Assembly: GCA_017532045.1 (NCBI GenBank)
Contig: JAFXJW010000054.1
Span: forward strand, 1 to 43,892
From: Clostridia bacterium
Lineage (GTDB): Bacteria > Bacillota > Clostridia > Oscillospirales > CAG-272
Direction of reading: 5' to 3'
Length of the DNA stretch: 43,892 bases
Shown here: in pieces, positions 1 through 43,892 of the stretch
Numbering within the stretch: position 1 is the first letter of the stretch
Layout of the letters: each line of letters opens with the position of its first letter
The notes under the pieces: model-generated
What the model saw: the letters and a program-made list of their open reading frames with translations, nothing else
Told to the model about the DNA's origin: nothing
The model's database searches: none
Program-made: the position numbers and the translations under genes

Positions 1-651
1 ATGATCATCAAGATCGACGGTCAGGGCAACAAGATCGACGGTAAGCTCAACCCCTCCTCCGAGATCAAGATGCACATGAGAGTGTATCAGGAGCGTCCCG
101 ACGCAGGCGCCGTCGTTCACGCTCATCCTCCCGTAGCTACCGCCTTCACCGTTGCCGGTGTCGAGCTGGATCAGTACATTCTGCCCGAGGCTATTCTGAC
201 CATCGGTAACGTTCCTACCTGTGACTACGGTATGCCCTCCACCATGGAGATCCCCGAGTCCCTGATGCCCTACATCCAGAAGCACGACGCATTCCTTCTG
301 AAGAACCACGGCGCTCTGACCGTTGGTAACACCCTGCTCCGCGCTTGCTTCACCATGGAAGAGGTCGAGTTCAACGCAAAGATCAACCTGTACGCCCGCC
401 AGATCGGCGCAGGCGCCAACAGCCGCATCGACGAGATCTCCTGCCACGAGCTGGAGAGACTCATGGAGCTGCGTAAGAAGATGGGTCTGCCCGGTAAGCA
501 TCCCGGTTGTAAGTCCTGCCCCAACAAGGGTACCTCCAACTGCAAGTGCAAGGACAACGCCGGCAAGTGCGACTGCGGCGGTCACGGCGCAGCTGACAAC
601 GATCTCGTCGCCGAGATCACCCGTAAGGTTCTGGCCGCTCTGGGTAAGTAA
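1..651 (+). CDS. Class II aldolase (fuculose/rhamnulose-1-phosphate aldolase type), 5' end cut by window edge; C-terminal Cys-rich linker plus encapsulation-peptide-like helix
   Basis: Translation carries class II aldolase metal-ligand contexts VVHAHPP and KNHGALTVG. The tail is HPGCKSCPNKGTSNCKCKDNAGKCDCGGHG followed by amphipathic DLVAEITRKVLAALGK. It heads a same-strand BMC gene string. Confidence 0.85.
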   Translation: MIIKIDGQGNKIDGKLNPSSEIKMHMRVYQERPDAGAVVHAHPPVATAFTVAGVELDQYILPEAILTIGNVPTCDYGMPSTMEIPESLMPYIQKHDAFLLKNHGALTVGNTLLRACFTMEEVEFNAKINLYARQIGAGANSRIDEISCHELERLMELRKKMGLPGKHPGCKSCPNKGTSNCKCKDNAGKCDCGGHGAADNDLVAEITRKVLAALGK

Positions 652-696
652 TTCCCTTAGTCGGAACCGTCACTTACACAGAAAGGAAGAACCGAT

Positions 697-2154
697 ATGG
701 CAATCAACTGGACTGAAGCGCAGGTTGCCGAGCTGGTCGCGAAGGTCGTCTCCGAGATCCGCTCCGGTTCCCCTGCTCCCACCGATAACTGGAACTCCAC
801 CCAGTACAACGGTCGCAAGCTGATCGGCGTTTACGCCACCATGGAGGAGGCCATCGCCGCCGCCGAGGCGGGCTACAAGGCCATCCGTGCCACCAGCGTG
901 GCTGACCGTGAGAAATTTATCACCTCCATTCGTAACTACTGCCGAGCCGAGGCTGGCACCATGGCCGCCCTCGGTGTAGCCGAGACCAAGATGGGTCGTG
1001 TGGATCACAAGACCGCCAAGCACATGCTGGTGGCCGACAAGACCCCCGGCACCGAGGACATCGTGGCTGAGGCCAAGACCGGTGACTACGGTCTGACCCT
1101 CACCGAGCGTGCTCCCTTCGGTGTGGTGGGCGCCATCACCCCCTCCACCAACCCCTCCGAGACCGTCATCTGCAACAGCATGGGCATGATCGCCGCCGGC
1201 AACGGTGTGGTGTTCAATCCTCACCCCGGCGCCATCGCCACCTCCAACTACGCCGTTGATCTGGTCAACCGCGCCGTCCACGCCGTCGGCGGCCCCGAGG
1301 TTCTGGTAGCCTCGGTTGCCAAGCCCACCCTGGAGACGGCGGACGTTATGTACAAGCACCCCTCCATCAAGCTGCTGGTCTGCACCGGCGGCCCCGGCGT
1401 GGTCAAGGCCGTGCTTTCCTCCGGCAAGAAGGCCATTGGTGCCGGTGCCGGTAACCCCCCCGTCATCGTGGATGACACCGCCGACATCGAGAAGGCCGCC
1501 CGTGACATCATCGACGGCTGCACCTTCGACAACAACCTCCCCTGCATCGCCGAGAAGGAAGTCTTCGTATTTAATAACGTGGCTGACCGCCTCATCGCAG
1601 GCATGCAGAAGAACGGCTGCATCCTCCTCACCCGTGAGCAGGCTGACAGACTGGCTGAGGTCGTTTTGAACAAGAAGGTCAACGAGAAGACCGGTAAGGT
1701 CTCTTACGTGGTCAACCGTGACTGCGTAGGCCGTGACGCCCGTGTCATTCTCGCCAAGATCGGCATCAACGTGGGCCCCGAGATCCGCTGCGCCATCGCA
1801 GAGGTTCCCTTCGAGCATCTCTTCGTGCAGGAGGAGCTGATGATGCCCATTCTGGGTATCGTCCGTGTCAAGGACATTGACGAGGCCATTGATCTGGCTT
1901 GCAAGGCCGAGCATGGCAACCGTCACACCGCCCACATGCACTCCAAGAACATCGACAACCTCTCCCGCTTCGCCAAGGCGGTGGAGACCACCATCTTCGT
2001 CAAGAACGCTCCCTCCTATGCGGGCATCGGCTTTGGCGGCGAGGGTCACTCCACCTTTACCATCGCAGGCCCCACCGGAGAGGGTATCACCTCGGCCAAG
2101 TCCTTCACCAGACTCCGCCGCTGCGTGATGGCCGATCACTTCCGCATCATTTAA
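697..2154 (+). CDS. pduP: CoA-acylating aldehyde dehydrogenase (PduP/EutE family) with N-terminal encapsulation peptide
   Basis: 485-aa ALDH-fold ORF with catalytic Cys context NNLPCIAEKE. RBS GAAAGGAAG lies before ATG 697. The N-terminus TEAQVAELVAKVVSEI is amphipathic and is followed by a Ser/Pro linker. Confidence 0.9.
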   Translation: MAINWTEAQVAELVAKVVSEIRSGSPAPTDNWNSTQYNGRKLIGVYATMEEAIAAAEAGYKAIRATSVADREKFITSIRNYCRAEAGTMAALGVAETKMGRVDHKTAKHMLVADKTPGTEDIVAEAKTGDYGLTLTERAPFGVVGAITPSTNPSETVICNSMGMIAAGNGVVFNPHPGAIATSNYAVDLVNRAVHAVGGPEVLVASVAKPTLETADVMYKHPSIKLLVCTGGPGVVKAVLSSGKKAIGAGAGNPPVIVDDTADIEKAARDIIDGCTFDNNLPCIAEKEVFVFNNVADRLIAGMQKNGCILLTREQADRLAEVVLNKKVNEKTGKVSYVVNRDCVGRDARVILAKIGINVGPEIRCAIAEVPFEHLFVQEELMMPILGIVRVKDIDEAIDLACKAEHGNRHTAHMHSKNIDNLSRFAKAVETTIFVKNAPSYAGIGFGGEGHSTFTIAGPTGEGITSAKSFTRLRRCVMADHFRII

Positions 2155-2225
2155 CCAGGGCGCTGCCCTGGACCCGCTCAAACCCTTTTACAAAAGGGTT
2201 TGAGAATCCCAAAATCTTTAAAAAG
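2155..2225. repeat. Structured intergenic repeat, family A, copy 1 (forward)
   Basis: Architecture: GC hairpin CCAGGGCgcTGCCCTGG, then ACCCG, then hairpin CTCAAACCCTTTTacAAAAGGGTTTGAG, then AATCCCAAAATCTTTAAA. The same architecture recurs 12 more times in the window. Confidence 0.8.
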
Positions 2226-2303
2226 AATTTAGGGATGTAGGGGCCGACGTCCTCGGCGGCCCGAACAAATCGAGGACAAGTTCGCAGAAAGGAAAGAAAA
2301 ACA

Positions 2304-3539
2304 ATGGATATTTCCGCTAATCAGATTGAAGCCATTGTCCGCCAGGTCGTAGCCTCCATGGGTGCCGGTTCTACCGCCCGCAGAACGGCCGCAGGTCCTC
2401 TGCCCAAGGTTGCCAAGGTCGCTATGCTGGTAGGTCCCAAGAAGATCGAGATCCAGGAAGTTCCCCTCCCCGAGCTGGGCGAGGACGACATCCTGATCAA
2501 GGTCGAGGGCGCCGGTGTCTGCGGTACCGACGTTCATGAGTGGAAGATGGATCCCTTCGGCCTCATGCCCGTGGTTCTCGGCCATGAGGGTACCGGTGAG
2601 GTCGTCTACTGTGGCAAGAACATCGTCAAGGACACCGCAGGTAACCCCATCGGCGTTGGCGACAAGATCGTTACCTCCGTTATCTCCTGCGGCGACTGCT
2701 ACAACTGCCGCATGACCCCCGGTCGCACCAACCTGTGCGCCAATCAGGGCGTTTTCGGCCTGATCGGTGACAAGAGAGGCTCCGCCGAGGGCAACCGCGC
2801 CAACGGCTGGTTCGCCGACTACATGCTCATCCGCGGCGGCGAGGCCTCCGGCGCTACCTTCTTCCAGGTCAACGAGCTGAACCTGAATCAGCGTATGATC
2901 CTGGAGCTGGCTTGCGTTTGCGTCCACGCTCTGGAGAGAGGCCAGAAGACCGGCCTTCTGAACTTCGGCTCTAAGGTTCTGGTTCAGGGTTGCGGCCCTG
3001 TGGGTCTGGTGATGATCACGGTTCTCCGTGCCGCCGGTATCAACCACGTCATCGCCGTGGACGGCAACGAGGACCGTCTGAAGGTCGCTCAGAAGATGGG
3101 CGCTAAGACCACCATCTGCTTCAAGCGTCCCGACGAGGACACCATTGACAAGCGCGTTGCCAAGGTTCAGGCCGTTGCCAACGGCGTGGGCGTTGACTTC
3201 GCCTTCCAGTGCACCGGCGCTCCTGTTGCCGCCGCTGACATTTACGCATACATCCGCCGTGGCGGCGGTATGTGCGAGATGGGCTTCTTCGTCAACAACG
3301 GCGAGTACTCCGTCAACCCCCACTTCGCTATGTGCAACAAGGAGATCGACATCGTCGGCTCTTGGGACTACTCCGCTGAGGACTACCCCAAGACCGTGGC
3401 CTTCCTGAAGCAGTGTCAGGAGATGAACATCCCGATCGAGGAGCTCATCACCCACACCTTCCCCCTCGATCAGATGAACGAGGCTATGGAGACCAACGTG
3501 GCTCAGAAGGGCATCAAGATCGCCTATATCGCTAAATAA
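2304..3539 (+). CDS. Zinc-dependent medium-chain alcohol dehydrogenase with N-terminal encapsulation peptide
   Basis: MDR motifs are present: GVCGTDVH, GHEGTGEV, structural-Zn CGDCYNC and Rossmann GCGPVGL. The N-terminus SANQIEAIVRQVVASM is followed by a roughly 20-aa linker. RBS GAAAGGAAAG. Confidence 0.85.
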   Translation: MDISANQIEAIVRQVVASMGAGSTARRTAAGPLPKVAKVAMLVGPKKIEIQEVPLPELGEDDILIKVEGAGVCGTDVHEWKMDPFGLMPVVLGHEGTGEVVYCGKNIVKDTAGNPIGVGDKIVTSVISCGDCYNCRMTPGRTNLCANQGVFGLIGDKRGSAEGNRANGWFADYMLIRGGEASGATFFQVNELNLNQRMILELACVCVHALERGQKTGLLNFGSKVLVQGCGPVGLVMITVLRAAGINHVIAVDGNEDRLKVAQKMGAKTTICFKRPDEDTIDKRVAKVQAVANGVGVDFAFQCTGAPVAAADIYAYIRRGGGMCEMGFFVNNGEYSVNPHFAMCNKEIDIVGSWDYSAEDYPKTVAFLKQCQEMNIPIEELITHTFPLDQMNEAMETNVAQKGIKIAYIAK

Positions 3540-3556
3540 GCAAAGGAGTTACCCAT

Positions 3557-3907
3557 ATGGCAGCTCTTGGAATGCTTGAAGTTTACGGCTTTGCTACCGC
3601 CGTGGTCGTCGCCGATGCCTGCGCTAAGGCCGCCGACGTCAAGATCGTGGCCATCGACCGCAACAAGCCCGCCAACGCCGACAAGTGCGAGGTGCCGCTG
3701 GTTATGGTCGTGAAGTTCGAGGGATCTCCCGCCGCCGTCGAGGCCGCCCACGATGCGGGCAAGGCCGCCGCCGAGGAGCGTGGTCTGTTCATCACCTCGA
3801 AGATCATCGCCGGGCTTGATCCCAGCGTGGAGTGGTTCGCACATCTGACCGCTACCGGTCGCGACAAGCTCCGCAATTACACCACCGTTGACGGCCGAAA
3901 GGTCTAA
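3557..3907 (+). CDS. BMC-H shell protein (single BMC domain, divergent, C-terminal extension)
   Basis: AALGMLEVYGFATAVVVADACAKAADV is a typical BMC-domain N-terminus. 116 aa. RBS AAAGGAG. Confidence 0.85.
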   Translation: MAALGMLEVYGFATAVVVADACAKAADVKIVAIDRNKPANADKCEVPLVMVVKFEGSPAAVEAAHDAGKAAAEERGLFITSKIIAGLDPSVEWFAHLTATGRDKLRNYTTVDGRKV

Positions 3908-3984
3908 AGCCCTTTCCGAAGGTCTGACCCTTCCCCGCGACGCATACACAATCTCAAAAAAAATTTTTAAAGGAGAATACAACA

Positions 3985-4257
3985 ATGAACGAAGCTCTTG
4001 GTATGGTTGAGACCCGTGGTCTCGTAGCTGCAATCGAGGCAGCTGATGCAATGGTAAAGGCCGCTAACGTTACCCTGATCGGTTCCGAGAAGATCGGTTC
4101 CGGCCTGGTATCCGTCATGGTCCGTGGCGACGTCGGTGCTGTTAAGGCCGCTGTTGAGGCCGGTGGCGCTGCCGCTTCTCGCCTGGGTGAGGTCGTTGCC
4201 ACTCACGTTATCCCCAGACCCCACACCGACGTGGACAAACTCCTGCCCTCCATCTAA
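3985..4257 (+). CDS. pduA: BMC-H shell protein, PduA/EutM type, paralog 1
   Basis: 90 aa: [31 protein letters not shown]...[13 protein letters not shown]. Canonical PduA-like sequence. RBS AAAGGAG. Confidence 0.93.
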
Positions 4258-4268
4258 GGAACGCCTTA

Positions 4269-4341
4269 CAAGGGCTCTGCCCTTGACCCGCTCAAGGGAC
4301 TTTTTGAAAAAAGTCCCTTGAGAATCCCCAAAAACTTTAAG
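4269..4341. repeat. Family A repeat, copy 2 (forward)
   Basis: CAAGGGCtcTGCCCTTG, ACCCG, CTCAAGGGACTTTTTgaAAAAAGTCCCTTGAG, AATCCCCAAAAACTTTAAG. The stem sequence differs from copy 1 but pairing is preserved. Confidence 0.8.
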
Positions 4342-4399
4342 TAATTTTTGAGGATTGGGAAAACGTTCTTGCCTACCAAACGAAAGCGAGGTACTGAAA

Positions 4400-4684
4400 A
4401 TGGAAAAGGCAATCGCACTGCTCGAGGTACAGGCAATGGTTACGGCCATTGTTGGTCTTGACGCTATGATCAAGGCCGCTGACGTGAAGCTGATTCACGT
4501 CGAAAAGAGACTGGGCGGTCGTCTTGTGACCGTGGTGGTTGAAGGCGAGGTTTCGGCTGTTCAGGCCGCCGCCGATGCCGGCAAGGCCGCCGCCGCTGAG
4601 GTTGGCTCTGTCAAGCTCTGCGAGGTCATCGCGCGCCCCCATTCTGAAGTCATGAAGTTCCTCCGCACCGATCCCATTCCCTGA
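4400..4684 (+). CDS. BMC-H shell protein (third type)
   Basis: MEKAIALLEVQAMVTAIVGLDAMIKAADVKL...GEVSAVQAAADAG. Start moved to ATG 4400, which sits behind a purine-rich RBS; the listed ORF start lies inside a repeat. Confidence 0.85.
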   Translation: MEKAIALLEVQAMVTAIVGLDAMIKAADVKLIHVEKRLGGRLVTVVVEGEVSAVQAAADAGKAAAAEVGSVKLCEVIARPHSEVMKFLRTDPIP

Positions 4685-4763
4685 TCGGACGGATGTAACG
4701 AGATAATTCCCCATACACCCAACTCACAAACAAAAAACAAAATTTTCTTAGGAGGAAAATACA

Positions 4764-5036
4764 ATGAACGAAGCTCTTGGTATGGTTGAGACCCGCGGTC
4801 TCGTAGCTGCAATTGAGGCTGCCGATGCTATGGTTAAGGCTGCCAACGTTACCCTGATCGGTTCCGAGAAGATCGGTTCCGGCCTGGTATCCGTCATGGT
4901 CCGTGGCGACGTCGGTGCTGTTAAGGCCGCTGTTGAGGCCGGTGGCGCTGCCGCTTCTCGCCTGGGTGAGGTTATTGCTACTCACGTCATCCCCAGACCC
5001 CACACCGATGTGGATAAGCTCCTGCCCAAGATCTAA
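4764..5036 (+). CDS. pduA: BMC-H shell protein, PduA/EutM type, paralog 2
   Basis: 90 aa, differing from the 3985-4257 product at 3 residues. RBS TAGGAGG. Confidence 0.93.
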
Positions 5037-5046
5037 GGAGCGATTT

Positions 5047-5118
5047 ATGGGGCTCTGCCCCATACCCCGCAAGGCCCTTTCCCCCAAGAAAGGGCCTTGA
5101 CCCCAAGGAATTTTTAGG
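5047..5118. repeat. Family A repeat, copy 3 (forward)
   Basis: ATGGGGCtcTGCCCCAT, ACCCCG, CAAGGCCCTTTCccccaaGAAAGGGCCTTG, ACCCCAAGGAATTTTTAGG. Confidence 0.7.
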
Positions 5119-5211
5119 ACACACGTATTATAAATGGGAGAACGAATGCTCTTTTGAAAAAAAGGCCGTTGGTTTTTCAATTTGTAACTACTATGGAAAG
5201 AGGTTTTGAAT

Positions 5212-5868
5212 ATGGAACTGAACGCAAGCACCATTGAGGCGATCGTCAAGAAGATCGTCTCCGAAATGGATGCCCCCGCCGCATCAAATGATCTAACCAT
5301 TCCCGTCGGCATCTCCAACCGTCACATCCACCTGTCCCGTGAGGATCTGGATACCCTCTTCGGCAAGGGCTACGAGCTGACCCCCATCAAGGATCTGTCC
5401 CAGCCCGGCCAGTACGCCTGCAAGGAGCTTCTCACCATCATCGGCCCCTCTATGCGTCCCATTGAGAACGTCCGTGTTCTGGGCCCCATCCGCAAGGAGA
5501 GCCAGGTTGAGATCTCTGTCACCGACTCCTTCGTCCTGAAGGTCAAGCCTCCCGTCCGTGAGTCCGGCTCTCTGGCAGGCTCCGCCCCCATTACCATCAT
5601 CGGCCCCAAGGGTATCGTTACCCTGAAGCAGGGCTGCATCATCGCCAACCGCCACATCCATATGAGCCCCGCTGACGGCGCTCGCTTCGGTGTGAAGGAC
5701 GGCGACTACATTACCGTGGACGCCTTCAGCGGCACCAAGCGTACCCGCTGGTTCGACGTACAGGTTCGTGTCAGCGACAAGTTCTGCTTGGAGATGCACG
5801 TGGACACCGACGATGCCAATGCCGTGGGCTTCAAGAACGGCAGCACCGTAACCATGGTCAAGGAATAA
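5212..5868 (+). CDS. pduL: Phosphate propanoyltransferase PduL with N-terminal encapsulation peptide
   Basis: Two PduL-type repeats are present, GISNRHIHLS and IANRHIHMS. The N-terminus is STIEAIVKKIVSEM. ATG 5212 follows GAAAGAGG; the listed ORF starts at a TTG 6 nt upstream. Confidence 0.92.
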   Translation: MELNASTIEAIVKKIVSEMDAPAASNDLTIPVGISNRHIHLSREDLDTLFGKGYELTPIKDLSQPGQYACKELLTIIGPSMRPIENVRVLGPIRKESQVEISVTDSFVLKVKPPVRESGSLAGSAPITIIGPKGIVTLKQGCIIANRHIHMSPADGARFGVKDGDYITVDAFSGTKRTRWFDVQVRVSDKFCLEMHVDTDDANAVGFKNGSTVTMVKE

Positions 5869-5899
5869 TTCAACAAACGAAGAAAGAACGGAGTACATC

Positions 5900-6163
5900 A
5901 TGCTCAAAGGAAAAGTCGTGGGTACCATTGTGTCCACCAATAAATTCGATTCTCTCCGGGGCTACAAGTTTCTGGAGATCCAGCTCAAGGAAAAGGACGA
6001 GCTGACCGACCGCTACATCATCGCCGTGGATCGCTCCATCAGCGCCGGCATCGGCGAGGAGGTACTGGTGGTCACCGGCTCCTCTGCCCGTGCCGCCGTA
6101 GGTGACATCAATGCCCCCGTGGATGCCGTCGTGGCAGGCATCATTGACAAGCTTCAATTTTGA
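5900..6163 (+). CDS. pduN: BMC-P pentameric vertex protein (EutN/PduN/CcmL family)
   Basis: 87 aa: MLKGKVVGTIVSTNKFDSLRGYKFLEIQ...VVTGSSAR, typical of EutN/CcmL. Confidence 0.9.
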   Translation: MLKGKVVGTIVSTNKFDSLRGYKFLEIQLKEKDELTDRYIIAVDRSISAGIGEEVLVVTGSSARAAVGDINAPVDAVVAGIIDKLQF

Positions 6164-6266
6164 CCCTCCTTCCGTGGGATCCTCCGAGAATCCTGCCCGA
6201 CAGATCCCATCGGGCAAGGCATCCGAGTGACTCCACAGATAAAACCTATTAATAAGGATACCGATT

Positions 6267-7592
6267 ATGGCAGATTTGAAACAACTCCTCAAAGACAATG
6301 GCGTTGTCGGCGCGGGCGGAGCGGGCTTCCCCTCCTACTGCAAGCTGGCCGAGGGTGCTGACACCCTGCTCATCAACGCGGTCGAGTGCGAGCCCCTGCT
6401 CTACACCAGCTACACCCTCATGCAGGAGCGCATCCGTGACATCATCATCGGCATGCGCGCCGTTATGGAGTACGCCAACATTCCCCGTGGCCTTTTGGCT
6501 GTGAAGGACTACCGCGCCCAGAAGCTGGGCTATTCCGACGGTCAGGAGCTGGCTCCCGGCGTGTTCATTAAGTACGTTCCCAACGTCTACCCCATGGGTG
6601 ACGAGATCAACCTGATCTACACCGCTACGGGGCGTGTTGTTCCTCCCGGACAGCTCCCCATCACCCGCGGCGTGATCGTGTTCAATACCGAGACCATCTA
6701 CAACATCGGTCTGGTGGTGCAGTTCAACCAGCCCGTGACCAAGACCTACCTGACCATCTCGGGTGACACCGACAAGGCCTACTGCGTCAAGGTTCCCGTT
6801 GGCATGAAGATCGCCGAGGTGCTGAAGATCATGAACGTGGAGGTGCCCGACACCCACGTGGTCATCGACGGCGGCCCCTCCATGGGTACGGTGGTCAACC
6901 TCAGCACCGACGTGGTCAAGAAGCCCTGCTCGGGTCTTCTGATCCTACCCAAGACGATCCCCGCCGTGCAAAACAAGCTCCGCACCAAGGAGGACAACTT
7001 CCGCCGCGCGGCCTCTGTTTGCTGCCAGTGCAACCGCTGCACCGACCTGTGCCCCAGACACCTGCTGGGCTACCCTCTGGAGCCCCACAAGATGGTGCGC
7101 TCCACCCTGTCCGCCGCCATGGCCGATCCCGAGCTGATCAAGACCGCCACCATGTGTTGCGGCTGTGACATTTGCAGCACCCTGGCCTGCTGCCAGGATA
7201 TCTCTCCCATGCAGATCATCAAGGAGTACAAGGGCATTCTGGCCAAGAACCGTATGAAGTATGTGGCCGACCCGAGCGAGCAGTTCACTCCCTCCCCCGA
7301 GCGCGAGGCTCGTATGGTCAGCGCCGGCAAATGGAAGGAAGTACTGGGCGTTGCTAAGTATGACAAATTCCCCCCCATCTACGTGGAGGAGAAGCTGAAG
7401 GCTTCCGAGGTCTTCGTGCCCATGTCCCAGCACATCGGTGCTCCCGCTGTTCCCATCGTTGCCGTTGGCGACCACGTTGAGGAGAACCAGATGATCGCAA
7501 AGGCTGACGAAGGCCTGTCCATCCCCCACTTCGCTCCCATCTCCGGTCGCGTCACCTACGTGGACGCCAAGACCATCGTGATCCACGCATAA
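6267..7592 (+). CDS. pduS: PduS-like / RnfC-like Fe-S flavoprotein
   Basis: GAGGAGFPSYCKL nucleotide-binding motif. Two Cys clusters, CCQCNRCTDLCP and CCGCDICSTLAC. A C-terminal barrel-sandwich-like segment SQHIGAPAVPIV...GRVTYVD. Confidence 0.8.
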   Translation: MADLKQLLKDNGVVGAGGAGFPSYCKLAEGADTLLINAVECEPLLYTSYTLMQERIRDIIIGMRAVMEYANIPRGLLAVKDYRAQKLGYSDGQELAPGVFIKYVPNVYPMGDEINLIYTATGRVVPPGQLPITRGVIVFNTETIYNIGLVVQFNQPVTKTYLTISGDTDKAYCVKVPVGMKIAEVLKIMNVEVPDTHVVIDGGPSMGTVVNLSTDVVKKPCSGLLILPKTIPAVQNKLRTKEDNFRRAASVCCQCNRCTDLCPRHLLGYPLEPHKMVRSTLSAAMADPELIKTATMCCGCDICSTLACCQDISPMQIIKEYKGILAKNRMKYVADPSEQFTPSPEREARMVSAGKWKEVLGVAKYDKFPPIYVEEKLKASEVFVPMSQHIGAPAVPIVAVGDHVEENQMIAKADEGLSIPHFAPISGRVTYVDAKTIVIHA

Positions 7593-7607
7593 GAGAGGTA
7601 AAGAAAT

Positions 7608-8153
7608 ATGTATCAGGCTATTGGAATTATCGAACTGAAAAGCATTGCCAAGGGCATCGAGGCCACCGACGCCGCTCTGAAGAGCGCAGGCATCCGCCTC
7701 GTTCAGGCTCACCCCTCCTGCCCCGGCAAGTATGAGATCATTCTGACCGGCGCCATCGCCGACGTAACCGCCGCCGTGGAGTACGTCAAGGGTCGTTTCG
7801 ACGACCGCATGATCGACTCCACCGTCATCGGTCGCATCGACGAGCAGGTCATCACCGCGCTGTTCGGCACTCAGCCCGGCGAGCAAAAGGGCTCCGTGGG
7901 CATCATCGAGGCCTACTCCGCCGCTTCCACCGTGAAGGCCGCCGATATCGCCGTCAAGACCGCCAAGGTCTCGGTTCTGGAGCTTCGTCTGTCCCGCGGT
8001 ATGGGCGGTAAAGGCATGGTCATCGTCACCGGTGACGTGGGCGACGTGACCGCCGCCATTGAGGCCGGCGCTCAGCACGCCAAGGATCAGGGTCTGTTCT
8101 GCAACTCTGCCGTGATCCCCGCCCCCCACGCCGAGCTGTGGGCTCAGCTGTAA
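7608..8153 (+). CDS. pduT: BMC-T tandem-domain shell protein, PduT-like with pore cysteine
   Basis: 181 aa with two BMC domains. HPSCPGKYEI matches the PduT Fe-S-ligand Cys context. Confidence 0.85.
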   Translation: MYQAIGIIELKSIAKGIEATDAALKSAGIRLVQAHPSCPGKYEIILTGAIADVTAAVEYVKGRFDDRMIDSTVIGRIDEQVITALFGTQPGEQKGSVGIIEAYSAASTVKAADIAVKTAKVSVLELRLSRGMGGKGMVIVTGDVGDVTAAIEAGAQHAKDQGLFCNSAVIPAPHAELWAQL

Positions 8154-8165
8154 GAGAACGATTCT

Positions 8166-8241
8166 TGGGGCGTTGCCCCGGTACGCAAGGGCTCTGCCCT
8201 TGAGAATCCCCAAAAACCTTTGAAACCTATGGTTTTCAAAG
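8166..8241. repeat. Family A repeat, copy 4 (forward, variant)
   Basis: GGGGCGTTGCCCC, GTACG, CAAGGGCtcTGCCCTTG, AGAATCCCCAAAAACCTTTGAAA. Confidence 0.7.
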
Positions 8242-8330
8242 AAAAAGTAAGCCGAAAAACGAGGTTTACTTCCCTTTTAACGTTGCCGTTCCCGAATATT
8301 TCGTATGTATAGATAAGTGAGGGTCATCCT

Positions 8331-10862
8331 ATGTCCGAACTGAAATTTGTTATTGAAAAGAGCCCCCGTATCGCTCGGCTCATCCACGATCTCTACAAGG
8401 ATATGCCCGAGATCGAGGCCGACCGCGCCGAGCTGGTTACCGAGAGCTACAAGCAGACCGAGAATCTGCCCATCATCAAGCGCCGCTCTGCGGCCTTCCG
8501 CCACATTCTGGAGAACATTCCCATCGTCATCCGTGATGGTGAGCTGATCGTGGGCTCCAACTCGGTGGCGCCCCGAGGCTGCCAGACCTTCCCCGAGTTC
8601 TCCTACGAGTGGCTTCCTCCCGAGTACGAGACCATCGCTACCCGTGAGGCCGATCCCTTCTACATCTCCCCCGACACCATCCGCCGTCTGGAAAACGTGC
8701 ACCCCTACTGGAAGGGCAAGACCGTCAGCGATCTGGCCGCCGCCAACATGGATCCCGAGGTGCTGGACGTATTCCTGAACCACGGCATTTTCACCGTTGG
8801 TAACTACTTCTACAACGGCGTTGGTCACGTCAACGTCAACTACGAGAAGGTGATCAACTGCGGTCTGGAGACCTACATCCAGGAGTGCATTACAGAGCTT
8901 TCCAAGCTGACCCGCGGTCAGGGCGACTACGCTCAGCGCCGCAGCTTCCTGGAATCGGTCATTGAGAGCTGCGAGGCCGTCATCGCTTACGCCCGCCGTT
9001 ACTCCGATCTGGCGCTGTCTCAGGCCGCCGCCTGCGCCGACCCCGCCCGCAAGGCCGAGCTGCTCACCATCGCCGAGGCCTGTGACCGTGTTCCCGCCAA
9101 GCCCGCCCGCTCCTTCCACGAGGCCTGTCAGGGATTCTGGTTCATCCAGCAGCTCATGCAGATGGAGTCCTCGGGTCACTCCATCTCCCCCGGTCGCTTC
9201 GACCAGTACATGTATCCCTTCTTCAAAGCCGATCTGGACGCAGGCAGGATCACCTACGAGGCCGCTCAAGAGCTTCTGGACTGCATTTGGGTCAAGCTCA
9301 ACGACCTGAACAAGGTGCGTGACGCCGCTTCCGCCGAGGGCTTTGCAGGCTACGGTCTGTTCCAGAACCTCATCGTGGGCGGTCAGGACGAGCACGGTCT
9401 CGACGCCACCAACGATCTTTCCTATATGTGCATGGAGGCCCAGATGCACGTTCGTCTGCCCCAGCCCTCCCTGTCCATCCGTGTGTGGAACGGTTCTCCC
9501 CATTCCCTCCTGATCAAGGCCGCCGCCGTTACCCGTGAGGGTATGGGCGTTCCCGCCTTCTACAACGACGAGGTGATCATTCCCTCCATGATGTCCCGTG
9601 GCTACACCCTTGAGGATGCCCGCGGCTACTGCATCATCGGTTGCGTGGAGCCCTCCGCCTGCCACAAGACCGACGGCTGGCACGACGCCGCCTTCTTCAA
9701 CATGGTTCGTCCTCTGGAGCTTGTGTTCTCCTCGGGTATGGACAAGGGCGAGCAGATCGGCCCCAAGACCATGGACGTGCTGGAAATGACCAGCTTTGAC
9801 CAGTTCTTTGACGCCTACAAGACCCAGCAGGAGTTCTTCATTGAGATGATGGCCCAGGCCGACAACGCTGTAGACGCCGCTCACGCCGTCCGTTGTCCCC
9901 TGCCCTTCGAGTCCTGCCTCATCGACGACTGCATCGCCAACGGCAGAAGCGTGCAGGAGGGTGGCTGTCACTACAACTTCACCGGCCCTCAGGGCTTCGG
10001 TATCGCCAACGTGGCCGACTCCCTGGCCGTTATGCGCAAGCTGGTCTTTGAGGACGGCGTCATCACCATGGCCGAAATGAAGCAGGCTCTCCGAGACAAC
10101 TTCGGCAAGGGCGCTACCAACAAGCGGGCTATGGAGCTGACCACCGAGGCCGCCAAGATGCTGGACGCCGAGGGCAAGGAGATCAACGCCGATCTCATCA
10201 AGGCCATCTTCATGGGCTTCAAGAACGCCGCTCACATCTCCGCCGACAAGAAGGCTCGCTACGACGACATGCTCAAGATGATCGCCGACGTACCCAAGTA
10301 CGGTAACGACCTCCGTGAGGTTGATCTGTTCGCCCGTGAGGTGGGTCAGACCTACACCAAGCCTCTGCTGGCTCATACCAACCCCCGCGGCGGTATGTTC
10401 CACGCAGGCCTGTACCCCGTATCCGCTAACGTCCCCCTGGGTCACCAGGCGGGTGCTTCCCCCGATGGCCGTCTCTCCAACACCCCCATCGCAGACGGTG
10501 TAGGCCCCATGTCGGGACGTGACGTGAAGGGCCCCACGGCTACCGCCAACTCGGTATCCCGTCTGGATCTGGGCGACGCCTCCAACGGTACCCTCCTGAA
10601 CCAGAAGTTCCATCCCTCGGCCCTGGCCGGCGAGATGGGTCTGGAGAAGTTCGTGGCTTACCTCCGCGGCTTCTTCGATCAGAAGGGCATGCACGTGCAG
10701 TACAACGTCATCTCCCGTGAGACCCTGCTGGACGCCCAGGCTCACCCCGAAAACTACAAGACCCTGGTGGTTCGCGTGGCCGGCTACTCCGCCCTCTTTA
10801 CCACCCTCTCCCGTTCTCTCCAGGACGACATCATCAGCCGTACCGAGCAGACGGGACTGTAA
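8331..10862 (+). CDS. Glycyl radical enzyme, B12-independent diol (1,2-propanediol) dehydratase type
   Basis: 843 aa. Glycyl loop VVRVAGYSALFTTL near the C-terminus. Thiyl loop IIGCVEPS (Cys-x-Glu, eliminase type, not the PFL Cys-Cys). Motifs ESSGHSISPGRFDQYMYP and GWHDAAFFNM. Aldolase/PduP/PduL context. Confidence 0.85.
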   Translation: MSELKFVIEKSPRIARLIHDLYKDMPEIEADRAELVTESYKQTENLPIIKRRSAAFRHILENIPIVIRDGELIVGSNSVAPRGCQTFPEFSYEWLPPEYETIATREADPFYISPDTIRRLENVHPYWKGKTVSDLAAANMDPEVLDVFLNHGIFTVGNYFYNGVGHVNVNYEKVINCGLETYIQECITELSKLTRGQGDYAQRRSFLESVIESCEAVIAYARRYSDLALSQAAACADPARKAELLTIAEACDRVPAKPARSFHEACQGFWFIQQLMQMESSGHSISPGRFDQYMYPFFKADLDAGRITYEAAQELLDCIWVKLNDLNKVRDAASAEGFAGYGLFQNLIVGGQDEHGLDATNDLSYMCMEAQMHVRLPQPSLSIRVWNGSPHSLLIKAAAVTREGMGVPAFYNDEVIIPSMMSRGYTLEDARGYCIIGCVEPSACHKTDGWHDAAFFNMVRPLELVFSSGMDKGEQIGPKTMDVLEMTSFDQFFDAYKTQQEFFIEMMAQADNAVDAAHAVRCPLPFESCLIDDCIANGRSVQEGGCHYNFTGPQGFGIANVADSLAVMRKLVFEDGVITMAEMKQALRDNFGKGATNKRAMELTTEAAKMLDAEGKEINADLIKAIFMGFKNAAHISADKKARYDDMLKMIADVPKYGNDLREVDLFAREVGQTYTKPLLAHTNPRGGMFHAGLYPVSANVPLGHQAGASPDGRLSNTPIADGVGPMSGRDVKGPTATANSVSRLDLGDASNGTLLNQKFHPSALAGEMGLEKFVAYLRGFFDQKGMHVQYNVISRETLLDAQAHPENYKTLVVRVAGYSALFTTLSRSLQDDIISRTEQTGL

Positions 10863-10871
10863 GAACGGGGA

Positions 10872-11054
10872 GTACGCCAAGGGGAACTTTTGCAAAAGTT
10901 CCCCTTGGATCCCCTCAAAACCTTTAAACAATTATTGATTCATCCTTTTACAATCCTTTCCCCATAAACAAATACCCTTTTTAAAGGTTTTTGGGATTCC
11001 AAAACCCTTTTTGTAAAAAGGGTTTTGGCGGGGCTTGGGGCAGCGCCCCAAAGA
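10872..11054. repeat. Family A repeats, copies 5 (forward) and 6 (inverted), convergent pair
   Basis: Copy 5: CCAAGGGGAACTTTTGCAAAAGTTCCCCTTGG, ATCCCCTCAAAACCTTTAAAC. An AT-rich spacer follows. Copy 6: TTTAAAGGTTTTTGGGATT, CCAAAACCCTTTTTGTAAAAAGGGTTTTGG, CGGGG, CTTGGGGCagCGCCCCAAAG. Confidence 0.8.
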
Positions 11055-11065
11055 AAGGACCCTAC

Positions 11066-11872
11066 ATGGCAAACTACTACGACCAGACAGGTCGGATTTT
11101 TGATATACAGCGCTTCTCCATTCACGACGGCCCGGGCATCCGCACCATCGTGTTTCTGAAGGGCTGTTACCTGCGGTGCCGCTGGTGCTGCAATCCCGAA
11201 TCTCAGGAATACAAGCTCCAGGAGCTGACCATGAACGGCACCACCAAAACCGTGGGTCAGGACATCACGGTTCGTGAGCTGATGGAGGAGATCGCCAAGG
11301 ACGAGGTGTACTACCGCCGCTCGGGCGGAGGCGTCACCCTGTCGGGCGGTGAGGCTATGGCCCAGCCCGATTTCGCCGAGGCCATTCTCCGTGCCTGCCA
11401 TGACCGTGGCTTTAGCACCGCCATTGAGACCACCGCCTTTGCGGATCGGGACGTGGTGGCCCGCCTGATCCCCCATATTGACCACGTCATGATGGACATC
11501 AAGCACATGGATTCGGTGAAGCACGAGGCCTTTACGGGACAGCCCAACGAGAAGATCCTGGCCAACGCCCGCTACATCGCCGAGCATGCAAGCCACATGG
11601 TCATCCGTGTGCCCGTGATCCCCGGATTCAACGATACCCCCGCCGAGATCGCCGCCATCGCGCGGTTTGCCGAGTCCCTCCCCGGTGTGCATGAGCTGCA
11701 CCTGCTTCCCTACCACCGACTGGGCACCGACAAGTATGCGGGTCTGGGCAGAGAATACACCCTCTCCCACATCACCCCTCCCTCAGTCGCCCACATGCAG
11801 ATGCTGAAGGAGACAGCCGAGCGGGAAGCCTGCAAGCTGACCTGCCACCTGCGGGTGCAGATCGGCGGATAA
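11066..11872 (+). CDS. Glycyl radical enzyme activating enzyme (radical SAM)
   Basis: FSIHDGPGIRTIVFLKGCYLRCRWCCNPES contains CxxxCxxC. Start set at ATG 11066 (MANYYDQ) after AAGAAAGGA; the listed upstream extension translates a repeat. Confidence 0.9.
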   Translation: MANYYDQTGRIFDIQRFSIHDGPGIRTIVFLKGCYLRCRWCCNPESQEYKLQELTMNGTTKTVGQDITVRELMEEIAKDEVYYRRSGGGVTLSGGEAMAQPDFAEAILRACHDRGFSTAIETTAFADRDVVARLIPHIDHVMMDIKHMDSVKHEAFTGQPNEKILANARYIAEHASHMVIRVPVIPGFNDTPAEIAAIARFAESLPGVHELHLLPYHRLGTDKYAGLGREYTLSHITPPSVAHMQMLKETAEREACKLTCHLRVQIGG

Positions 11873-11931
11873 TGAACTGAGCCCACGCCAGGCTCACACA
11901 ATGCAAAACTTTCGAAAGGAAATCCTACCTT

Positions 11932-12300
11932 ATGAAAGAACTGGAAATGCACGATAAAATGCGGATCGTACAAGAGCTGGTGCCCGGACGGCAGATCACT
12001 CTGCTCCACGTCATCGCCAATCCCGATCCCATCCTCTATCAGAAGCTGGGTCTTGACCCCAAGCTGGACTACTCCCACGCCGCCATCGGCGTGCTGACCG
12101 TCAGCCCCGCCGAGACCGCCGTCATCACCGCCGACATCGCCATGAAGTCCGCCAACATTGATCTGGGCTTTGTGGATCGCTTCTCAGGCACCCTCATCGT
12201 CACCGGCCGTGTGTCCGAGGTGGATTCTGCCTTTACCGCCATCGGGGAGTATTTCAGAGACACCTTGAAGTTCACCGTCTGCGAGAAGACGAGAACCTAA
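11932..12300 (+). CDS. pduU: Circularly permuted BMC shell protein (PduU/EutS type)
   Basis: 122 aa. N-terminal extension MRIVQELVPGRQITLLHVIANPD then a BMC domain ...TADIAMKSANIDLGFVDRFSGTLIVTGRVSEV. Confidence 0.85.
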   Translation: MKELEMHDKMRIVQELVPGRQITLLHVIANPDPILYQKLGLDPKLDYSHAAIGVLTVSPAETAVITADIAMKSANIDLGFVDRFSGTLIVTGRVSEVDSAFTAIGEYFRDTLKFTVCEKTRT

Positions 12301-12318
12301 AGAGAGCGAAGGAGAGCG

Positions 12319-12470
12319 CCAAAGGAAAACTTCTTGCAAGAAGTTTTCCTCTGGACTTCTTTCAAGAACCTTTCAAACACATATATTATCCAATGCTTTT
12401 TGTAAAGGTTTTGGGATTCCAAATCCCTTTTGCAAAAGGGTTTTGGTGGGGTATGGGGCAACGCCCCATA
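12319..12470. repeat. Family A repeats, copies 7 (forward) and 8 (inverted), convergent pair
   Basis: Copy 7: CCAAAGGAAAACTTCTTGCAAGAAGTTTTCCTCTGG, ...AACCTTTCAAAC. Copy 8: TTGTAAAGGTTTTGGGATT, CCAAATCCCTTTTGCAAAAGGGTTTTGG, TGGGG, TATGGGGCaaCGCCCCATA. Confidence 0.8.
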
Positions 12471-12498
12471 TATATACAATCATGAAAAACTGATCCTG

Positions 12499-12936
12499 AT
12501 GGGTCGTGTAGCGGCGGGCAAGACCACCCTTACCCAAGCGCTTAGGGGGGAACAGCTCCACTACTGCAAGACCCAATACATCAACTATCACAACACCATC
12601 ATCGACACCCCCGGGGAGTACACCGAGGTGGCGAAACTGGGCGCGGCGTTGGCTTTGTACGCCTACGAGGCCGACGTGGTGGGTCTGGTCATCGGCGCGG
12701 ACGAGCCCTTTTGCGTGTTCCCACCCTGCTGTACCTGCCTTGTCAACCGCCCCGTCATCGGCATCATCTCGGGCATCGACCGTGAGGGCGCCAATATCGA
12801 GCAAGCCGAGCGCTGGCTGAAGCTCTGCGGATGCGAGAGGATCTTCCCCTGTAGCTCCTACACGGGCGAGGGCTTGGAAGCCATTATTGCGCATCTGCGA
12901 GAGCCGGACGACGCCCCCGATGCGCTACCGATATAG
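12499..12936 (+). CDS. pduV: EutP/PduV family small GTPase (start uncertain)
   Basis: P-loop GRVAAGKTTL and IDTPGE. The first in-frame ATG (12499) would remove the beta-1 strand KLILMG that is encoded in frame upstream. An out-of-frame ATG at 12482 precedes an A5 run. Confidence 0.75.
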   Translation: MGRVAAGKTTLTQALRGEQLHYCKTQYINYHNTIIDTPGEYTEVAKLGAALALYAYEADVVGLVIGADEPFCVFPPCCTCLVNRPVIGIISGIDREGANIEQAERWLKLCGCERIFPCSSYTGEGLEAIIAHLREPDDAPDALPI

Positions 12937-12951
12937 AGCGAGGAGCGCGCC

Positions 12952-13012
12952 GGGGGAAACCTTCTTGCAAGAAGGTTTCCCCCAGACCCCTTTCCAAGAA
13001 CCTTTATTAAAG
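12952..13012. repeat. Family A repeat, copy 9 (forward)
   Basis: GGGGGAAACCTTCTTGCAAGAAGGTTTCCCCC, AGACCCCTTTCCAAGAACCTTTATTAAAGG. The element overlaps the RBS of the next gene. Confidence 0.75.
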
Positions 13013-13023
13013 GAGTTATAAGC

Positions 13024-13821
13024 ATGAGTGAGACAAAGACGAAGGTAATCTGCTTCGCCAACAACAAGGGCGGAAGCGGAAAGTCCACCACCTGCGCCAA
13101 CGTGGGTTACAGCATGGTCACCGAGGGCAAGAAGGTTTTGCTCATCGACGGCGACATGCAGATGAACCTCACCCTGTCCTACTTCGACGAGGAGGCGGCT
13201 CTCGGCTTCAACGAAAGCGGTGAGAACCTGTACGCCGCCATCAAAGGGCAGAAGGAGCTGACCCCCTTCATCCGCCACACCGCCTTTGAGGGGCTGGATC
13301 TCATCCCCTCCTCCATTCTCATGAGCGGTATCGAGGTGGATCTCTTCACCATGTGGCAGAGAGAGTTCATCCTGAAGCAAGGTCTTTCCAAGATCCGTGA
13401 ATCCGGCGAGTACGACTACATCCTCATTGACGCACCTCCCACTCTGGGCTGTTGGGTCATGAACATCATGTGCGCCTCCGACTTCCTCATCATCCCCGTG
13501 GAGGCCTCCCCCTGGGGTCTGTTCGGTCTGGCCAACCTCTTTGAGTTCTACGAGAAGCTGGAGCGCCTCGCGCCCGATCTGAGCATCATGGGCGTGGTGG
13601 TCACCAAGGCCAACGAGCGCAAGAACCAGTTCAAGCAGGCCATTGACGTGCTGGGGGAGTTGGACAACGTCCGCCTCTTTGACACCTACATCCGCATTGA
13701 CTCGGCCATTGAGTGGTCCCAAGAAAACAGTCTGCCCGTCATGGCTTACAAGAAGTCCAGCCGTGCCGCACAGGAATATCTGACACTTTCCAAGGAGGTT
13801 ATGGAATATGCCCATCGGTAA
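13024..13821 (+). CDS. ParA/MinD-family P-loop ATPase (orphan ParA, BMC-operon encoded)
   Basis: Deviant Walker A NNKGGSGKST with the signature Lys. A' motif VLLIDGDMQ. Walker B YILIDAPPTLG. 265 aa with no N-terminal HTH. RBS AAAGGAG. Confidence 0.9.
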   Translation: MSETKTKVICFANNKGGSGKSTTCANVGYSMVTEGKKVLLIDGDMQMNLTLSYFDEEAALGFNESGENLYAAIKGQKELTPFIRHTAFEGLDLIPSSILMSGIEVDLFTMWQREFILKQGLSKIRESGEYDYILIDAPPTLGCWVMNIMCASDFLIIPVEASPWGLFGLANLFEFYEKLERLAPDLSIMGVVVTKANERKNQFKQAIDVLGELDNVRLFDTYIRIDSAIEWSQENSLPVMAYKKSSRAAQEYLTLSKEVMEYAHR

Positions 13822-14176
13822 AGACAGCATCAAGACCCGCGTTGCAAAGGTGAGCGCTACCGAGGTAGCCGAGACTCCCGCCGCCGAGGTCAAGGCGCCC
13901 GCCAAAAAGGCCGCCGCTCCCAAGAAACCTGCCGCCCCCAAGACGCCCAAGGCAGAGAGCAAGACCGCACCCGCCAAGAAGCCCGCAACCACCAAGGCTG
14001 CAGCTCCTAAGAAGCCTGCCGCTCCCAAGGCGCCCAAGGCTGAGGCTCCCGCCGTGGAGACCGCCGTTTTGGCTAACGTCGCCCCCGAGACCGTCGCCGC
14101 CGTCATTGGCCACGACGAGAAGAAGGCCGCCGACAAGGTCAAGATCGGTCAGAAGCTCCCCACTCACCTGCTCTGA
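13808..14176 (+). CDS. Ala/Pro/Lys-rich low-complexity basic protein, translationally coupled to the ParA gene (candidate adaptor)
   Basis: ATG 13808 lies 14 nt inside the parA 3' end, behind AAGGAGG. 122 aa. Two repeats, (K/T)KAAAPKKPAAPK(T/A)PKAE, at 13904-13957 and 13991-14044, differ mostly by synonymous changes. Codon usage matches the host. Confidence 0.75.
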   Translation: MPIGKDSIKTRVAKVSATEVAETPAAEVKAPAKKAAAPKKPAAPKTPKAESKTAPAKKPATTKAAAPKKPAAPKAPKAEAPAVETAVLANVAPETVAAVIGHDEKKAADKVKIGQKLPTHLL

Positions 14177-14187
14177 TCCCATAGAAA

Positions 14188-14226
14188 AACGCCGCTCACG
14201 GAAAGTCCGTGGGCGGCGTTCTTTTC
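14188..14226. terminator. Rho-independent terminator closing the BMC operon (bidirectional position)
   Basis: 14-bp stem AACGCCGCTCACGG / CCGTGGGCGGCGTT (one G-U pair), 5-nt loop, then CTTTTC. It lies between convergent genes. Confidence 0.85.
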
Positions 14227-14240
14227 GTGTATGCTCATGG

Positions 14241-14714
14241 TCATAACTCCAAGAGCAGAGCCTCCAGCGCCTCGTACTGCTCCCGTTCCTGTCGGATGAT
14301 CTCCCGCAGCTCGGAGAGGACGGCGGCGTCCCTCGCCGCGGCGGCCAGAGATTCCAGCTCGGTGATGCTTGCGGCCTCAGCTTGTAGGTCTTGGCGAAGC
14401 ATCCGCCGCACCACGGGCAGAGCGCGACAGGAGGCGTCCCCCGACAGATCAATGCGGGGGGTACGCATCCGCATGGTCACCCCCGGGTCGCCTCCCAAGG
14501 CTCGGATAAGGCGACCGAGGGTATGAAAATGAGTCATGTCCTCCCTTGAAAGCCGCAAAAACTGCTCGGAGGCCTCGGTGTCCAGCCCCTCGGTGAGGAA
14601 GTGCTGATAGGTGTAGGTGATGACTTGATTCAATTCCTCGTTGTAGGCTCGCATCATGCGGGCGGCCAGTCGGGGGTCGGGTCGGATGGTGGGAGGAATA
14701 GCGGCATTGTTCAT
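14241..14714 (-). CDS. Ferritin-like (bacterioferritin/CotJC-type diiron fold) protein
   Basis: Start set at ATG 14714 (MNNAAIPP) behind AAGGAGG. Helical E...Y..Q / E..H motifs: NEELNQVITYTYQHF and REDMTHFHTLGRLIRALGGDP. Confidence 0.6.
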   Translation of the reverse strand: MNNAAIPPTIRPDPRLAARMMRAYNEELNQVITYTYQHFLTEGLDTEASEQFLRLSREDMTHFHTLGRLIRALGGDPGVTMRMRTPRIDLSGDASCRALPVVRRMLRQDLQAEAASITELESLAAAARDAAVLSELREIIRQEREQYEALEALLLEL

Positions 14715-15241
14715 AGTGGCCTCCTTGGGTCGTGTTGCTGACAGGGTATGCAGGATGTGGGGAGAGAGTGACAAATTGTGGTTTGTCGGGGAGGTCTCCC
14801 CGTACCCCGTTCCCCCACGTAGGGGTGAAGGGCGAAGCCCTTCATTAAGAGAAGTGGCCGGGGGTATTGGGGGCGGCCGTGAGCGCCCCAATGCGCACCG
14901 GAAGGTGCAAGAAAAATTTACGAGTCTATATAGGAATTTCTCTTTTCACAAAAGAAATTTTGTTGAAAACCTTCTTGCGGCTTCCGCCGCGCGTCAGGGC
15001 GTTTTTCCGACAAGCCGCACCACGGCAAATGATGCCGTAAGGGCAACATTTGCAGGCCGCAACCTTCTCGGTTAACCTCAGATGGTGTTCGTGTTGCGGC
15101 TGACGCCCCCGACACCCCAGGCCTCCTACTTTTGCTTTGCAGGGCTTCGCCCTGCACCCCATAAAAGAGGAAACCCAACTAACCGACAAACTCCAATTTA
15201 TAAATTTTCTCCCCTCCGAGCAGTTTTCTGCACAGAACATC

Positions 15242-15270
15242 TTGACATTTTGTCTGTCTTCGGGTAAAAT
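15242..15270 (+). promoter_or_regulatory. Sigma-A type promoter for the phosphohexomutase gene
   Basis: TTGACA, 17 nt, TAAAAT, located 85 nt upstream of ATG 15355. Confidence 0.7.
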
Positions 15271-15354
15271 ATGGATAAGAATATTTACAGCACGGAGAGG
15301 ATCGCGGCGACTTGTCGCCGCCACCTCCAATACATCGCACAAAGGAGATCAACC

Positions 15355-16779
15355 ATGATCCAATTCGGCACAGGCGGCTGGCGCGCCGTCATCGGTTCTG
15401 ACTTTATCGAGAAAAACATCTGCCTCGTTACCGAGGGCATCTGCGCCCTCATGAAGGAGGAGGGCAAGACGGACAAGCCCATTGTCGTGGGCTACGACCA
15501 CCGCTTCCTGTCCGACATGGCAGCCAAATGGATGGCCGAGGTCTTTGCAGCAAACGACGTAACCGTGTGGTTCATGAACCGCTCTGCCCCCACCCCTCTG
15601 GTCATGCACACCGTCATGCGTCAGAATCTGTACTACGGCGTGGAGATCACAGCCTCCCACAACCCCTCGGACTACAACGGCATCAAGCTCATCGTAGAGG
15701 AGGGCCGTGACGCTCCCCTGGAGACCACCGCAAGACTGGAGCAGCTCATCGCCGAGATCGAGGAAAGGAATATCCCCTCCCCTCGCATCCCCTTCAACGA
15801 GGCCTGCGCCAAGGGTCTGGTAACCTACCGCAAGAACCCCTTCAACGACTTCATCGACGACATTCTGGACATTCTGGACGTGGAGACCATCCGCAGCCAC
15901 GGCGCCCGTGTCCTGTTCGACCCCATGTACGGCTCGGGTACATACCCCCTCATGGTCATCCTCTGCACCGCCCGTTGCACCGTGGACATGATCCACAACA
16001 CCCGTGACGCCCACTTCGGCGGCCACCATCCCGCCCCCTCCGTGGCAGGTCTGGCCGAGCTGCGCACCCGTGTGGTAGCCGGCAAGTACGAGCTGGGTAT
16101 CGCCTTTGACGGCGACGGCGACCGTCTGGGTATCATTGACGGCAACGGCCGTTACCTCTCCGCCAACGAGATCCTGGTCATGCTCTACTGGTACCTCCAT
16201 GAGATCAAGGGCTGGCGTGGCCCTGTGGTGCGAAACCTGGCCACCACCCACATGCTGGACGCTATGGCCGCCGACTTCGGCGAGACCTGCCATGAGGTTC
16301 CCGTAGGATTTAAGTACATCTCCGCGGGTATCGACACCCACGACGCCGTTCTGGGCGGTGAGTCCTCGGGCGGTCTGACCGTCCGTGGCCATATTCACGG
16401 CAAGGACTCCATCTACGCCGCTTCCCTATTCGTGGAAATGGTCTCCGCCGTGGAGAAGTCCCCCTCCGAGATCATGGACGAGTTGGAGAGAAAGTACGGT
16501 CACTTCGAGATGGTGGAGGACAACATCACCTTTACCTTCGAGCAGAAGGCCACCGTCAACCACATCATCTTTGAGGAGAAGAGAATCCCCGACTTCGGCA
16601 AGGCCGTAGCACGGGTGAGCTACGAGGACGGCTGCAAGGTCTACTTCGAGGACAACAGCTTCGTCATCTGCCGCTTCTCGGGCACCGAGCCCCTGCTCCG
16701 CATCTTCGCCGAGGCCGGCGATGCCAAGACCGCCAAGGACTACATCGACGCCTTCCGTGATCTTCTGGCGCTGGAGTAA
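15355..16779 (+). CDS. Phosphoglucomutase/phosphomannomutase family protein
   Basis: Phosphoserine loop EITASHNPSDYNGIK, Mg loop FDGDGDRL and sugar loop GGESSGG. Start at MIQFGTGGWR behind AAAGGAG. Confidence 0.9.
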   Translation: MIQFGTGGWRAVIGSDFIEKNICLVTEGICALMKEEGKTDKPIVVGYDHRFLSDMAAKWMAEVFAANDVTVWFMNRSAPTPLVMHTVMRQNLYYGVEITASHNPSDYNGIKLIVEEGRDAPLETTARLEQLIAEIEERNIPSPRIPFNEACAKGLVTYRKNPFNDFIDDILDILDVETIRSHGARVLFDPMYGSGTYPLMVILCTARCTVDMIHNTRDAHFGGHHPAPSVAGLAELRTRVVAGKYELGIAFDGDGDRLGIIDGNGRYLSANEILVMLYWYLHEIKGWRGPVVRNLATTHMLDAMAADFGETCHEVPVGFKYISAGIDTHDAVLGGESSGGLTVRGHIHGKDSIYAASLFVEMVSAVEKSPSEIMDELERKYGHFEMVEDNITFTFEQKATVNHIIFEEKRIPDFGKAVARVSYEDGCKVYFEDNSFVICRFSGTEPLLRIFAEAGDAKTAKDYIDAFRDLLALE

Positions 16780-16793
16780 TTCCGCCAAAACTC

Positions 16794-16824
16794 AAAAGGG
16801 ACACCGCAAAGCGGTGTCCCTTTT
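16794..16824. terminator. Bidirectional rho-independent terminator
   Basis: AAAAGGGACACCGC aaa GCGGTGTCCCTTTT, a perfect 14-bp stem with A/T runs on both sides, between convergent genes. Confidence 0.9.
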
Positions 16825-16840
16825 CTCATACAAAATCAGC

Positions 16841-19800
16841 TTACGCCTTGCCCGTGACCTTCAGGGTGTGGATCTCAAACGCGCCGAAGGGCAAGGAGAC
16901 GGTGTTGCCCTCGCAGGCAAGAACCTCCGTGGTATTCTCGCTCATATCGCAAAGCTCTACCTTCTCCACGTCAAAGCCAAAAGTAATCCGGGTGGCGGTG
17001 GTGGAGTTGCCACACTCAAAGAAACGGAAGATGTAATCCTCGCTGTCCTCAGCCTGCTTGACGACCTCACAAAGCACGTTGCTCTTGTCGCAGGTCACCA
17101 TAGAATAGGTGGTGGGGATGCAAGTCTCCGCACCGGTAGCCTTCTCAACCATCATGGGATTGTTGAGATCGTATGCGCAGGCGTACATGGCAGCGGCGTC
17201 CATAGTCCCCCCATGGGGATAGAGGGAATAGGTGAAGCGATTCTCACCCATGTCCGCATCAGGATCGGGGTAGGTGGGGGCGCGGAGGAGGGTCAGGGTC
17301 ATGACCGTACCGTGGATGTCGTAGCCGTACTTGCAATCGTTGAGCAGGGCCACGCCGTAGTTACCCTCGGAGAAATCTGCGAAGCGGTGAGCGCAGACCT
17401 CAAACTTGGCCTTATCCCAAGAGGTGTTCTTATGGGTGGGACGCTCGGTGGTGCCATACTGGATCTCGTAGGTAGCACGGGAGGCGTTGATGTTCACGTC
17501 AAAGGCGGCCTTGATGCCCTGATGCTTCTCCTGCCAGTCCACACAGGTCTCAAAGTCAATGCGGTCGATGTCCTCGTACAGCCAGATATTCTGGGTGAAG
17601 GTAGAGCTCATGTGCTTGCGCACGATCTTGATACCGGCACGGACACCGTCGCTGATCTGCTCTACGGATTCCACCTGATCAATGGTGGCGTACTTGTCGA
17701 TGGTGTACTCACTCCACTCCCAGGCGTCGTACTGATCGGGGTAGTCGGCATAAACACGGAACTGGTTGCCCAGGCCGCCCTTGCGGATCACCTCACGGTT
17801 ATTTTTCTTGTCGTAGATAGAGCGGATATTCATGTTAGCGTCGAACTCAACCTTGAAGAACTTGTTCTCGCAGGAAGAATTCGTGGTCTTGACGGTGTTC
17901 TCGGTGTTGAAGCTCTGCACGCAGGCGTAGCCCTTGGCGGGGATACCGGAAACATAGGCGGTCTTTCCGTCCACCTTGACGATGCCGTTACCGACGGTGG
18001 GATTGGGATTGAACACCACGTATCCCTCGTCGGCGGCAATACCCGCGGCGATTCTCTCCAGGGCGGGATCCATCTGCCCGTGGGCGATAGACTTCATGAC
18101 GGCGTAGTCCTTATCGCACTGCTCGTAAACCTCTTTGATGGAGGAGCCGGGGATGATATCGTGGAACTGGTTGGTCAGCACCATCTCCCATCCCTTATGA
18201 AGCTCTTCCCTGGGGAAGGCCGTGCCGAAGAGACGGTTGCTCATGCTGCAGAGAAGCTCGGTGTTGAGGTACAGCTCCTCGCAACGGCGGTTGTTCTTCT
18301 TGTTCTTGGTCTGAGAGGTATAGGTGCCTCTGTGGAATTCCAGATACAGCTCGCCCTGCCATACGGGGAGGCGAGGGTTGTTGTCCACGTTTTCCTTCAG
18401 ACGGGCCAGGAAGTTGCCGGCAAAGTCGATCTTGAGAGCAGGGGTGCCGGGGATCCCCTTCTCCAGTCTGCGGGCGATCTCCAGGTACTCCTCGGTGGGA
18501 CCGCCGCCACCGTCACCAAAGCCGAAGGTAAGGAGAGACTCATTGGACAGCTCCTTCTGCTGGAAACGGTTGTGGGTTCCCGCCACCATAGTGGGATTGG
18601 TTCTGCCCACGTAGGTGGTATATCTCGTAGGAACACGGCCGGGGGCGATGTCCTGGGCGGGCAGGAAGTAGGTATTGATCTCGGTGCCGTCGATTCCCTT
18701 CCACAGGAAGGTATCGTAGGGCATCATGTTGGTGTCGTTCCAGCTGATCTTGGAGGTGACGAACCAGTCCACGCCGCTCTTGCGGAGGATCTGGGGAAGG
18801 GCGGCGGCGTAGCCGAACACGTCGGGCAGCCACAGGATGTGGTTGTCCACGCCGAACTCCTCCTTGAAGAAGCGCTTTCCGTACAGGATCTGTCGAACCA
18901 GGCTCTCGCCCGAGCTGAGGTTGCAGTCCGCCTCTACCCACATAGAGCCGTCACATTCCCAACGACCGTTCTTGATATGCTCACGGATCTCCTCGTACAG
19001 CTCGGGGGCCTCCTCCTTGAGATTCTGATACAAAAAGGCCTGGGAGGACATGAACTTGTACTCGGGATACTTTTTCATAAGCTCCAGCACGGTGGAGAAG
19101 GAGCGCTGTACCTTTTCTCTGGTCTGCTTCAGCGTCCAGAGCCAGGCGCAGTCGATGTGGGTGTGTCCGATGCCCGTCACGGTGAGGGTGGACTGATTCT
19201 CGGCGCAATACTTGCCGTAGAACTCCTCGTCCATGTATTTGCTTGCCTCGCTGACCGATGCAAAGAAGGCCTCGGAGGGAACCTTGTACAGATCCAAGAG
19301 ATCAAAGGCATGGCTGAGCATGTTGACGATGATGCGGTACTCGCTGCTGTGTCTGTCGAGATAGGACAGGGTCTCGTAGGGAGTGTAAATATCATACCAC
19401 AGCTTTTCTACCTCACGATTCAGCTTGAACAGCTCCAGAATGAGGGCGGCAGAGGTGGGCACGATGCCCGTATAGGCGTACAGAATGACCTCATGCTCAC
19501 CACCCGAGGGGAGATACAGTCTGGTATGGTTGATGTCCAGACCCTGTACCATTCTGCCGTCAACATAGGCGATGAACTGGGGGTTGTCGGGATCCCATCC
19601 GCCGGGGAAATTGGTAATGACCTTGATGAATACGTCGTCGGGATCACAGTCCGCAGGGACGGTCACCTTGAACTTGAACCATGCGTGGCTATCGTAGCCG
19701 TTGCCCCAGGTGTCCTTGAAGGTGTCAAAGGGGACAAGGGCCTCGTCCGAGGGCAGCTCCCCCGGGGCCTTATACTCACAGGGACAGTACCTGACGTCGG

Positions 19801-19879
19801 TGATCCTACCGAGGGAGTACGCCCGATGTTCGTTGAGGATGTGCAGATATCTGGCGATCTTTTTGTACAGAGCTTCCAT
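16841..19879 (-). CDS. GH38 alpha-mannosidase
   Basis: 1012 aa with GIGHTHIDCAWLW, FGFGDGGGGP and LEFHRGTYTSQ, all characteristic of GH38. Confidence 0.9.
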   Translation of the reverse strand: MEALYKKIARYLHILNEHRAYSLGRITDVRYCPCEYKAPGELPSDEALVPFDTFKDTWGNGYDSHAWFKFKVTVPADCDPDDVFIKVITNFPGGWDPDNPQFIAYVDGRMVQGLDINHTRLYLPSGGEHEVILYAYTGIVPTSAALILELFKLNREVEKLWYDIYTPYETLSYLDRHSSEYRIIVNMLSHAFDLLDLYKVPSEAFFASVSEASKYMDEEFYGKYCAENQSTLTVTGIGHTHIDCAWLWTLKQTREKVQRSFSTVLELMKKYPEYKFMSSQAFLYQNLKEEAPELYEEIREHIKNGRWECDGSMWVEADCNLSSGESLVRQILYGKRFFKEEFGVDNHILWLPDVFGYAAALPQILRKSGVDWFVTSKISWNDTNMMPYDTFLWKGIDGTEINTYFLPAQDIAPGRVPTRYTTYVGRTNPTMVAGTHNRFQQKELSNESLLTFGFGDGGGGPTEEYLEIARRLEKGIPGTPALKIDFAGNFLARLKENVDNNPRLPVWQGELYLEFHRGTYTSQTKNKKNNRRCEELYLNTELLCSMSNRLFGTAFPREELHKGWEMVLTNQFHDIIPGSSIKEVYEQCDKDYAVMKSIAHGQMDPALERIAAGIAADEGYVVFNPNPTVGNGIVKVDGKTAYVSGIPAKGYACVQSFNTENTVKTTNSSCENKFFKVEFDANMNIRSIYDKKNNREVIRKGGLGNQFRVYADYPDQYDAWEWSEYTIDKYATIDQVESVEQISDGVRAGIKIVRKHMSSTFTQNIWLYEDIDRIDFETCVDWQEKHQGIKAAFDVNINASRATYEIQYGTTERPTHKNTSWDKAKFEVCAHRFADFSEGNYGVALLNDCKYGYDIHGTVMTLTLLRAPTYPDPDADMGENRFTYSLYPHGGTMDAAAMYACAYDLNNPMMVEKATGAETCIPTTYSMVTCDKSNVLCEVVKQAEDSEDYIFRFFECGNSTTATRITFGFDVEKVELCDMSENTTEVLACEGNTVSLPFGAFEIHTLKVTGKA

Positions 19880-20044
19880 AGCCGTCTCCTTGCGCCGTTA
19901 GATTATTTTGATAGTTTTTTCATGCATCTATCGTGAAAAATTATACCATAACCGAGGAGCATTGTCAATAGAATCCCCCAAATATATCCTTCGGAATCTT
20001 GCAGAAGGAGCAGGACTTTCTCTGGCTTTTTCTCCCCTCCCTTG

Positions 20045-20073
20045 TTGACTTTTGAGCCGATCTATGGTATGAT
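20045..20073 (+). promoter_or_regulatory. Sigma-A type promoter (extended -10)
   Basis: TTGACT, 17 nt ending in TGG, then TATGAT. It lies upstream of ATG 20135. Confidence 0.65.
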
Positions 20074-20134
20074 ATACCCAAAGGGCGGGTATATTCCCCC
20101 GCCGCCATGGCTATATTCAGAAAGGACGCAATCC

Positions 20135-21970
20135 ATGAACATACAAAAGCTGTTCCCCGTATGCAAGGACTACCTGTGGGGAGGACGAAAGCTGAAGGAA
20201 AAATACGGCAAGGACTACCCCCTCGACCCCTGCGCCGAGAGCTGGGAGCTTTCCTTCCATCCCGACGGAAGAACCCTGCTGGAGGACGGACGAACCCTGG
20301 AGGAGTCGGTCACACAGGCGGAGCTGGGCACCAACACCCAAGACTTCCCCTTCTTCCCCGTTCTGATCAAATTTATCGACGCCCGAAGCAATCTGTCGGT
20401 TCAGGTGCATCCCTCCGACGGGTATGCCCTCACCCATGAGAACAGCCTCGGCAAGACCGAAATGTGGTACATCGTGGAGGCCGACGAGGGGGCGGGCATC
20501 TATCTGGGCTTTAACCGCGAGGTGACCGAGGAGGAGTTCAAAAACGCCATTCGGGACAACACCCTGACCGACCTGCTCCGCTTCTACCCCGTCAAGGCAG
20601 GGGAGTGCTTCTTCATCCCCGCAGGCACCATCCACGCCATCGGCGCAGGATGCCTCATCTGCGAGATCCAGCAGAACAGCAACCTGACCTACCGTGTGTA
20701 CGATTACGGTCGGCTGGACAAGAACGGCAATCCCCGTGAGCTCCACGTGGAGAAGGCCCTGCTGGTGACGAGACGCAAAGTGTGCGAGCCCAAGACCCTC
20801 TCGGGCAACACCCTGGGCATCAGCAAATATTTCAACGTCCGCAAGCTGGAGGTCTTTGGAGAGATCACCCTCCATGCAACCGAAAAGAGCTTCCACTCCG
20901 TCACCTGCACAAGGGGCGAAGGACACATCAACGGCGAAGCAGTGAGACAAGGAGACAGCTTCTTTGTCCCCGCAGGATTTGGAGCATACACGTTAGGAGG
21001 AAACATGACCGTGATTCTAACCGATATTCGCAAATACTATTTGGGCATTGACCTGGGCGGCACCTTTATCAAGGGCGGCATCGTGGATGACGAGGGCAAC
21101 ATCATCCTGCGAGACAAGATCCCCACCGAGAGCCACAAGGGCGCAGACGGGGTGGTGGCCAACATCGTCTCCCTGTGCCAGTGCCTGATGGCCAAGACCA
21201 ACCTGACCGCCAACGATCTGGTGGGCGTGGGTATTGGCGTTCCCGGCATGATCGACAGCCAAAAGGGAGAGGTCATCTACTCCAACAATCTGGGCTGGAA
21301 GGACTTCTCCATCTCCGAGAAAGTCAGCGAGGCTCTGGGACTCCCTGTAAGGATCGCCAACGACGCCAACGTGGCCGCTCTGGGCGAGACCAAGTTCGGC
21401 TGCGGAAAGGACTACCGAAACTCCGTCATGGTCACCCTTGGCACGGGCGTGGGCAGCGGTATCGTCATTGACGGCAAGCTGTTCGAGGGCAACCGCTCTG
21501 CGGGCGCCGAGATCGGGCATACCACCATCGTGGCAGGGGGCGAGCTTTGCACCTGCGGCCGTCGCGGTTGCCTGGAGGCCTACGCCTCCGCCACCGCCCT
21601 GATCCGAGACACGAGGCGTGCCATGGAGTGTAGTCCCGACAGCAAGCTGTGGGAGATCGCATCCCTTGACACGGTCACGGGCAAGACCGCCTTTGACCTG
21701 TGGGAGACCGACGCCGTAGCCAAGGCCGTGGTGGACAATTACCTGGAGAAGCTGGCCGTGGGTCTTGTCAACGTGGCCAACGCTCTCCGCCCCGAGATCA
21801 TCATTCTGGGCGGCGGCGTGTGCAGCGAGGGCGACCGACTGGTAAATCCCCTGCAAGAGATCATGAACCGTGACGTCTACGCCGGAGACAAGGGCCCCGC
21901 CGTCAAGATCCTCATCGCCACCCTCGGCAACGACGCAGGCCTTTTGGGCGCCGCGGCGCTGCTGATGTAA
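20135..21970 (+). CDS. Mannose-6-phosphate isomerase (type I) fused to ROK-family sugar kinase
   Basis: N-terminal half: LSVQVHPSDGYA, GKTEMWYIVEA, GTIHAIGAG. C-terminal half: YLGIDLGGTFIKG, GTGVGSGIVIDG and ROK zinc motif CTCGRRGCLE. An in-frame AGGAGG plus ATG at 21005 sits at the junction. Confidence 0.85.
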   Translation: MNIQKLFPVCKDYLWGGRKLKEKYGKDYPLDPCAESWELSFHPDGRTLLEDGRTLEESVTQAELGTNTQDFPFFPVLIKFIDARSNLSVQVHPSDGYALTHENSLGKTEMWYIVEADEGAGIYLGFNREVTEEEFKNAIRDNTLTDLLRFYPVKAGECFFIPAGTIHAIGAGCLICEIQQNSNLTYRVYDYGRLDKNGNPRELHVEKALLVTRRKVCEPKTLSGNTLGISKYFNVRKLEVFGEITLHATEKSFHSVTCTRGEGHINGEAVRQGDSFFVPAGFGAYTLGGNMTVILTDIRKYYLGIDLGGTFIKGGIVDDEGNIILRDKIPTESHKGADGVVANIVSLCQCLMAKTNLTANDLVGVGIGVPGMIDSQKGEVIYSNNLGWKDFSISEKVSEALGLPVRIANDANVAALGETKFGCGKDYRNSVMVTLGTGVGSGIVIDGKLFEGNRSAGAEIGHTTIVAGGELCTCGRRGCLEAYASATALIRDTRRAMECSPDSKLWEIASLDTVTGKTAFDLWETDAVAKAVVDNYLEKLAVGLVNVANALRPEIIILGGGVCSEGDRLVNPLQEIMNRDVYAGDKGPAVKILIATLGNDAGLLGAAALLM

Positions 21971-21983
21971 AGGGCGGTGAGGC

Positions 21984-22382
21984 AAAAAAGATCAGGCATA
22001 TGCGTAGTGCCCTTAAGGACACTACGCAGCGATATAAATCCCTTACGGGATTTGCGATATACGCTATCGCGTGCGATATATCTTCGATGCGATATGCCCT
22101 GCGGGGCGTGAAGGGGATTTATATCATATCGCAACCGACCGCAAGGGAGGTTATATCGCTTTTGAGCGTAGCTTGCATGGCAAGCCGCGAAAATATATCG
22201 CATTTGCGAAAGCAAATATATCGCCATAAAAAAGAGCTTCTGTGTCCACAGAAGCAGTGCTTGCAAAGAAAAGAGGACGAGGCTTTTACAGCTCCTCGTC
22301 CTTTTCCTGTCGGTAGGTAACGTACTTTATTAAATTTCAAAAACTGTCCTTTAGAGTACGCACCTTATGCCTGATCTTTTTT
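21984..22382. repeat. Heptamer-hairpin array 1 bracketed by a 17-nt perfect inverted repeat
   Basis: The bracket is AAAAAAGATCAGGCATA (21984-22000) and TATGCCTGATCTTTTTT (22366-22382). Inside, GCGATAT occurs at 22029, 22054, 22073 and 22089. ATATCGC occurs at 22126, 22153, 22195 and 22218. Each pair of motifs is separated by a small hairpin. Confidence 0.85.
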
Positions 22383-22389
22383 GTTGAAA

Positions 22390-22545
22390 TCACTCTTCCT
22401 TCTCAAAAGCATCCTTACCCAGTCCGCAGACGGGGCACTCGAAGTCCTCGGGAAGATCCTCGAAGGGGGTGCCGGGGGCGATGCCGTTGTCGGGATCGCC
22501 GACGGCAGGATCGTATTCATAGCCGCAGGGGCAAACGTATTTCAT
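22390..22545 (-). CDS. Rubredoxin (51 aa, not in ORF track)
   Basis: Hand translation gives [51 protein letters not shown], with CxxG...CPxCG motifs. RBS GGAGGT. Confidence 0.9.
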
Positions 22546-22764
22546 GGGTGTGTACCTCCGTTTTGAGTTTCTTTATATTGTTCCCTCCCAAACAGAACCT
22601 TAATCAGCGGCGGGAGACAAGTGAACTGCCCCAAATTGTACGGACAGCACAAAACCAGCCTTAATGGCAGAAAATATTAAATTTTAAGCAACGAACTGAC
22701 ATCGCGCGTGGTTTTACTATACAAGAAAAGCCACCCCAACCCGCAACAGTTGAGGTGGCGTTCC

Positions 22765-23007
22765 TTATCTGATCTCCTGCTCCAGATCCTCGAACAGGGG
22801 CGAATTGAAAAAATCCTGAATGGTGATCTCCAGACCGTCGCAGATCTTTTTGATGGTATTAATCTGGGGATTTTTGTTGTTTCCTCTAACAATATTGCTC
22901 AAGGTAGATTGAGTAATTCCGCATACCAAGGACAATCCGTTGACCGTAATCAAATTTTTTCTGCACAGATCTAATATTCGCAAACGGACAGCTTCGCCGA
23001 TGGTCAT
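22765..23007 (-). CDS. XRE-family helix-turn-helix transcriptional regulator
   Basis: 80 aa: LRILDLCRKNLITVNGLSLVCGITQSTLSNIVRGNNKNPQINTIKKIC. AT-rich codon usage unlike the neighbouring genes. RBS AGGAGA. Confidence 0.85.
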   Translation of the reverse strand: MTIGEAVRLRILDLCRKNLITVNGLSLVCGITQSTLSNIVRGNNKNPQINTIKKICDGLEITIQDFFNSPLFEDLEQEIR

Positions 23008-23020
23008 GAGTTGTTCTCCT

Positions 23021-23131
23021 AACTTTTTAAGGTTAACACCATTTTACAAAGGATGTGTAAAATTTGCAAACCTTATTAGGTTGACAAACCAAAGAAGATG
23101 TGGTATAATTCAACCGCAACCTTTTTAGGTT
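23021..23131. promoter_or_regulatory. Divergent control region: sigma-A promoter plus three AACCT-N4-AGGTT operator-like palindromes
   Basis: Promoter: TTGACA (23081), 17 nt (TGG), TATAAT (23104). Palindromes: AACCTTATTAGGTT at 23069-23082 (overlaps the -35), AACCTTTTTAGGTT at 23118-23131, and imperfect AACTTTTTAAGGTT at 23021-23034. Confidence 0.65.
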
Positions 23132-23156
23132 AAAAATCAAAATACGGAGAAATAAT

Positions 23157-23420
23157 ATGTCACTCAAAAATTGCACCGAATGCGGCAAAGTAGTTTCCAC
23201 CCAAGCGCGGTTTTGCGTTCATTGCGGGAACGAGCCCGCCGGTCGGTTCAAAACCTGCATCGACTACTGCACCGAGGATATGGCCACCCCCGACCGCCCC
23301 GCCTGCTTTACGCACCATCCCGCCTGCCCGGCCTACATTTACGATGACCCCGAGGCGGTGGAAATCCACAAAAAGAAAAAGAAGAAGGCCTTGAAGCGGG
23401 TGTTTCCGTATTACGGATGA
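23157..23420 (+). CDS. Small zinc-ribbon protein
   Basis: 87 aa with CTECGKVVSTQARFCVHCG (CxxC-N11-CxxC). A further Cys/His-rich segment and a poly-Lys tail follow. Confidence 0.6.
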   Translation: MSLKNCTECGKVVSTQARFCVHCGNEPAGRFKTCIDYCTEDMATPDRPACFTHHPACPAYIYDDPEAVEIHKKKKKKALKRVFPYYG

Positions 23421-23507
23421 TCGTCCCGGCATCACAGGACATCCATCTCTTTGAGATGACAAAAAGGAGCCGGCCGAAGCTGACTCCTTCATGGTATTTC
23501 ATTTGGA

Positions 23508-23666
23508 TTATTCCTCTTCCTTCTCAAAGGCATCCTTACCGAGGCCGCAAACGGGACAAGTCCAGTCCTCGGGCAGATCCTCCCAAGCCGTGCCGGGGGC
23601 GATGCCGTTATCGGGATCGCCGAGGGCGGGATCGTATTCATATCCGCAGGGGCATACGTATTTCAT
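23508..23666 (-). CDS. Rubredoxin paralog (52 aa, not in ORF track)
   Basis: Hand translation gives [52 protein letters not shown]. The RBS and about 70 nt of leader are near-identical to the 22545 copy. Confidence 0.9.
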
Positions 23667-23760
23667 GGGTGTGTACCTCCGTTTTGAATTCTTTTTATTG
23701 TTTCCTCTCCCACCGAACTTTAATCAACGGGAGGAGCAAGCCCCTCCCCTACAATGATGA

Positions 23761-23833
23761 TTTAAGGGTTTTTGGGAGTCTTGAACCCTTTTTGCAAAAA
23801 GGGTTCAAGCGGGTTCCAAGGGCAGAGCCCTTG
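23761..23833. repeat. Family A repeat, copy 10 (inverted)
   Basis: TTTAAGGGTTTTTGGGAGT, CTTGAACCCTTTTTGCAAAAAGGGTTCAAG, CGGGT, TCCAAGGGCagaGCCCTTGG. Confidence 0.8.
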
Positions 23834-23842
23834 GCGTTCTCC

Positions 23843-24391
23843 TTAGCCGAAGTATCTTGCCAGCAGGCCTGCAAATGCCTTGCCGTGGCGAGCCTCGTCG
23901 CGGGCCATCTCGTGGACGGTGTCATGGATGGCATCCAGGTTCAGCTCCTTAGCGGCCTTAGCCAGCTCAAACTTGCCGGCGGTTGCGCCGTTCTCGGCCT
24001 CCACTCTCATCTCCAGATTCTTCTTGGTGGAGTCGGTCAGGCACTCGCCCAACAGCTCTGCGAACTTGGCGGCGTGCTCGGCCTCCTCAAAGGCGGCCTT
24101 CTCCCAGTACAGGGCGATCTCGGGATACCCCTCACGGGCGGCCACACGGGACATAGCCAGGTACATACCTACCTCGGAGCACTCGCCCTCGAAGTTGGCA
24201 CGCAGACCCTCCTTGATATGCTCGGGGGCATCCTTGGCCACGCCGACGATATGCTCGGCAGCCCAGGTCATGTTGCCTTCCTTAACTTCCTCAAACTTGT
24301 CGTCGCCCTTGACCTTGCATCTGGGGCACTGCTCGGGGTAGTTCTCGGTCTCAATGATCTCGCCGCAAACCTTGCATCTGAACTTTTTCAT
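23843..24391 (-). CDS. Reverse rubrerythrin (N-terminal rubredoxin-like domain, C-terminal diiron four-helix bundle)
   Basis: N-terminal CKVCGEI...CPRC, then ferritin-like [19 protein letters not shown] and [19 protein letters not shown]. Confidence 0.88.
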
Positions 24392-24479
24392 GGTAAATTC
24401 CTCCTGAATTGTTTTTTAATTTTTTGTTTTGATTGGTGAGCCCGATCTCGTCGGCGCTCTTTGCTTTTGGGGTCGTTCT

Positions 24480-24932
24480 CTACTGTATGATGCCCATGAG
24501 GTCTCCCAGCCCCAGCCCGTCGCTGACCACCATAGCCACGGTGATCCGATCCAGCCGCTCGGTGAGCTGCCGATTCAGTTCCTCGAAAACGTGGTGCAGG
24601 CGGCAACAGTCCTTGTTGGGATTGTTGAGACACACGTGGGTTTCCGACAGACACCGATTGATCTCAATGGGCCCGTCGATGGCCTCAATGACCCGCCTGA
24701 CCGTCAGGGTCGCAGGGTCAACGTTCAGGCTGTAGCCGCCTGTTGCCCCTCGGCTGGTCTTGACCAGATCAACCTCCGAAAGCTTATGCAGGATCTTCAG
24801 CCCGAATCGGGTGGGGACGGCCACCCCCTCGGCCAACGTAGCCGCACCGACGATTGTATTGCCGGCGGCTGACTCCTTGGCCAAAAGGCACATCATACGG
24901 AGGGCGTAATCCGCTTCCTGTGTGATCTTCAT
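24480..24932 (-). CDS. Rrf2-family transcriptional regulator
   Basis: MKITQEADYALRMMCLLAK... with wHTH GATGGYSL and Cys residues C-x6-C-x6-C-like (CLSETHVCLNNPNKDCC). Start at ATG 24932 behind AAGGAAAGG. Confidence 0.85.
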   Translation of the reverse strand: MKITQEADYALRMMCLLAKESAAGNTIVGAATLAEGVAVPTRFGLKILHKLSEVDLVKTSRGATGGYSLNVDPATLTVRRVIEAIDGPIEINRCLSETHVCLNNPNKDCCRLHHVFEELNRQLTERLDRITVAMVVSDGLGLGDLMGIIQ

Positions 24933-25103
24933 GGTCGGCCTTTCCTTGTGCTTTTTAATTGTCACCGTTTTGGTGTGATTTGATTATACACCATGTCAAG
25001 ACATTTGTCAATAGGTTTTTGAAAAAAATTTGAAAAAATTTTGTCATTTTTTCAGCCACAGATCCCGCTTCCCTTTTCGACCGTGCAAATTCGGGGAAAT
25101 GTG

Positions 25104-25132
25104 TTGACTACCAATTGATTGTATGGTATAAT
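25104..25132 (+). promoter_or_regulatory. Sigma-A type promoter (extended -10) for the ABC transporter operon
   Basis: TTGACT, 17 nt ending in TGG, then TATAAT. Confidence 0.7.
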
Positions 25133-25176
25133 GCAAGCAGTGATTCCCCATACCCCCATAATATAAGGAGAACAAA

Positions 25177-25953
25177 ATGGAACCCATGTTAGTAGCAACG
25201 GGTCTTCGCAAGACCTTCACCCTGTCCCGAAAGCAACAACAGATCGAAAAGTCCAACCAAAAGGTCAAGGTGGCCGTGGACAATCTGTCCTTTGTTGCCA
25301 ACAAGGGAGAAATATACGGCCTGTTGGGCCCCAACGGCGCAGGTAAGACCACCACTCTGCGCATGCTGGCCACCCTCATTCGTCCCGACGAGGGAGATGC
25401 CCTCTTGGACGGGATCAGCGTGGTAAACAATCCCGATGCCGTCCGCTCCCGCATCGGATTTTTGACGGGCGAGCTGAAGCTGGAGGATTTCTTTACCCCC
25501 AACTATTTGTTTGATTTCTTCTCGGATCTCCATGGAGTTGACCCCGCCGTGGCCGCCGCCCGCAAGACCGAGCTGTTCGAAAAATTCGGCATTGACCGCT
25601 TCGCCGAGGTCAAGGTGGCCAACCTGTCCACGGGCATGAAGCAAAAAGTGTCTCTCGTGATCTCGGTGGTTCACGATCCCGACGTCATCATCTTCGACGA
25701 GCCCACCAACGGCCTGGACGTCCTCACCGCCAAGGTGGTCACGGACTTCCTTCTGGAGCTGCGGGAGCGGGGTAAGACTGTCATCCTCTCCACCCATATC
25801 TTCAGCCTGGTGGAGAAGCTCTGCGACCGCGTGGGGGTCATCATCAACGGCCGCATGGTGGCCTGCGACACCCTGCCCGCCGTCTGCGACGGTATGAGCC
25901 TGGAGGATCGCTTCTTTGAGCTGTACAAGGCCCACGTGGCCGAGGAGGTGTAA
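25177..25953 (+). CDS. ABC transporter ATP-binding protein (NatA-like, ABC-2 type)
   Basis: Walker [10 protein letters not shown], signature LSTGMKQK and Walker [13 protein letters not shown]. Confidence 0.9.
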
Positions 25954-25954
25954 T

Positions 25955-27151
25955 ATGAAGAACATACTCACCGTCATGAAAAAAGAGTTGCGCCGCTTTC
26001 TGGGGGATCGGCGTATGCTGGCCACCCTCGTCCTTCCCGGCATTCTCATCTACGTCGTCTACTCCCTCATGGGAAGCGCATTCAGCGACGTCATGGGCGG
26101 CACGGAGGATATGGAATACCGTGTACTGACCCACAACCTCTCCCCCACGGTGGCGACGATCACAGAGCAATCGGGCTTGAACATCACCTACGTCGCCTGT
26201 ACCGACTGCGCCGAGGAGCACAGCCCCGAGGCCATCGCCGAGAGCATCAACGAGGGGGGCTACCACGCCTATCTGGTCTTCCCCGAGAACTTCGACGAGA
26301 GCATCGCCACCTACGACCCCGCATTAGGTCTGCCCGCCCCCGAGGTGAAGATCTACTACAACTCCTCCGACGCCGATTCAGCCACGGCCTACTCTACCCT
26401 GCTGGCCCTGTTGGACGCATTGGAGTCCTCCATGACCAACCGCTTCGACGTGAATATGTCCCAAGACGTAACCTTTGACGTCGCCTCTGAGGAGGATGTG
26501 ACGGGGATGCTCTTCTCCATGCTCATGCCCCTGCTTCTCGTCATTCTTATGTTCTCCTCCTGCATGGCCATGACCGCCGAGTCCATTGCGGGCGAGAAGG
26601 AGAGAGGCACCATCGCCACCCTCCTCATCACCCCCATCAAGCGGTCTGAGCTGGCTCTGGGTAAGATCGCCGCCCTGTCCGTCATGTCCCTGCTGGGCGG
26701 CCTGTGCAGCTTTACGGGCGTGCTTCTCGCTCTGCCCAAGCTCATGGGCGGCGAGGCCTTGGGAGCCGTGGACGCCTCTGTTTACACCGTCTCCGACTAC
26801 GCCATGATTCTATTCATCATCCTCTCCACCATTCTGGTGTTCGTCTCCCTCATCGCCGTTCTGTCGGCTCTGGCCAACTCGGTCAAGGAGGCCTCCACTC
26901 TGATCTCCCCCCTCATGCTGGTGGTGACCGTCGTGGGTGTCAGCGGTATGTTCACCGGCGGAGCGCAGAGCAACGCCCTGTTCCTCATCCCCGTCTACAA
27001 CAGCGTGCAGTGCATCAGTGGCGTGTTCTCCATGAGCTATGAGCCCCTCCAGATCATTCTGACCGTGGCGGCCAACCTCGCCACCACCGGCCTGTTCGTC
27101 GTCCTTCTGACCCGCCTCTTCAACAACGAGAAGGTCATGTTTAAAAAGTAA
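25955..27151 (+). CDS. ABC-2 family permease (NatB-like)
   Basis: ATG 25955 lies 1 nt after the upstream stop, behind GAGGAGG. The protein has one N-terminal TM segment, a large extracytoplasmic loop and a C-terminal polytopic region. Confidence 0.8.
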   Translation: MKNILTVMKKELRRFLGDRRMLATLVLPGILIYVVYSLMGSAFSDVMGGTEDMEYRVLTHNLSPTVATITEQSGLNITYVACTDCAEEHSPEAIAESINEGGYHAYLVFPENFDESIATYDPALGLPAPEVKIYYNSSDADSATAYSTLLALLDALESSMTNRFDVNMSQDVTFDVASEEDVTGMLFSMLMPLLLVILMFSSCMAMTAESIAGEKERGTIATLLITPIKRSELALGKIAALSVMSLLGGLCSFTGVLLALPKLMGGEALGAVDASVYTVSDYAMILFIILSTILVFVSLIAVLSALANSVKEASTLISPLMLVVTVVGVSGMFTGGAQSNALFLIPVYNSVQCISGVFSMSYEPLQIILTVAANLATTGLFVVLLTRLFNNEKVMFKK

Positions 27152-27156
27152 CTTAA

Positions 27157-27356
27157 GGGGGCTTTGCCCCCACGCCCCCACCAAAGAACTTTTTGGCAAA
27201 CATCCTCGCTTCGCTCGGGGCAAATTTGCCTACGGCAAAGTTTGCGAAGTTCTTTGGAATCTCAAAAACCTTTAATAAATGTTTTAAAAGTTTTGGGAAG
27301 TCCAGAAACCCTTTCTCAAAAGGGTTTCTGGTGGGGTGCAGGGGTAAAACCCCTGC
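27157..27356. repeat. Family A repeats, copies 11 (forward, expanded) and 12 (inverted), convergent pair
   Basis: Copy 11: GGGGGCtttGCCCCC ... CCAAAGAACTT...AAGTTCTTTGG, AATCTCAAAAACCTTTAATAAA. Copy 12: TTTAAAAGTTTTGGGAAGT, CCAGAAACCCTTTCTCAAAAGGGTTTCTGG, TGGGG, TGCAGGGGtaaaaCCCCTGC. Confidence 0.75.
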
Positions 27357-27387
27357 CCAATAAACCCAAGCCCAAAGGAGGAAAGCC

Positions 27388-28662
27388 ATGAAGCTCAACA
27401 AGGCAAAAGCTAAGGACATCGCCTGGCACAGCGGAAAGGCTCTGCTCTGCGGTCTGCAGCTTCTGGCGCTCTGCTTTATATCCTCCAGATCCATCGGACA
27501 GTTCATAGACTTTCTGAAAAACGACCTCATCATCCGCAAGGGATCGGCAGCGGAAGCGCTTCTGTTCTTCCTCCTCCCCATAACGGCAGTGATCCTGTTC
27601 GCCGCCTTCTGGCGGTACTACGATCACATTGACGATCGGAGCTTCAATCGCTTCCGCAAGGCCTACAAAAACGACGAGCAAGTCCCCAATCTCCTCCGAG
27701 AGCCCGCCTATCGGGCGGGGCTGATCGCCACGGTGCTGTGCGCCGCCCCCGTGATCACCCTATCCCTACTTCTCGCCCTCCGCGCCACGGGCATGGGACT
27801 ATTTCTGTGCTTTATCGTGAGCATCCCCGTCTCCATTTCCCTCACTGTCGGTCTTTCCCTGCTCCGCATCCGCCACCGCTCTGCCCTGTGGTTCGCCCAG
27901 CGAAACCTCCCTGTGGACACCGATAAGGCTCGCATCGTCCCCCGCATCCTCTACGCCATCGTGTTGTTTGCCTCGGTCGCTGCCATGATCTTCTTGGGGT
28001 TCACCATCCTGATCCCCTTCTTCGGCTCTCTGATCCTCGGCATCATCCGCCTGCTCTGGAAGCCCATCCTCATCCTGGGCGGCATCCTGCTTTTGTGGCT
28101 CTTTCTCTACCACGCCCTCCGCCGCATGGGAGCTCGCCGTAAATTCCTGAAGCGGCTGACCAATATGCGGGATCGGGGCGAGCTTTCCTACGAGATCCAC
28201 GGCTCGCCCTACCTGTCAGCCTTTTGGGAGCGAATCCCCTTCGGCCTCACGATCACCGACGCCCCCCACCCCGACGGCAAACGCAAAGGGGACATTACCT
28301 ATCAGGTGGCCTTCGCCAACTGCAGATTCCGCCGAGGCATGGTGATCCTCTGCGACAACAACGTCTTCCGCTTCGTCCATTCCATCAATTTCCGTACCAT
28401 TGCCCAGCAGAACTGGGGCAGACTGTCCGTGGCCTCCTCCAGCATCGTTTCCATGCCCGTTGCCTCCTTCTACTCCAACCACTCCTTCGATTTCCCCGAG
28501 GGAGAGGGCAAGCGCATCCTGCTGGTCGACCCCGCCCCCCGTGTCCTGTGTATGCACGGCTTCCGTGAGGGGGAGCTGATCGTCCTGGACAACGCCTCCG
28601 AGGTCTTCGGCTACACAGTGTACGGAAAGAACTCCTTCCTGAATTTACTGGAACGCACCTGA
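27388..28662 (+). CDS. Hypothetical polytopic membrane protein with about 160-aa soluble C-terminal domain
   Basis: 424 aa with strong RBS AAAGGAGGAAAG. Several hydrophobic segments. No family motif recognised by eye. Confidence 0.6.
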   Translation: MKLNKAKAKDIAWHSGKALLCGLQLLALCFISSRSIGQFIDFLKNDLIIRKGSAAEALLFFLLPITAVILFAAFWRYYDHIDDRSFNRFRKAYKNDEQVPNLLREPAYRAGLIATVLCAAPVITLSLLLALRATGMGLFLCFIVSIPVSISLTVGLSLLRIRHRSALWFAQRNLPVDTDKARIVPRILYAIVLFASVAAMIFLGFTILIPFFGSLILGIIRLLWKPILILGGILLLWLFLYHALRRMGARRKFLKRLTNMRDRGELSYEIHGSPYLSAFWERIPFGLTITDAPHPDGKRKGDITYQVAFANCRFRRGMVILCDNNVFRFVHSINFRTIAQQNWGRLSVASSSIVSMPVASFYSNHSFDFPEGEGKRILLVDPAPRVLCMHGFREGELIVLDNASEVFGYTVYGKNSFLNLLERT

Positions 28663-28729
28663 TATTCCCCCCAAAAACAGGGAAAACTCCTGTATCATAC
28701 CTCATTTCTCTTGAAAGGAACCCCCCACC

Positions 28730-29449
28730 ATGCTCAAAACCGTTCTCTTTGATCTGGACGGAACCCTGCTCCCCATGGATCAATCCGTCTTCATGAAGGA
28801 CTATTTCGGTCGTCTTCTTCGACGCCTCATCCCGCTGGGCTACACCCCCGAGGTGTTCCACGCCGCCATGAAGGCAGGGATCGCCGCCATGGTGCAAAAT
28901 GACGGCAGCCGCACGGGAGATGAGGCCTACTGGGCGGCCTACGCCGCCGCCTGCGGTAGGGATCTCCGGGAGGAGCTGCCTATTCAGAAGGACTTCTACG
29001 AGGGGGAATTCAACGAGGTCTCTGCCTCCTGCGGATACAATCCCAAGGCAGCCGAAACGGTACGGGCGCTCAAGGAGAGGGGGCTCCGCGTCATTTTGGC
29101 CACCAATCCCCTGTTCCCCCGCATCGCCACCGAGATGCGCATCCGCTGGGCGGGTCTGACCTCCGAGGATTTCGAGTTCTTCACCGCCTTTGAGGACATC
29201 GGCTACTGCAAGCCCAATCCCGCCTACTACAAGGAAGTTCTCCGCCGTGCGGGACTGGATGCCGCCGATTGCCTCATGGTGGGCAACGACGTGGCCGAGG
29301 ACATGATGGCGGGGGCGGCCGCGGGCCTGCGGGGCTTCCTCCTGACGGATTGCCTCATCAACACCCCCGGGGCTGACATTGAGCAGTACCCCCACGGGTC
29401 CTTTGAGGAGCTGAACGCCTATATTGATCACCTTCTTGAAGAAAATTGA
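28730..29449 (+). CDS. HAD-superfamily hydrolase
   Basis: Motif I VLFDLDGTLL. Motif IV VGNDVAEDM. Confidence 0.85.
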   Translation: MLKTVLFDLDGTLLPMDQSVFMKDYFGRLLRRLIPLGYTPEVFHAAMKAGIAAMVQNDGSRTGDEAYWAAYAAACGRDLREELPIQKDFYEGEFNEVSASCGYNPKAAETVRALKERGLRVILATNPLFPRIATEMRIRWAGLTSEDFEFFTAFEDIGYCKPNPAYYKEVLRRAGLDAADCLMVGNDVAEDMMAGAAAGLRGFLLTDCLINTPGADIEQYPHGSFEELNAYIDHLLEEN

Positions 29450-29463
29450 TCTCCAACAAACAA

Positions 29464-29504
29464 CCGCCCGTCACGGACATCCGTGACGGGCGGCTTATAT
29501 TTTT
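29464..29504. terminator. Bidirectional rho-independent terminator
   Basis: CCGCCCGTCACGG acat CCGTGACGGGCGG, a 13-bp stem with T-rich flanks on both strands, between convergent genes. Confidence 0.88.
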
Positions 29505-29515
29505 ACGGTTCAGAA

Positions 29516-31360
<1,845 letters not shown>

Positions 31361-31379
31361 ATTTCTACTTCCCTTCCTT

Positions 31380-31445
31380 GGGGCGCCGCCCCAAACCCCG
31401 CTCAAGCCCTTTTACAAAAGGAGCTTGAGGATCCCCAAAATTCTA
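31380..31445. repeat. Family A repeat, copy 13 (forward)
   Basis: GGGGCGccGCCCC, AAACCCCG, CTCAAGCCCTTTTacAAAAGGAGCTTGAG, GATCCCCAAAATTC. Confidence 0.75.
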
Positions 31446-31645
31446 CCGGGGCGTGATTCGGAGCAAGTGACAAAAGCGCACAATATTTCATTATCCGTAC
31501 TTATTATATCATATCAAGGGGGATTTGAAAAGATTGAAAAAAACGATATTCCATCCATGTGGAACCGGGTTTTTGTGGGATTTGACAGAATTGGGGGGAA
31601 CGGGGAATTTTTTGGGGTAACGCGCCCGAGGGCAGGCCCTTTGCC

Positions 31646-32347
31646 TTACCGCTTCTCCACGATCTGCCCCCCTCCCCCGCTTTTAAAGATCCCATGGGAG
31701 GGCACCGCCCCCCGCACCGAGGACAGGGGATAAATATTTGTGTGCGCCCCGATGACCGTCCCGGGATTGAGGACGCTGTTGCACCCCACCTCCACGAAAT
31801 CTCCCAGCATAGCCCCCAGCTTTTTCCGCCCCGTGGGGATGGGGGCAAACTCCCCCTCACACCCCTCGGCCGGTCTGACGGTGACGGGGGTTTTGTCGCT
31901 CTTGACGTTGGAGGTGATGACCCCCGCCCCCAGGTGGGACTTGTAACCGAGGACAGAATCCCCCACGTAGTTATAATGGGGCGCCTGCACCCCGTCGAAG
32001 AGGATGCAATTCTTCAGCTCGGTGGAGTTCCCCACCACGCACCCCTCCCCCACCAGCGCCGCCCCTCGAATGAACGCCCCCTGCCGCACCTCGGTGTTCT
32101 CCCCGATGATGACGGGGGCTCCGATATAGGCCGTGGGGGCAATCGAAGCGGTCTTGGCGATCCAGACACCCTCGGCGGGGTTGTCATAACGGGTGGGGTC
32201 AAGGCCCTCGCCAATCTTCTGAATCATGACAGGAATGTCCCCCAGAATCTCCCACGGATATTCCGTATGCTCCAGCCACGGGCGTGCCAGCGTGTGGGTA
32301 AGATCGAACAGCTCCGCCGTGCGGAGGGGGATATGATGTGTTCTCAT
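31646..32347 (-). CDS. Hexapeptide-repeat (left-handed beta-helix) transferase, GlmU C-terminal-domain-like, stand-alone
   Basis: Start at ATG 32347 (MRTHHIPL) behind AAGGAG. Repeated [LIV]-G-x4 turns are present: IGAPVIIGENTEVRQGAFIRGAALVGEGCVVGNSTELKN... The listed N-terminal extension translates the repeat array. Confidence 0.75.
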   Translation of the reverse strand: MRTHHIPLRTAELFDLTHTLARPWLEHTEYPWEILGDIPVMIQKIGEGLDPTRYDNPAEGVWIAKTASIAPTAYIGAPVIIGENTEVRQGAFIRGAALVGEGCVVGNSTELKNCILFDGVQAPHYNYVGDSVLGYKSHLGAGVITSNVKSDKTPVTVRPAEGCEGEFAPIPTGRKKLGAMLGDFVEVGCNSVLNPGTVIGAHTNIYPLSSVRGAVPSHGIFKSGGGGQIVEKR

Positions 32348-32375
32348 GGCAGTTCTCCTTCTTAAAATTTGGGTT

Positions 32376-32600
32376 TGTCGGGCTGCGCCCGACCTCGCGC
32401 CCGCAGGGCGCATATCGAATTTCGGAGAAATATATCGAGTGCCGCAAGGCACATATCGAGTCCCGCAGGGACATATCGACAACTTTTTTCGTCGATATAC
32501 ACCCTTCGGGTGTTCGATATACCGCCGGTGCGGTTCGATATGCCGCTTGCGCGCCTCGATATGCCCCCTGCGGGGGCGAGGGGCTTTCAGCCCGACCAGC
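32376..32600. repeat. Heptamer-hairpin array 2 (4+4 dyad, about 21-nt phasing)
   Basis: ATATCGA occurs at 32412, 32432, 32453 and 32473. TCGATAT occurs at 32492, 32514, 32535 and 32556. The spacers are different GC hairpins (GTGCCgcaaGGCAC, GTCCCgcaGGGAC, ACACCCttcgGGTGT, ACCGCcggtGCGGT, GCCCCctgcGGGGC...). The centre is ATATCGAC-N10-GTCGATAT. Confidence 0.9.
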
Positions 32601-32609
32601 TCCAATTTC

Positions 32610-33986
32610 TCATACAAGCCCTTCCCTTTTGATCAGGTCTACCATCTCGGCTACGAGGGCTTCGCAGGTGGTCTCGTTGGCAGCCTCCACCATGACCCGC
32701 ACCACAGGCTCAGTGCCGCTGCTACGGAGGAGCATACGGCCATTGCCTCCCAAGCGGGCATTACACTCGGCCAGCTTTTCCTTGACGGCAGGATGTCCCA
32801 GAACGGCGTTCTTGTCGGGGACGGGGATGTTCCTTGTGACCTGGGGATACATGATTACAGGCTCGGCCAGCTTGGACAGGGGGAGCTTGCTCTCCACCAT
32901 TCGCTCCATGACCATAATAGCCGTCAGAAGCCCGTCCCCCGTGGTGGCGTACTTGCGGAGGATGATGTGTCCCGACTGCTCCCCGCCGATACCAAAGCCC
33001 TGCTCCTGCATGGCCTCGTACACGAAGCGATCCCCCACGGTGGTTTGGATATAGCTCATCCCCGCCGCCTCCAGGGCACGGTACAGCCCCATGTTGGACA
33101 TAATGGTAGTGACCACCGTGTTCCCCGCCAGCGCCCCCTGCTCCTTCATGGCCTTGCCCAGAATATAGAGAACGTGATCGCCGTTTACCTCGTTGCCCTT
33201 TTCATCCACGGCGATGCAACGGTCGGCGTCTCCGTCAAAGGCAAATCCCACGTCCAGACGGTTCTCCAGCACCAGCCGCTTCAGCCGCTCGATGTGGGTA
33301 GAACCGCAATCCACGTTGATGTTGAGGCCGTCGGGAGTGTCTCCCGTGACCACCGTCTTAGCCCCCAACGCCTCAAAAATGACCCGCCCCATCATCCAAG
33401 CCGCCCCGTTGGCGCAGTCCAGCCCCACCCGAAGCCCCTTATAGGAATGGGTGGCCAGAGAGATCAGATGCCCCACGTAGCGGTTGCGCCCTGCGGCGTA
33501 GTCAATGATGCGCCCCACGTCTCCCCCTGTGGCCAAGGGGGGCTCACCCATCTCCCCGTCCAGATAAGCCTCCATAACGGCAATGGCGTCGTCTCCCACC
33601 TTCTCCCCCCGAGGGTTGACCAGCTTGATACCGTTGTCGGTGAAGGGGTTGTGGGAGGCGGAGATCATGATCCCGCAGTCAAAATCTTCCCGCTCGGTGA
33701 TAAAGGACACGCTCGGGGTGGTGGTGACGTGGAGCATGTAGACGTCCGCTCCCGAGGCCGCCAGCCCCGCCGCCAAGGCGTACTCAAACATATAGCTGGA
33801 ACGCCTCGTGTCCTTCCCTACCAGAACACGGGGGCGATGACGGGTAACAGCCGCCTCGGCGGGACGGCTCAGATCATGCTCCCCGCAGTACCACCCCAAA
33901 AAACGCCCCAGACGAAATGCGTGATCCGCCGTGAGGGTGACGTTGGCCTCCCCCCGAAAGCCGTCGGTTCCAAAATATTTTCCCAT
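32610..33986 (-). CDS. glmM: Phosphoglucosamine mutase
   Basis: MGKYFGTDGFRGEAN, phosphoserine loop ISASHNPFTDNGIK, FDGDADRC and GGEQSGH. Confidence 0.93.
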   Translation of the reverse strand: MGKYFGTDGFRGEANVTLTADHAFRLGRFLGWYCGEHDLSRPAEAAVTRHRPRVLVGKDTRRSSYMFEYALAAGLAASGADVYMLHVTTTPSVSFITEREDFDCGIMISASHNPFTDNGIKLVNPRGEKVGDDAIAVMEAYLDGEMGEPPLATGGDVGRIIDYAAGRNRYVGHLISLATHSYKGLRVGLDCANGAAWMMGRVIFEALGAKTVVTGDTPDGLNINVDCGSTHIERLKRLVLENRLDVGFAFDGDADRCIAVDEKGNEVNGDHVLYILGKAMKEQGALAGNTVVTTIMSNMGLYRALEAAGMSYIQTTVGDRFVYEAMQEQGFGIGGEQSGHIILRKYATTGDGLLTAIMVMERMVESKLPLSKLAEPVIMYPQVTRNIPVPDKNAVLGHPAVKEKLAECNARLGGNGRMLLRSSGTEPVVRVMVEAANETTCEALVAEMVDLIKREGLV

Positions 33987-34091
33987 AGTCTATTTCCTTT
34001 CTCGATGGATTACTTACAGTATATCCCTCTCGGGGGAGTTGCATATACCCTTTTTGTAAAATTTTGAACCAATCGCACCCGCCGCCGGACA

Positions 34092-34127
34092 CAAAAAATC
34101 CCCGACAGATTTTTGGGATCTGTCGGG
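34092..34127 (-). terminator. Rho-independent terminator after the small AT-rich gene
   Basis: Minus strand: CCCGACAGAT cccaaaa ATCTGTCGGG followed by GATTTTTTG. Confidence 0.75.
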
Positions 34128-34136
34128 ATGCATATA

Positions 34137-34439
34137 TTATGGGTTATGAGTTTTTTTGTGAATAATCCATTGGCTATTTTGGAATTCGGCATATTCGCCG
34201 CATTTCAAACCAGACAATTCGATTACGTTGTTTTGAAGGCGTATAATTTCTGACAAAGCAACAATTCTTGCTTCTTCCGGGTCATGCTTTTTACCGCATA
34301 AAAACTGCCTCTCACCGTCTTCATCATGGGAAACGTATAGGATCGGGTTATATTCATCCAGTATATGGCAACATGTAAAGCATCGTGTGTTAGGAGAGTC
34401 TTTAAATTTATGCTGTTGATTGAACAACTTGAATTTCAT
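34137..34439 (-). CDS. Small protein, DUF2185/immunity-protein-like (tentative)
   Basis: 100 aa from ATG 34439 behind AAAGGAG. The motif ILYVSHDEDGERQFLCGKKHD resembles the conserved core of DUF2185-type proteins, from memory only. Low-GC codon usage. Confidence 0.5.
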   Translation of the reverse strand: MKFKLFNQQHKFKDSPNTRCFTCCHILDEYNPILYVSHDEDGERQFLCGKKHDPEEARIVALSEIIRLQNNVIELSGLKCGEYAEFQNSQWIIHKKTHNP

Positions 34440-34510
34440 AATAATTTCTCCTTTCATTTGATCGCCAGCTTCGTCTTTGTATTGCAAAGGATTCGGGCAA
34501 ACCCATACCC

Positions 34511-35047
34511 TTATTCTTCTGCATATAGTTCGTCGTAGCACCAACGTATCGGATTTTCATAAATGTATTTCACGTGTTCTTCATAGTCATCACGGTTGCG
34601 GATAATATGATCATCAAAGCGAGCTTGCCAAATGTTTTCGCCATATTCCTTGTTGCAAAAACGCTTAAATGTCGATACGAATTGAGAACACGCACTATTG
34701 GCTCTCTCAATATTTGTAGGGACAGGCGTCCTCGACTGTCCGTTATCGGTCGTATTTTTGTTTTCTTTGACCCAAAGCAACAAATGAATATGGTTTGGCA
34801 TGATCACATATTTTTCAACCGATAAATGACGGTAGAACTCGTTTAATTGTTTGATGTATTTATCCGCGATTTTTCCGTATTCTGTTAATTCGGTTTACGG
34901 ACAGTCGAGGACGCCTGTCCCTACGATGCGAGAGAAGATGCATCGTCTGTTTTGTGTGCAGATCGTTAAAAAATAAACACCGACACTATTATAATTAAAG
35001 CTCTGATACCTTGGTGTTTTTCTCTTTTTCAATTCATCCATATTCAT
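34511..35047 (-). pseudogene. RAYT / IS200-like HUH (Y1) transposase interrupted by one in-frame TAA
   Basis: Listed ORFs 34895-35086 and 34511-34807 are in the same frame. Hand translation across the gap reads ...VGTGVLDCP*TELTEYGKIADKYIKQLNEFYRHLSVEKYVIMPNHIHLLL.... The HUH motif is NHIHLL and the C-terminal Tyr region is DHIIRNRDDYEEHVKYIYENP. Confidence 0.8.
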
Positions 35048-35138
35048 CACCCACACCATTATAACACAAATCGGCAGAGGAAACAAGTACTCTGCCGATT
35101 TTTATTTGGTGCGGACAGTCGAGGACGCCTGTCCCTAC
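34716..35138. repeat. Three copies of a 26-nt REP-like element associated with the transposase gene
   Basis: GGACAGTCGAGGACGCCTGTCCCTAC occurs at 34899-34924 and 35113-35138. Its exact reverse complement occurs at 34716-34741. Two copies lie inside the coding sequence and one lies upstream of it. Confidence 0.9.
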
Positions 35139-35201
35139 AATGTTTAGGAAACATCCTTACGAGAAGGAGCGTAAGGGAAAGGCTTTTGGTTGTATCCGTA
35201 T

Positions 35202-37169
35202 TTACGCCTCGGGGGAGACAACACCCTCGCGGTAGGCGTCAAGGAGGGATCGCAGATCCTCCATGCGCTCCATAATGCGGCCTCCGTAGTCGGTATCTCT
35301 GACCAGCATACGGCGGGACATCATCTCAAAGATCACGTCATCGGTGGCCAGAATGTCCCGATTCTCCAGCACGGCGGCCTTTTTACCGCCAAAGGGGGAG
35401 TGGGAAACCAATCGAAGGCCACGGGAGGAGTAAATGAGGGTATAGCCCGCAATACCCGTGCGATCGTGGTAGGCACGGCAGAAGCCGCCGTCAATGCGGA
35501 TGTAGCGGCCGCGAGCCCTTACGGGATGCTCCCCGATGGCGGCTCGGACGGGAACGTGACCGTTGATGATGTGTCCCGTCTGCTCATCCAGACCGAACTC
35601 GTGGAGAATGAACACGGCGGTATCATAGTCCTCCACCAACCCGTAGTAGGGGTTCTTCTGCTCGCCCCACGCCTTGCGATCCGAGACGAAGTACCGCTCA
35701 AAGGTGGTCATTCTCTCCCGCCCAAAGAGGGGGGACTGACGGCCGCACCACAGGTAGTACATGAAGTCCAGGGCATCCTGACCGCCCTCGTAAAAGGCGG
35801 CGCGGGCGGTCTTGTCACAGAAGTCCATGTAGCGCCGTCCCTTGCGGGTCACGCCGTCGAAGGAGGTGACCTCCTCGAAGCTGCCGTCGGGATTCATAGG
35901 AACGCATCCGTGGAACAGAAGATTTCCGTTGCAGACCTTATACAGAGAGCCGTCGTTGTAGAGGAACTCCACGTGGCGGCGGAGAGCCTTACTGTGACGG
36001 AAGGAATGGGTCAGGGAGTCAATGAGGGACTGCTCCGCAGGGGTAAGAGCATAGGGGTCGGCAGGGTCAATGGTGGGGAAATGGCCGTCGTTCAGGGGGT
36101 AGACCTCCCCACCCAGGGTGACGGTGTTGTTCTCGTAATCGATCTGCTCCAGCACCAGCCGATCCTCCATACCGAACTCGGGGTGGCGGCGGATGAGCTG
36201 ACCCTCCAGCTTGAAGAGGATAATGGCGATGGCCTTGTGAGCCTTGGCCAGATTGTCCATGCTGTTTTTGACGTAGTAGGCATCGTCGGGGTTGCGGGGC
36301 ATAAACCAGGTGGAGTCCCGATAGGTCTCCTGGGCAAAGCCAATGAGGTCTCTTAGCGAGATACCGTAGGTCTTCTCCACAATGGACAGGGTGTTGTACT
36401 GGAGCGCCGAGTTCAGCACCGTGGCCACGCAGGCGGGAGAGCCGGCGGCGGCGCCCATCCACACGATGTCGTGGTTGCCCCATTGGATGTCCACGTGGTG
36501 ATGCTCACGGAGCATATCCAGAATACGGTCGGCGTGGTTGCCTCGGTCATAGATATCGCCAACCACATGGAGGCGATCCACGGCCATACGCTTGATGAGG
36601 TTACACAGCGCTACGATGAAGTCCTCGGCTCGCCCTACCTCAATGACCGTATCCATGATATTGCGGTAGTACTCCTGCTTATCATGCTCCTCACCCGAGG
36701 TGTGGAGCAGCTCGTCGATGATATATTGATAATCGGCGGGCAGGGCATCTCGCACCTTGGCACGGGTGTACTTAGATGCCACCGCACGGGAAAGATCCAC
36801 CAGGCGGTAGAGAGTGATGCGATACCAGTCGGGGGATATGACCCCCTGCTGACGAAGCTCCTCCATTTTCTCGGTGGGGTAGTAGATGAGGGTGCAGAGG
36901 GTGCGTCTTGACTCATCCGACATGGTGCGGTAGAACAGGGTGTCCACCTTTTCACGGATAACGCCCGAGCAGTTGTTGAGGATATGCTCAAAGGCCTCGG
37001 CCTCCCCGTGGAGGTCGCTCATAAAATGCTCTGTACCCTTGGGAAGATTGGACAGGGCCTTAAGATTCACCAGCGTAGCGCTGGCCAGCGCGATGGAGGG
37101 ATACTCTGTGGCCAAAAGGCGCAGGATCTTCAGCTGTTCCTTGGTATATGTGGTTTTAGGATTATCCAT
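35202..37169 (-). CDS. fbp: Fructose-1,6-bisphosphatase class 3
   Basis: About 655 aa with FMSDLHGE, VGDIYDRG and GNHD metallophosphoesterase motifs, and the length typical of Firmicutes Fbp. ATG 37169 sits behind GGAGGA. Confidence 0.9.
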   Translation of the reverse strand: MDNPKTTYTKEQLKILRLLATEYPSIALASATLVNLKALSNLPKGTEHFMSDLHGEAEAFEHILNNCSGVIREKVDTLFYRTMSDESRRTLCTLIYYPTEKMEELRQQGVISPDWYRITLYRLVDLSRAVASKYTRAKVRDALPADYQYIIDELLHTSGEEHDKQEYYRNIMDTVIEVGRAEDFIVALCNLIKRMAVDRLHVVGDIYDRGNHADRILDMLREHHHVDIQWGNHDIVWMGAAAGSPACVATVLNSALQYNTLSIVEKTYGISLRDLIGFAQETYRDSTWFMPRNPDDAYYVKNSMDNLAKAHKAIAIILFKLEGQLIRRHPEFGMEDRLVLEQIDYENNTVTLGGEVYPLNDGHFPTIDPADPYALTPAEQSLIDSLTHSFRHSKALRRHVEFLYNDGSLYKVCNGNLLFHGCVPMNPDGSFEEVTSFDGVTRKGRRYMDFCDKTARAAFYEGGQDALDFMYYLWCGRQSPLFGRERMTTFERYFVSDRKAWGEQKNPYYGLVEDYDTAVFILHEFGLDEQTGHIINGHVPVRAAIGEHPVRARGRYIRIDGGFCRAYHDRTGIAGYTLIYSSRGLRLVSHSPFGGKKAAVLENRDILATDDVIFEMMSRRMLVRDTDYGGRIMERMEDLRSLLDAYREGVVSPEA

Positions 37170-37235
37170 GGATTCCTCCAAATGTAGGGTGGTAGGCGGA
37201 ACGGCGTATGGGGGATATAGGACGGAAGCGGAGAA

Positions 37236-38276
37236 TTATTCCTTCCAAGCGGGGATCTCCTCCTTGAACAGCTCGTAGAACTCGGAGTTGGTCACCAGCA
37301 CGATGTCCTCGTCTGCGGCGGCGGCCGCGGCGATGGTCTTGATCATCAACTCGAACTTATCCCAAGAATCGAAGCGATCCAGCTCAAAGCCGTGACCCCA
37401 AACAAAGTACAGCATATCCTCGGTGCAGGGGGCGGCGATGAACTCCTCCAGAAGCGACTGGGCATCGGCATCGCTGACGCTACAGGTGGGATACCACCTC
37501 ATGAAATACTGGGGCAGGCCAAACTTTTTAATACCCTTGTAGGTATTGCGGGTGGTACAGCTGCCGTAACGGATATTGGTGGTCTCCATAACCACGTCGA
37601 TGGTATGATCGGTAATGTCACCGTCGCCGCCGGGCCATGCCACGCCAACGGGTCTATAACCGAAGATCTGCTTCAGGGCGGCAACGTCTCTCGTGATCTC
37701 AGAGGTGACCTGACTGTCGCCACAGCCCTTCAGGGAATAGTGATTGACGGTGTGGCTCTGAACGTCAAAGCCGTCGTAAACACCCGCCACGATCTCTCTT
37801 CTGGTATAGCGCTTGTGGGTCACGTCGGGGCGGTCCGGATATACGACTATACTTTGACCAAACAGACCGGAGCTGATATAGAAGGTACAGCAGTCCACTC
37901 CGTACTTGCGCATGATCTCCATCATACGGGCATCCTGGGTAATACCGTCGTCCATACGGATGGTGATATACTTCTTAGGCGTGCCGTCACGGACGTACTG
38001 GGTCTCGGGCTCGGTGGTCTCCTCCTCGACGGTAGTCTCTTCAACCGTAGTCTCCTCTGCGGTAGTTTCCTCAGCGGTGGTTTCGGCGACGGTAGTCTCC
38101 TCTGCGGTGGTCTCTTCCATGGTGGATTCCTCCTCTGTGGGTTCCTCGATGGTGGTATCGGCGGTCGTGTCCGTAGTCTCAGGGGCGCTCACAACGGGAT
38201 CGCAAGCGGTCATACACAGAGCAACGGTGGACAGGATCAGCAAAAGCGCCGCTGTCAAAAGCAAATATTTCTTCAT
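37236..38276 (-). CDS. Polysaccharide deacetylase (NodB-type) lipoprotein with Glu/Thr-rich repeat linker
   Basis: Signal peptide plus lipobox LCMTAC. Linker (E)ETT(A/V)EETT repeats. Catalytic-domain start ITIRMDDG. Confidence 0.8.
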   Translation of the reverse strand: MKKYLLLTAALLLILSTVALCMTACDPVVSAPETTDTTADTTIEEPTEEESTMEETTAEETTVAETTAEETTAEETTVEETTVEEETTEPETQYVRDGTPKKYITIRMDDGITQDARMMEIMRKYGVDCCTFYISSGLFGQSIVVYPDRPDVTHKRYTRREIVAGVYDGFDVQSHTVNHYSLKGCGDSQVTSEITRDVAALKQIFGYRPVGVAWPGGDGDITDHTIDVVMETTNIRYGSCTTRNTYKGIKKFGLPQYFMRWYPTCSVSDADAQSLLEEFIAAPCTEDMLYFVWGHGFELDRFDSWDKFELMIKTIAAAAAADEDIVLVTNSEFYELFKEEIPAWKE

Positions 38277-38294
38277 GTTCTTTCTCCTTTGGTT

Positions 38295-38729
38295 TTATAT
38301 GGGTTTAATAACGATCTTGAAAAACTCCAGCTCCTCGCCGGAGGGACCTTTGACGAAGGCGATCCGCAGGGTCAGGCAAACAGGATGGGACCTCAGGGGC
38401 ATCTCCGCCGGGGGCTTCAGGGGTGTCGCTCCCACCTCCAGGGCGATGCGGTAGGCCTCGTCTACGTTCTGGGCGGAGAAGGCGAAGTGCAGAAAGGGAT
38501 TTCCCTCGGCGGACGAAGCCGCCTTATCGGTGTTGAGATCGGGTTTTGCGAACAGCTCCACCAGATCCCCGTTTCCCGTATCCAAGAGGGCAATGCGGGA
38601 GTCTCCCTCCCCCCATTGGGTGTAGACCCTCATACCCAGAGCCTTGTAGAAGGCCAAGGACTTGTCAAAATCCTTAGCGGCGATGGCCATGTGGGCGTAG
38701 CCCAGGCCCTTGATGATATCGTTAGACAT
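38295..38729 (-). CDS. VOC (glyoxalase/bleomycin-resistance/dioxygenase) family protein
   Basis: 144 aa. LGYAHMAIAAKDFDKSLAFYKALGM and ...FLHFAFSAQNVDEAY are paired beta-alpha-beta-beta-beta module signatures. Confidence 0.75.
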   Translation of the reverse strand: MSNDIIKGLGYAHMAIAAKDFDKSLAFYKALGMRVYTQWGEGDSRIALLDTGNGDLVELFAKPDLNTDKAASSAEGNPFLHFAFSAQNVDEAYRIALEVGATPLKPPAEMPLRSHPVCLTLRIAFVKGPSGEELEFFKIVIKPI

Positions 38730-38746
38730 GGTTTTCCCTCCCGTTC

Positions 38747-39913
38747 TTACTCCAAACAGGCGTAAACGTCCTGCTCAAAGTGGACAGAGGTCTGAGAGCC
38801 TGCGCCGCCGTCGATCCAGGAGTTCTTCATGTACACAGCCGTGATCTTATTGTCGGGGTCTACCCAGAAGTGAGAGCCGTAAGCGCCGCTCCAGCCGAAG
38901 CAGCCCGGGGGAAGCCAAGGATGGTCTCCCGTGATCACACGGACACCCAGCCCCCAGCGCTCCCATGCGGGCATGATCTCGTAGGGCACCCAGGGGGTGC
39001 GCAGCTGACGGAACAATTCTTCGGGGACAAGCTCTCTGCCGTCGGGGAGCTTGCCATCCCTTACCAGCATCTCGGCAAACTTGACGTAATCGGGCAGGGT
39101 AGAGCAGAGCCCTGCGCCCCCCGAGAACCAGGTCACGGGGAAATCCGAGAAGATACAGCCGGGACAGTCGGGGGCATCCTCGCCGATACCCACGCCCCTC
39201 TCCTCCCTGCGGGTATGGACACGGACGAAGCGACTCCACTGCTCCTCGGTGGGAAGGAAGGTGGTATCCGTCATGCCAAGAGGCTCGAAGATCTCCTTAT
39301 GCACGAAGGTATTATAGTCCATGCCCGAGGTGATCTCCACCAGACGGGCGCAGATATCAAAGGCGGCGGTGGCGCTGTAGAACTGAGCCTCGGTGGGCTG
39401 GAAGTCCAGAAGAAGGGTGGAGAAGTAGTCCACCACGTGGGTCAGATCCTGCCTTTGTTCGGGTGTGCCGAGACCCTGATGGTCTCCGATGGGGCCTGCC
39501 ACCATACCGTTCTGGTGACTGAGGAGCATACGAGGGGTCAGGATGCGCTTAGCGGGCTCTTTAGCCGTCAGCACACCGTCCTTCAGCTCACCCACCATCA
39601 TGTTGGAGAACTCCGGGAGGAAATCCGTAATGGGCTGATCCAATCCCAGCTTTCCCCGTGCCACCTGAATAAGGACGGCCACGGCGGTGACGGGCTTGGT
39701 CATGGAGGCCAGACGGAAAATGGCCTTATCTCCGTTCTCGTCGTTCAGAGAAATATCGGCGGCGAAGCTGGCCTTGCCGTTATACGCCTTATAGATGACC
39801 TCGCCGTTTTGCATGACGCAGAGGCCTGTAGCCCCCACGTGGGCGGCAGCGGTGTCCTCGGCGGTACGTTTGGACAGCGTCTCCCAGAGCTTTTCCTTGT
39901 TCAAATATTTCAT
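38747..39913 (-). CDS. Serine hydrolase, beta-lactamase (class C/esterase) family
   Basis: SxxK motif FRLASMTKPVT. Start at ATG 39913 behind AAAGGAG. Confidence 0.85.
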   Translation of the reverse strand: MKYLNKEKLWETLSKRTAEDTAAAHVGATGLCVMQNGEVIYKAYNGKASFAADISLNDENGDKAIFRLASMTKPVTAVAVLIQVARGKLGLDQPITDFLPEFSNMMVGELKDGVLTAKEPAKRILTPRMLLSHQNGMVAGPIGDHQGLGTPEQRQDLTHVVDYFSTLLLDFQPTEAQFYSATAAFDICARLVEITSGMDYNTFVHKEIFEPLGMTDTTFLPTEEQWSRFVRVHTRREERGVGIGEDAPDCPGCIFSDFPVTWFSGGAGLCSTLPDYVKFAEMLVRDGKLPDGRELVPEELFRQLRTPWVPYEIMPAWERWGLGVRVITGDHPWLPPGCFGWSGAYGSHFWVDPDNKITAVYMKNSWIDGGAGSQTSVHFEQDVYACLE

Positions 39914-40061
39914 GGCGATCTCCTTTCGATCCAACCAAAAAATCCCTAAAGGAATACAGAATAATTGTACCACAAAATCCCGTCTTTGTCAATGGACTTG
40001 GCGCAATCCGCTCCCAAAGAAGACGACAAAAAAGCCGCCCCCTCGGGAAGCGGCTTCAAAA

Positions 40062-40838
40062 TCAGAATCGGGGGCGGGGGCGAATAAGGGCCAGAGAGTC
40101 GATGCGACGAAGCCCCAAGGAATCCAGGAAGGAGGTGGCCTGCGCCTCCAGATCGGAGCGCTCCAGCCATGCGGGACTGTGGGCGTCCCAGCCGATGATC
40201 ACCTGATTGCCCACGGCGGCGGCCTCCTCCCAAAAGGCGGGGTTGGGATAGTTGCGCCCCAGTCCTGCGCCCAGCAAATTGAACTCCAGAGGAACACCGC
40301 AGGCCTTGGCCTCTCGGCAAAGGCGGCGCATACGGGAGCGAAAGACCCTCTCCTCCCCCGTGAAATGGAAAAGATCGGGATGGGCGAAGCAGGAAAAAGC
40401 CCCCGTATGCAGTCCCTCAGCGCACTGATCCACAAGGGCGTCCAGGGTATCTGCGGAGTCAAAGGCCGCGCCCATATAGCGACCACCCACCTCACTGTTC
40501 AGAAAATGCTGTCCCAAAACGAGATACTCGTAGTCGTAGGGCTCCAGCATCCGCAAAAAATCGTCAAACAAGGCGGGAAAATACTCCGCCTCAAATCCGA
40601 TATGCAGGGTGATCCTCCCACGAAACTCCTCCCTCAGCGCCTTGACCGTGTCCACGTATTCAGCGGTCTCCTCGGGCTGCATCCGTATGGGCGAGCGGAA
40701 ATTCTCGTAGGGCATGGGGACGTGATCCGCAAAGCCCAGCACGTCAAAGCCCTGCCTCACGGCGGCCTCCACGTAGGCCCTCTCGCGGGACTCGGCGTGA
40801 CCGCAACGGCGGGTGTGGGTGTGGTAATTGGTCTTCAT
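40062..40838 (-). CDS. PHP-domain histidinol-phosphatase family protein
   Basis: N-terminal YHTHTRRCGHA. 258 aa, PHP-type metal ligands. Confidence 0.8.
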   Translation of the reverse strand: MKTNYHTHTRRCGHAESRERAYVEAAVRQGFDVLGFADHVPMPYENFRSPIRMQPEETAEYVDTVKALREEFRGRITLHIGFEAEYFPALFDDFLRMLEPYDYEYLVLGQHFLNSEVGGRYMGAAFDSADTLDALVDQCAEGLHTGAFSCFAHPDLFHFTGEERVFRSRMRRLCREAKACGVPLEFNLLGAGLGRNYPNPAFWEEAAAVGNQVIIGWDAHSPAWLERSDLEAQATSFLDSLGLRRIDSLALIRPRPRF

Positions 40839-40897
40839 AAAAAACGTGTCTCGATTCTTTCAGATTGATTCGGCTGTGACGGGGAGAGAATCGGAGA

Positions 40898-41629
40898 TCA
40901 TTTCCAATTTTCCACGAAGCTCAGCATGACCTTGGTGGCGGTCTCTGCGGCGGCGGCCAGGAAGGTGGGGTAATCCGCAAAGGCCTGCTCGTCACCGCCG
41001 TCGGAGATGGCGCGCAGAATACCGTAGGGAATACCGTTCACAAAGCACACCTGCCCGATGGCGGCGCCCTCCATTTCACAGGCGATCACGGGCTTCCCCT
41101 CGGCTTCAAAGTTGCCCTTGATGCGGGTCTTGTCGGAGGTATGGCAAATGAACTGATCACCCGAAGCCACAGTTCCTCGCTGATAGGGGACACCCTCGGC
41201 GGTCACGGCGGCGGCCAGCCCATCGGTCACGGCGGGATCGGTGGGGATGTAGATGATATTGATGCCCGAGATCAGCCCCACGGGGTCTCCGATGGGGGAA
41301 GTATCCATGTCGTGCTGGACCACCTGCTCGGCCAGGGCGATCTGCCCGATGGTAAGGGTGTCCGACAGGGTGCCCGCCACGCCGCTGTTGATGATACAGG
41401 CGGGGGAATACTTGAGGATCATGGTCTGGGCGCACATGGCAGCAAAGACCTTGCCGATGCCGCACTTGGCGCATACCACCCGCTTCCCTCTCAGGTCGCC
41501 CCGGACGAAGGTCATATTGCCCACGGTCTCGGTCTCGGTATTCTCCATGGCGGCGCAAAGGGCCTCCACCTCGATCTGCATAGCGCCGATGATCCCGATG
41601 TCGGCCTTTCTCCCGGTTGCGATGTTCAT
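40898..41629 (-). CDS. mtnN: 5'-methylthioadenosine/S-adenosylhomocysteine nucleosidase
   Basis: IGIIGAMQIEVEAL and CEMEGAAIGQVC motifs typical of Pfs/MtnN. RBS GGAGGAG. Confidence 0.85.
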   Translation of the reverse strand: MNIATGRKADIGIIGAMQIEVEALCAAMENTETETVGNMTFVRGDLRGKRVVCAKCGIGKVFAAMCAQTMILKYSPACIINSGVAGTLSDTLTIGQIALAEQVVQHDMDTSPIGDPVGLISGINIIYIPTDPAVTDGLAAAVTAEGVPYQRGTVASGDQFICHTSDKTRIKGNFEAEGKPVIACEMEGAAIGQVCFVNGIPYGILRAISDGGDEQAFADYPTFLAAAAETATKVMLSFVENWK

Positions 41630-41834
41630 GGTATCTCCTCCGTACTGGATAAATATAGGAGTATTGTACCACAGGCATCGGCTTTTGTCAAGGGCGAGGG
41701 GGATTTTTCCCCCGAAGGCTTCCGAGGCGGCTCGGTAGGGATTTCTGCCTCAAATTGGTTACTTTGCCCAAATTGTCGTCCCTGTGTCTATGGTATTTTC
41801 ACGGATATTTTGCAAAGATTTTTTTGAAAATCTC

Positions 41835-41863
41835 TTGCAAATTCAAGAAAAATGTGCTATGAT
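41835..41863 (+). promoter_or_regulatory. Sigma-A type promoter for rpsT
   Basis: TTGCAA, 17 nt ending in TGC, then TATGAT. Confidence 0.65.
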
Positions 41864-41951
41864 ATAGGAGTATATGTGTGGCCTTACCACATACCCTCTC
41901 AGATGAGGTAAGGTTGGAGCATAAATTTATGCTATAGAGGAGGAAAAACTC

Positions 41952-42218
41952 ATGCCTAACATCAAGTCTGCTAAGAAGCGCGTGAAGGTGACCGAGACCA
42001 AGACCCTTCAGAACAAGATGTTCCGTTCCCAGATGAAGACCGACATCAAGAAGTACCAGGCTGCTCTGGCCGCCGGCGATATGGCTGCCGCTCAGGAGCT
42101 GTACAAGGCCGCCGTCAAGAAGATCGACGTGGCTGCTTCCAAGGGCATCATCCACAAGAACGCCGCCGCTCACAAGAAGAGCGCTTTCACCAAGGCTCTC
42201 AACAGCCTGAACGCTTAA
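41952..42218 (+). CDS. rpsT: 30S ribosomal protein S20
   Basis: MPNIKSAKKRVKVTETKTLQNKMFRSQMKT. 88 aa. RBS GAGGAGG. Confidence 0.95.
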   Translation: MPNIKSAKKRVKVTETKTLQNKMFRSQMKTDIKKYQAALAAGDMAAAQELYKAAVKKIDVAASKGIIHKNAAAHKKSAFTKALNSLNA

Positions 42219-42240
42219 TTGTCAGCACAAACCAAATGAA

Positions 42241-42274
42241 AACACCGCTTCGGTTTCCGAAGCGGTGTTTTTTC
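42241..42274. terminator. Bidirectional rho-independent terminator
   Basis: AACACCGCTTCGG ttt CCGAAGCGGTGTT followed by TTTTT. A-rich upstream. Located between convergent genes. Confidence 0.9.
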
Positions 42275-42286
42275 GTAGAAGATCCG

Positions 42287-42913
42287 TCATGCGTCCTTGG
42301 ACTCGATGATGTACACTCCGCCCTTCTTGACCGAAATGAAGGCCACGTTCCCCGTGATCTCGTTGGACACGGCGAACTGGTTGCGGCGGTAGAGGGTAGC
42401 CCTCTTCAAGGGGTATTTGCACCCCTCGATGTCCACCCCCTTCACGGTCTCGTCGGCGGCGATCACGGACAAATACTTGTAGTGACTGCGAGCGATGAGG
42501 GTGGAGGAGGAATTCAGGTAGCGGGCGCGGCTCTGGCCGTCGGTGACGGTGCCGTACACCCCCATGCTATAAAGATCCTCCAGAACAGACAGGGTGGACA
42601 GGGTGTGATCCAGCCGTCCCGACAGACCGCCGACAATGATGATATCCTCGGCGCCCCGCTCCACGGCGATCTCCACCGCCATCTGGGTGTCGGTGAAGTC
42701 CTTCTCGGCGGGCACTTGGCGGATCTCCATTCCCTCCTCGCGGGGAATATCTCCGATGGAATCGAAATCCCCCAGCAAAAGGTCGATGCGCTCCCCCAGC
42801 GCGCGGGCGGTATGGTAGCCCGCATCGGCGGCGATCGTGATATCGTCGGCCTTGGGATGCTCGGTGATGAATTCGACGCGGACAGCGCCGCCTGTGTAAA
42901 TGAATGCGCGCAT
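42287..42913 (-). CDS. thiN: Thiamine pyrophosphokinase
   Basis: MRAFIYTGG..., IAADAG and LLGDFDSI motifs. Start at ATG 42913 behind AAAGGAG; the listed extension runs into the tRNA. Confidence 0.85.
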   Translation of the reverse strand: MRAFIYTGGAVRVEFITEHPKADDITIAADAGYHTARALGERIDLLLGDFDSIGDIPREEGMEIRQVPAEKDFTDTQMAVEIAVERGAEDIIIVGGLSGRLDHTLSTLSVLEDLYSMGVYGTVTDGQSRARYLNSSSTLIARSHYKYLSVIAADETVKGVDIEGCKYPLKRATLYRRNQFAVSNEITGNVAFISVKKGGVYIIESKDA

Positions 42914-42989
42914 GGCAGTCTCCTTTGGTTGGAATGAGGGCCGCAGAGGATAAAAACAAAATCCCCAAGGCTTGCGCCTCGGGGGTATT

Positions 42990-43081
42990 TGGCGGAGAGG
43001 GAGGGATTCGAACCCTCGTTGGGGTATTAGCCCAAACACGATTTCCAGTCGTGCGCCTTAGACCAGCTCAGCCACCTCTCC
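42990..43081 (-). tRNA. tRNA-Ser (anticodon GGA), CCA encoded
   Basis: Minus strand reads GGAGAGG-TG-GCTGAGCTGGTCTAAGGC-G-CACGA-CTGGAAA-TCGTG-long variable arm-GAGGGTTCGAATCCCTC-CCTCTCC-G-CCA. 92 nt with a cloverleaf and long extra arm. Confidence 0.92.
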
Positions 43082-43108
43082 AAGATGCCGCGTGCTGGCG
43101 ACTGGACT

Positions 43109-43137
43109 ATGATACCATAATTTTTGAGGTTTGTCAA
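43109..43137 (-). promoter_or_regulatory. Sigma-A type promoter for tRNA-Ser
   Basis: Minus strand: TTGACA, 17 nt ending in TGG, then TATCAT, about 27 nt upstream of the tRNA 5' end. Confidence 0.7.
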
Positions 43138-43193
43138 GAGGTTTTGAAAAAGTTTTTTTGTTTTTTCAAAAATTCTTTTTCCCACTGTGTATT

Positions 43194-43736
43194 TCATCCC
43201 ACAGCCCTCCGCGCGGCCTCCAGCAAGGGGGAGGGATCCTCGCAGAGGACTAAAAAGACCCAATTTCCCTCCACGGCCACCCGCCCTCTCGATGCGGCCT
43301 CCCCGTGTTCTCCCCCCGCAAATCCCCGTGACAGGGTGTCCAGCCGCCCTCGACACAGGTCGGCCAGCTCCTCTGCCCCGCTCCCGTCGGCGCATCGGAA
43401 CACCCCCAGCTCACAGGGATACGGCGCTACGGACAGGTAGAGAGCGGCATCCTGTACAAGAGGGCCTTGGGCCTCCCCCGCGGACAGCAGTCCCCTCCCC
43501 GCCTCACCGTACAGGGCGGAAAAGAAGGCTTCGGTCAGGCGGCTGGGAGAGTCGGGCGGGGCGACCGTCAGACGGATCACCCCCTCGGGAAGGGGCTGGG
43601 CGGTGGTCTCGGCGGCCGTCACCATGGCGGTCAGCACCGCCGAGGCGGGCGGGGGAGGGGTCGCCCGTCCACAGGCGGACAGAAGGAGGACAAGGACAGC
43701 CATCAAAGCAAGGAGCAAGGAACGAATGGAGCGCAT
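43194..43736 (-). CDS. Lipoprotein of unknown function (possibly DUF4358-like)
   Basis: Start at ATG 43736 behind AAAGGAG. Signal peptide MRSIRSLLLALMAVLVLLLSAC with a lipobox. Confidence 0.65.
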   Translation of the reverse strand: MRSIRSLLLALMAVLVLLLSACGRATPPPPASAVLTAMVTAAETTAQPLPEGVIRLTVAPPDSPSRLTEAFFSALYGEAGRGLLSAGEAQGPLVQDAALYLSVAPYPCELGVFRCADGSGAEELADLCRGRLDTLSRGFAGGEHGEAASRGRVAVEGNWVFLVLCEDPSPLLEAARRAVG

Positions 43737-43803
43737 GGAATCTCCTTTCGGCGGGTTTTCCCCCCATTTTATGCCCCTCCCCACAGAAATATCCCCCAAG
43801 GTC

Positions 43804-43832
43804 TTGCCAGAACGAGGATTTTGTGGTAGAAT
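43804..43832 (+). promoter_or_regulatory. Candidate sigma-A promoter firing rightward into heptamer array 3
   Basis: TTGCCA, 17 nt ending in TGG, then TAGAAT. The array starts about 20 nt downstream. Confidence 0.5.
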
Positions 43833-43851
43833 ATGATAAATTGAGGTTTGT

Positions 43852-43892
43852 GGGGGCTGAAAGCCCTCACGCCCCCGTAGGGGGCATATCGA
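43852..43892. repeat. Heptamer-hairpin array 3, first units only (cut by window end)
   Basis: GGGCTGAAAGCCCTCACGCCCCCGTAGGGGGCATATCGA nearly matches the reverse complement of the right end of array 2 (TCGATATGCCCCCTGCGGGGGCGAGGGGCTTTCAGCCC). Confidence 0.8.

Follow-up and report, generated by a model that had tools for sequence, protein, structure and literature searches.

We consider it probable that the last two genes of a GRM5-type microcompartment operon (fucose/rhamnose to propanediol), found in a window of 43,892 nucleotides of Clostridia DNA, form an McdAB-like system that positions the encoded metabolosome. They code for a ParA-like ATPase and a small partner protein. The positioning idea is not new, as McdAB-like pairings have been catalogued earlier, in general terms, from genome surveys. 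McdA/McdB-like genes in or beside GRM and PDU operons, with a C-terminal Tyr/Phe in the partner, appear in section 2.9 and Fig. 8f of MacCready et al. 2021 (PMC8359340) and in Fig. 4 of Basalla et al. 2024 (PMC11321042). Such genes beside non-carboxysome BMC operons have also been reviewed (PMC8262871, PMC13052382). In the reviews consulted (2021-2025), PduV and PduK are the sole candidates cited for PDU compartments, and McdAB-like genes near other BMC operons are candidates without an experimental test. We found no published experiment in the literature on ParA-type positioning of a catabolic compartment.

The features of the locus are as follows.

1-12300, + strand: class II aldolase to BMC genes, the rest of the GRM5-type BMC operon (Pfam).
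5900-6163, + strand: BMC-P gene (ORF).
8331-10862, + strand: glycyl-radical 1,2-propanediol dehydratase (GRE), 1156 bits against the Roseburia inulinivorans diol dehydratase 5I2A.
12430-12936, + strand: pduV/eutP-family small GTPase (PF10662 PduV-EutP, 1.5e-44; NCBIfam TIGR02528, 3.9e-36).
12952-12983, + strand: 14-bp palindromic hairpin, REP-like, in the 87-nt pduV-parA gap (gap fold -33.3 kcal/mol).
13024-13821, + strand: parA-like gene, a 265-aa Soj-type ParA/MinD ATPase (Pfam AAA_31, 5.7e-51; also CbiA).
13792-13798, + strand: Shine-Dalgarno AAGGAGG of the partner, within the parA coding sequence, 9 nt before the ATG.
13808-14176, + strand: partner (adaptor) gene, 122 aa, starting 14 nt inside the parA 3' end (ORF).
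13808-13852, + strand: N-terminal basic peptide of the partner, MPIGKDSIKTRVAKV, a predicted ParA-binding, ATPase-stimulating helix (conservation, AF2).
13853-14059, + strand: disordered Ala/Lys/Pro/Thr-rich linker, residues 16-84 (composition, net charge +9).
13904-13957 (residues 33-50) and 13991-14044 (residues 62-79), + strand: two 18-aa linker repeats, 16/18 identical.
14060-14173, + strand: conserved C-terminal module of the partner, TAVLANVAPETVAAVIGHDEKKAADKVKIGQKLPTHLL, predicted to bind cargo (shell) and ending P-x-[Y/F/H]-L-L (conservation).
14188-14230, + strand: intrinsic terminator and predicted operon end, a 15-bp stem with 10 G-C pairs followed by CTTTTCGTGT.

By Pfam, the upstream part of the operon holds a class II aldolase (truncated at the window start), AldDH, ADH, four BMC-H genes, PduL/PTAC, a PduS-like gene, BMC-T, an activase and one more BMC-domain gene; two of the encoded proteins are Fe-S proteins. 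The locus thus has the glycyl-radical diol dehydratase and activase, class II aldolase, AldDH, PduL and BMC-H/T/P shell genes by which GRM5 loci are defined (PMC8217296, PMC8156839). The TTG start listed for pduV probably over-extends into a REP-like element.

The end of the operon is well marked. The strong terminator that the initial annotation placed after the partner is the best terminator-like site within 3000-16000 (14188-14220 plus the T tract, -31.6 kcal/mol, z -6.3). Its further statement, that no terminator precedes this one, holds; the strong 14-bp hairpin at 12952-12983, which had been overlooked, has no U tract. Further copies of the same palindromic family lie at 12310-12363, 10877-10908, 2173-2224 and elsewhere, in most intergenic gaps of the operon, and the hairpin is therefore not a specific separator of parA. 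It is missing in those relatives where pduV and parA are 0-30 nt apart. The presence of so strong a hairpin between pduV and parA in the source genome is a point that we count against the positioning reading.

The ATPase itself has turned out much as first described, a 265-aa ParA/MinD protein following pduV on the same strand, with a deviant Walker A motif, KGGSGKST, that carries the signature Lys (K15), a Walker A' motif (LLIDGD), a Walker B motif (ILIDAPP) and, by Pfam, no HTH or other extra domain. Its closest solved structures are Soj/ParA 8RAY (1.8e-30) and HpSoj 6IUB (4e-25), and the match to the McdA structures 6NON/6NOO is weaker (1e-14). The placement in the ParA family with a signature Lys stands. 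The protein is nearer to Soj than to solved McdA, which we also count against the positioning reading. The Soj/ParA structure alignment reaches residue 261 of 265 and leaves no C-terminal extension, by which MinD-type membrane positioning would be recognized, and no MinD-type membrane-targeting C-terminal amphipathic helix was found. Basic residues are kept throughout the family (K195, R199, K200, K204, R217, R224, K243, K244 and R247); among these R199 corresponds to the Arg in the 'D-x-R' segment of Soj and K204 to K199 of HpSoj, both Soj positions for nsDNA binding.

Since the P-loop family also includes Fe-S carriers, the ATPase could instead be an assembly or maturation factor of the Mrp/NBP35/CooC kind, acting in shell closure or in Fe-S delivery to the activase or PduS. 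Weak Pfam matches to Fer4_NifH and the ParA/NUBPL family, together with the two Fe-S proteins of the operon, are in keeping with such a role. Yet the signature-Lys Walker A motif and the full-length alignment put the ATPase with Soj/ParA, it has no CxxC cluster-ligand motif, and the partner has an invariant basic N-terminal helix, a hallmark of ParA/MinD activators. We regard a maturation role as extremely improbable.

The partner gene was read correctly at first sight, with an ATG at 13808, 14 nt inside parA and behind AAGGAGG. No domain match was obtained for its product in Pfam, NCBIfam, PHROG or PADLOC, and its 323 homologues carry no domain annotation, the few named ones being called 'hypothetical protein'. 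A spurious ORF in GC-rich DNA was considered and rejected, on the strength of these homologues, of their invariant ends and of an SD-like motif lying at most 22 nt 5' of the start in 65/65 loci. The gene is also predicted by gene callers in metagenome assemblies.

Three parts can be recognized in the protein. At the N-terminus lies the near-invariant stretch MPIGKDSIxxRVAK, whose net charge is about +3, with M1, P2, G4, K5, S7, I8, R11, V12, A13 and K14 invariant in 108 sequences; AF2 predicts a helix over residues 6-17 (pLDDT ~73). The low-complexity linker that follows, described from the start as an Ala/Pro/Lys stretch with two repeats, is made up of 35% Ala, 22% Lys and 19% Pro in the window, and its AF2 pLDDT lies below 50-55. 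Pooled over 65 loci, A accounts for 25% of the family linker, K for 19%, T for 16%, P for 13% and E for 10%, and there are no aromatics; the shortest linker has 16 aa and the longest 101 aa, and composition is kept but sequence is not. The codon differences between the two repeats are indeed mainly synonymous (6 against 2 non-synonymous), but the selection on protein sequence that had been read from this is weakly founded, given that the family linker sequence is not conserved.

The third part is the C-terminal module, with the invariant residues N90, V91, P93, E94, V96, G101, E104, G114 and P118. In the AF2 model this module has a short helix at 93-100 but does not fold into a globular domain. 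For the whole partner, in line with the disorder expected of it, the mean pLDDT is 56.6 and the model shows just two short helices. At position -3, 32/65 loci have Y, 18/65 F and 15/65 H. The window partner is among the last of these (PTHLL), with no Tyr/Phe/Trp at this position, and its His is likewise counted against the positioning reading. An encapsulation-peptide role for the tail was rejected: the loose resemblance to the encapsulation helices of this locus, which had been pointed out before, extends over ~7 residues, as against the ~16-residue helices of the locus peptides (at the N-termini of AldDH, ADH and PduL and the C-terminus of the aldolase), and the whole module is common to a BMC-unlinked sister clade. 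The DNA similarity between tail and encapsulation peptides (family D8, 64-73%) is at chance level.

Evidence for the positioning reading also comes from the relatives of the pair. A search with a partner profile gave 65 species-level loci/genomes, all from uncultured gut Clostridia. The gene order GRE, activase, BMC, PduV, ParA, partner is the same in all 62 loci with sufficient upstream DNA, and the genes downstream of the partner differ. In 63/64 loci parA and the partner gene overlap by the same 14 nt. The gap between pduV and parA is only 0-30 nt in roughly half of the loci, which leaves no space for a promoter or terminator, and 55 of the 65 have a hairpin and T run within 90 nt downstream of the partner. 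The BMC-linked ParAs are monophyletic (58/58), so the 62 loci represent one linkage event and its retention, not 62 independent associations; this too we count against the positioning reading. Within these lineages the identity falls to 64% for ParA and to 73% for GRE. The McdAB-like reading put forward in the initial annotation is thus partly supported, by strict synteny, tight spacing, overlap and three-part partner anatomy; the pairing had already been catalogued in general terms.

The nearest sister clade presents a different picture. It comprises Blautia and relatives (including Ruminococcus sp. 5_1_39BFAA), occurs in cultured human-gut strains and has a ParA that is ~50% identical; the closest ParA representative outside the BMC-linked clade (P0241) reaches 59% identity. 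In the sister clade the pair is a stand-alone two-gene module with variable chromosomal neighbours, again with the 14-nt overlap, and no BMC shell, GRE or PduV genes were found within 10 kb (0/90 loci). It follows that the operon linkage arose once and that the module is not intrinsically BMC-linked, which we count against the positioning reading. The linkage to GRM-type BMC loci, raised as a question in the initial annotation, is thus seen in all 62 informative loci of one clade and, within 10 kb, in none of the 90 of its sister. The Blautia-clade partner is homologous end to end, with the N-terminus MSVGKxSIxRA, a K/A/T-rich linker and the C-terminus PVxIxEELPVYLL; its C-terminal module is matched by hhalign at 97.7%, so the C-terminal motif is not specific to the BMC clade. 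In two sister-clade contexts fucI/fucK lie 2-6 kb from the pair, a hint in favour of positioning. At one sister locus TIR-kinase/SLFN/HEPN neighbours hinted at a defence role, which we rejected since PADLOC gave only weak P-loop matches.

These results bear on another account, in which the microcompartment is not the cargo. The pair would be an orphan ParA/adaptor module of a generic kind, serving some other protein assembly or a nucleoid-associated structure that Blautia shares with these Oscillospiraceae; it would have arrived once, in an ancestor, at the 3' end of the GRM operon and would have been inherited with it ever since. The stand-alone sister pairs in their variable contexts, the end-to-end homology of the partner down to its P-x-Y-L-L module and the single origin of the BMC-linked clade all speak for this account. 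However, the pair has been kept, tightly spaced, in 62 species-level lineages despite the divergence of ParA and GRE and the variable downstream flanks. A housekeeping positioning system would also be odd under a sugar-inducible catabolic operon. Furthermore, GRM5 is recorded for at least one host of the sister clade, Ruminococcus sp. 5_1_39BFAA, which likewise hints at positioning; unlinked members may still serve BMCs, much as many cyanobacterial mcdAB are unlinked to ccm operons. We judge the generic account unlikely. The wider alternative, that the family of Soj-like ParA and adaptor as a whole positions GRM5 metabolosomes, operon-embedded in the uncultured Oscillospiraceae-type clade and unlinked in Blautia, is one that we entertain tentatively.

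Homologous pairs lying mostly away from BMC loci, for example beside plasmid or phage replication genes, had been named as an argument against positioning. The Blautia clade partly bears this out, yet its pairs are not plasmid- or phage-borne. Partner relatives are absent from 72,556 plasmids (tblastn) and from a scan of IMG/VR viral contigs, and the best ParA identities are at most 39.5% to plasmid and 37.5% to phage ParA. With no partner match, and no ParA above 40% identity by tblastn against plasmids and phages or in the viral-contig scan, a plasmid or phage origin was rejected.

A related possibility is that the pair is what remains of a type Ib-like DNA partition system brought in by a mobile element that integrated here. 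The partner, Lys-rich and H1-like, would then bind DNA as a small, atypical centromere-binding protein. One basal relative (P0243) adjoins a Tn916-type integrase, a PemK toxin and DUF3970, and the ParA matches PHROG 164 'ParA-like partition protein' (3.7e-62). The Lys/Ala/Pro repeats of the partner, which are similar to DNA-binding histone H1 tails, were counted in the same direction. The context of P0243 is also counted against the positioning reading. On the other hand, a ribbon-helix-helix or HTH domain in the partner was rejected, there being no Pfam, NCBIfam or PHROG match and no beta-alpha-alpha, HTH or other folded domain in the AF2 model. The earlier observation that no ParB-type gene or centromere repeat is adjacent was upheld by domain and repeat searches, which found no tandem or iterated non-coding repeats adjoining the pair beyond genome-wide REP-like palindromes, and no centromere-like repeats occur upstream of the sister-clade parA genes. 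In the window no integrase, replication gene or element boundary lies near the pair, and the GC content of the region is that of its flanks. The pair thus has none of the marks of a type I ParABS system, neither an HTH/RHH centromere-binding partner nor centromere repeats nor close plasmid or viral relatives. A partition remnant seems to us very improbable.

Under the positioning reading, which we continue to prefer, the pair would be co-transcribed with the shell and enzyme genes, and parA and partner would be translationally coupled through the overlap and internal SD. ATP-bound ParA dimers would cover the nucleoid non-specifically by means of the conserved basic patch, and the partner would dock on the compartment surface by its C-terminal module. 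Across the flexible, positively charged linker, the basic N-terminal helix (K5, R11, K14) may then contact ParA and trigger ATP hydrolysis and ParA release. We would expect the resulting zones of local ParA depletion to push compartments apart, as in a Brownian ratchet. Such spacing would avoid polar clumping and give both daughter cells compartments.

The closest known system is the alpha-McdAB pair of Halothiobacillus neapolitanus (PMC8359340, PMC12139897, PMC11321042). Here as there, a signature-Lys ParA is encoded in a BMC operon with a small partner directly downstream, and the partner has a biased composition and low hydrophobicity. H. neapolitanus McdB is largely disordered with a ~17-aa basic N-terminal ATPase-binding helix, as is predicted here, and its N-terminal 20 residues and K7 are a parallel to the basic helix of our partner (PMC12139897). 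The partner resembles an alpha-McdB in overall plan: a basic helix at the N-terminus and a conserved module at the C-terminus are joined by a disordered linker that varies between members. Among the features that define McdAB-like pairs (MacCready et al. 2018-2021, Basalla et al. 2024) is the signature Lys, which belongs to McdA of the alpha and beta type 2 kinds; the present pair has the deviant Walker A ATPase, the BMC-operon location and, downstream, a disordered, compositionally biased, low-hydrophobicity partner with a basic N-terminus.

There are also differences. McdB carries a C-terminal aromatic among its final 4-5 residues, which is Trp where the cargo is a carboxysome and Tyr/Phe where it is another BMC. 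The cargo-binding motif of H. neapolitanus McdB contains such an aromatic, and our partner has P-x-[Y/F/H]-L-L in place of an invariant Trp. The putative cargo in our case is catabolic, a glycyl-radical metabolosome. The partner has no detectable sequence relation to any annotated family and has a conserved C-terminal module of ~38 aa, and the ParA matches Soj (1e-25 to 1e-30) better than it does solved McdA. With the GRM/PDU examples in the published section and figures cited above, the family shares concept and criteria, including Y/F at -3 in 50/65 members; those examples are a handful, whereas the present family spans 65 species, with motifs, a single origin and an unlinked sister clade, the comparison being one by published description.

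Type Ib partition systems (ParF/ParG of TP228; delta/omega of pSM19035) also combine a small HTH-less ParA with a small partner. There the ATPase is stimulated by the N-terminal tail of the partner, which is flexible and basic, and a similar tail is predicted here. However, their partners have a ribbon-helix-helix domain and adjacent centromere repeats, and no folded domain, repeats or plasmid context is seen here.

The family touches the question of how catabolic microcompartments are spaced and inherited. If the positioning reading is confirmed, ParA-based organelle positioning would reach from carbon fixation to gut fucose/rhamnose fermentation, and a compact two-gene part would be available for arranging engineered metabolosomes. 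Should the tentative family-wide reading hold, catabolic microcompartments would have their first ParA system that is defined as a family and open to experiment, and the ParA/adaptor system would have evolved independently of McdB; its Lys-rich linker might then give a direct nucleoid contact that is absent from carboxysome McdB. Mutable motifs are on offer at both ends of the partner (K5, R11 and K14; P-x-Y-L-L), and operon-linked and unlinked members provide a natural contrast, with relatives in cultured Blautia-clade strains.

Finally, PduV, a Ras-like GTPase and proposed positioner of PDU compartments, is like ParA a metabolosome-operon NTPase with a suggested spatial role, although its fold is unrelated and its proposed mechanism is filament-based. 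With pduV directly upstream of parA, the locus has two candidate spatial NTPases.

Positions 1-14230 of the window carry, on the plus strand, one long catabolic microcompartment (BMC) operon, whose last two genes encode a ParA-type ATPase and a small partner protein:

Class II aldolase, plus strand, first gene in the window, cut by the window edge
Aldehyde dehydrogenase, plus strand, after the aldolase
Alcohol dehydrogenase, plus strand, after the aldehyde dehydrogenase
Four BMC-H genes, plus strand, after the alcohol dehydrogenase
PduL, plus strand, after the BMC-H genes
5900-6163, plus strand, BMC-P, after PduL
PduS-like flavoprotein, plus strand, after BMC-P
BMC-T, plus strand, after the PduS-like flavoprotein
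Glycyl-radical enzyme (GRE), then its activase, plus strand, after BMC-T
Additional BMC-domain gene, plus strand, after the activase
PduV/EutP, plus strand, after the additional BMC-domain gene and before parA
13024-13821, plus strand, parA-type ATPase gene, 265 aa
13808-14176, plus strand, partner ORF, 122 aa, overlapping parA by 14 nt, behind AAGGAGG
14188-14220, plus strand, terminator that ends the operon

Because the GRE aligns over its full length with 5I2A, the 1,2-propanediol dehydratase of Roseburia inulinivorans (1156 bits), and an aldolase is present, the operon is classified by sequence as the GRM5 fucose/rhamnose type (PMC8217296, PMC8156839).

The initial annotation described the pair correctly in every sequence detail: it gave the right ATPase motifs, saw that the partner overlaps parA by 14 nt downstream of an AAGGAGG, recognised the partner's basic start and its middle region rich in Ala, Pro and Lys, where two 18-aa repeats lie, and identified the terminator (14188-14220). 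It did not mention a strong 14-bp hairpin, without a U tract, at 12952-12983 in the 87-nt pduV-parA gap. As this hairpin is one member of a palindromic family that recurs in most of the operon's intergenic gaps and elsewhere in the window, we read it as no specific operon boundary; a promoter scan of the gap found no promoter. These REP-like elements, each a perfect stem of 12-14 bp with a 4-nt loop and without a U tract, occupy most gaps of the BMC operon and some others:

REP-like elements at 2173-2224, 4280-4338, 5043-5108, 8186-8221, 10877-10908, 10980-11048
REP-like elements, continued, at 12310-12363, 12400-12452, 12941-12994, 23761-23833, 27250-27335

Because of them, mechanical ORF calling adds spurious N-terminal residues (pduV at TTG 12430, activase at TTG 10991), and they might affect the stability of the mRNA or the expression of individual operon segments.

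The ATPase is, judging by its alignments, a small Soj-like ParA. Its closest solved structures are the ParA family protein 8RAY (1.8e-30), Helicobacter pylori Soj (4e-25) and Thermus thermophilus Soj (8e-19), whereas Cyanothece McdA reaches only 1e-14; no NCBIfam model matched at cut-off. Since the Soj alignment extends to residue 261 of 265, a MinD-type membrane helix is absent. Nine basic residues are conserved among 58 family ParAs and grouped in the C-terminal half of the protein: K195, R199, K200, K204, R217, R224, K243, K244 and R247. Two of them, R199 and K204, match basic residues in the alignment with 8RAY and H. pylori Soj, at positions involved in non-specific DNA binding, and this conservation is consistent with predicted nucleoid binding.

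The partner, or adaptor, has no match in Pfam, NCBIfam, PHROGs or PADLOC, and none of its 323 homologues has a domain annotation, those that are named being 'hypothetical protein'. Alignments divide it into three parts. The N-terminus, MPIGKDSIxxRVAK, is near-invariant, with a helix at residues 6-17 in the AlphaFold2 prediction. The linker, predicted to be disordered, varies in sequence and in length (16-101 aa) and keeps its composition (A 25%, K 19%, T 16%, P 13%, E 10%, no aromatics, mean net charge +6). The C-terminal module of about 38 aa, TAVLANVxPETVAAVIGHxE...V.IGQKMP-x-[Y/F/H]-L-L, has a predicted short helix at 93-100 and no predicted globular fold; at its position -3, 32 of the 65 proteins carry Tyr, 18 Phe and 15, the window's protein among them, His. 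The two repeats had been taken to be under selection for their protein sequence. Their differences are indeed mostly synonymous (6 codons against 2 non-synonymous), but in the family comparison it is the linker's composition and its range of lengths that are under selection, rather than the sequence of the repeats.

This anatomy of basic N-terminus, compositionally biased disorder and C-terminal aromatic motif is the one published for McdB. McdA binding requires the basic N-terminal segment of McdB, about 20 residues, which also suffices for it (PMC12139897), and disorder with biased composition is described in PMC8359340. In PMC11321042 the C-terminal aromatic motif is reported to be needed for cargo binding: it has Trp in carboxysome McdBs, and Tyr or Phe in the McdB-like proteins proposed for PDU and GRM loci.

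The concept of ParA/McdAB-like positioning at BMC loci is already known. ParA genes were noted there in 2014 (PMC4207490), section 2.9 of a 2021 paper places McdA/McdB-like genes with a C-terminal Tyr within or adjoining GRM, PDU and other BMC operons (PMC8359340), a 2024 paper uses such genes as a rationale (PMC11321042), and reviews of 2021 and 2025 list them as untested (PMC8262871, PMC13052382). The idea will not surprise a specialist; the value of our results is a concrete, testable entry to an open question. What is new is the definition of a family across 65 species, with its adaptor motifs, and the single origin of operon linkage beside an unlinked Blautia sister clade.

A partner profile, scanned over one genome per species (GTDB), recovered 65 loci. 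Their hosts are all uncultured: Clostridia/Oscillospiraceae-type MAGs from the guts of ruminants, horses and other animals. The co-occurrence with GRM-type BMC loci that the initial annotation had asked about is seen in this clade: the order GRE, activase, BMC, PduV, ParA, partner is found in 62/62 informative loci, the other three being cut at a contig end. Of 64 loci, 63 keep the 14-nt overlap, and in about half of them pduV and parA are 0-30 nt apart. All 65 partner genes have an SD-like motif ahead of them, and 55 of the 65 are followed by a hairpin with a T run. PduV/EutP, a GTPase, and ParA (12430-13821) are two candidate spatial NTPases adjacent in one locus, and as this adjacency is kept in 62/62 related loci, one may ask whether both act together. 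Downstream genes vary. The window and its closest relatives (L066-L068) have a ferritin-like gene in convergent orientation to that of the partner (14241-14891, minus strand, in the window), while in others it is 3-7 kb away on either strand; since its position and strand change, it falls outside the conserved unit.

In an exhaustive ParA search over 1.84 billion cluster representatives the clade stands out as compact, with identity steps of 59%, 51%, 44% and at most 41%. Through the 51% representative, P0243, one reaches a large Blautia-dominated sister group that includes Ruminococcus sp. 5_1_39BFAA. Here too a small ORF overlaps parA by 14 nt, and homology of the encoded protein to the partner extends over the whole architecture (hhalign probability 97.7%, E = 1.6e-12), with an N-terminus MSVGKxSIxRA, a K/A/T-rich linker of variable length and a C-terminus ...TSVLTPxNxEE.Q..F....PVxIxEELPVYLL that includes the P-x-Y-L-L end. 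None of the 90 sister loci (33 of these at least 15 kb) has shell, GRE or PduV genes within 10 kb; their neighbourhoods share ParA only, in varying chromosomal contexts. Stand-alone modules are seen e.g. at L069:10001-11012 and L073:10001-11123. In a neighbour-joining tree 58/58 BMC-linked ParAs group in a single clade, with the Blautia clade as their sister, so operon linkage arose once and was then retained.

Homologous pairs away from BMC loci, which the initial annotation had set against its proposal, therefore do exist in the sister clade; the plasmid or phage kinship it had named alongside is not seen, the partner having no relative in 72,556 plasmids or IMG/VR. The sister-clade data make it a real possibility that the family serves a different cargo and that its operon position is inherited baggage. 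We consider this main rival rather unlikely, since the pair has long been retained, closely spaced, within a catabolic operon that is inducible. The sister clade may itself have a BMC role: its host Ruminococcus sp. 5_1_39BFAA, like Blautia sp. KLE 1732, appears among the GRM5 carriers of PMC8156839 (Supplementary Table 1), and two context groups lie 2-6 kb from an AraC-DUF4867-fucI-fucK cluster. Unlinked mcdAB genes are also known in cyanobacteria (PMC13052382). One basal member adjoins a Tn916-type integrase and a PemK toxin, as a DNA partition relic might; the operon's own ParA is at most 39.5% identical to plasmid and at most 37.5% to phage ParAs, no centromere-like repeats were found at the pair, and we hold such a relic to be improbable. 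The P0250 ParA, with an N-terminal half like the BMC/Blautia clade and a typical chromosomal Soj C-terminal half (IPRNIRLAEAPSYG), reflects either natural recombination or a chimeric assembly.

The best-supported explanation, and a probable one, is an McdAB-like Brownian-ratchet system. ParA-ATP would sit on the nucleoid, the adaptor would be anchored to the compartment via its C-terminal module, and its N-terminal helix would trigger ParA turnover, with reach set by the flexible cationic linker. An ATPase for assembly or Fe-S maturation is less consistent with the evidence and very improbable.

Elsewhere in the window, a 1071-aa plus-strand ORF at 16721-19936, without a Pfam match, is mirrored by a 1012-aa minus-strand ORF (16841-19879). 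A low-GC island (~40%) at 34100-35150 has minus-strand ORFs that by eye resemble an IS200/RAYT-type tyrosine transposase; three perfect copies of a 28-29-nt element, in inverted orientation, lie at 34714-34743, 34897-34924 and 35112-35140, one inside the ORF region. Downstream of a ROK/mannose-6-phosphate isomerase gene, a lower-GC stretch (47-51%) holds a 182-nt direct repeat of 87% identity (22393-22574 and 23514-23695) and a 39-nt inverted repeat (21983-22021 / 22345-22383), and may be a small insertion or duplicated segment.

Follow-up and report, generated by a model that had tools for sequence, protein, structure and literature searches.

Between a glmM-like gene and a transferase gene of this Clostridia bacterium lies an array of four ATATCGA heptamers followed by four copies of the complementary word, TCGATAT, and the question it raises is what kind of sequence it is. 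A sequence-only reading of the window (the whole stretch of DNA that was analyzed, 43,892 nucleotides in length) had offered three options: a phased set of protein-binding sites, a structured RNA module in the glmM transcript, or a small repeat element of a novel type. The heptamer positions in that reading matched exactly on recount, with ATATCGA starting at 32412, 32432, 32453, and 32473 of the plus strand and TCGATAT at 32492, 32514, 32535, and 32556. Core-to-core steps are 20, 21, and 20 nt in the left arm and 22, 21, and 21 nt in the right arm. The spacers are hairpins with stems of 4 to 6 bp and tri- or tetraloops, no two of them alike, and the orientation switches at an 8-nt inverted repeat, ATATCGAC / GTCGATAT, whose arms stand 10 nt apart; both features had been described correctly. 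Minimum-free-energy folding, which had been proposed as a check, gives the array region -138 kcal/mol, far below the shuffles (z = -10.6).

The array holds eight of the ten ATATCGA/TCGATAT copies in the whole window, where 3.0 +/- 1.8 are expected from shuffles, and 0 of 100 shuffles reached 10. One could take it for a chance product or a low-complexity stretch, or for a local tandem duplication without a wider family, and Tandem Repeats Finder does report 21-nt periods inside each arm. The probability of this is negligible, since the heptamer enrichment exceeds all shuffles, dozens of homologous arrays are found in other genomes and phages, and the covariation controls given below are clean.

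The array lies within a larger unit, which fills the gap from the glmM stop codon (tca, 32610-32612) to the RBS and start codon (cat, 32345-32347) of the transferase gene. A domain search confirms the two neighbors named in the sequence-only reading, giving a PGM/PMM protein and a hexapeptide-repeat transferase. The parts of the locus are as follows.

31646 to 32347, minus strand: hexapeptide-repeat transferase, 233 aa, downstream flank (Pfam Hexapep / LbH)
32364 to 32609, no strand: whole inserted element, 246 bp, bounded by alignment with copies having unrelated flanks
32364 to 32383, plus strand: left terminal inverted repeat AAAATTTGGGTTTGTCGGGC, a terminus common to other copies
32377 to 32393, no strand: left subterminal hairpin GTCGGGC-tgc-GCCCGAC, a perfect 7-bp inverted repeat (I20)
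32397 to 32479, plus strand: left arm, four units of hairpin + ATATCGA, with hairpins gcgcccGCAgggcgc, atttcGGAgaaat, gtgccGCAAggcac, and gtcccGCAgggac
32480 to 32491, no strand: asymmetric center caacttttttcg between the innermost cores
32492 to 32577, minus strand: right arm, four units, with hairpins gcccccGCAgggggc, ggcgcGCAAgcggc, accgcACCGgcggt, and acacccGAAgggtgt
32581 to 32609, no strand: right subterminal hairpin GGGCT-ttc-AGCCC (32581-32593) and terminal repeat …CCCGACCAGCTCCAATTTC, part of inverted repeat I5
32610 to 33986, minus strand: glmM-like phosphoglucosamine/phosphoglucomutase, 458 aa, upstream flank, with four PGM_PMM Pfam domains

The outer inverted repeat, I5, joins 32365-32385 to 32588-32608, and the right terminal repeat spans 32591-32609. 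The terminus (T)AAATTKGGGTTTGTCGGG also delimits copies at loci L154, L188, L190, L212, L217, L228, L236, and L255, as well as elements with other interiors. In other copies, the left subterminal hairpin has the counterpart GCGGGC-gaa-GCCCGAC and the center has the counterpart ACAAAAACTCNGRGT or its complement. TAAATTG… and …CAATTTA are frequent at the element ends, and a TA or AATT target duplication would agree with them. The first reading had missed this enclosing element, together with its terminal inverted repeats and subterminal hairpins.

The 44-kb window contains three array copies in all and one sister element; those outside the glmM-transferase gap are listed here.

14773 to 15198, no strand: hairpin-rich element with similar termini, CAAATTGTGGTTTGTCGGGG … CCGACAAACTCCAATTTA, and no ATATCG array
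22027 to 22226, plus strand: second array, divergent type, 4 x GCGATAT, center, 4 x ATATCGC
43837 to 43892, plus strand: beginning of a third copy truncated by the window end, with its terminal repeat and subterminal hairpin, the first hairpin, and the first ATATCGA

Related arrays had been claimed at 22029-22224 and at the window end. The latter is indeed the beginning of the third copy, to whose start the right end of the glmM element (32581-32609, reverse complement) is a close match; a promoter-like TTGCCA-17-TAGAAT with an upstream TG stands just upstream of it, at 43804-43832. The former is present (22030-22223), but its arrangement is the opposite one, with GCGATAT first. Its center consists of a gccctgcggggc hairpin plus GGGGATTTATATC, a PMI-ROK fusion gene lies upstream of it, and it is alignable with 32 arrays from other genomes. 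The sister element is upstream of a PGM/PMM gene (15271-16779).

The expectation of further copies was borne out in relatives and in phage, and with it the option of a small repeat element: the element is multi-copy, has terminal inverted repeats and unrelated flanks, and is present, absent, or swapped in its interior at the same locus among relatives. For example, MAG JAZNJA01, which is 83-93% identical to the window over common genes, has copies on at least eight contigs with unrelated flanks, and several of its contigs break within the element. Convergent-type copies are found in either orientation relative to neighboring genes, and a phage contig carries both array types, between the terminase and portal genes and ahead of the capsid gene. 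The productive search patterns were those anchored on the GCA hairpin adjoining the core; when the collection was scanned for three direct ATATCGA spaced 18-24 nt apart, unrelated tandem repeats dominated the output, and a convergent pattern brought little improvement. About 10 genome matches beyond Clostridia (Proteobacteria, Bacteroidota, Planctomycetes, and others) contained no array in any case and were treated as chance, and a search of the cultured-phage collection with the array gave no match.

The glmM-transferase gap itself is filled differently in transferase relatives at 81-95% identity. The element termini are kept with another interior in L341, L342, and L345, the right end is kept with another interior in L339 and L340, and the gap is only 57 nt in L343 and L344. 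In the more distant relatives L258, L259, and L282, the glmM and transferase genes overlap (GTGA) or are 1 nt apart, and the array is absent. One transferase homolog is labelled UDP-N-acetylglucosamine pyrophosphorylase by its source. The exact glmM protein was found on only one other, short contig, and a metagenome scan with glmM gave relatives at 59-63% identity only, which are usable as a distant outgroup and not as an empty site; none of the compared loci offered a clean empty site in a near-identical strain. The idea that glmM operons conserve the array was dropped, since the gap is empty or differently filled in relatives. The element is probably co-transcribed with the operon and largely neutral for it, because no terminator was found inside 32364-32609 and an RBS follows.

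Several known systems resemble such an element, among them the bacterial MITE and foldback elements (Correia, Nezha, and the Drosophila FB archetype). These are non-coding sequences of 150-450 bp with terminal inverted repeats, many copies, insertion polymorphism, and insertion in operons without polarity, and foldback elements have long inverted arms made of short tandem units. Features of a MITE are seen here in the terminal inverted repeats on a short non-coding sequence, the many copies with unrelated flanks, and the pattern of presence and absence. A transposase-encoding autonomous partner with the same termini was not seen in the compared loci; a gene-sized pair of element termini was sought there as well, and none was found, and no target duplication was identified at the ends of the compared copies. 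A transposase partner was also dropped from consideration since no such gene recurs near arrays: in the 2.5 kb of sequence around each of 89 arrays, the ORFs included no recurrent transposase, and no mobilizing gene stood next to any copy. Two further differences from a MITE are that the same termini here carry unrelated interiors and that the interior is a conserved structured module, which also exists without terminal repeats (phage L019 and L223).

The REP, BIME, and REPIN sequences of Proteobacteria are similar in that they are short intergenic palindromes with a conserved flanking word, inverted clusters, and high copy number. They are often found right after stop codons, are thought to act as folded single-stranded DNA, and, as here, one protein gene with the repeats on both sides hints at the partner, which in their case is a RAYT transposase. 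However, in a given genome the stems of REP sequences are conserved, and their word is GTAG, whereas here each unit has a stem of its own, the word is ATATCG, and the order is four direct units and then four inverted ones. The flanked gene here codes for a TIGR02436 four-helix-bundle protein without a nuclease motif and not for a RAYT, and no HUH or RAYT gene was seen among the ORFs lying up to 2.5 kb from the 89 arrays. At the loci compared, the arrays are not members of the REP/REPIN-RAYT group. Integron attC sites are another likeness, being palindromes of variable sequence and conserved structure with complementary 7-nt core words that are recognized as folded DNA of one strand. They differ in having two boxes where the array has four nested core pairs, and here there is no integrase or cassette array and no support for mirror-register pairing of the arms; attC was set aside because the integrase is absent. 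Also set aside were DnaA, Spo0A, or ParB box arrays (poor word match), CRISPR (weak Rfam match, E = 6), and a retron or DGR (no reverse transcriptase nearby).

The gene that accompanies the arrays elsewhere deserves closer attention. A divergent array stands directly upstream of a TIGR02436 four-helix-bundle gene in 5 of 5 independently ascertained loci, and the layout ++++ [gene] ---- is seen in L215, L209/L159, and L356. This is reminiscent of the 23S rRNA intervening sequences of Leptospira and Coxiella, which encode PF05635 proteins, since in these three layouts too a small PF05635/TIGR02436 ORF lies between inverted stem-forming sequences. In contrast to the intervening sequences, the arrays lie outside rRNA genes, the brackets take the form of hairpin-heptamer arrays, and the copy at 32364-32609 carries no ORF. 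No four-helix-bundle gene was found encoded in the window, and neither this protein nor a 314-aa neighbor matched the PADLOC library of anti-phage defense. We know of no catalytic or sequence-specific binding activity for the four-helix-bundle protein. It is the best candidate for a partner of the arrays, judging from gene neighborhoods.

The sequence-only reading had not recognized the array as a described family, and on this point it has to be revised. Gut-1 (RF01706), known from gut metagenomes, is a unit of about 70-77 nt, as here, and its architecture of three variable hairpins separated and flanked by four conserved heptamers is that of the half-array; its consensus, CAaUGAAAU-hp-GUGAAAU-hp-GUGAAAU-hp-gUGAAAU, aligns with the window array over its full length. 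The linker heptamer here reads UCGAUAU or GCGAUAU and not GUGAAAU, but the published seed includes GUGAUAU and GCGAUAU members, so the word is not strictly defining. With a gathering threshold of 50 bits, the Rfam model makes full-length matches that stay below it in the left arm (32427-32494, minus strand, 17.5 bits), the right arm (32490-32567, plus strand, 17.4 bits), and the start of the divergent array (22027-22100, plus strand, 33.3 bits, E = 5e-5, full length), whereas the sister ATATCG-type array L166 passes at 51.7 bits and the GTGAAAT arrays L337, L338, and L157 pass at 57-73 bits. A half-array covariance model, R1, built from arrays in other genomes with the window left out, finds both arms at full length, the left at 32411-32480 (minus strand, 55.6 bits, E = 4e-11) and the right at 32491-32563 (plus strand, 51.1 bits, E = 5e-10). 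It scores the divergent array at 81.2 bits for the left half and 37.5 for the right, and it also detects bona fide Rfam Gut-1. Both arms are diverged relatives of Gut-1 and members of its architectural family.

There are differences in layout and in chemistry. The Rfam model describes one half only, oriented on the CGATAT strand, and the module here is a convergent dyad within an element with terminal inverted repeats. The 4+4 plan itself is shared, since Gut-1 seed sequences viewed with their flanks have it too, as a divergent layout with a conserved center. Gut-1 was rated an RNA from its covariation by Weinberg et al. 2010 (PMC2864571), with neither a function nor a gene association given; the pairing statistics here favor DNA instead. 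A search for later literature on Gut-1, or on arrays beside PF05635 genes, found none.

Those statistics come from the hairpins. A perfect stem of at least 4 bp is present in 74% of 442 spacers compared to 8% after shuffling. In an alignment of 33 sequences, the kind of comparison that the sequence-only reading had proposed, both sides have changed in 15 of 15 hairpin pairs, with 95.7% of cells paired and 0 of 500 shuffles equal, which amounts to strong compensatory change. The stem pairs comprise 1302 Watson-Crick, 6 G·T, and 1 A·C, and in either half of the alignment G·T pairs are as rare as A·C pairs, at about 1% for each. The hairpins are closed by C-G pairs, with GNA or GNNA loops, and on the ATATCG strand these are GAA (72), GCA (27), GCAA (20), GTCA (17), and GTTA (11); the complements of these loops are absent from the 40 commonest. 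The ATATCG-strand loops correspond to d(cGNAg) and d(cGNNAg), the stable DNA loops of Hirao, Yoshizawa, and Nakano. Loops of the GNRA type (GCAA, GAAA, GTAA) are also stable in RNA. Perfect palindromes and loop polarity may in part stem from inheritance through copying and not from selection.

The arms have less to say about each other. It had been proposed that the complementary heptamers could build a ladder of 7-bp helices and four-way junctions, and minimum-free-energy folding predicts it. Comparative data bear out the local hairpins; the sole variable heptamer position lends no support to arm-to-arm pairing in mirror register (19/33 vs 38/66). That position covaries by subfamily and not in mirror register, and the ladder was dropped. 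The first hairpin arm covaries three ways, with its local partner or with the array center.

The array most likely functions as folded single-stranded or extruded DNA, because the palindromes are perfectly Watson-Crick and the C-G-closed GNA/GNNA loops are always on the ATATCG strand. This conclusion has to be weighed against the first option, an array read as duplex DNA (an operator, a centromere-like site, or a roadblock), in which the heptamers would be bound and the spacer hairpins would be incidental. Invariant heptamers with varying spacers speak for it, and so does the spacing of about 21 bp in the window's subfamily. The heptamer words of the subfamilies (ATATCGC, ATATCGA, ATTTCAC, and ATATCAC) also track the clade of the adjacent four-helix-bundle gene, and the seventh base shifts in concert on both arms (GC 14, UA 14). 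Nevertheless, duplex binding is improbable. The phasing of sites on one DNA face finds little support in the comparison, as the 20-22 nt spacing is kept only by the window's subfamily; across the family, spacers are 10-21 nt with modes at 12, 14, and 19, and cores stand 16-27 nt apart with no helical periodicity. Compensatory upkeep of hairpins and a strand-specific loop rule play no part in the recognition of duplex DNA, and copies are found at arbitrary intergenic sites, phage structural operons included.

The second option has more in its favor, and we consider it unlikely but well short of negligible. The array would be a structured RNA module, transcribed in the glmM operon or as the 5' leader of the four-helix-bundle gene, that binds a protein or sets processing or stability; its dispersed copies would be incidental or would punctuate operons as REP or BOX do. 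The rating of Gut-1 as an RNA points this way, as does the strong hairpin covariation in these arrays, and an element between co-directional genes without a terminator is very probably transcribed. In addition, the array half beside the four-helix-bundle gene is in sense orientation in its 5' leader, with GNRA-like loops and an RBS 10-30 nt on; divergent arrays lie preferentially behind the 3' end of a co-directional gene (35:11, a count based on heuristic ORF calls and including about 13 orthologous loci); and the three-way covariation could be a switch between the local partner and the array center. However, G·U pairs come to about 1% and are no more frequent than A·C, whichever strand or half is considered. 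The loops are mostly GNA triloops or non-GNRA GNNA loops (GTCA, GTTA), which are special in DNA and not in RNA. Every single transcript would contain one sense and one antisense arm, the convergent-type copies face either way relative to their neighbors, and most glmM operons, the more distant ones among them, do without the element.

We therefore return to the mobile repeat. The explanation we prefer, with a probability of about 60%, is that the array forms the inner part of a non-coding mobile repeat, 246 bp long and of foldback type (MITE-like), that has Gut-1-related arms and acts as folded DNA. In a Clostridia lineage of the gut or rumen, the element would have come to lie between glmM and the transferase gene by insertion. 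Each arm carries four conserved ATATCGA heptamers alternating with hairpins that vary in sequence while their pairing is kept, and a trans-acting protein may read each arm on its own strand by hairpin shape and single-stranded heptamer. The dyad layout would make recognition independent of the orientation of insertion.

What that protein might be leads back to the four-helix bundle. TIGR02436/PF05635 proteins are related both to the retroelement cofactor Avd and to the 23S rRNA intervening-sequence proteins. A tentative extension, which we regard as possible though the odds are against it, is that Gut-1-type arrays are the cognate ligand of the stand-alone TIGR02436/PF05635 proteins and that array and gene together form an unrecognized selfish element of the intervening-sequence kind, its gene-less copies being non-autonomous. 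The form in which the array is read would be folded single-stranded DNA (or RNA), with each strand supplying one arm; the heptamer word would co-evolve with the protein clade; and the glmM copy would be a non-autonomous derivative of the array-plus-gene element.

Gut-1 has been a motif without an assigned function since 2010. What is new here is that it is one half of a dyad array and that it can be placed in Oscillospirales-type gut and rumen Clostridia of cultivable scale and in their phages. These repeats break metagenomic assemblies, several contigs ending inside them, and their insertions fall between genes that are tightly coupled, which is why pipelines for gut MAGs should mask or annotate them. 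The TIGR02436 proteins are among the commonest unexplained small proteins, with more than 7900 matches in one clade alone. Two orphans, Gut-1 and the TIGR02436 proteins, would thereby become linked, and the role of each is now a question that can be tested directly.

The array between the glmM-like gene and the transferase gene is genuine and has an unusual architecture, though it represents no new kind of thing. Its word, ATATCGA, occurs 10 times on the two strands of the window, eight of them inside the array; the shuffled expectation is 3.0 ± 1.8, and 10 was reached in 0 of 100 shuffles. The features are as follows.

32412, 32432, 32453 and 32473, plus strand: ATATCGA cores of the left arm, by word count
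32492, 32514, 32535 and 32556: TCGATAT cores (the ATATCGA complement) of the right arm, by word count
32610-33986, minus strand: flanking gene for a glmM-like PGM/PMM protein with four domains
31646-32347, minus strand: flanking gene for a hexapeptide-repeat transferase
22030-22223: divergent array, 4 x GCGATAT then 4 x ATATCGC, the arrangement opposite to that of the glmM array
43837-43892: start of a third array copy, cut by the window end

Sequence counts and an inverted-repeat search bear out what the sequence-only reading described, namely the heptamer positions, the core spacing of 20-22 nt, the flip in orientation (an 8-nt inverted repeat with arms 10 nt apart), and spacers that are small hairpins, each one different. 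The related arrays it placed at 22029-22224 and at the window end are real. Its proposed comparison of folding energy with shuffled controls found the single-stranded array region far more stable, at -138 kcal/mol (z = -10.6).

Further features lie elsewhere in the window. At 43804-43832, a sigma-70-like promoter of good quality (TTGCCA-17-TAGAAT, with a TG upstream) stops 5 nt short of the third copy's terminal repeat; a transcript started there and continuing past the window end would therefore have this copy at its extreme 5' end. Two low-GC islands, 22260-23400 (0.47) and 34000-35200 (0.40), stand out from about 0.58 elsewhere. The divergent array and a pair of terminator-like hairpins directly precede the first, and the second holds an ORF (34137-34544) with no Pfam match. 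A 15-nt tandem repeat of about nine copies (69% matches) lies within a coding region at 38012-38156.

The glmM array is enclosed by outer inverted repeats (32365-32385 and 32588-32608) and subterminal hairpins. Alignment of copies from other contigs places the element's ends at about 32364 and 32609, with termini (T)AAATTKGGGTTTGTCGGG … CCCGAYAAACCCCAATTT(A). The element thus runs from the first base past the glmM stop codon to just short of the transferase ribosome-binding site, and no terminator-like site was found within it. Such termini enclose unrelated interiors elsewhere: at 14773-15198 in the window and, among loci from other contigs or genomes (L numbers), in L255 (224-481 and 2867-3098) and L188 (876-1079). 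The 14773-15198 element is a hairpin-rich, non-coding stretch of 426 bp with similar termini (CAAATTGTGGTTTGTCGGGG … CCGACAAACTCCAATTTA) and a second PGM/PMM gene downstream. It lacks an ATATCG array; one terminus type therefore carries several unrelated interiors. The glmM element is MITE-like and landed between two coupled genes.

It is also a mobile, multi-copy repeat. A pattern search of the kind proposed by the sequence-only reading, with one genome per species, returned at least 108 loci. Among the matches listed, those containing an array are almost all from gut or rumen Clostridia MAGs (Oscillospiraceae, Acutalibacteraceae, Faecousia, “Eubacteriales”); about 10 from other phyla have no array and were taken as chance. 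A related MAG, JAZNJA01, which is 83-93% identical to the window across shared genes, has convergent-type copies on eight contigs, with near-identical interiors in several and unrelated flanks. Several of these contigs terminate within the repeat. The array is absent from the glmM operons of more distant relatives, where the transferase gene either overlaps glmM (GTGA) or starts 1 nt later. Where the transferase is 81-95% identical, the same gap is differently filled:

L341, L342, L345 (82-85% identity): other hairpin-rich interiors, with termini as in the window
L339, L340 (95%): another interior, with a right end identical to the window's
L343, L344 (81%): 57 nt only, no element

Other heptamer tandem repeats occupy this gap in L339 (1-200) and L340 (1-30), as (TGCATTT)n or (TGCAAAA)n, and in L343/L344 (1145-1180), as (TTGTATC)n. 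The copy number, unrelated flanks and variable gap content confirm the earlier option of a small repeat element. No target duplication could be made out at the element ends, and no partner transposase was found among ORFs around 89 arrays or at loci with matching termini.

The family had been thought undescribed, which does not hold. Within the MITE-like element, the glmM array is a variant of the Gut-1 module (Rfam RF01706), diverged and arranged as a convergent dyad. Gut-1 was reported from human-gut sequences as probably an RNA, and the paper states no more (PMC2864571); no later literature on it was found. Its consensus, three variable hairpins and four GUGAAAU linkers, has the plan of the window array with a different word, and the published seed with its flanks includes GCGAUAU and GUGAUAU members, a 4+4 divergent layout and a similar centre. 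An Rfam search at permissive thresholds and a covariance model, R1, built on the left halves of 32 divergent arrays excluding the window, gave these matches:

22027-22100: RF01706, full length, 33.3 bits, E = 5e-5
Two arms of the glmM array: RF01706, full length, 17.5 and 17.4 bits
32411-32480, minus strand, arm of the glmM array: R1, 55.6 bits, E = 4e-11
32491-32563, plus strand, arm of the glmM array: R1, 51.1 bits, E = 5e-10
Bona fide Gut-1 sites in L337 and L338: R1, 25-44 bits, E 3e-8 to 1e-3

The window's RF01706 scores are all under the gathering score of 50 bits; an ATATCG-type array in L166 passes it (51.7 bits). CGATAT-word and TGATAT-word arrays can share one contig. Among the loci analysed, the divergent core order (----++++) was counted 29 times in exact form and many more times with one mutated core, and the convergent order (++++----) seven times in exact form, besides copies shortened by contig ends. 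One genuine phage contig has both: a convergent array separates the terminase gene from the portal gene, and a divergent one lies ahead of the capsid gene. Arrays can be tandemly duplicated, and units can expand to ten.

Selection acts on the hairpin structure, but this structure looks DNA-like. Among 442 non-redundant spacers, 74% form a perfect stem of 4 bp or more, versus 8% of shuffled ones. Aligning array copies, as proposed earlier, gave strong covariation for the local hairpins: across 33 divergent arrays, 15 of 15 hairpin pairs have changes on both sides and 95.7% of cells are paired, which no shuffle or slide approaches. A long-range helix of CGATAT and the first hairpin's 5' arm with the array centre is also supported (94.9% paired, five compensated pairs); together with the local hairpin, this means three-way covariation. 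There is hardly any wobble pairing: stem pairs in the spacer set comprise 1302 Watson-Crick, six G·T and one A·C, and G·T versus A·C counts in parts of the alignment (5/6, 6/5, 5/2) read as equal throughout. The loops are strongly polar. On the ATATCG-reading strand they are GAA, GCA, GCAA, GTCA, GTTA, GTA and similar, closed by C-G, and none of their complements is among the 40 commonest loops. The d(cGNAg) and d(cGNNAg) loops are classic, very stable DNA mini-hairpins; in RNA, only the GNRA subset is special.

Two other proposals fared less well. A phased array with all sites on one DNA face fits the 20-22 nt spacing of the glmM array, but family-wide spacing is 16-27 nt, so phasing along the helix does not characterise the family as a whole. 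For a ladder of 7-bp heptamer helices, the seventh base does change in concert on both arms at the subfamily level, but mixed arrays have no concerted change in mirror register, so the ladder is without comparative support.

Clustering ORFs around the 89 arrays gave two recurrent neighbors. One is an RlmD/TrmA-like methyltransferase (orthologs 34-80% identical), whose stop codon lies 6-20 nt ahead of the array in 13 of the 15 loci having the gene. The other, in 12 loci, is a small four-helix-bundle protein (PF05635/TIGR02436) that starts 20-45 nt past the array and is transcribed away from it. Searching from the protein side, an array was directly upstream in five of five loci: two viral contigs with bona fide Gut-1 arrays (63-73 bits) and three metagenomic lineages with complete ATATCG arrays, each preceded by a different gene. 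The gene is bracketed, ++++ upstream and ---- downstream, in L215, L209/L159 and L356. The heptamer word follows the protein's clade, with ATATCGC accompanying the N-terminus MENKTIKELAVEL…, ATATCGA M.DNKNQLREDAIEFAI… and ATTTCAC MAESKLRNLS…; shared descent could be the cause. The protein is 60-76% conserved versus 39-54% for the adjacent methyltransferase. With more than 7900 matches it ranks as very abundant, and its nearest solved structure, 2RLD, is uncharacterised.

Several of these loci have further features. In L174 (3480-4010), the intact four-helix-bundle gene is preceded by four tandem copies of a unit made of the right half-array and the initial ~45 nt of the ORF, a pattern resembling repeated insertion or recombination at a single point in the ORF. 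In L356, a half-array of another word (ACATCAC x 4, TTGC-type loops, 2343-2450) lies directly 3' of the gene, and a 19-nt direct repeat, TGTTTTGTCTTCGACAAAG, is found on either side of the array-plus-gene module. The module in L353 (126-1799; also L354) is directly 3' of a gene for a large serine recombinase, a position suggesting that it lies where an integrated element ends. In L159 and L209, half-arrays bracket both the four-helix-bundle gene and a following conserved 314-aa protein (1405-2349 in L159, 4234-5178 in L209) with no match in Pfam, NCBIfam or PADLOC.

What is observed between array and gene is an association, and it makes the four-helix-bundle protein the array's candidate partner. 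The array itself may act as folded single-stranded DNA, with one arm read per strand, and within the glmM operon the element would be neutral.
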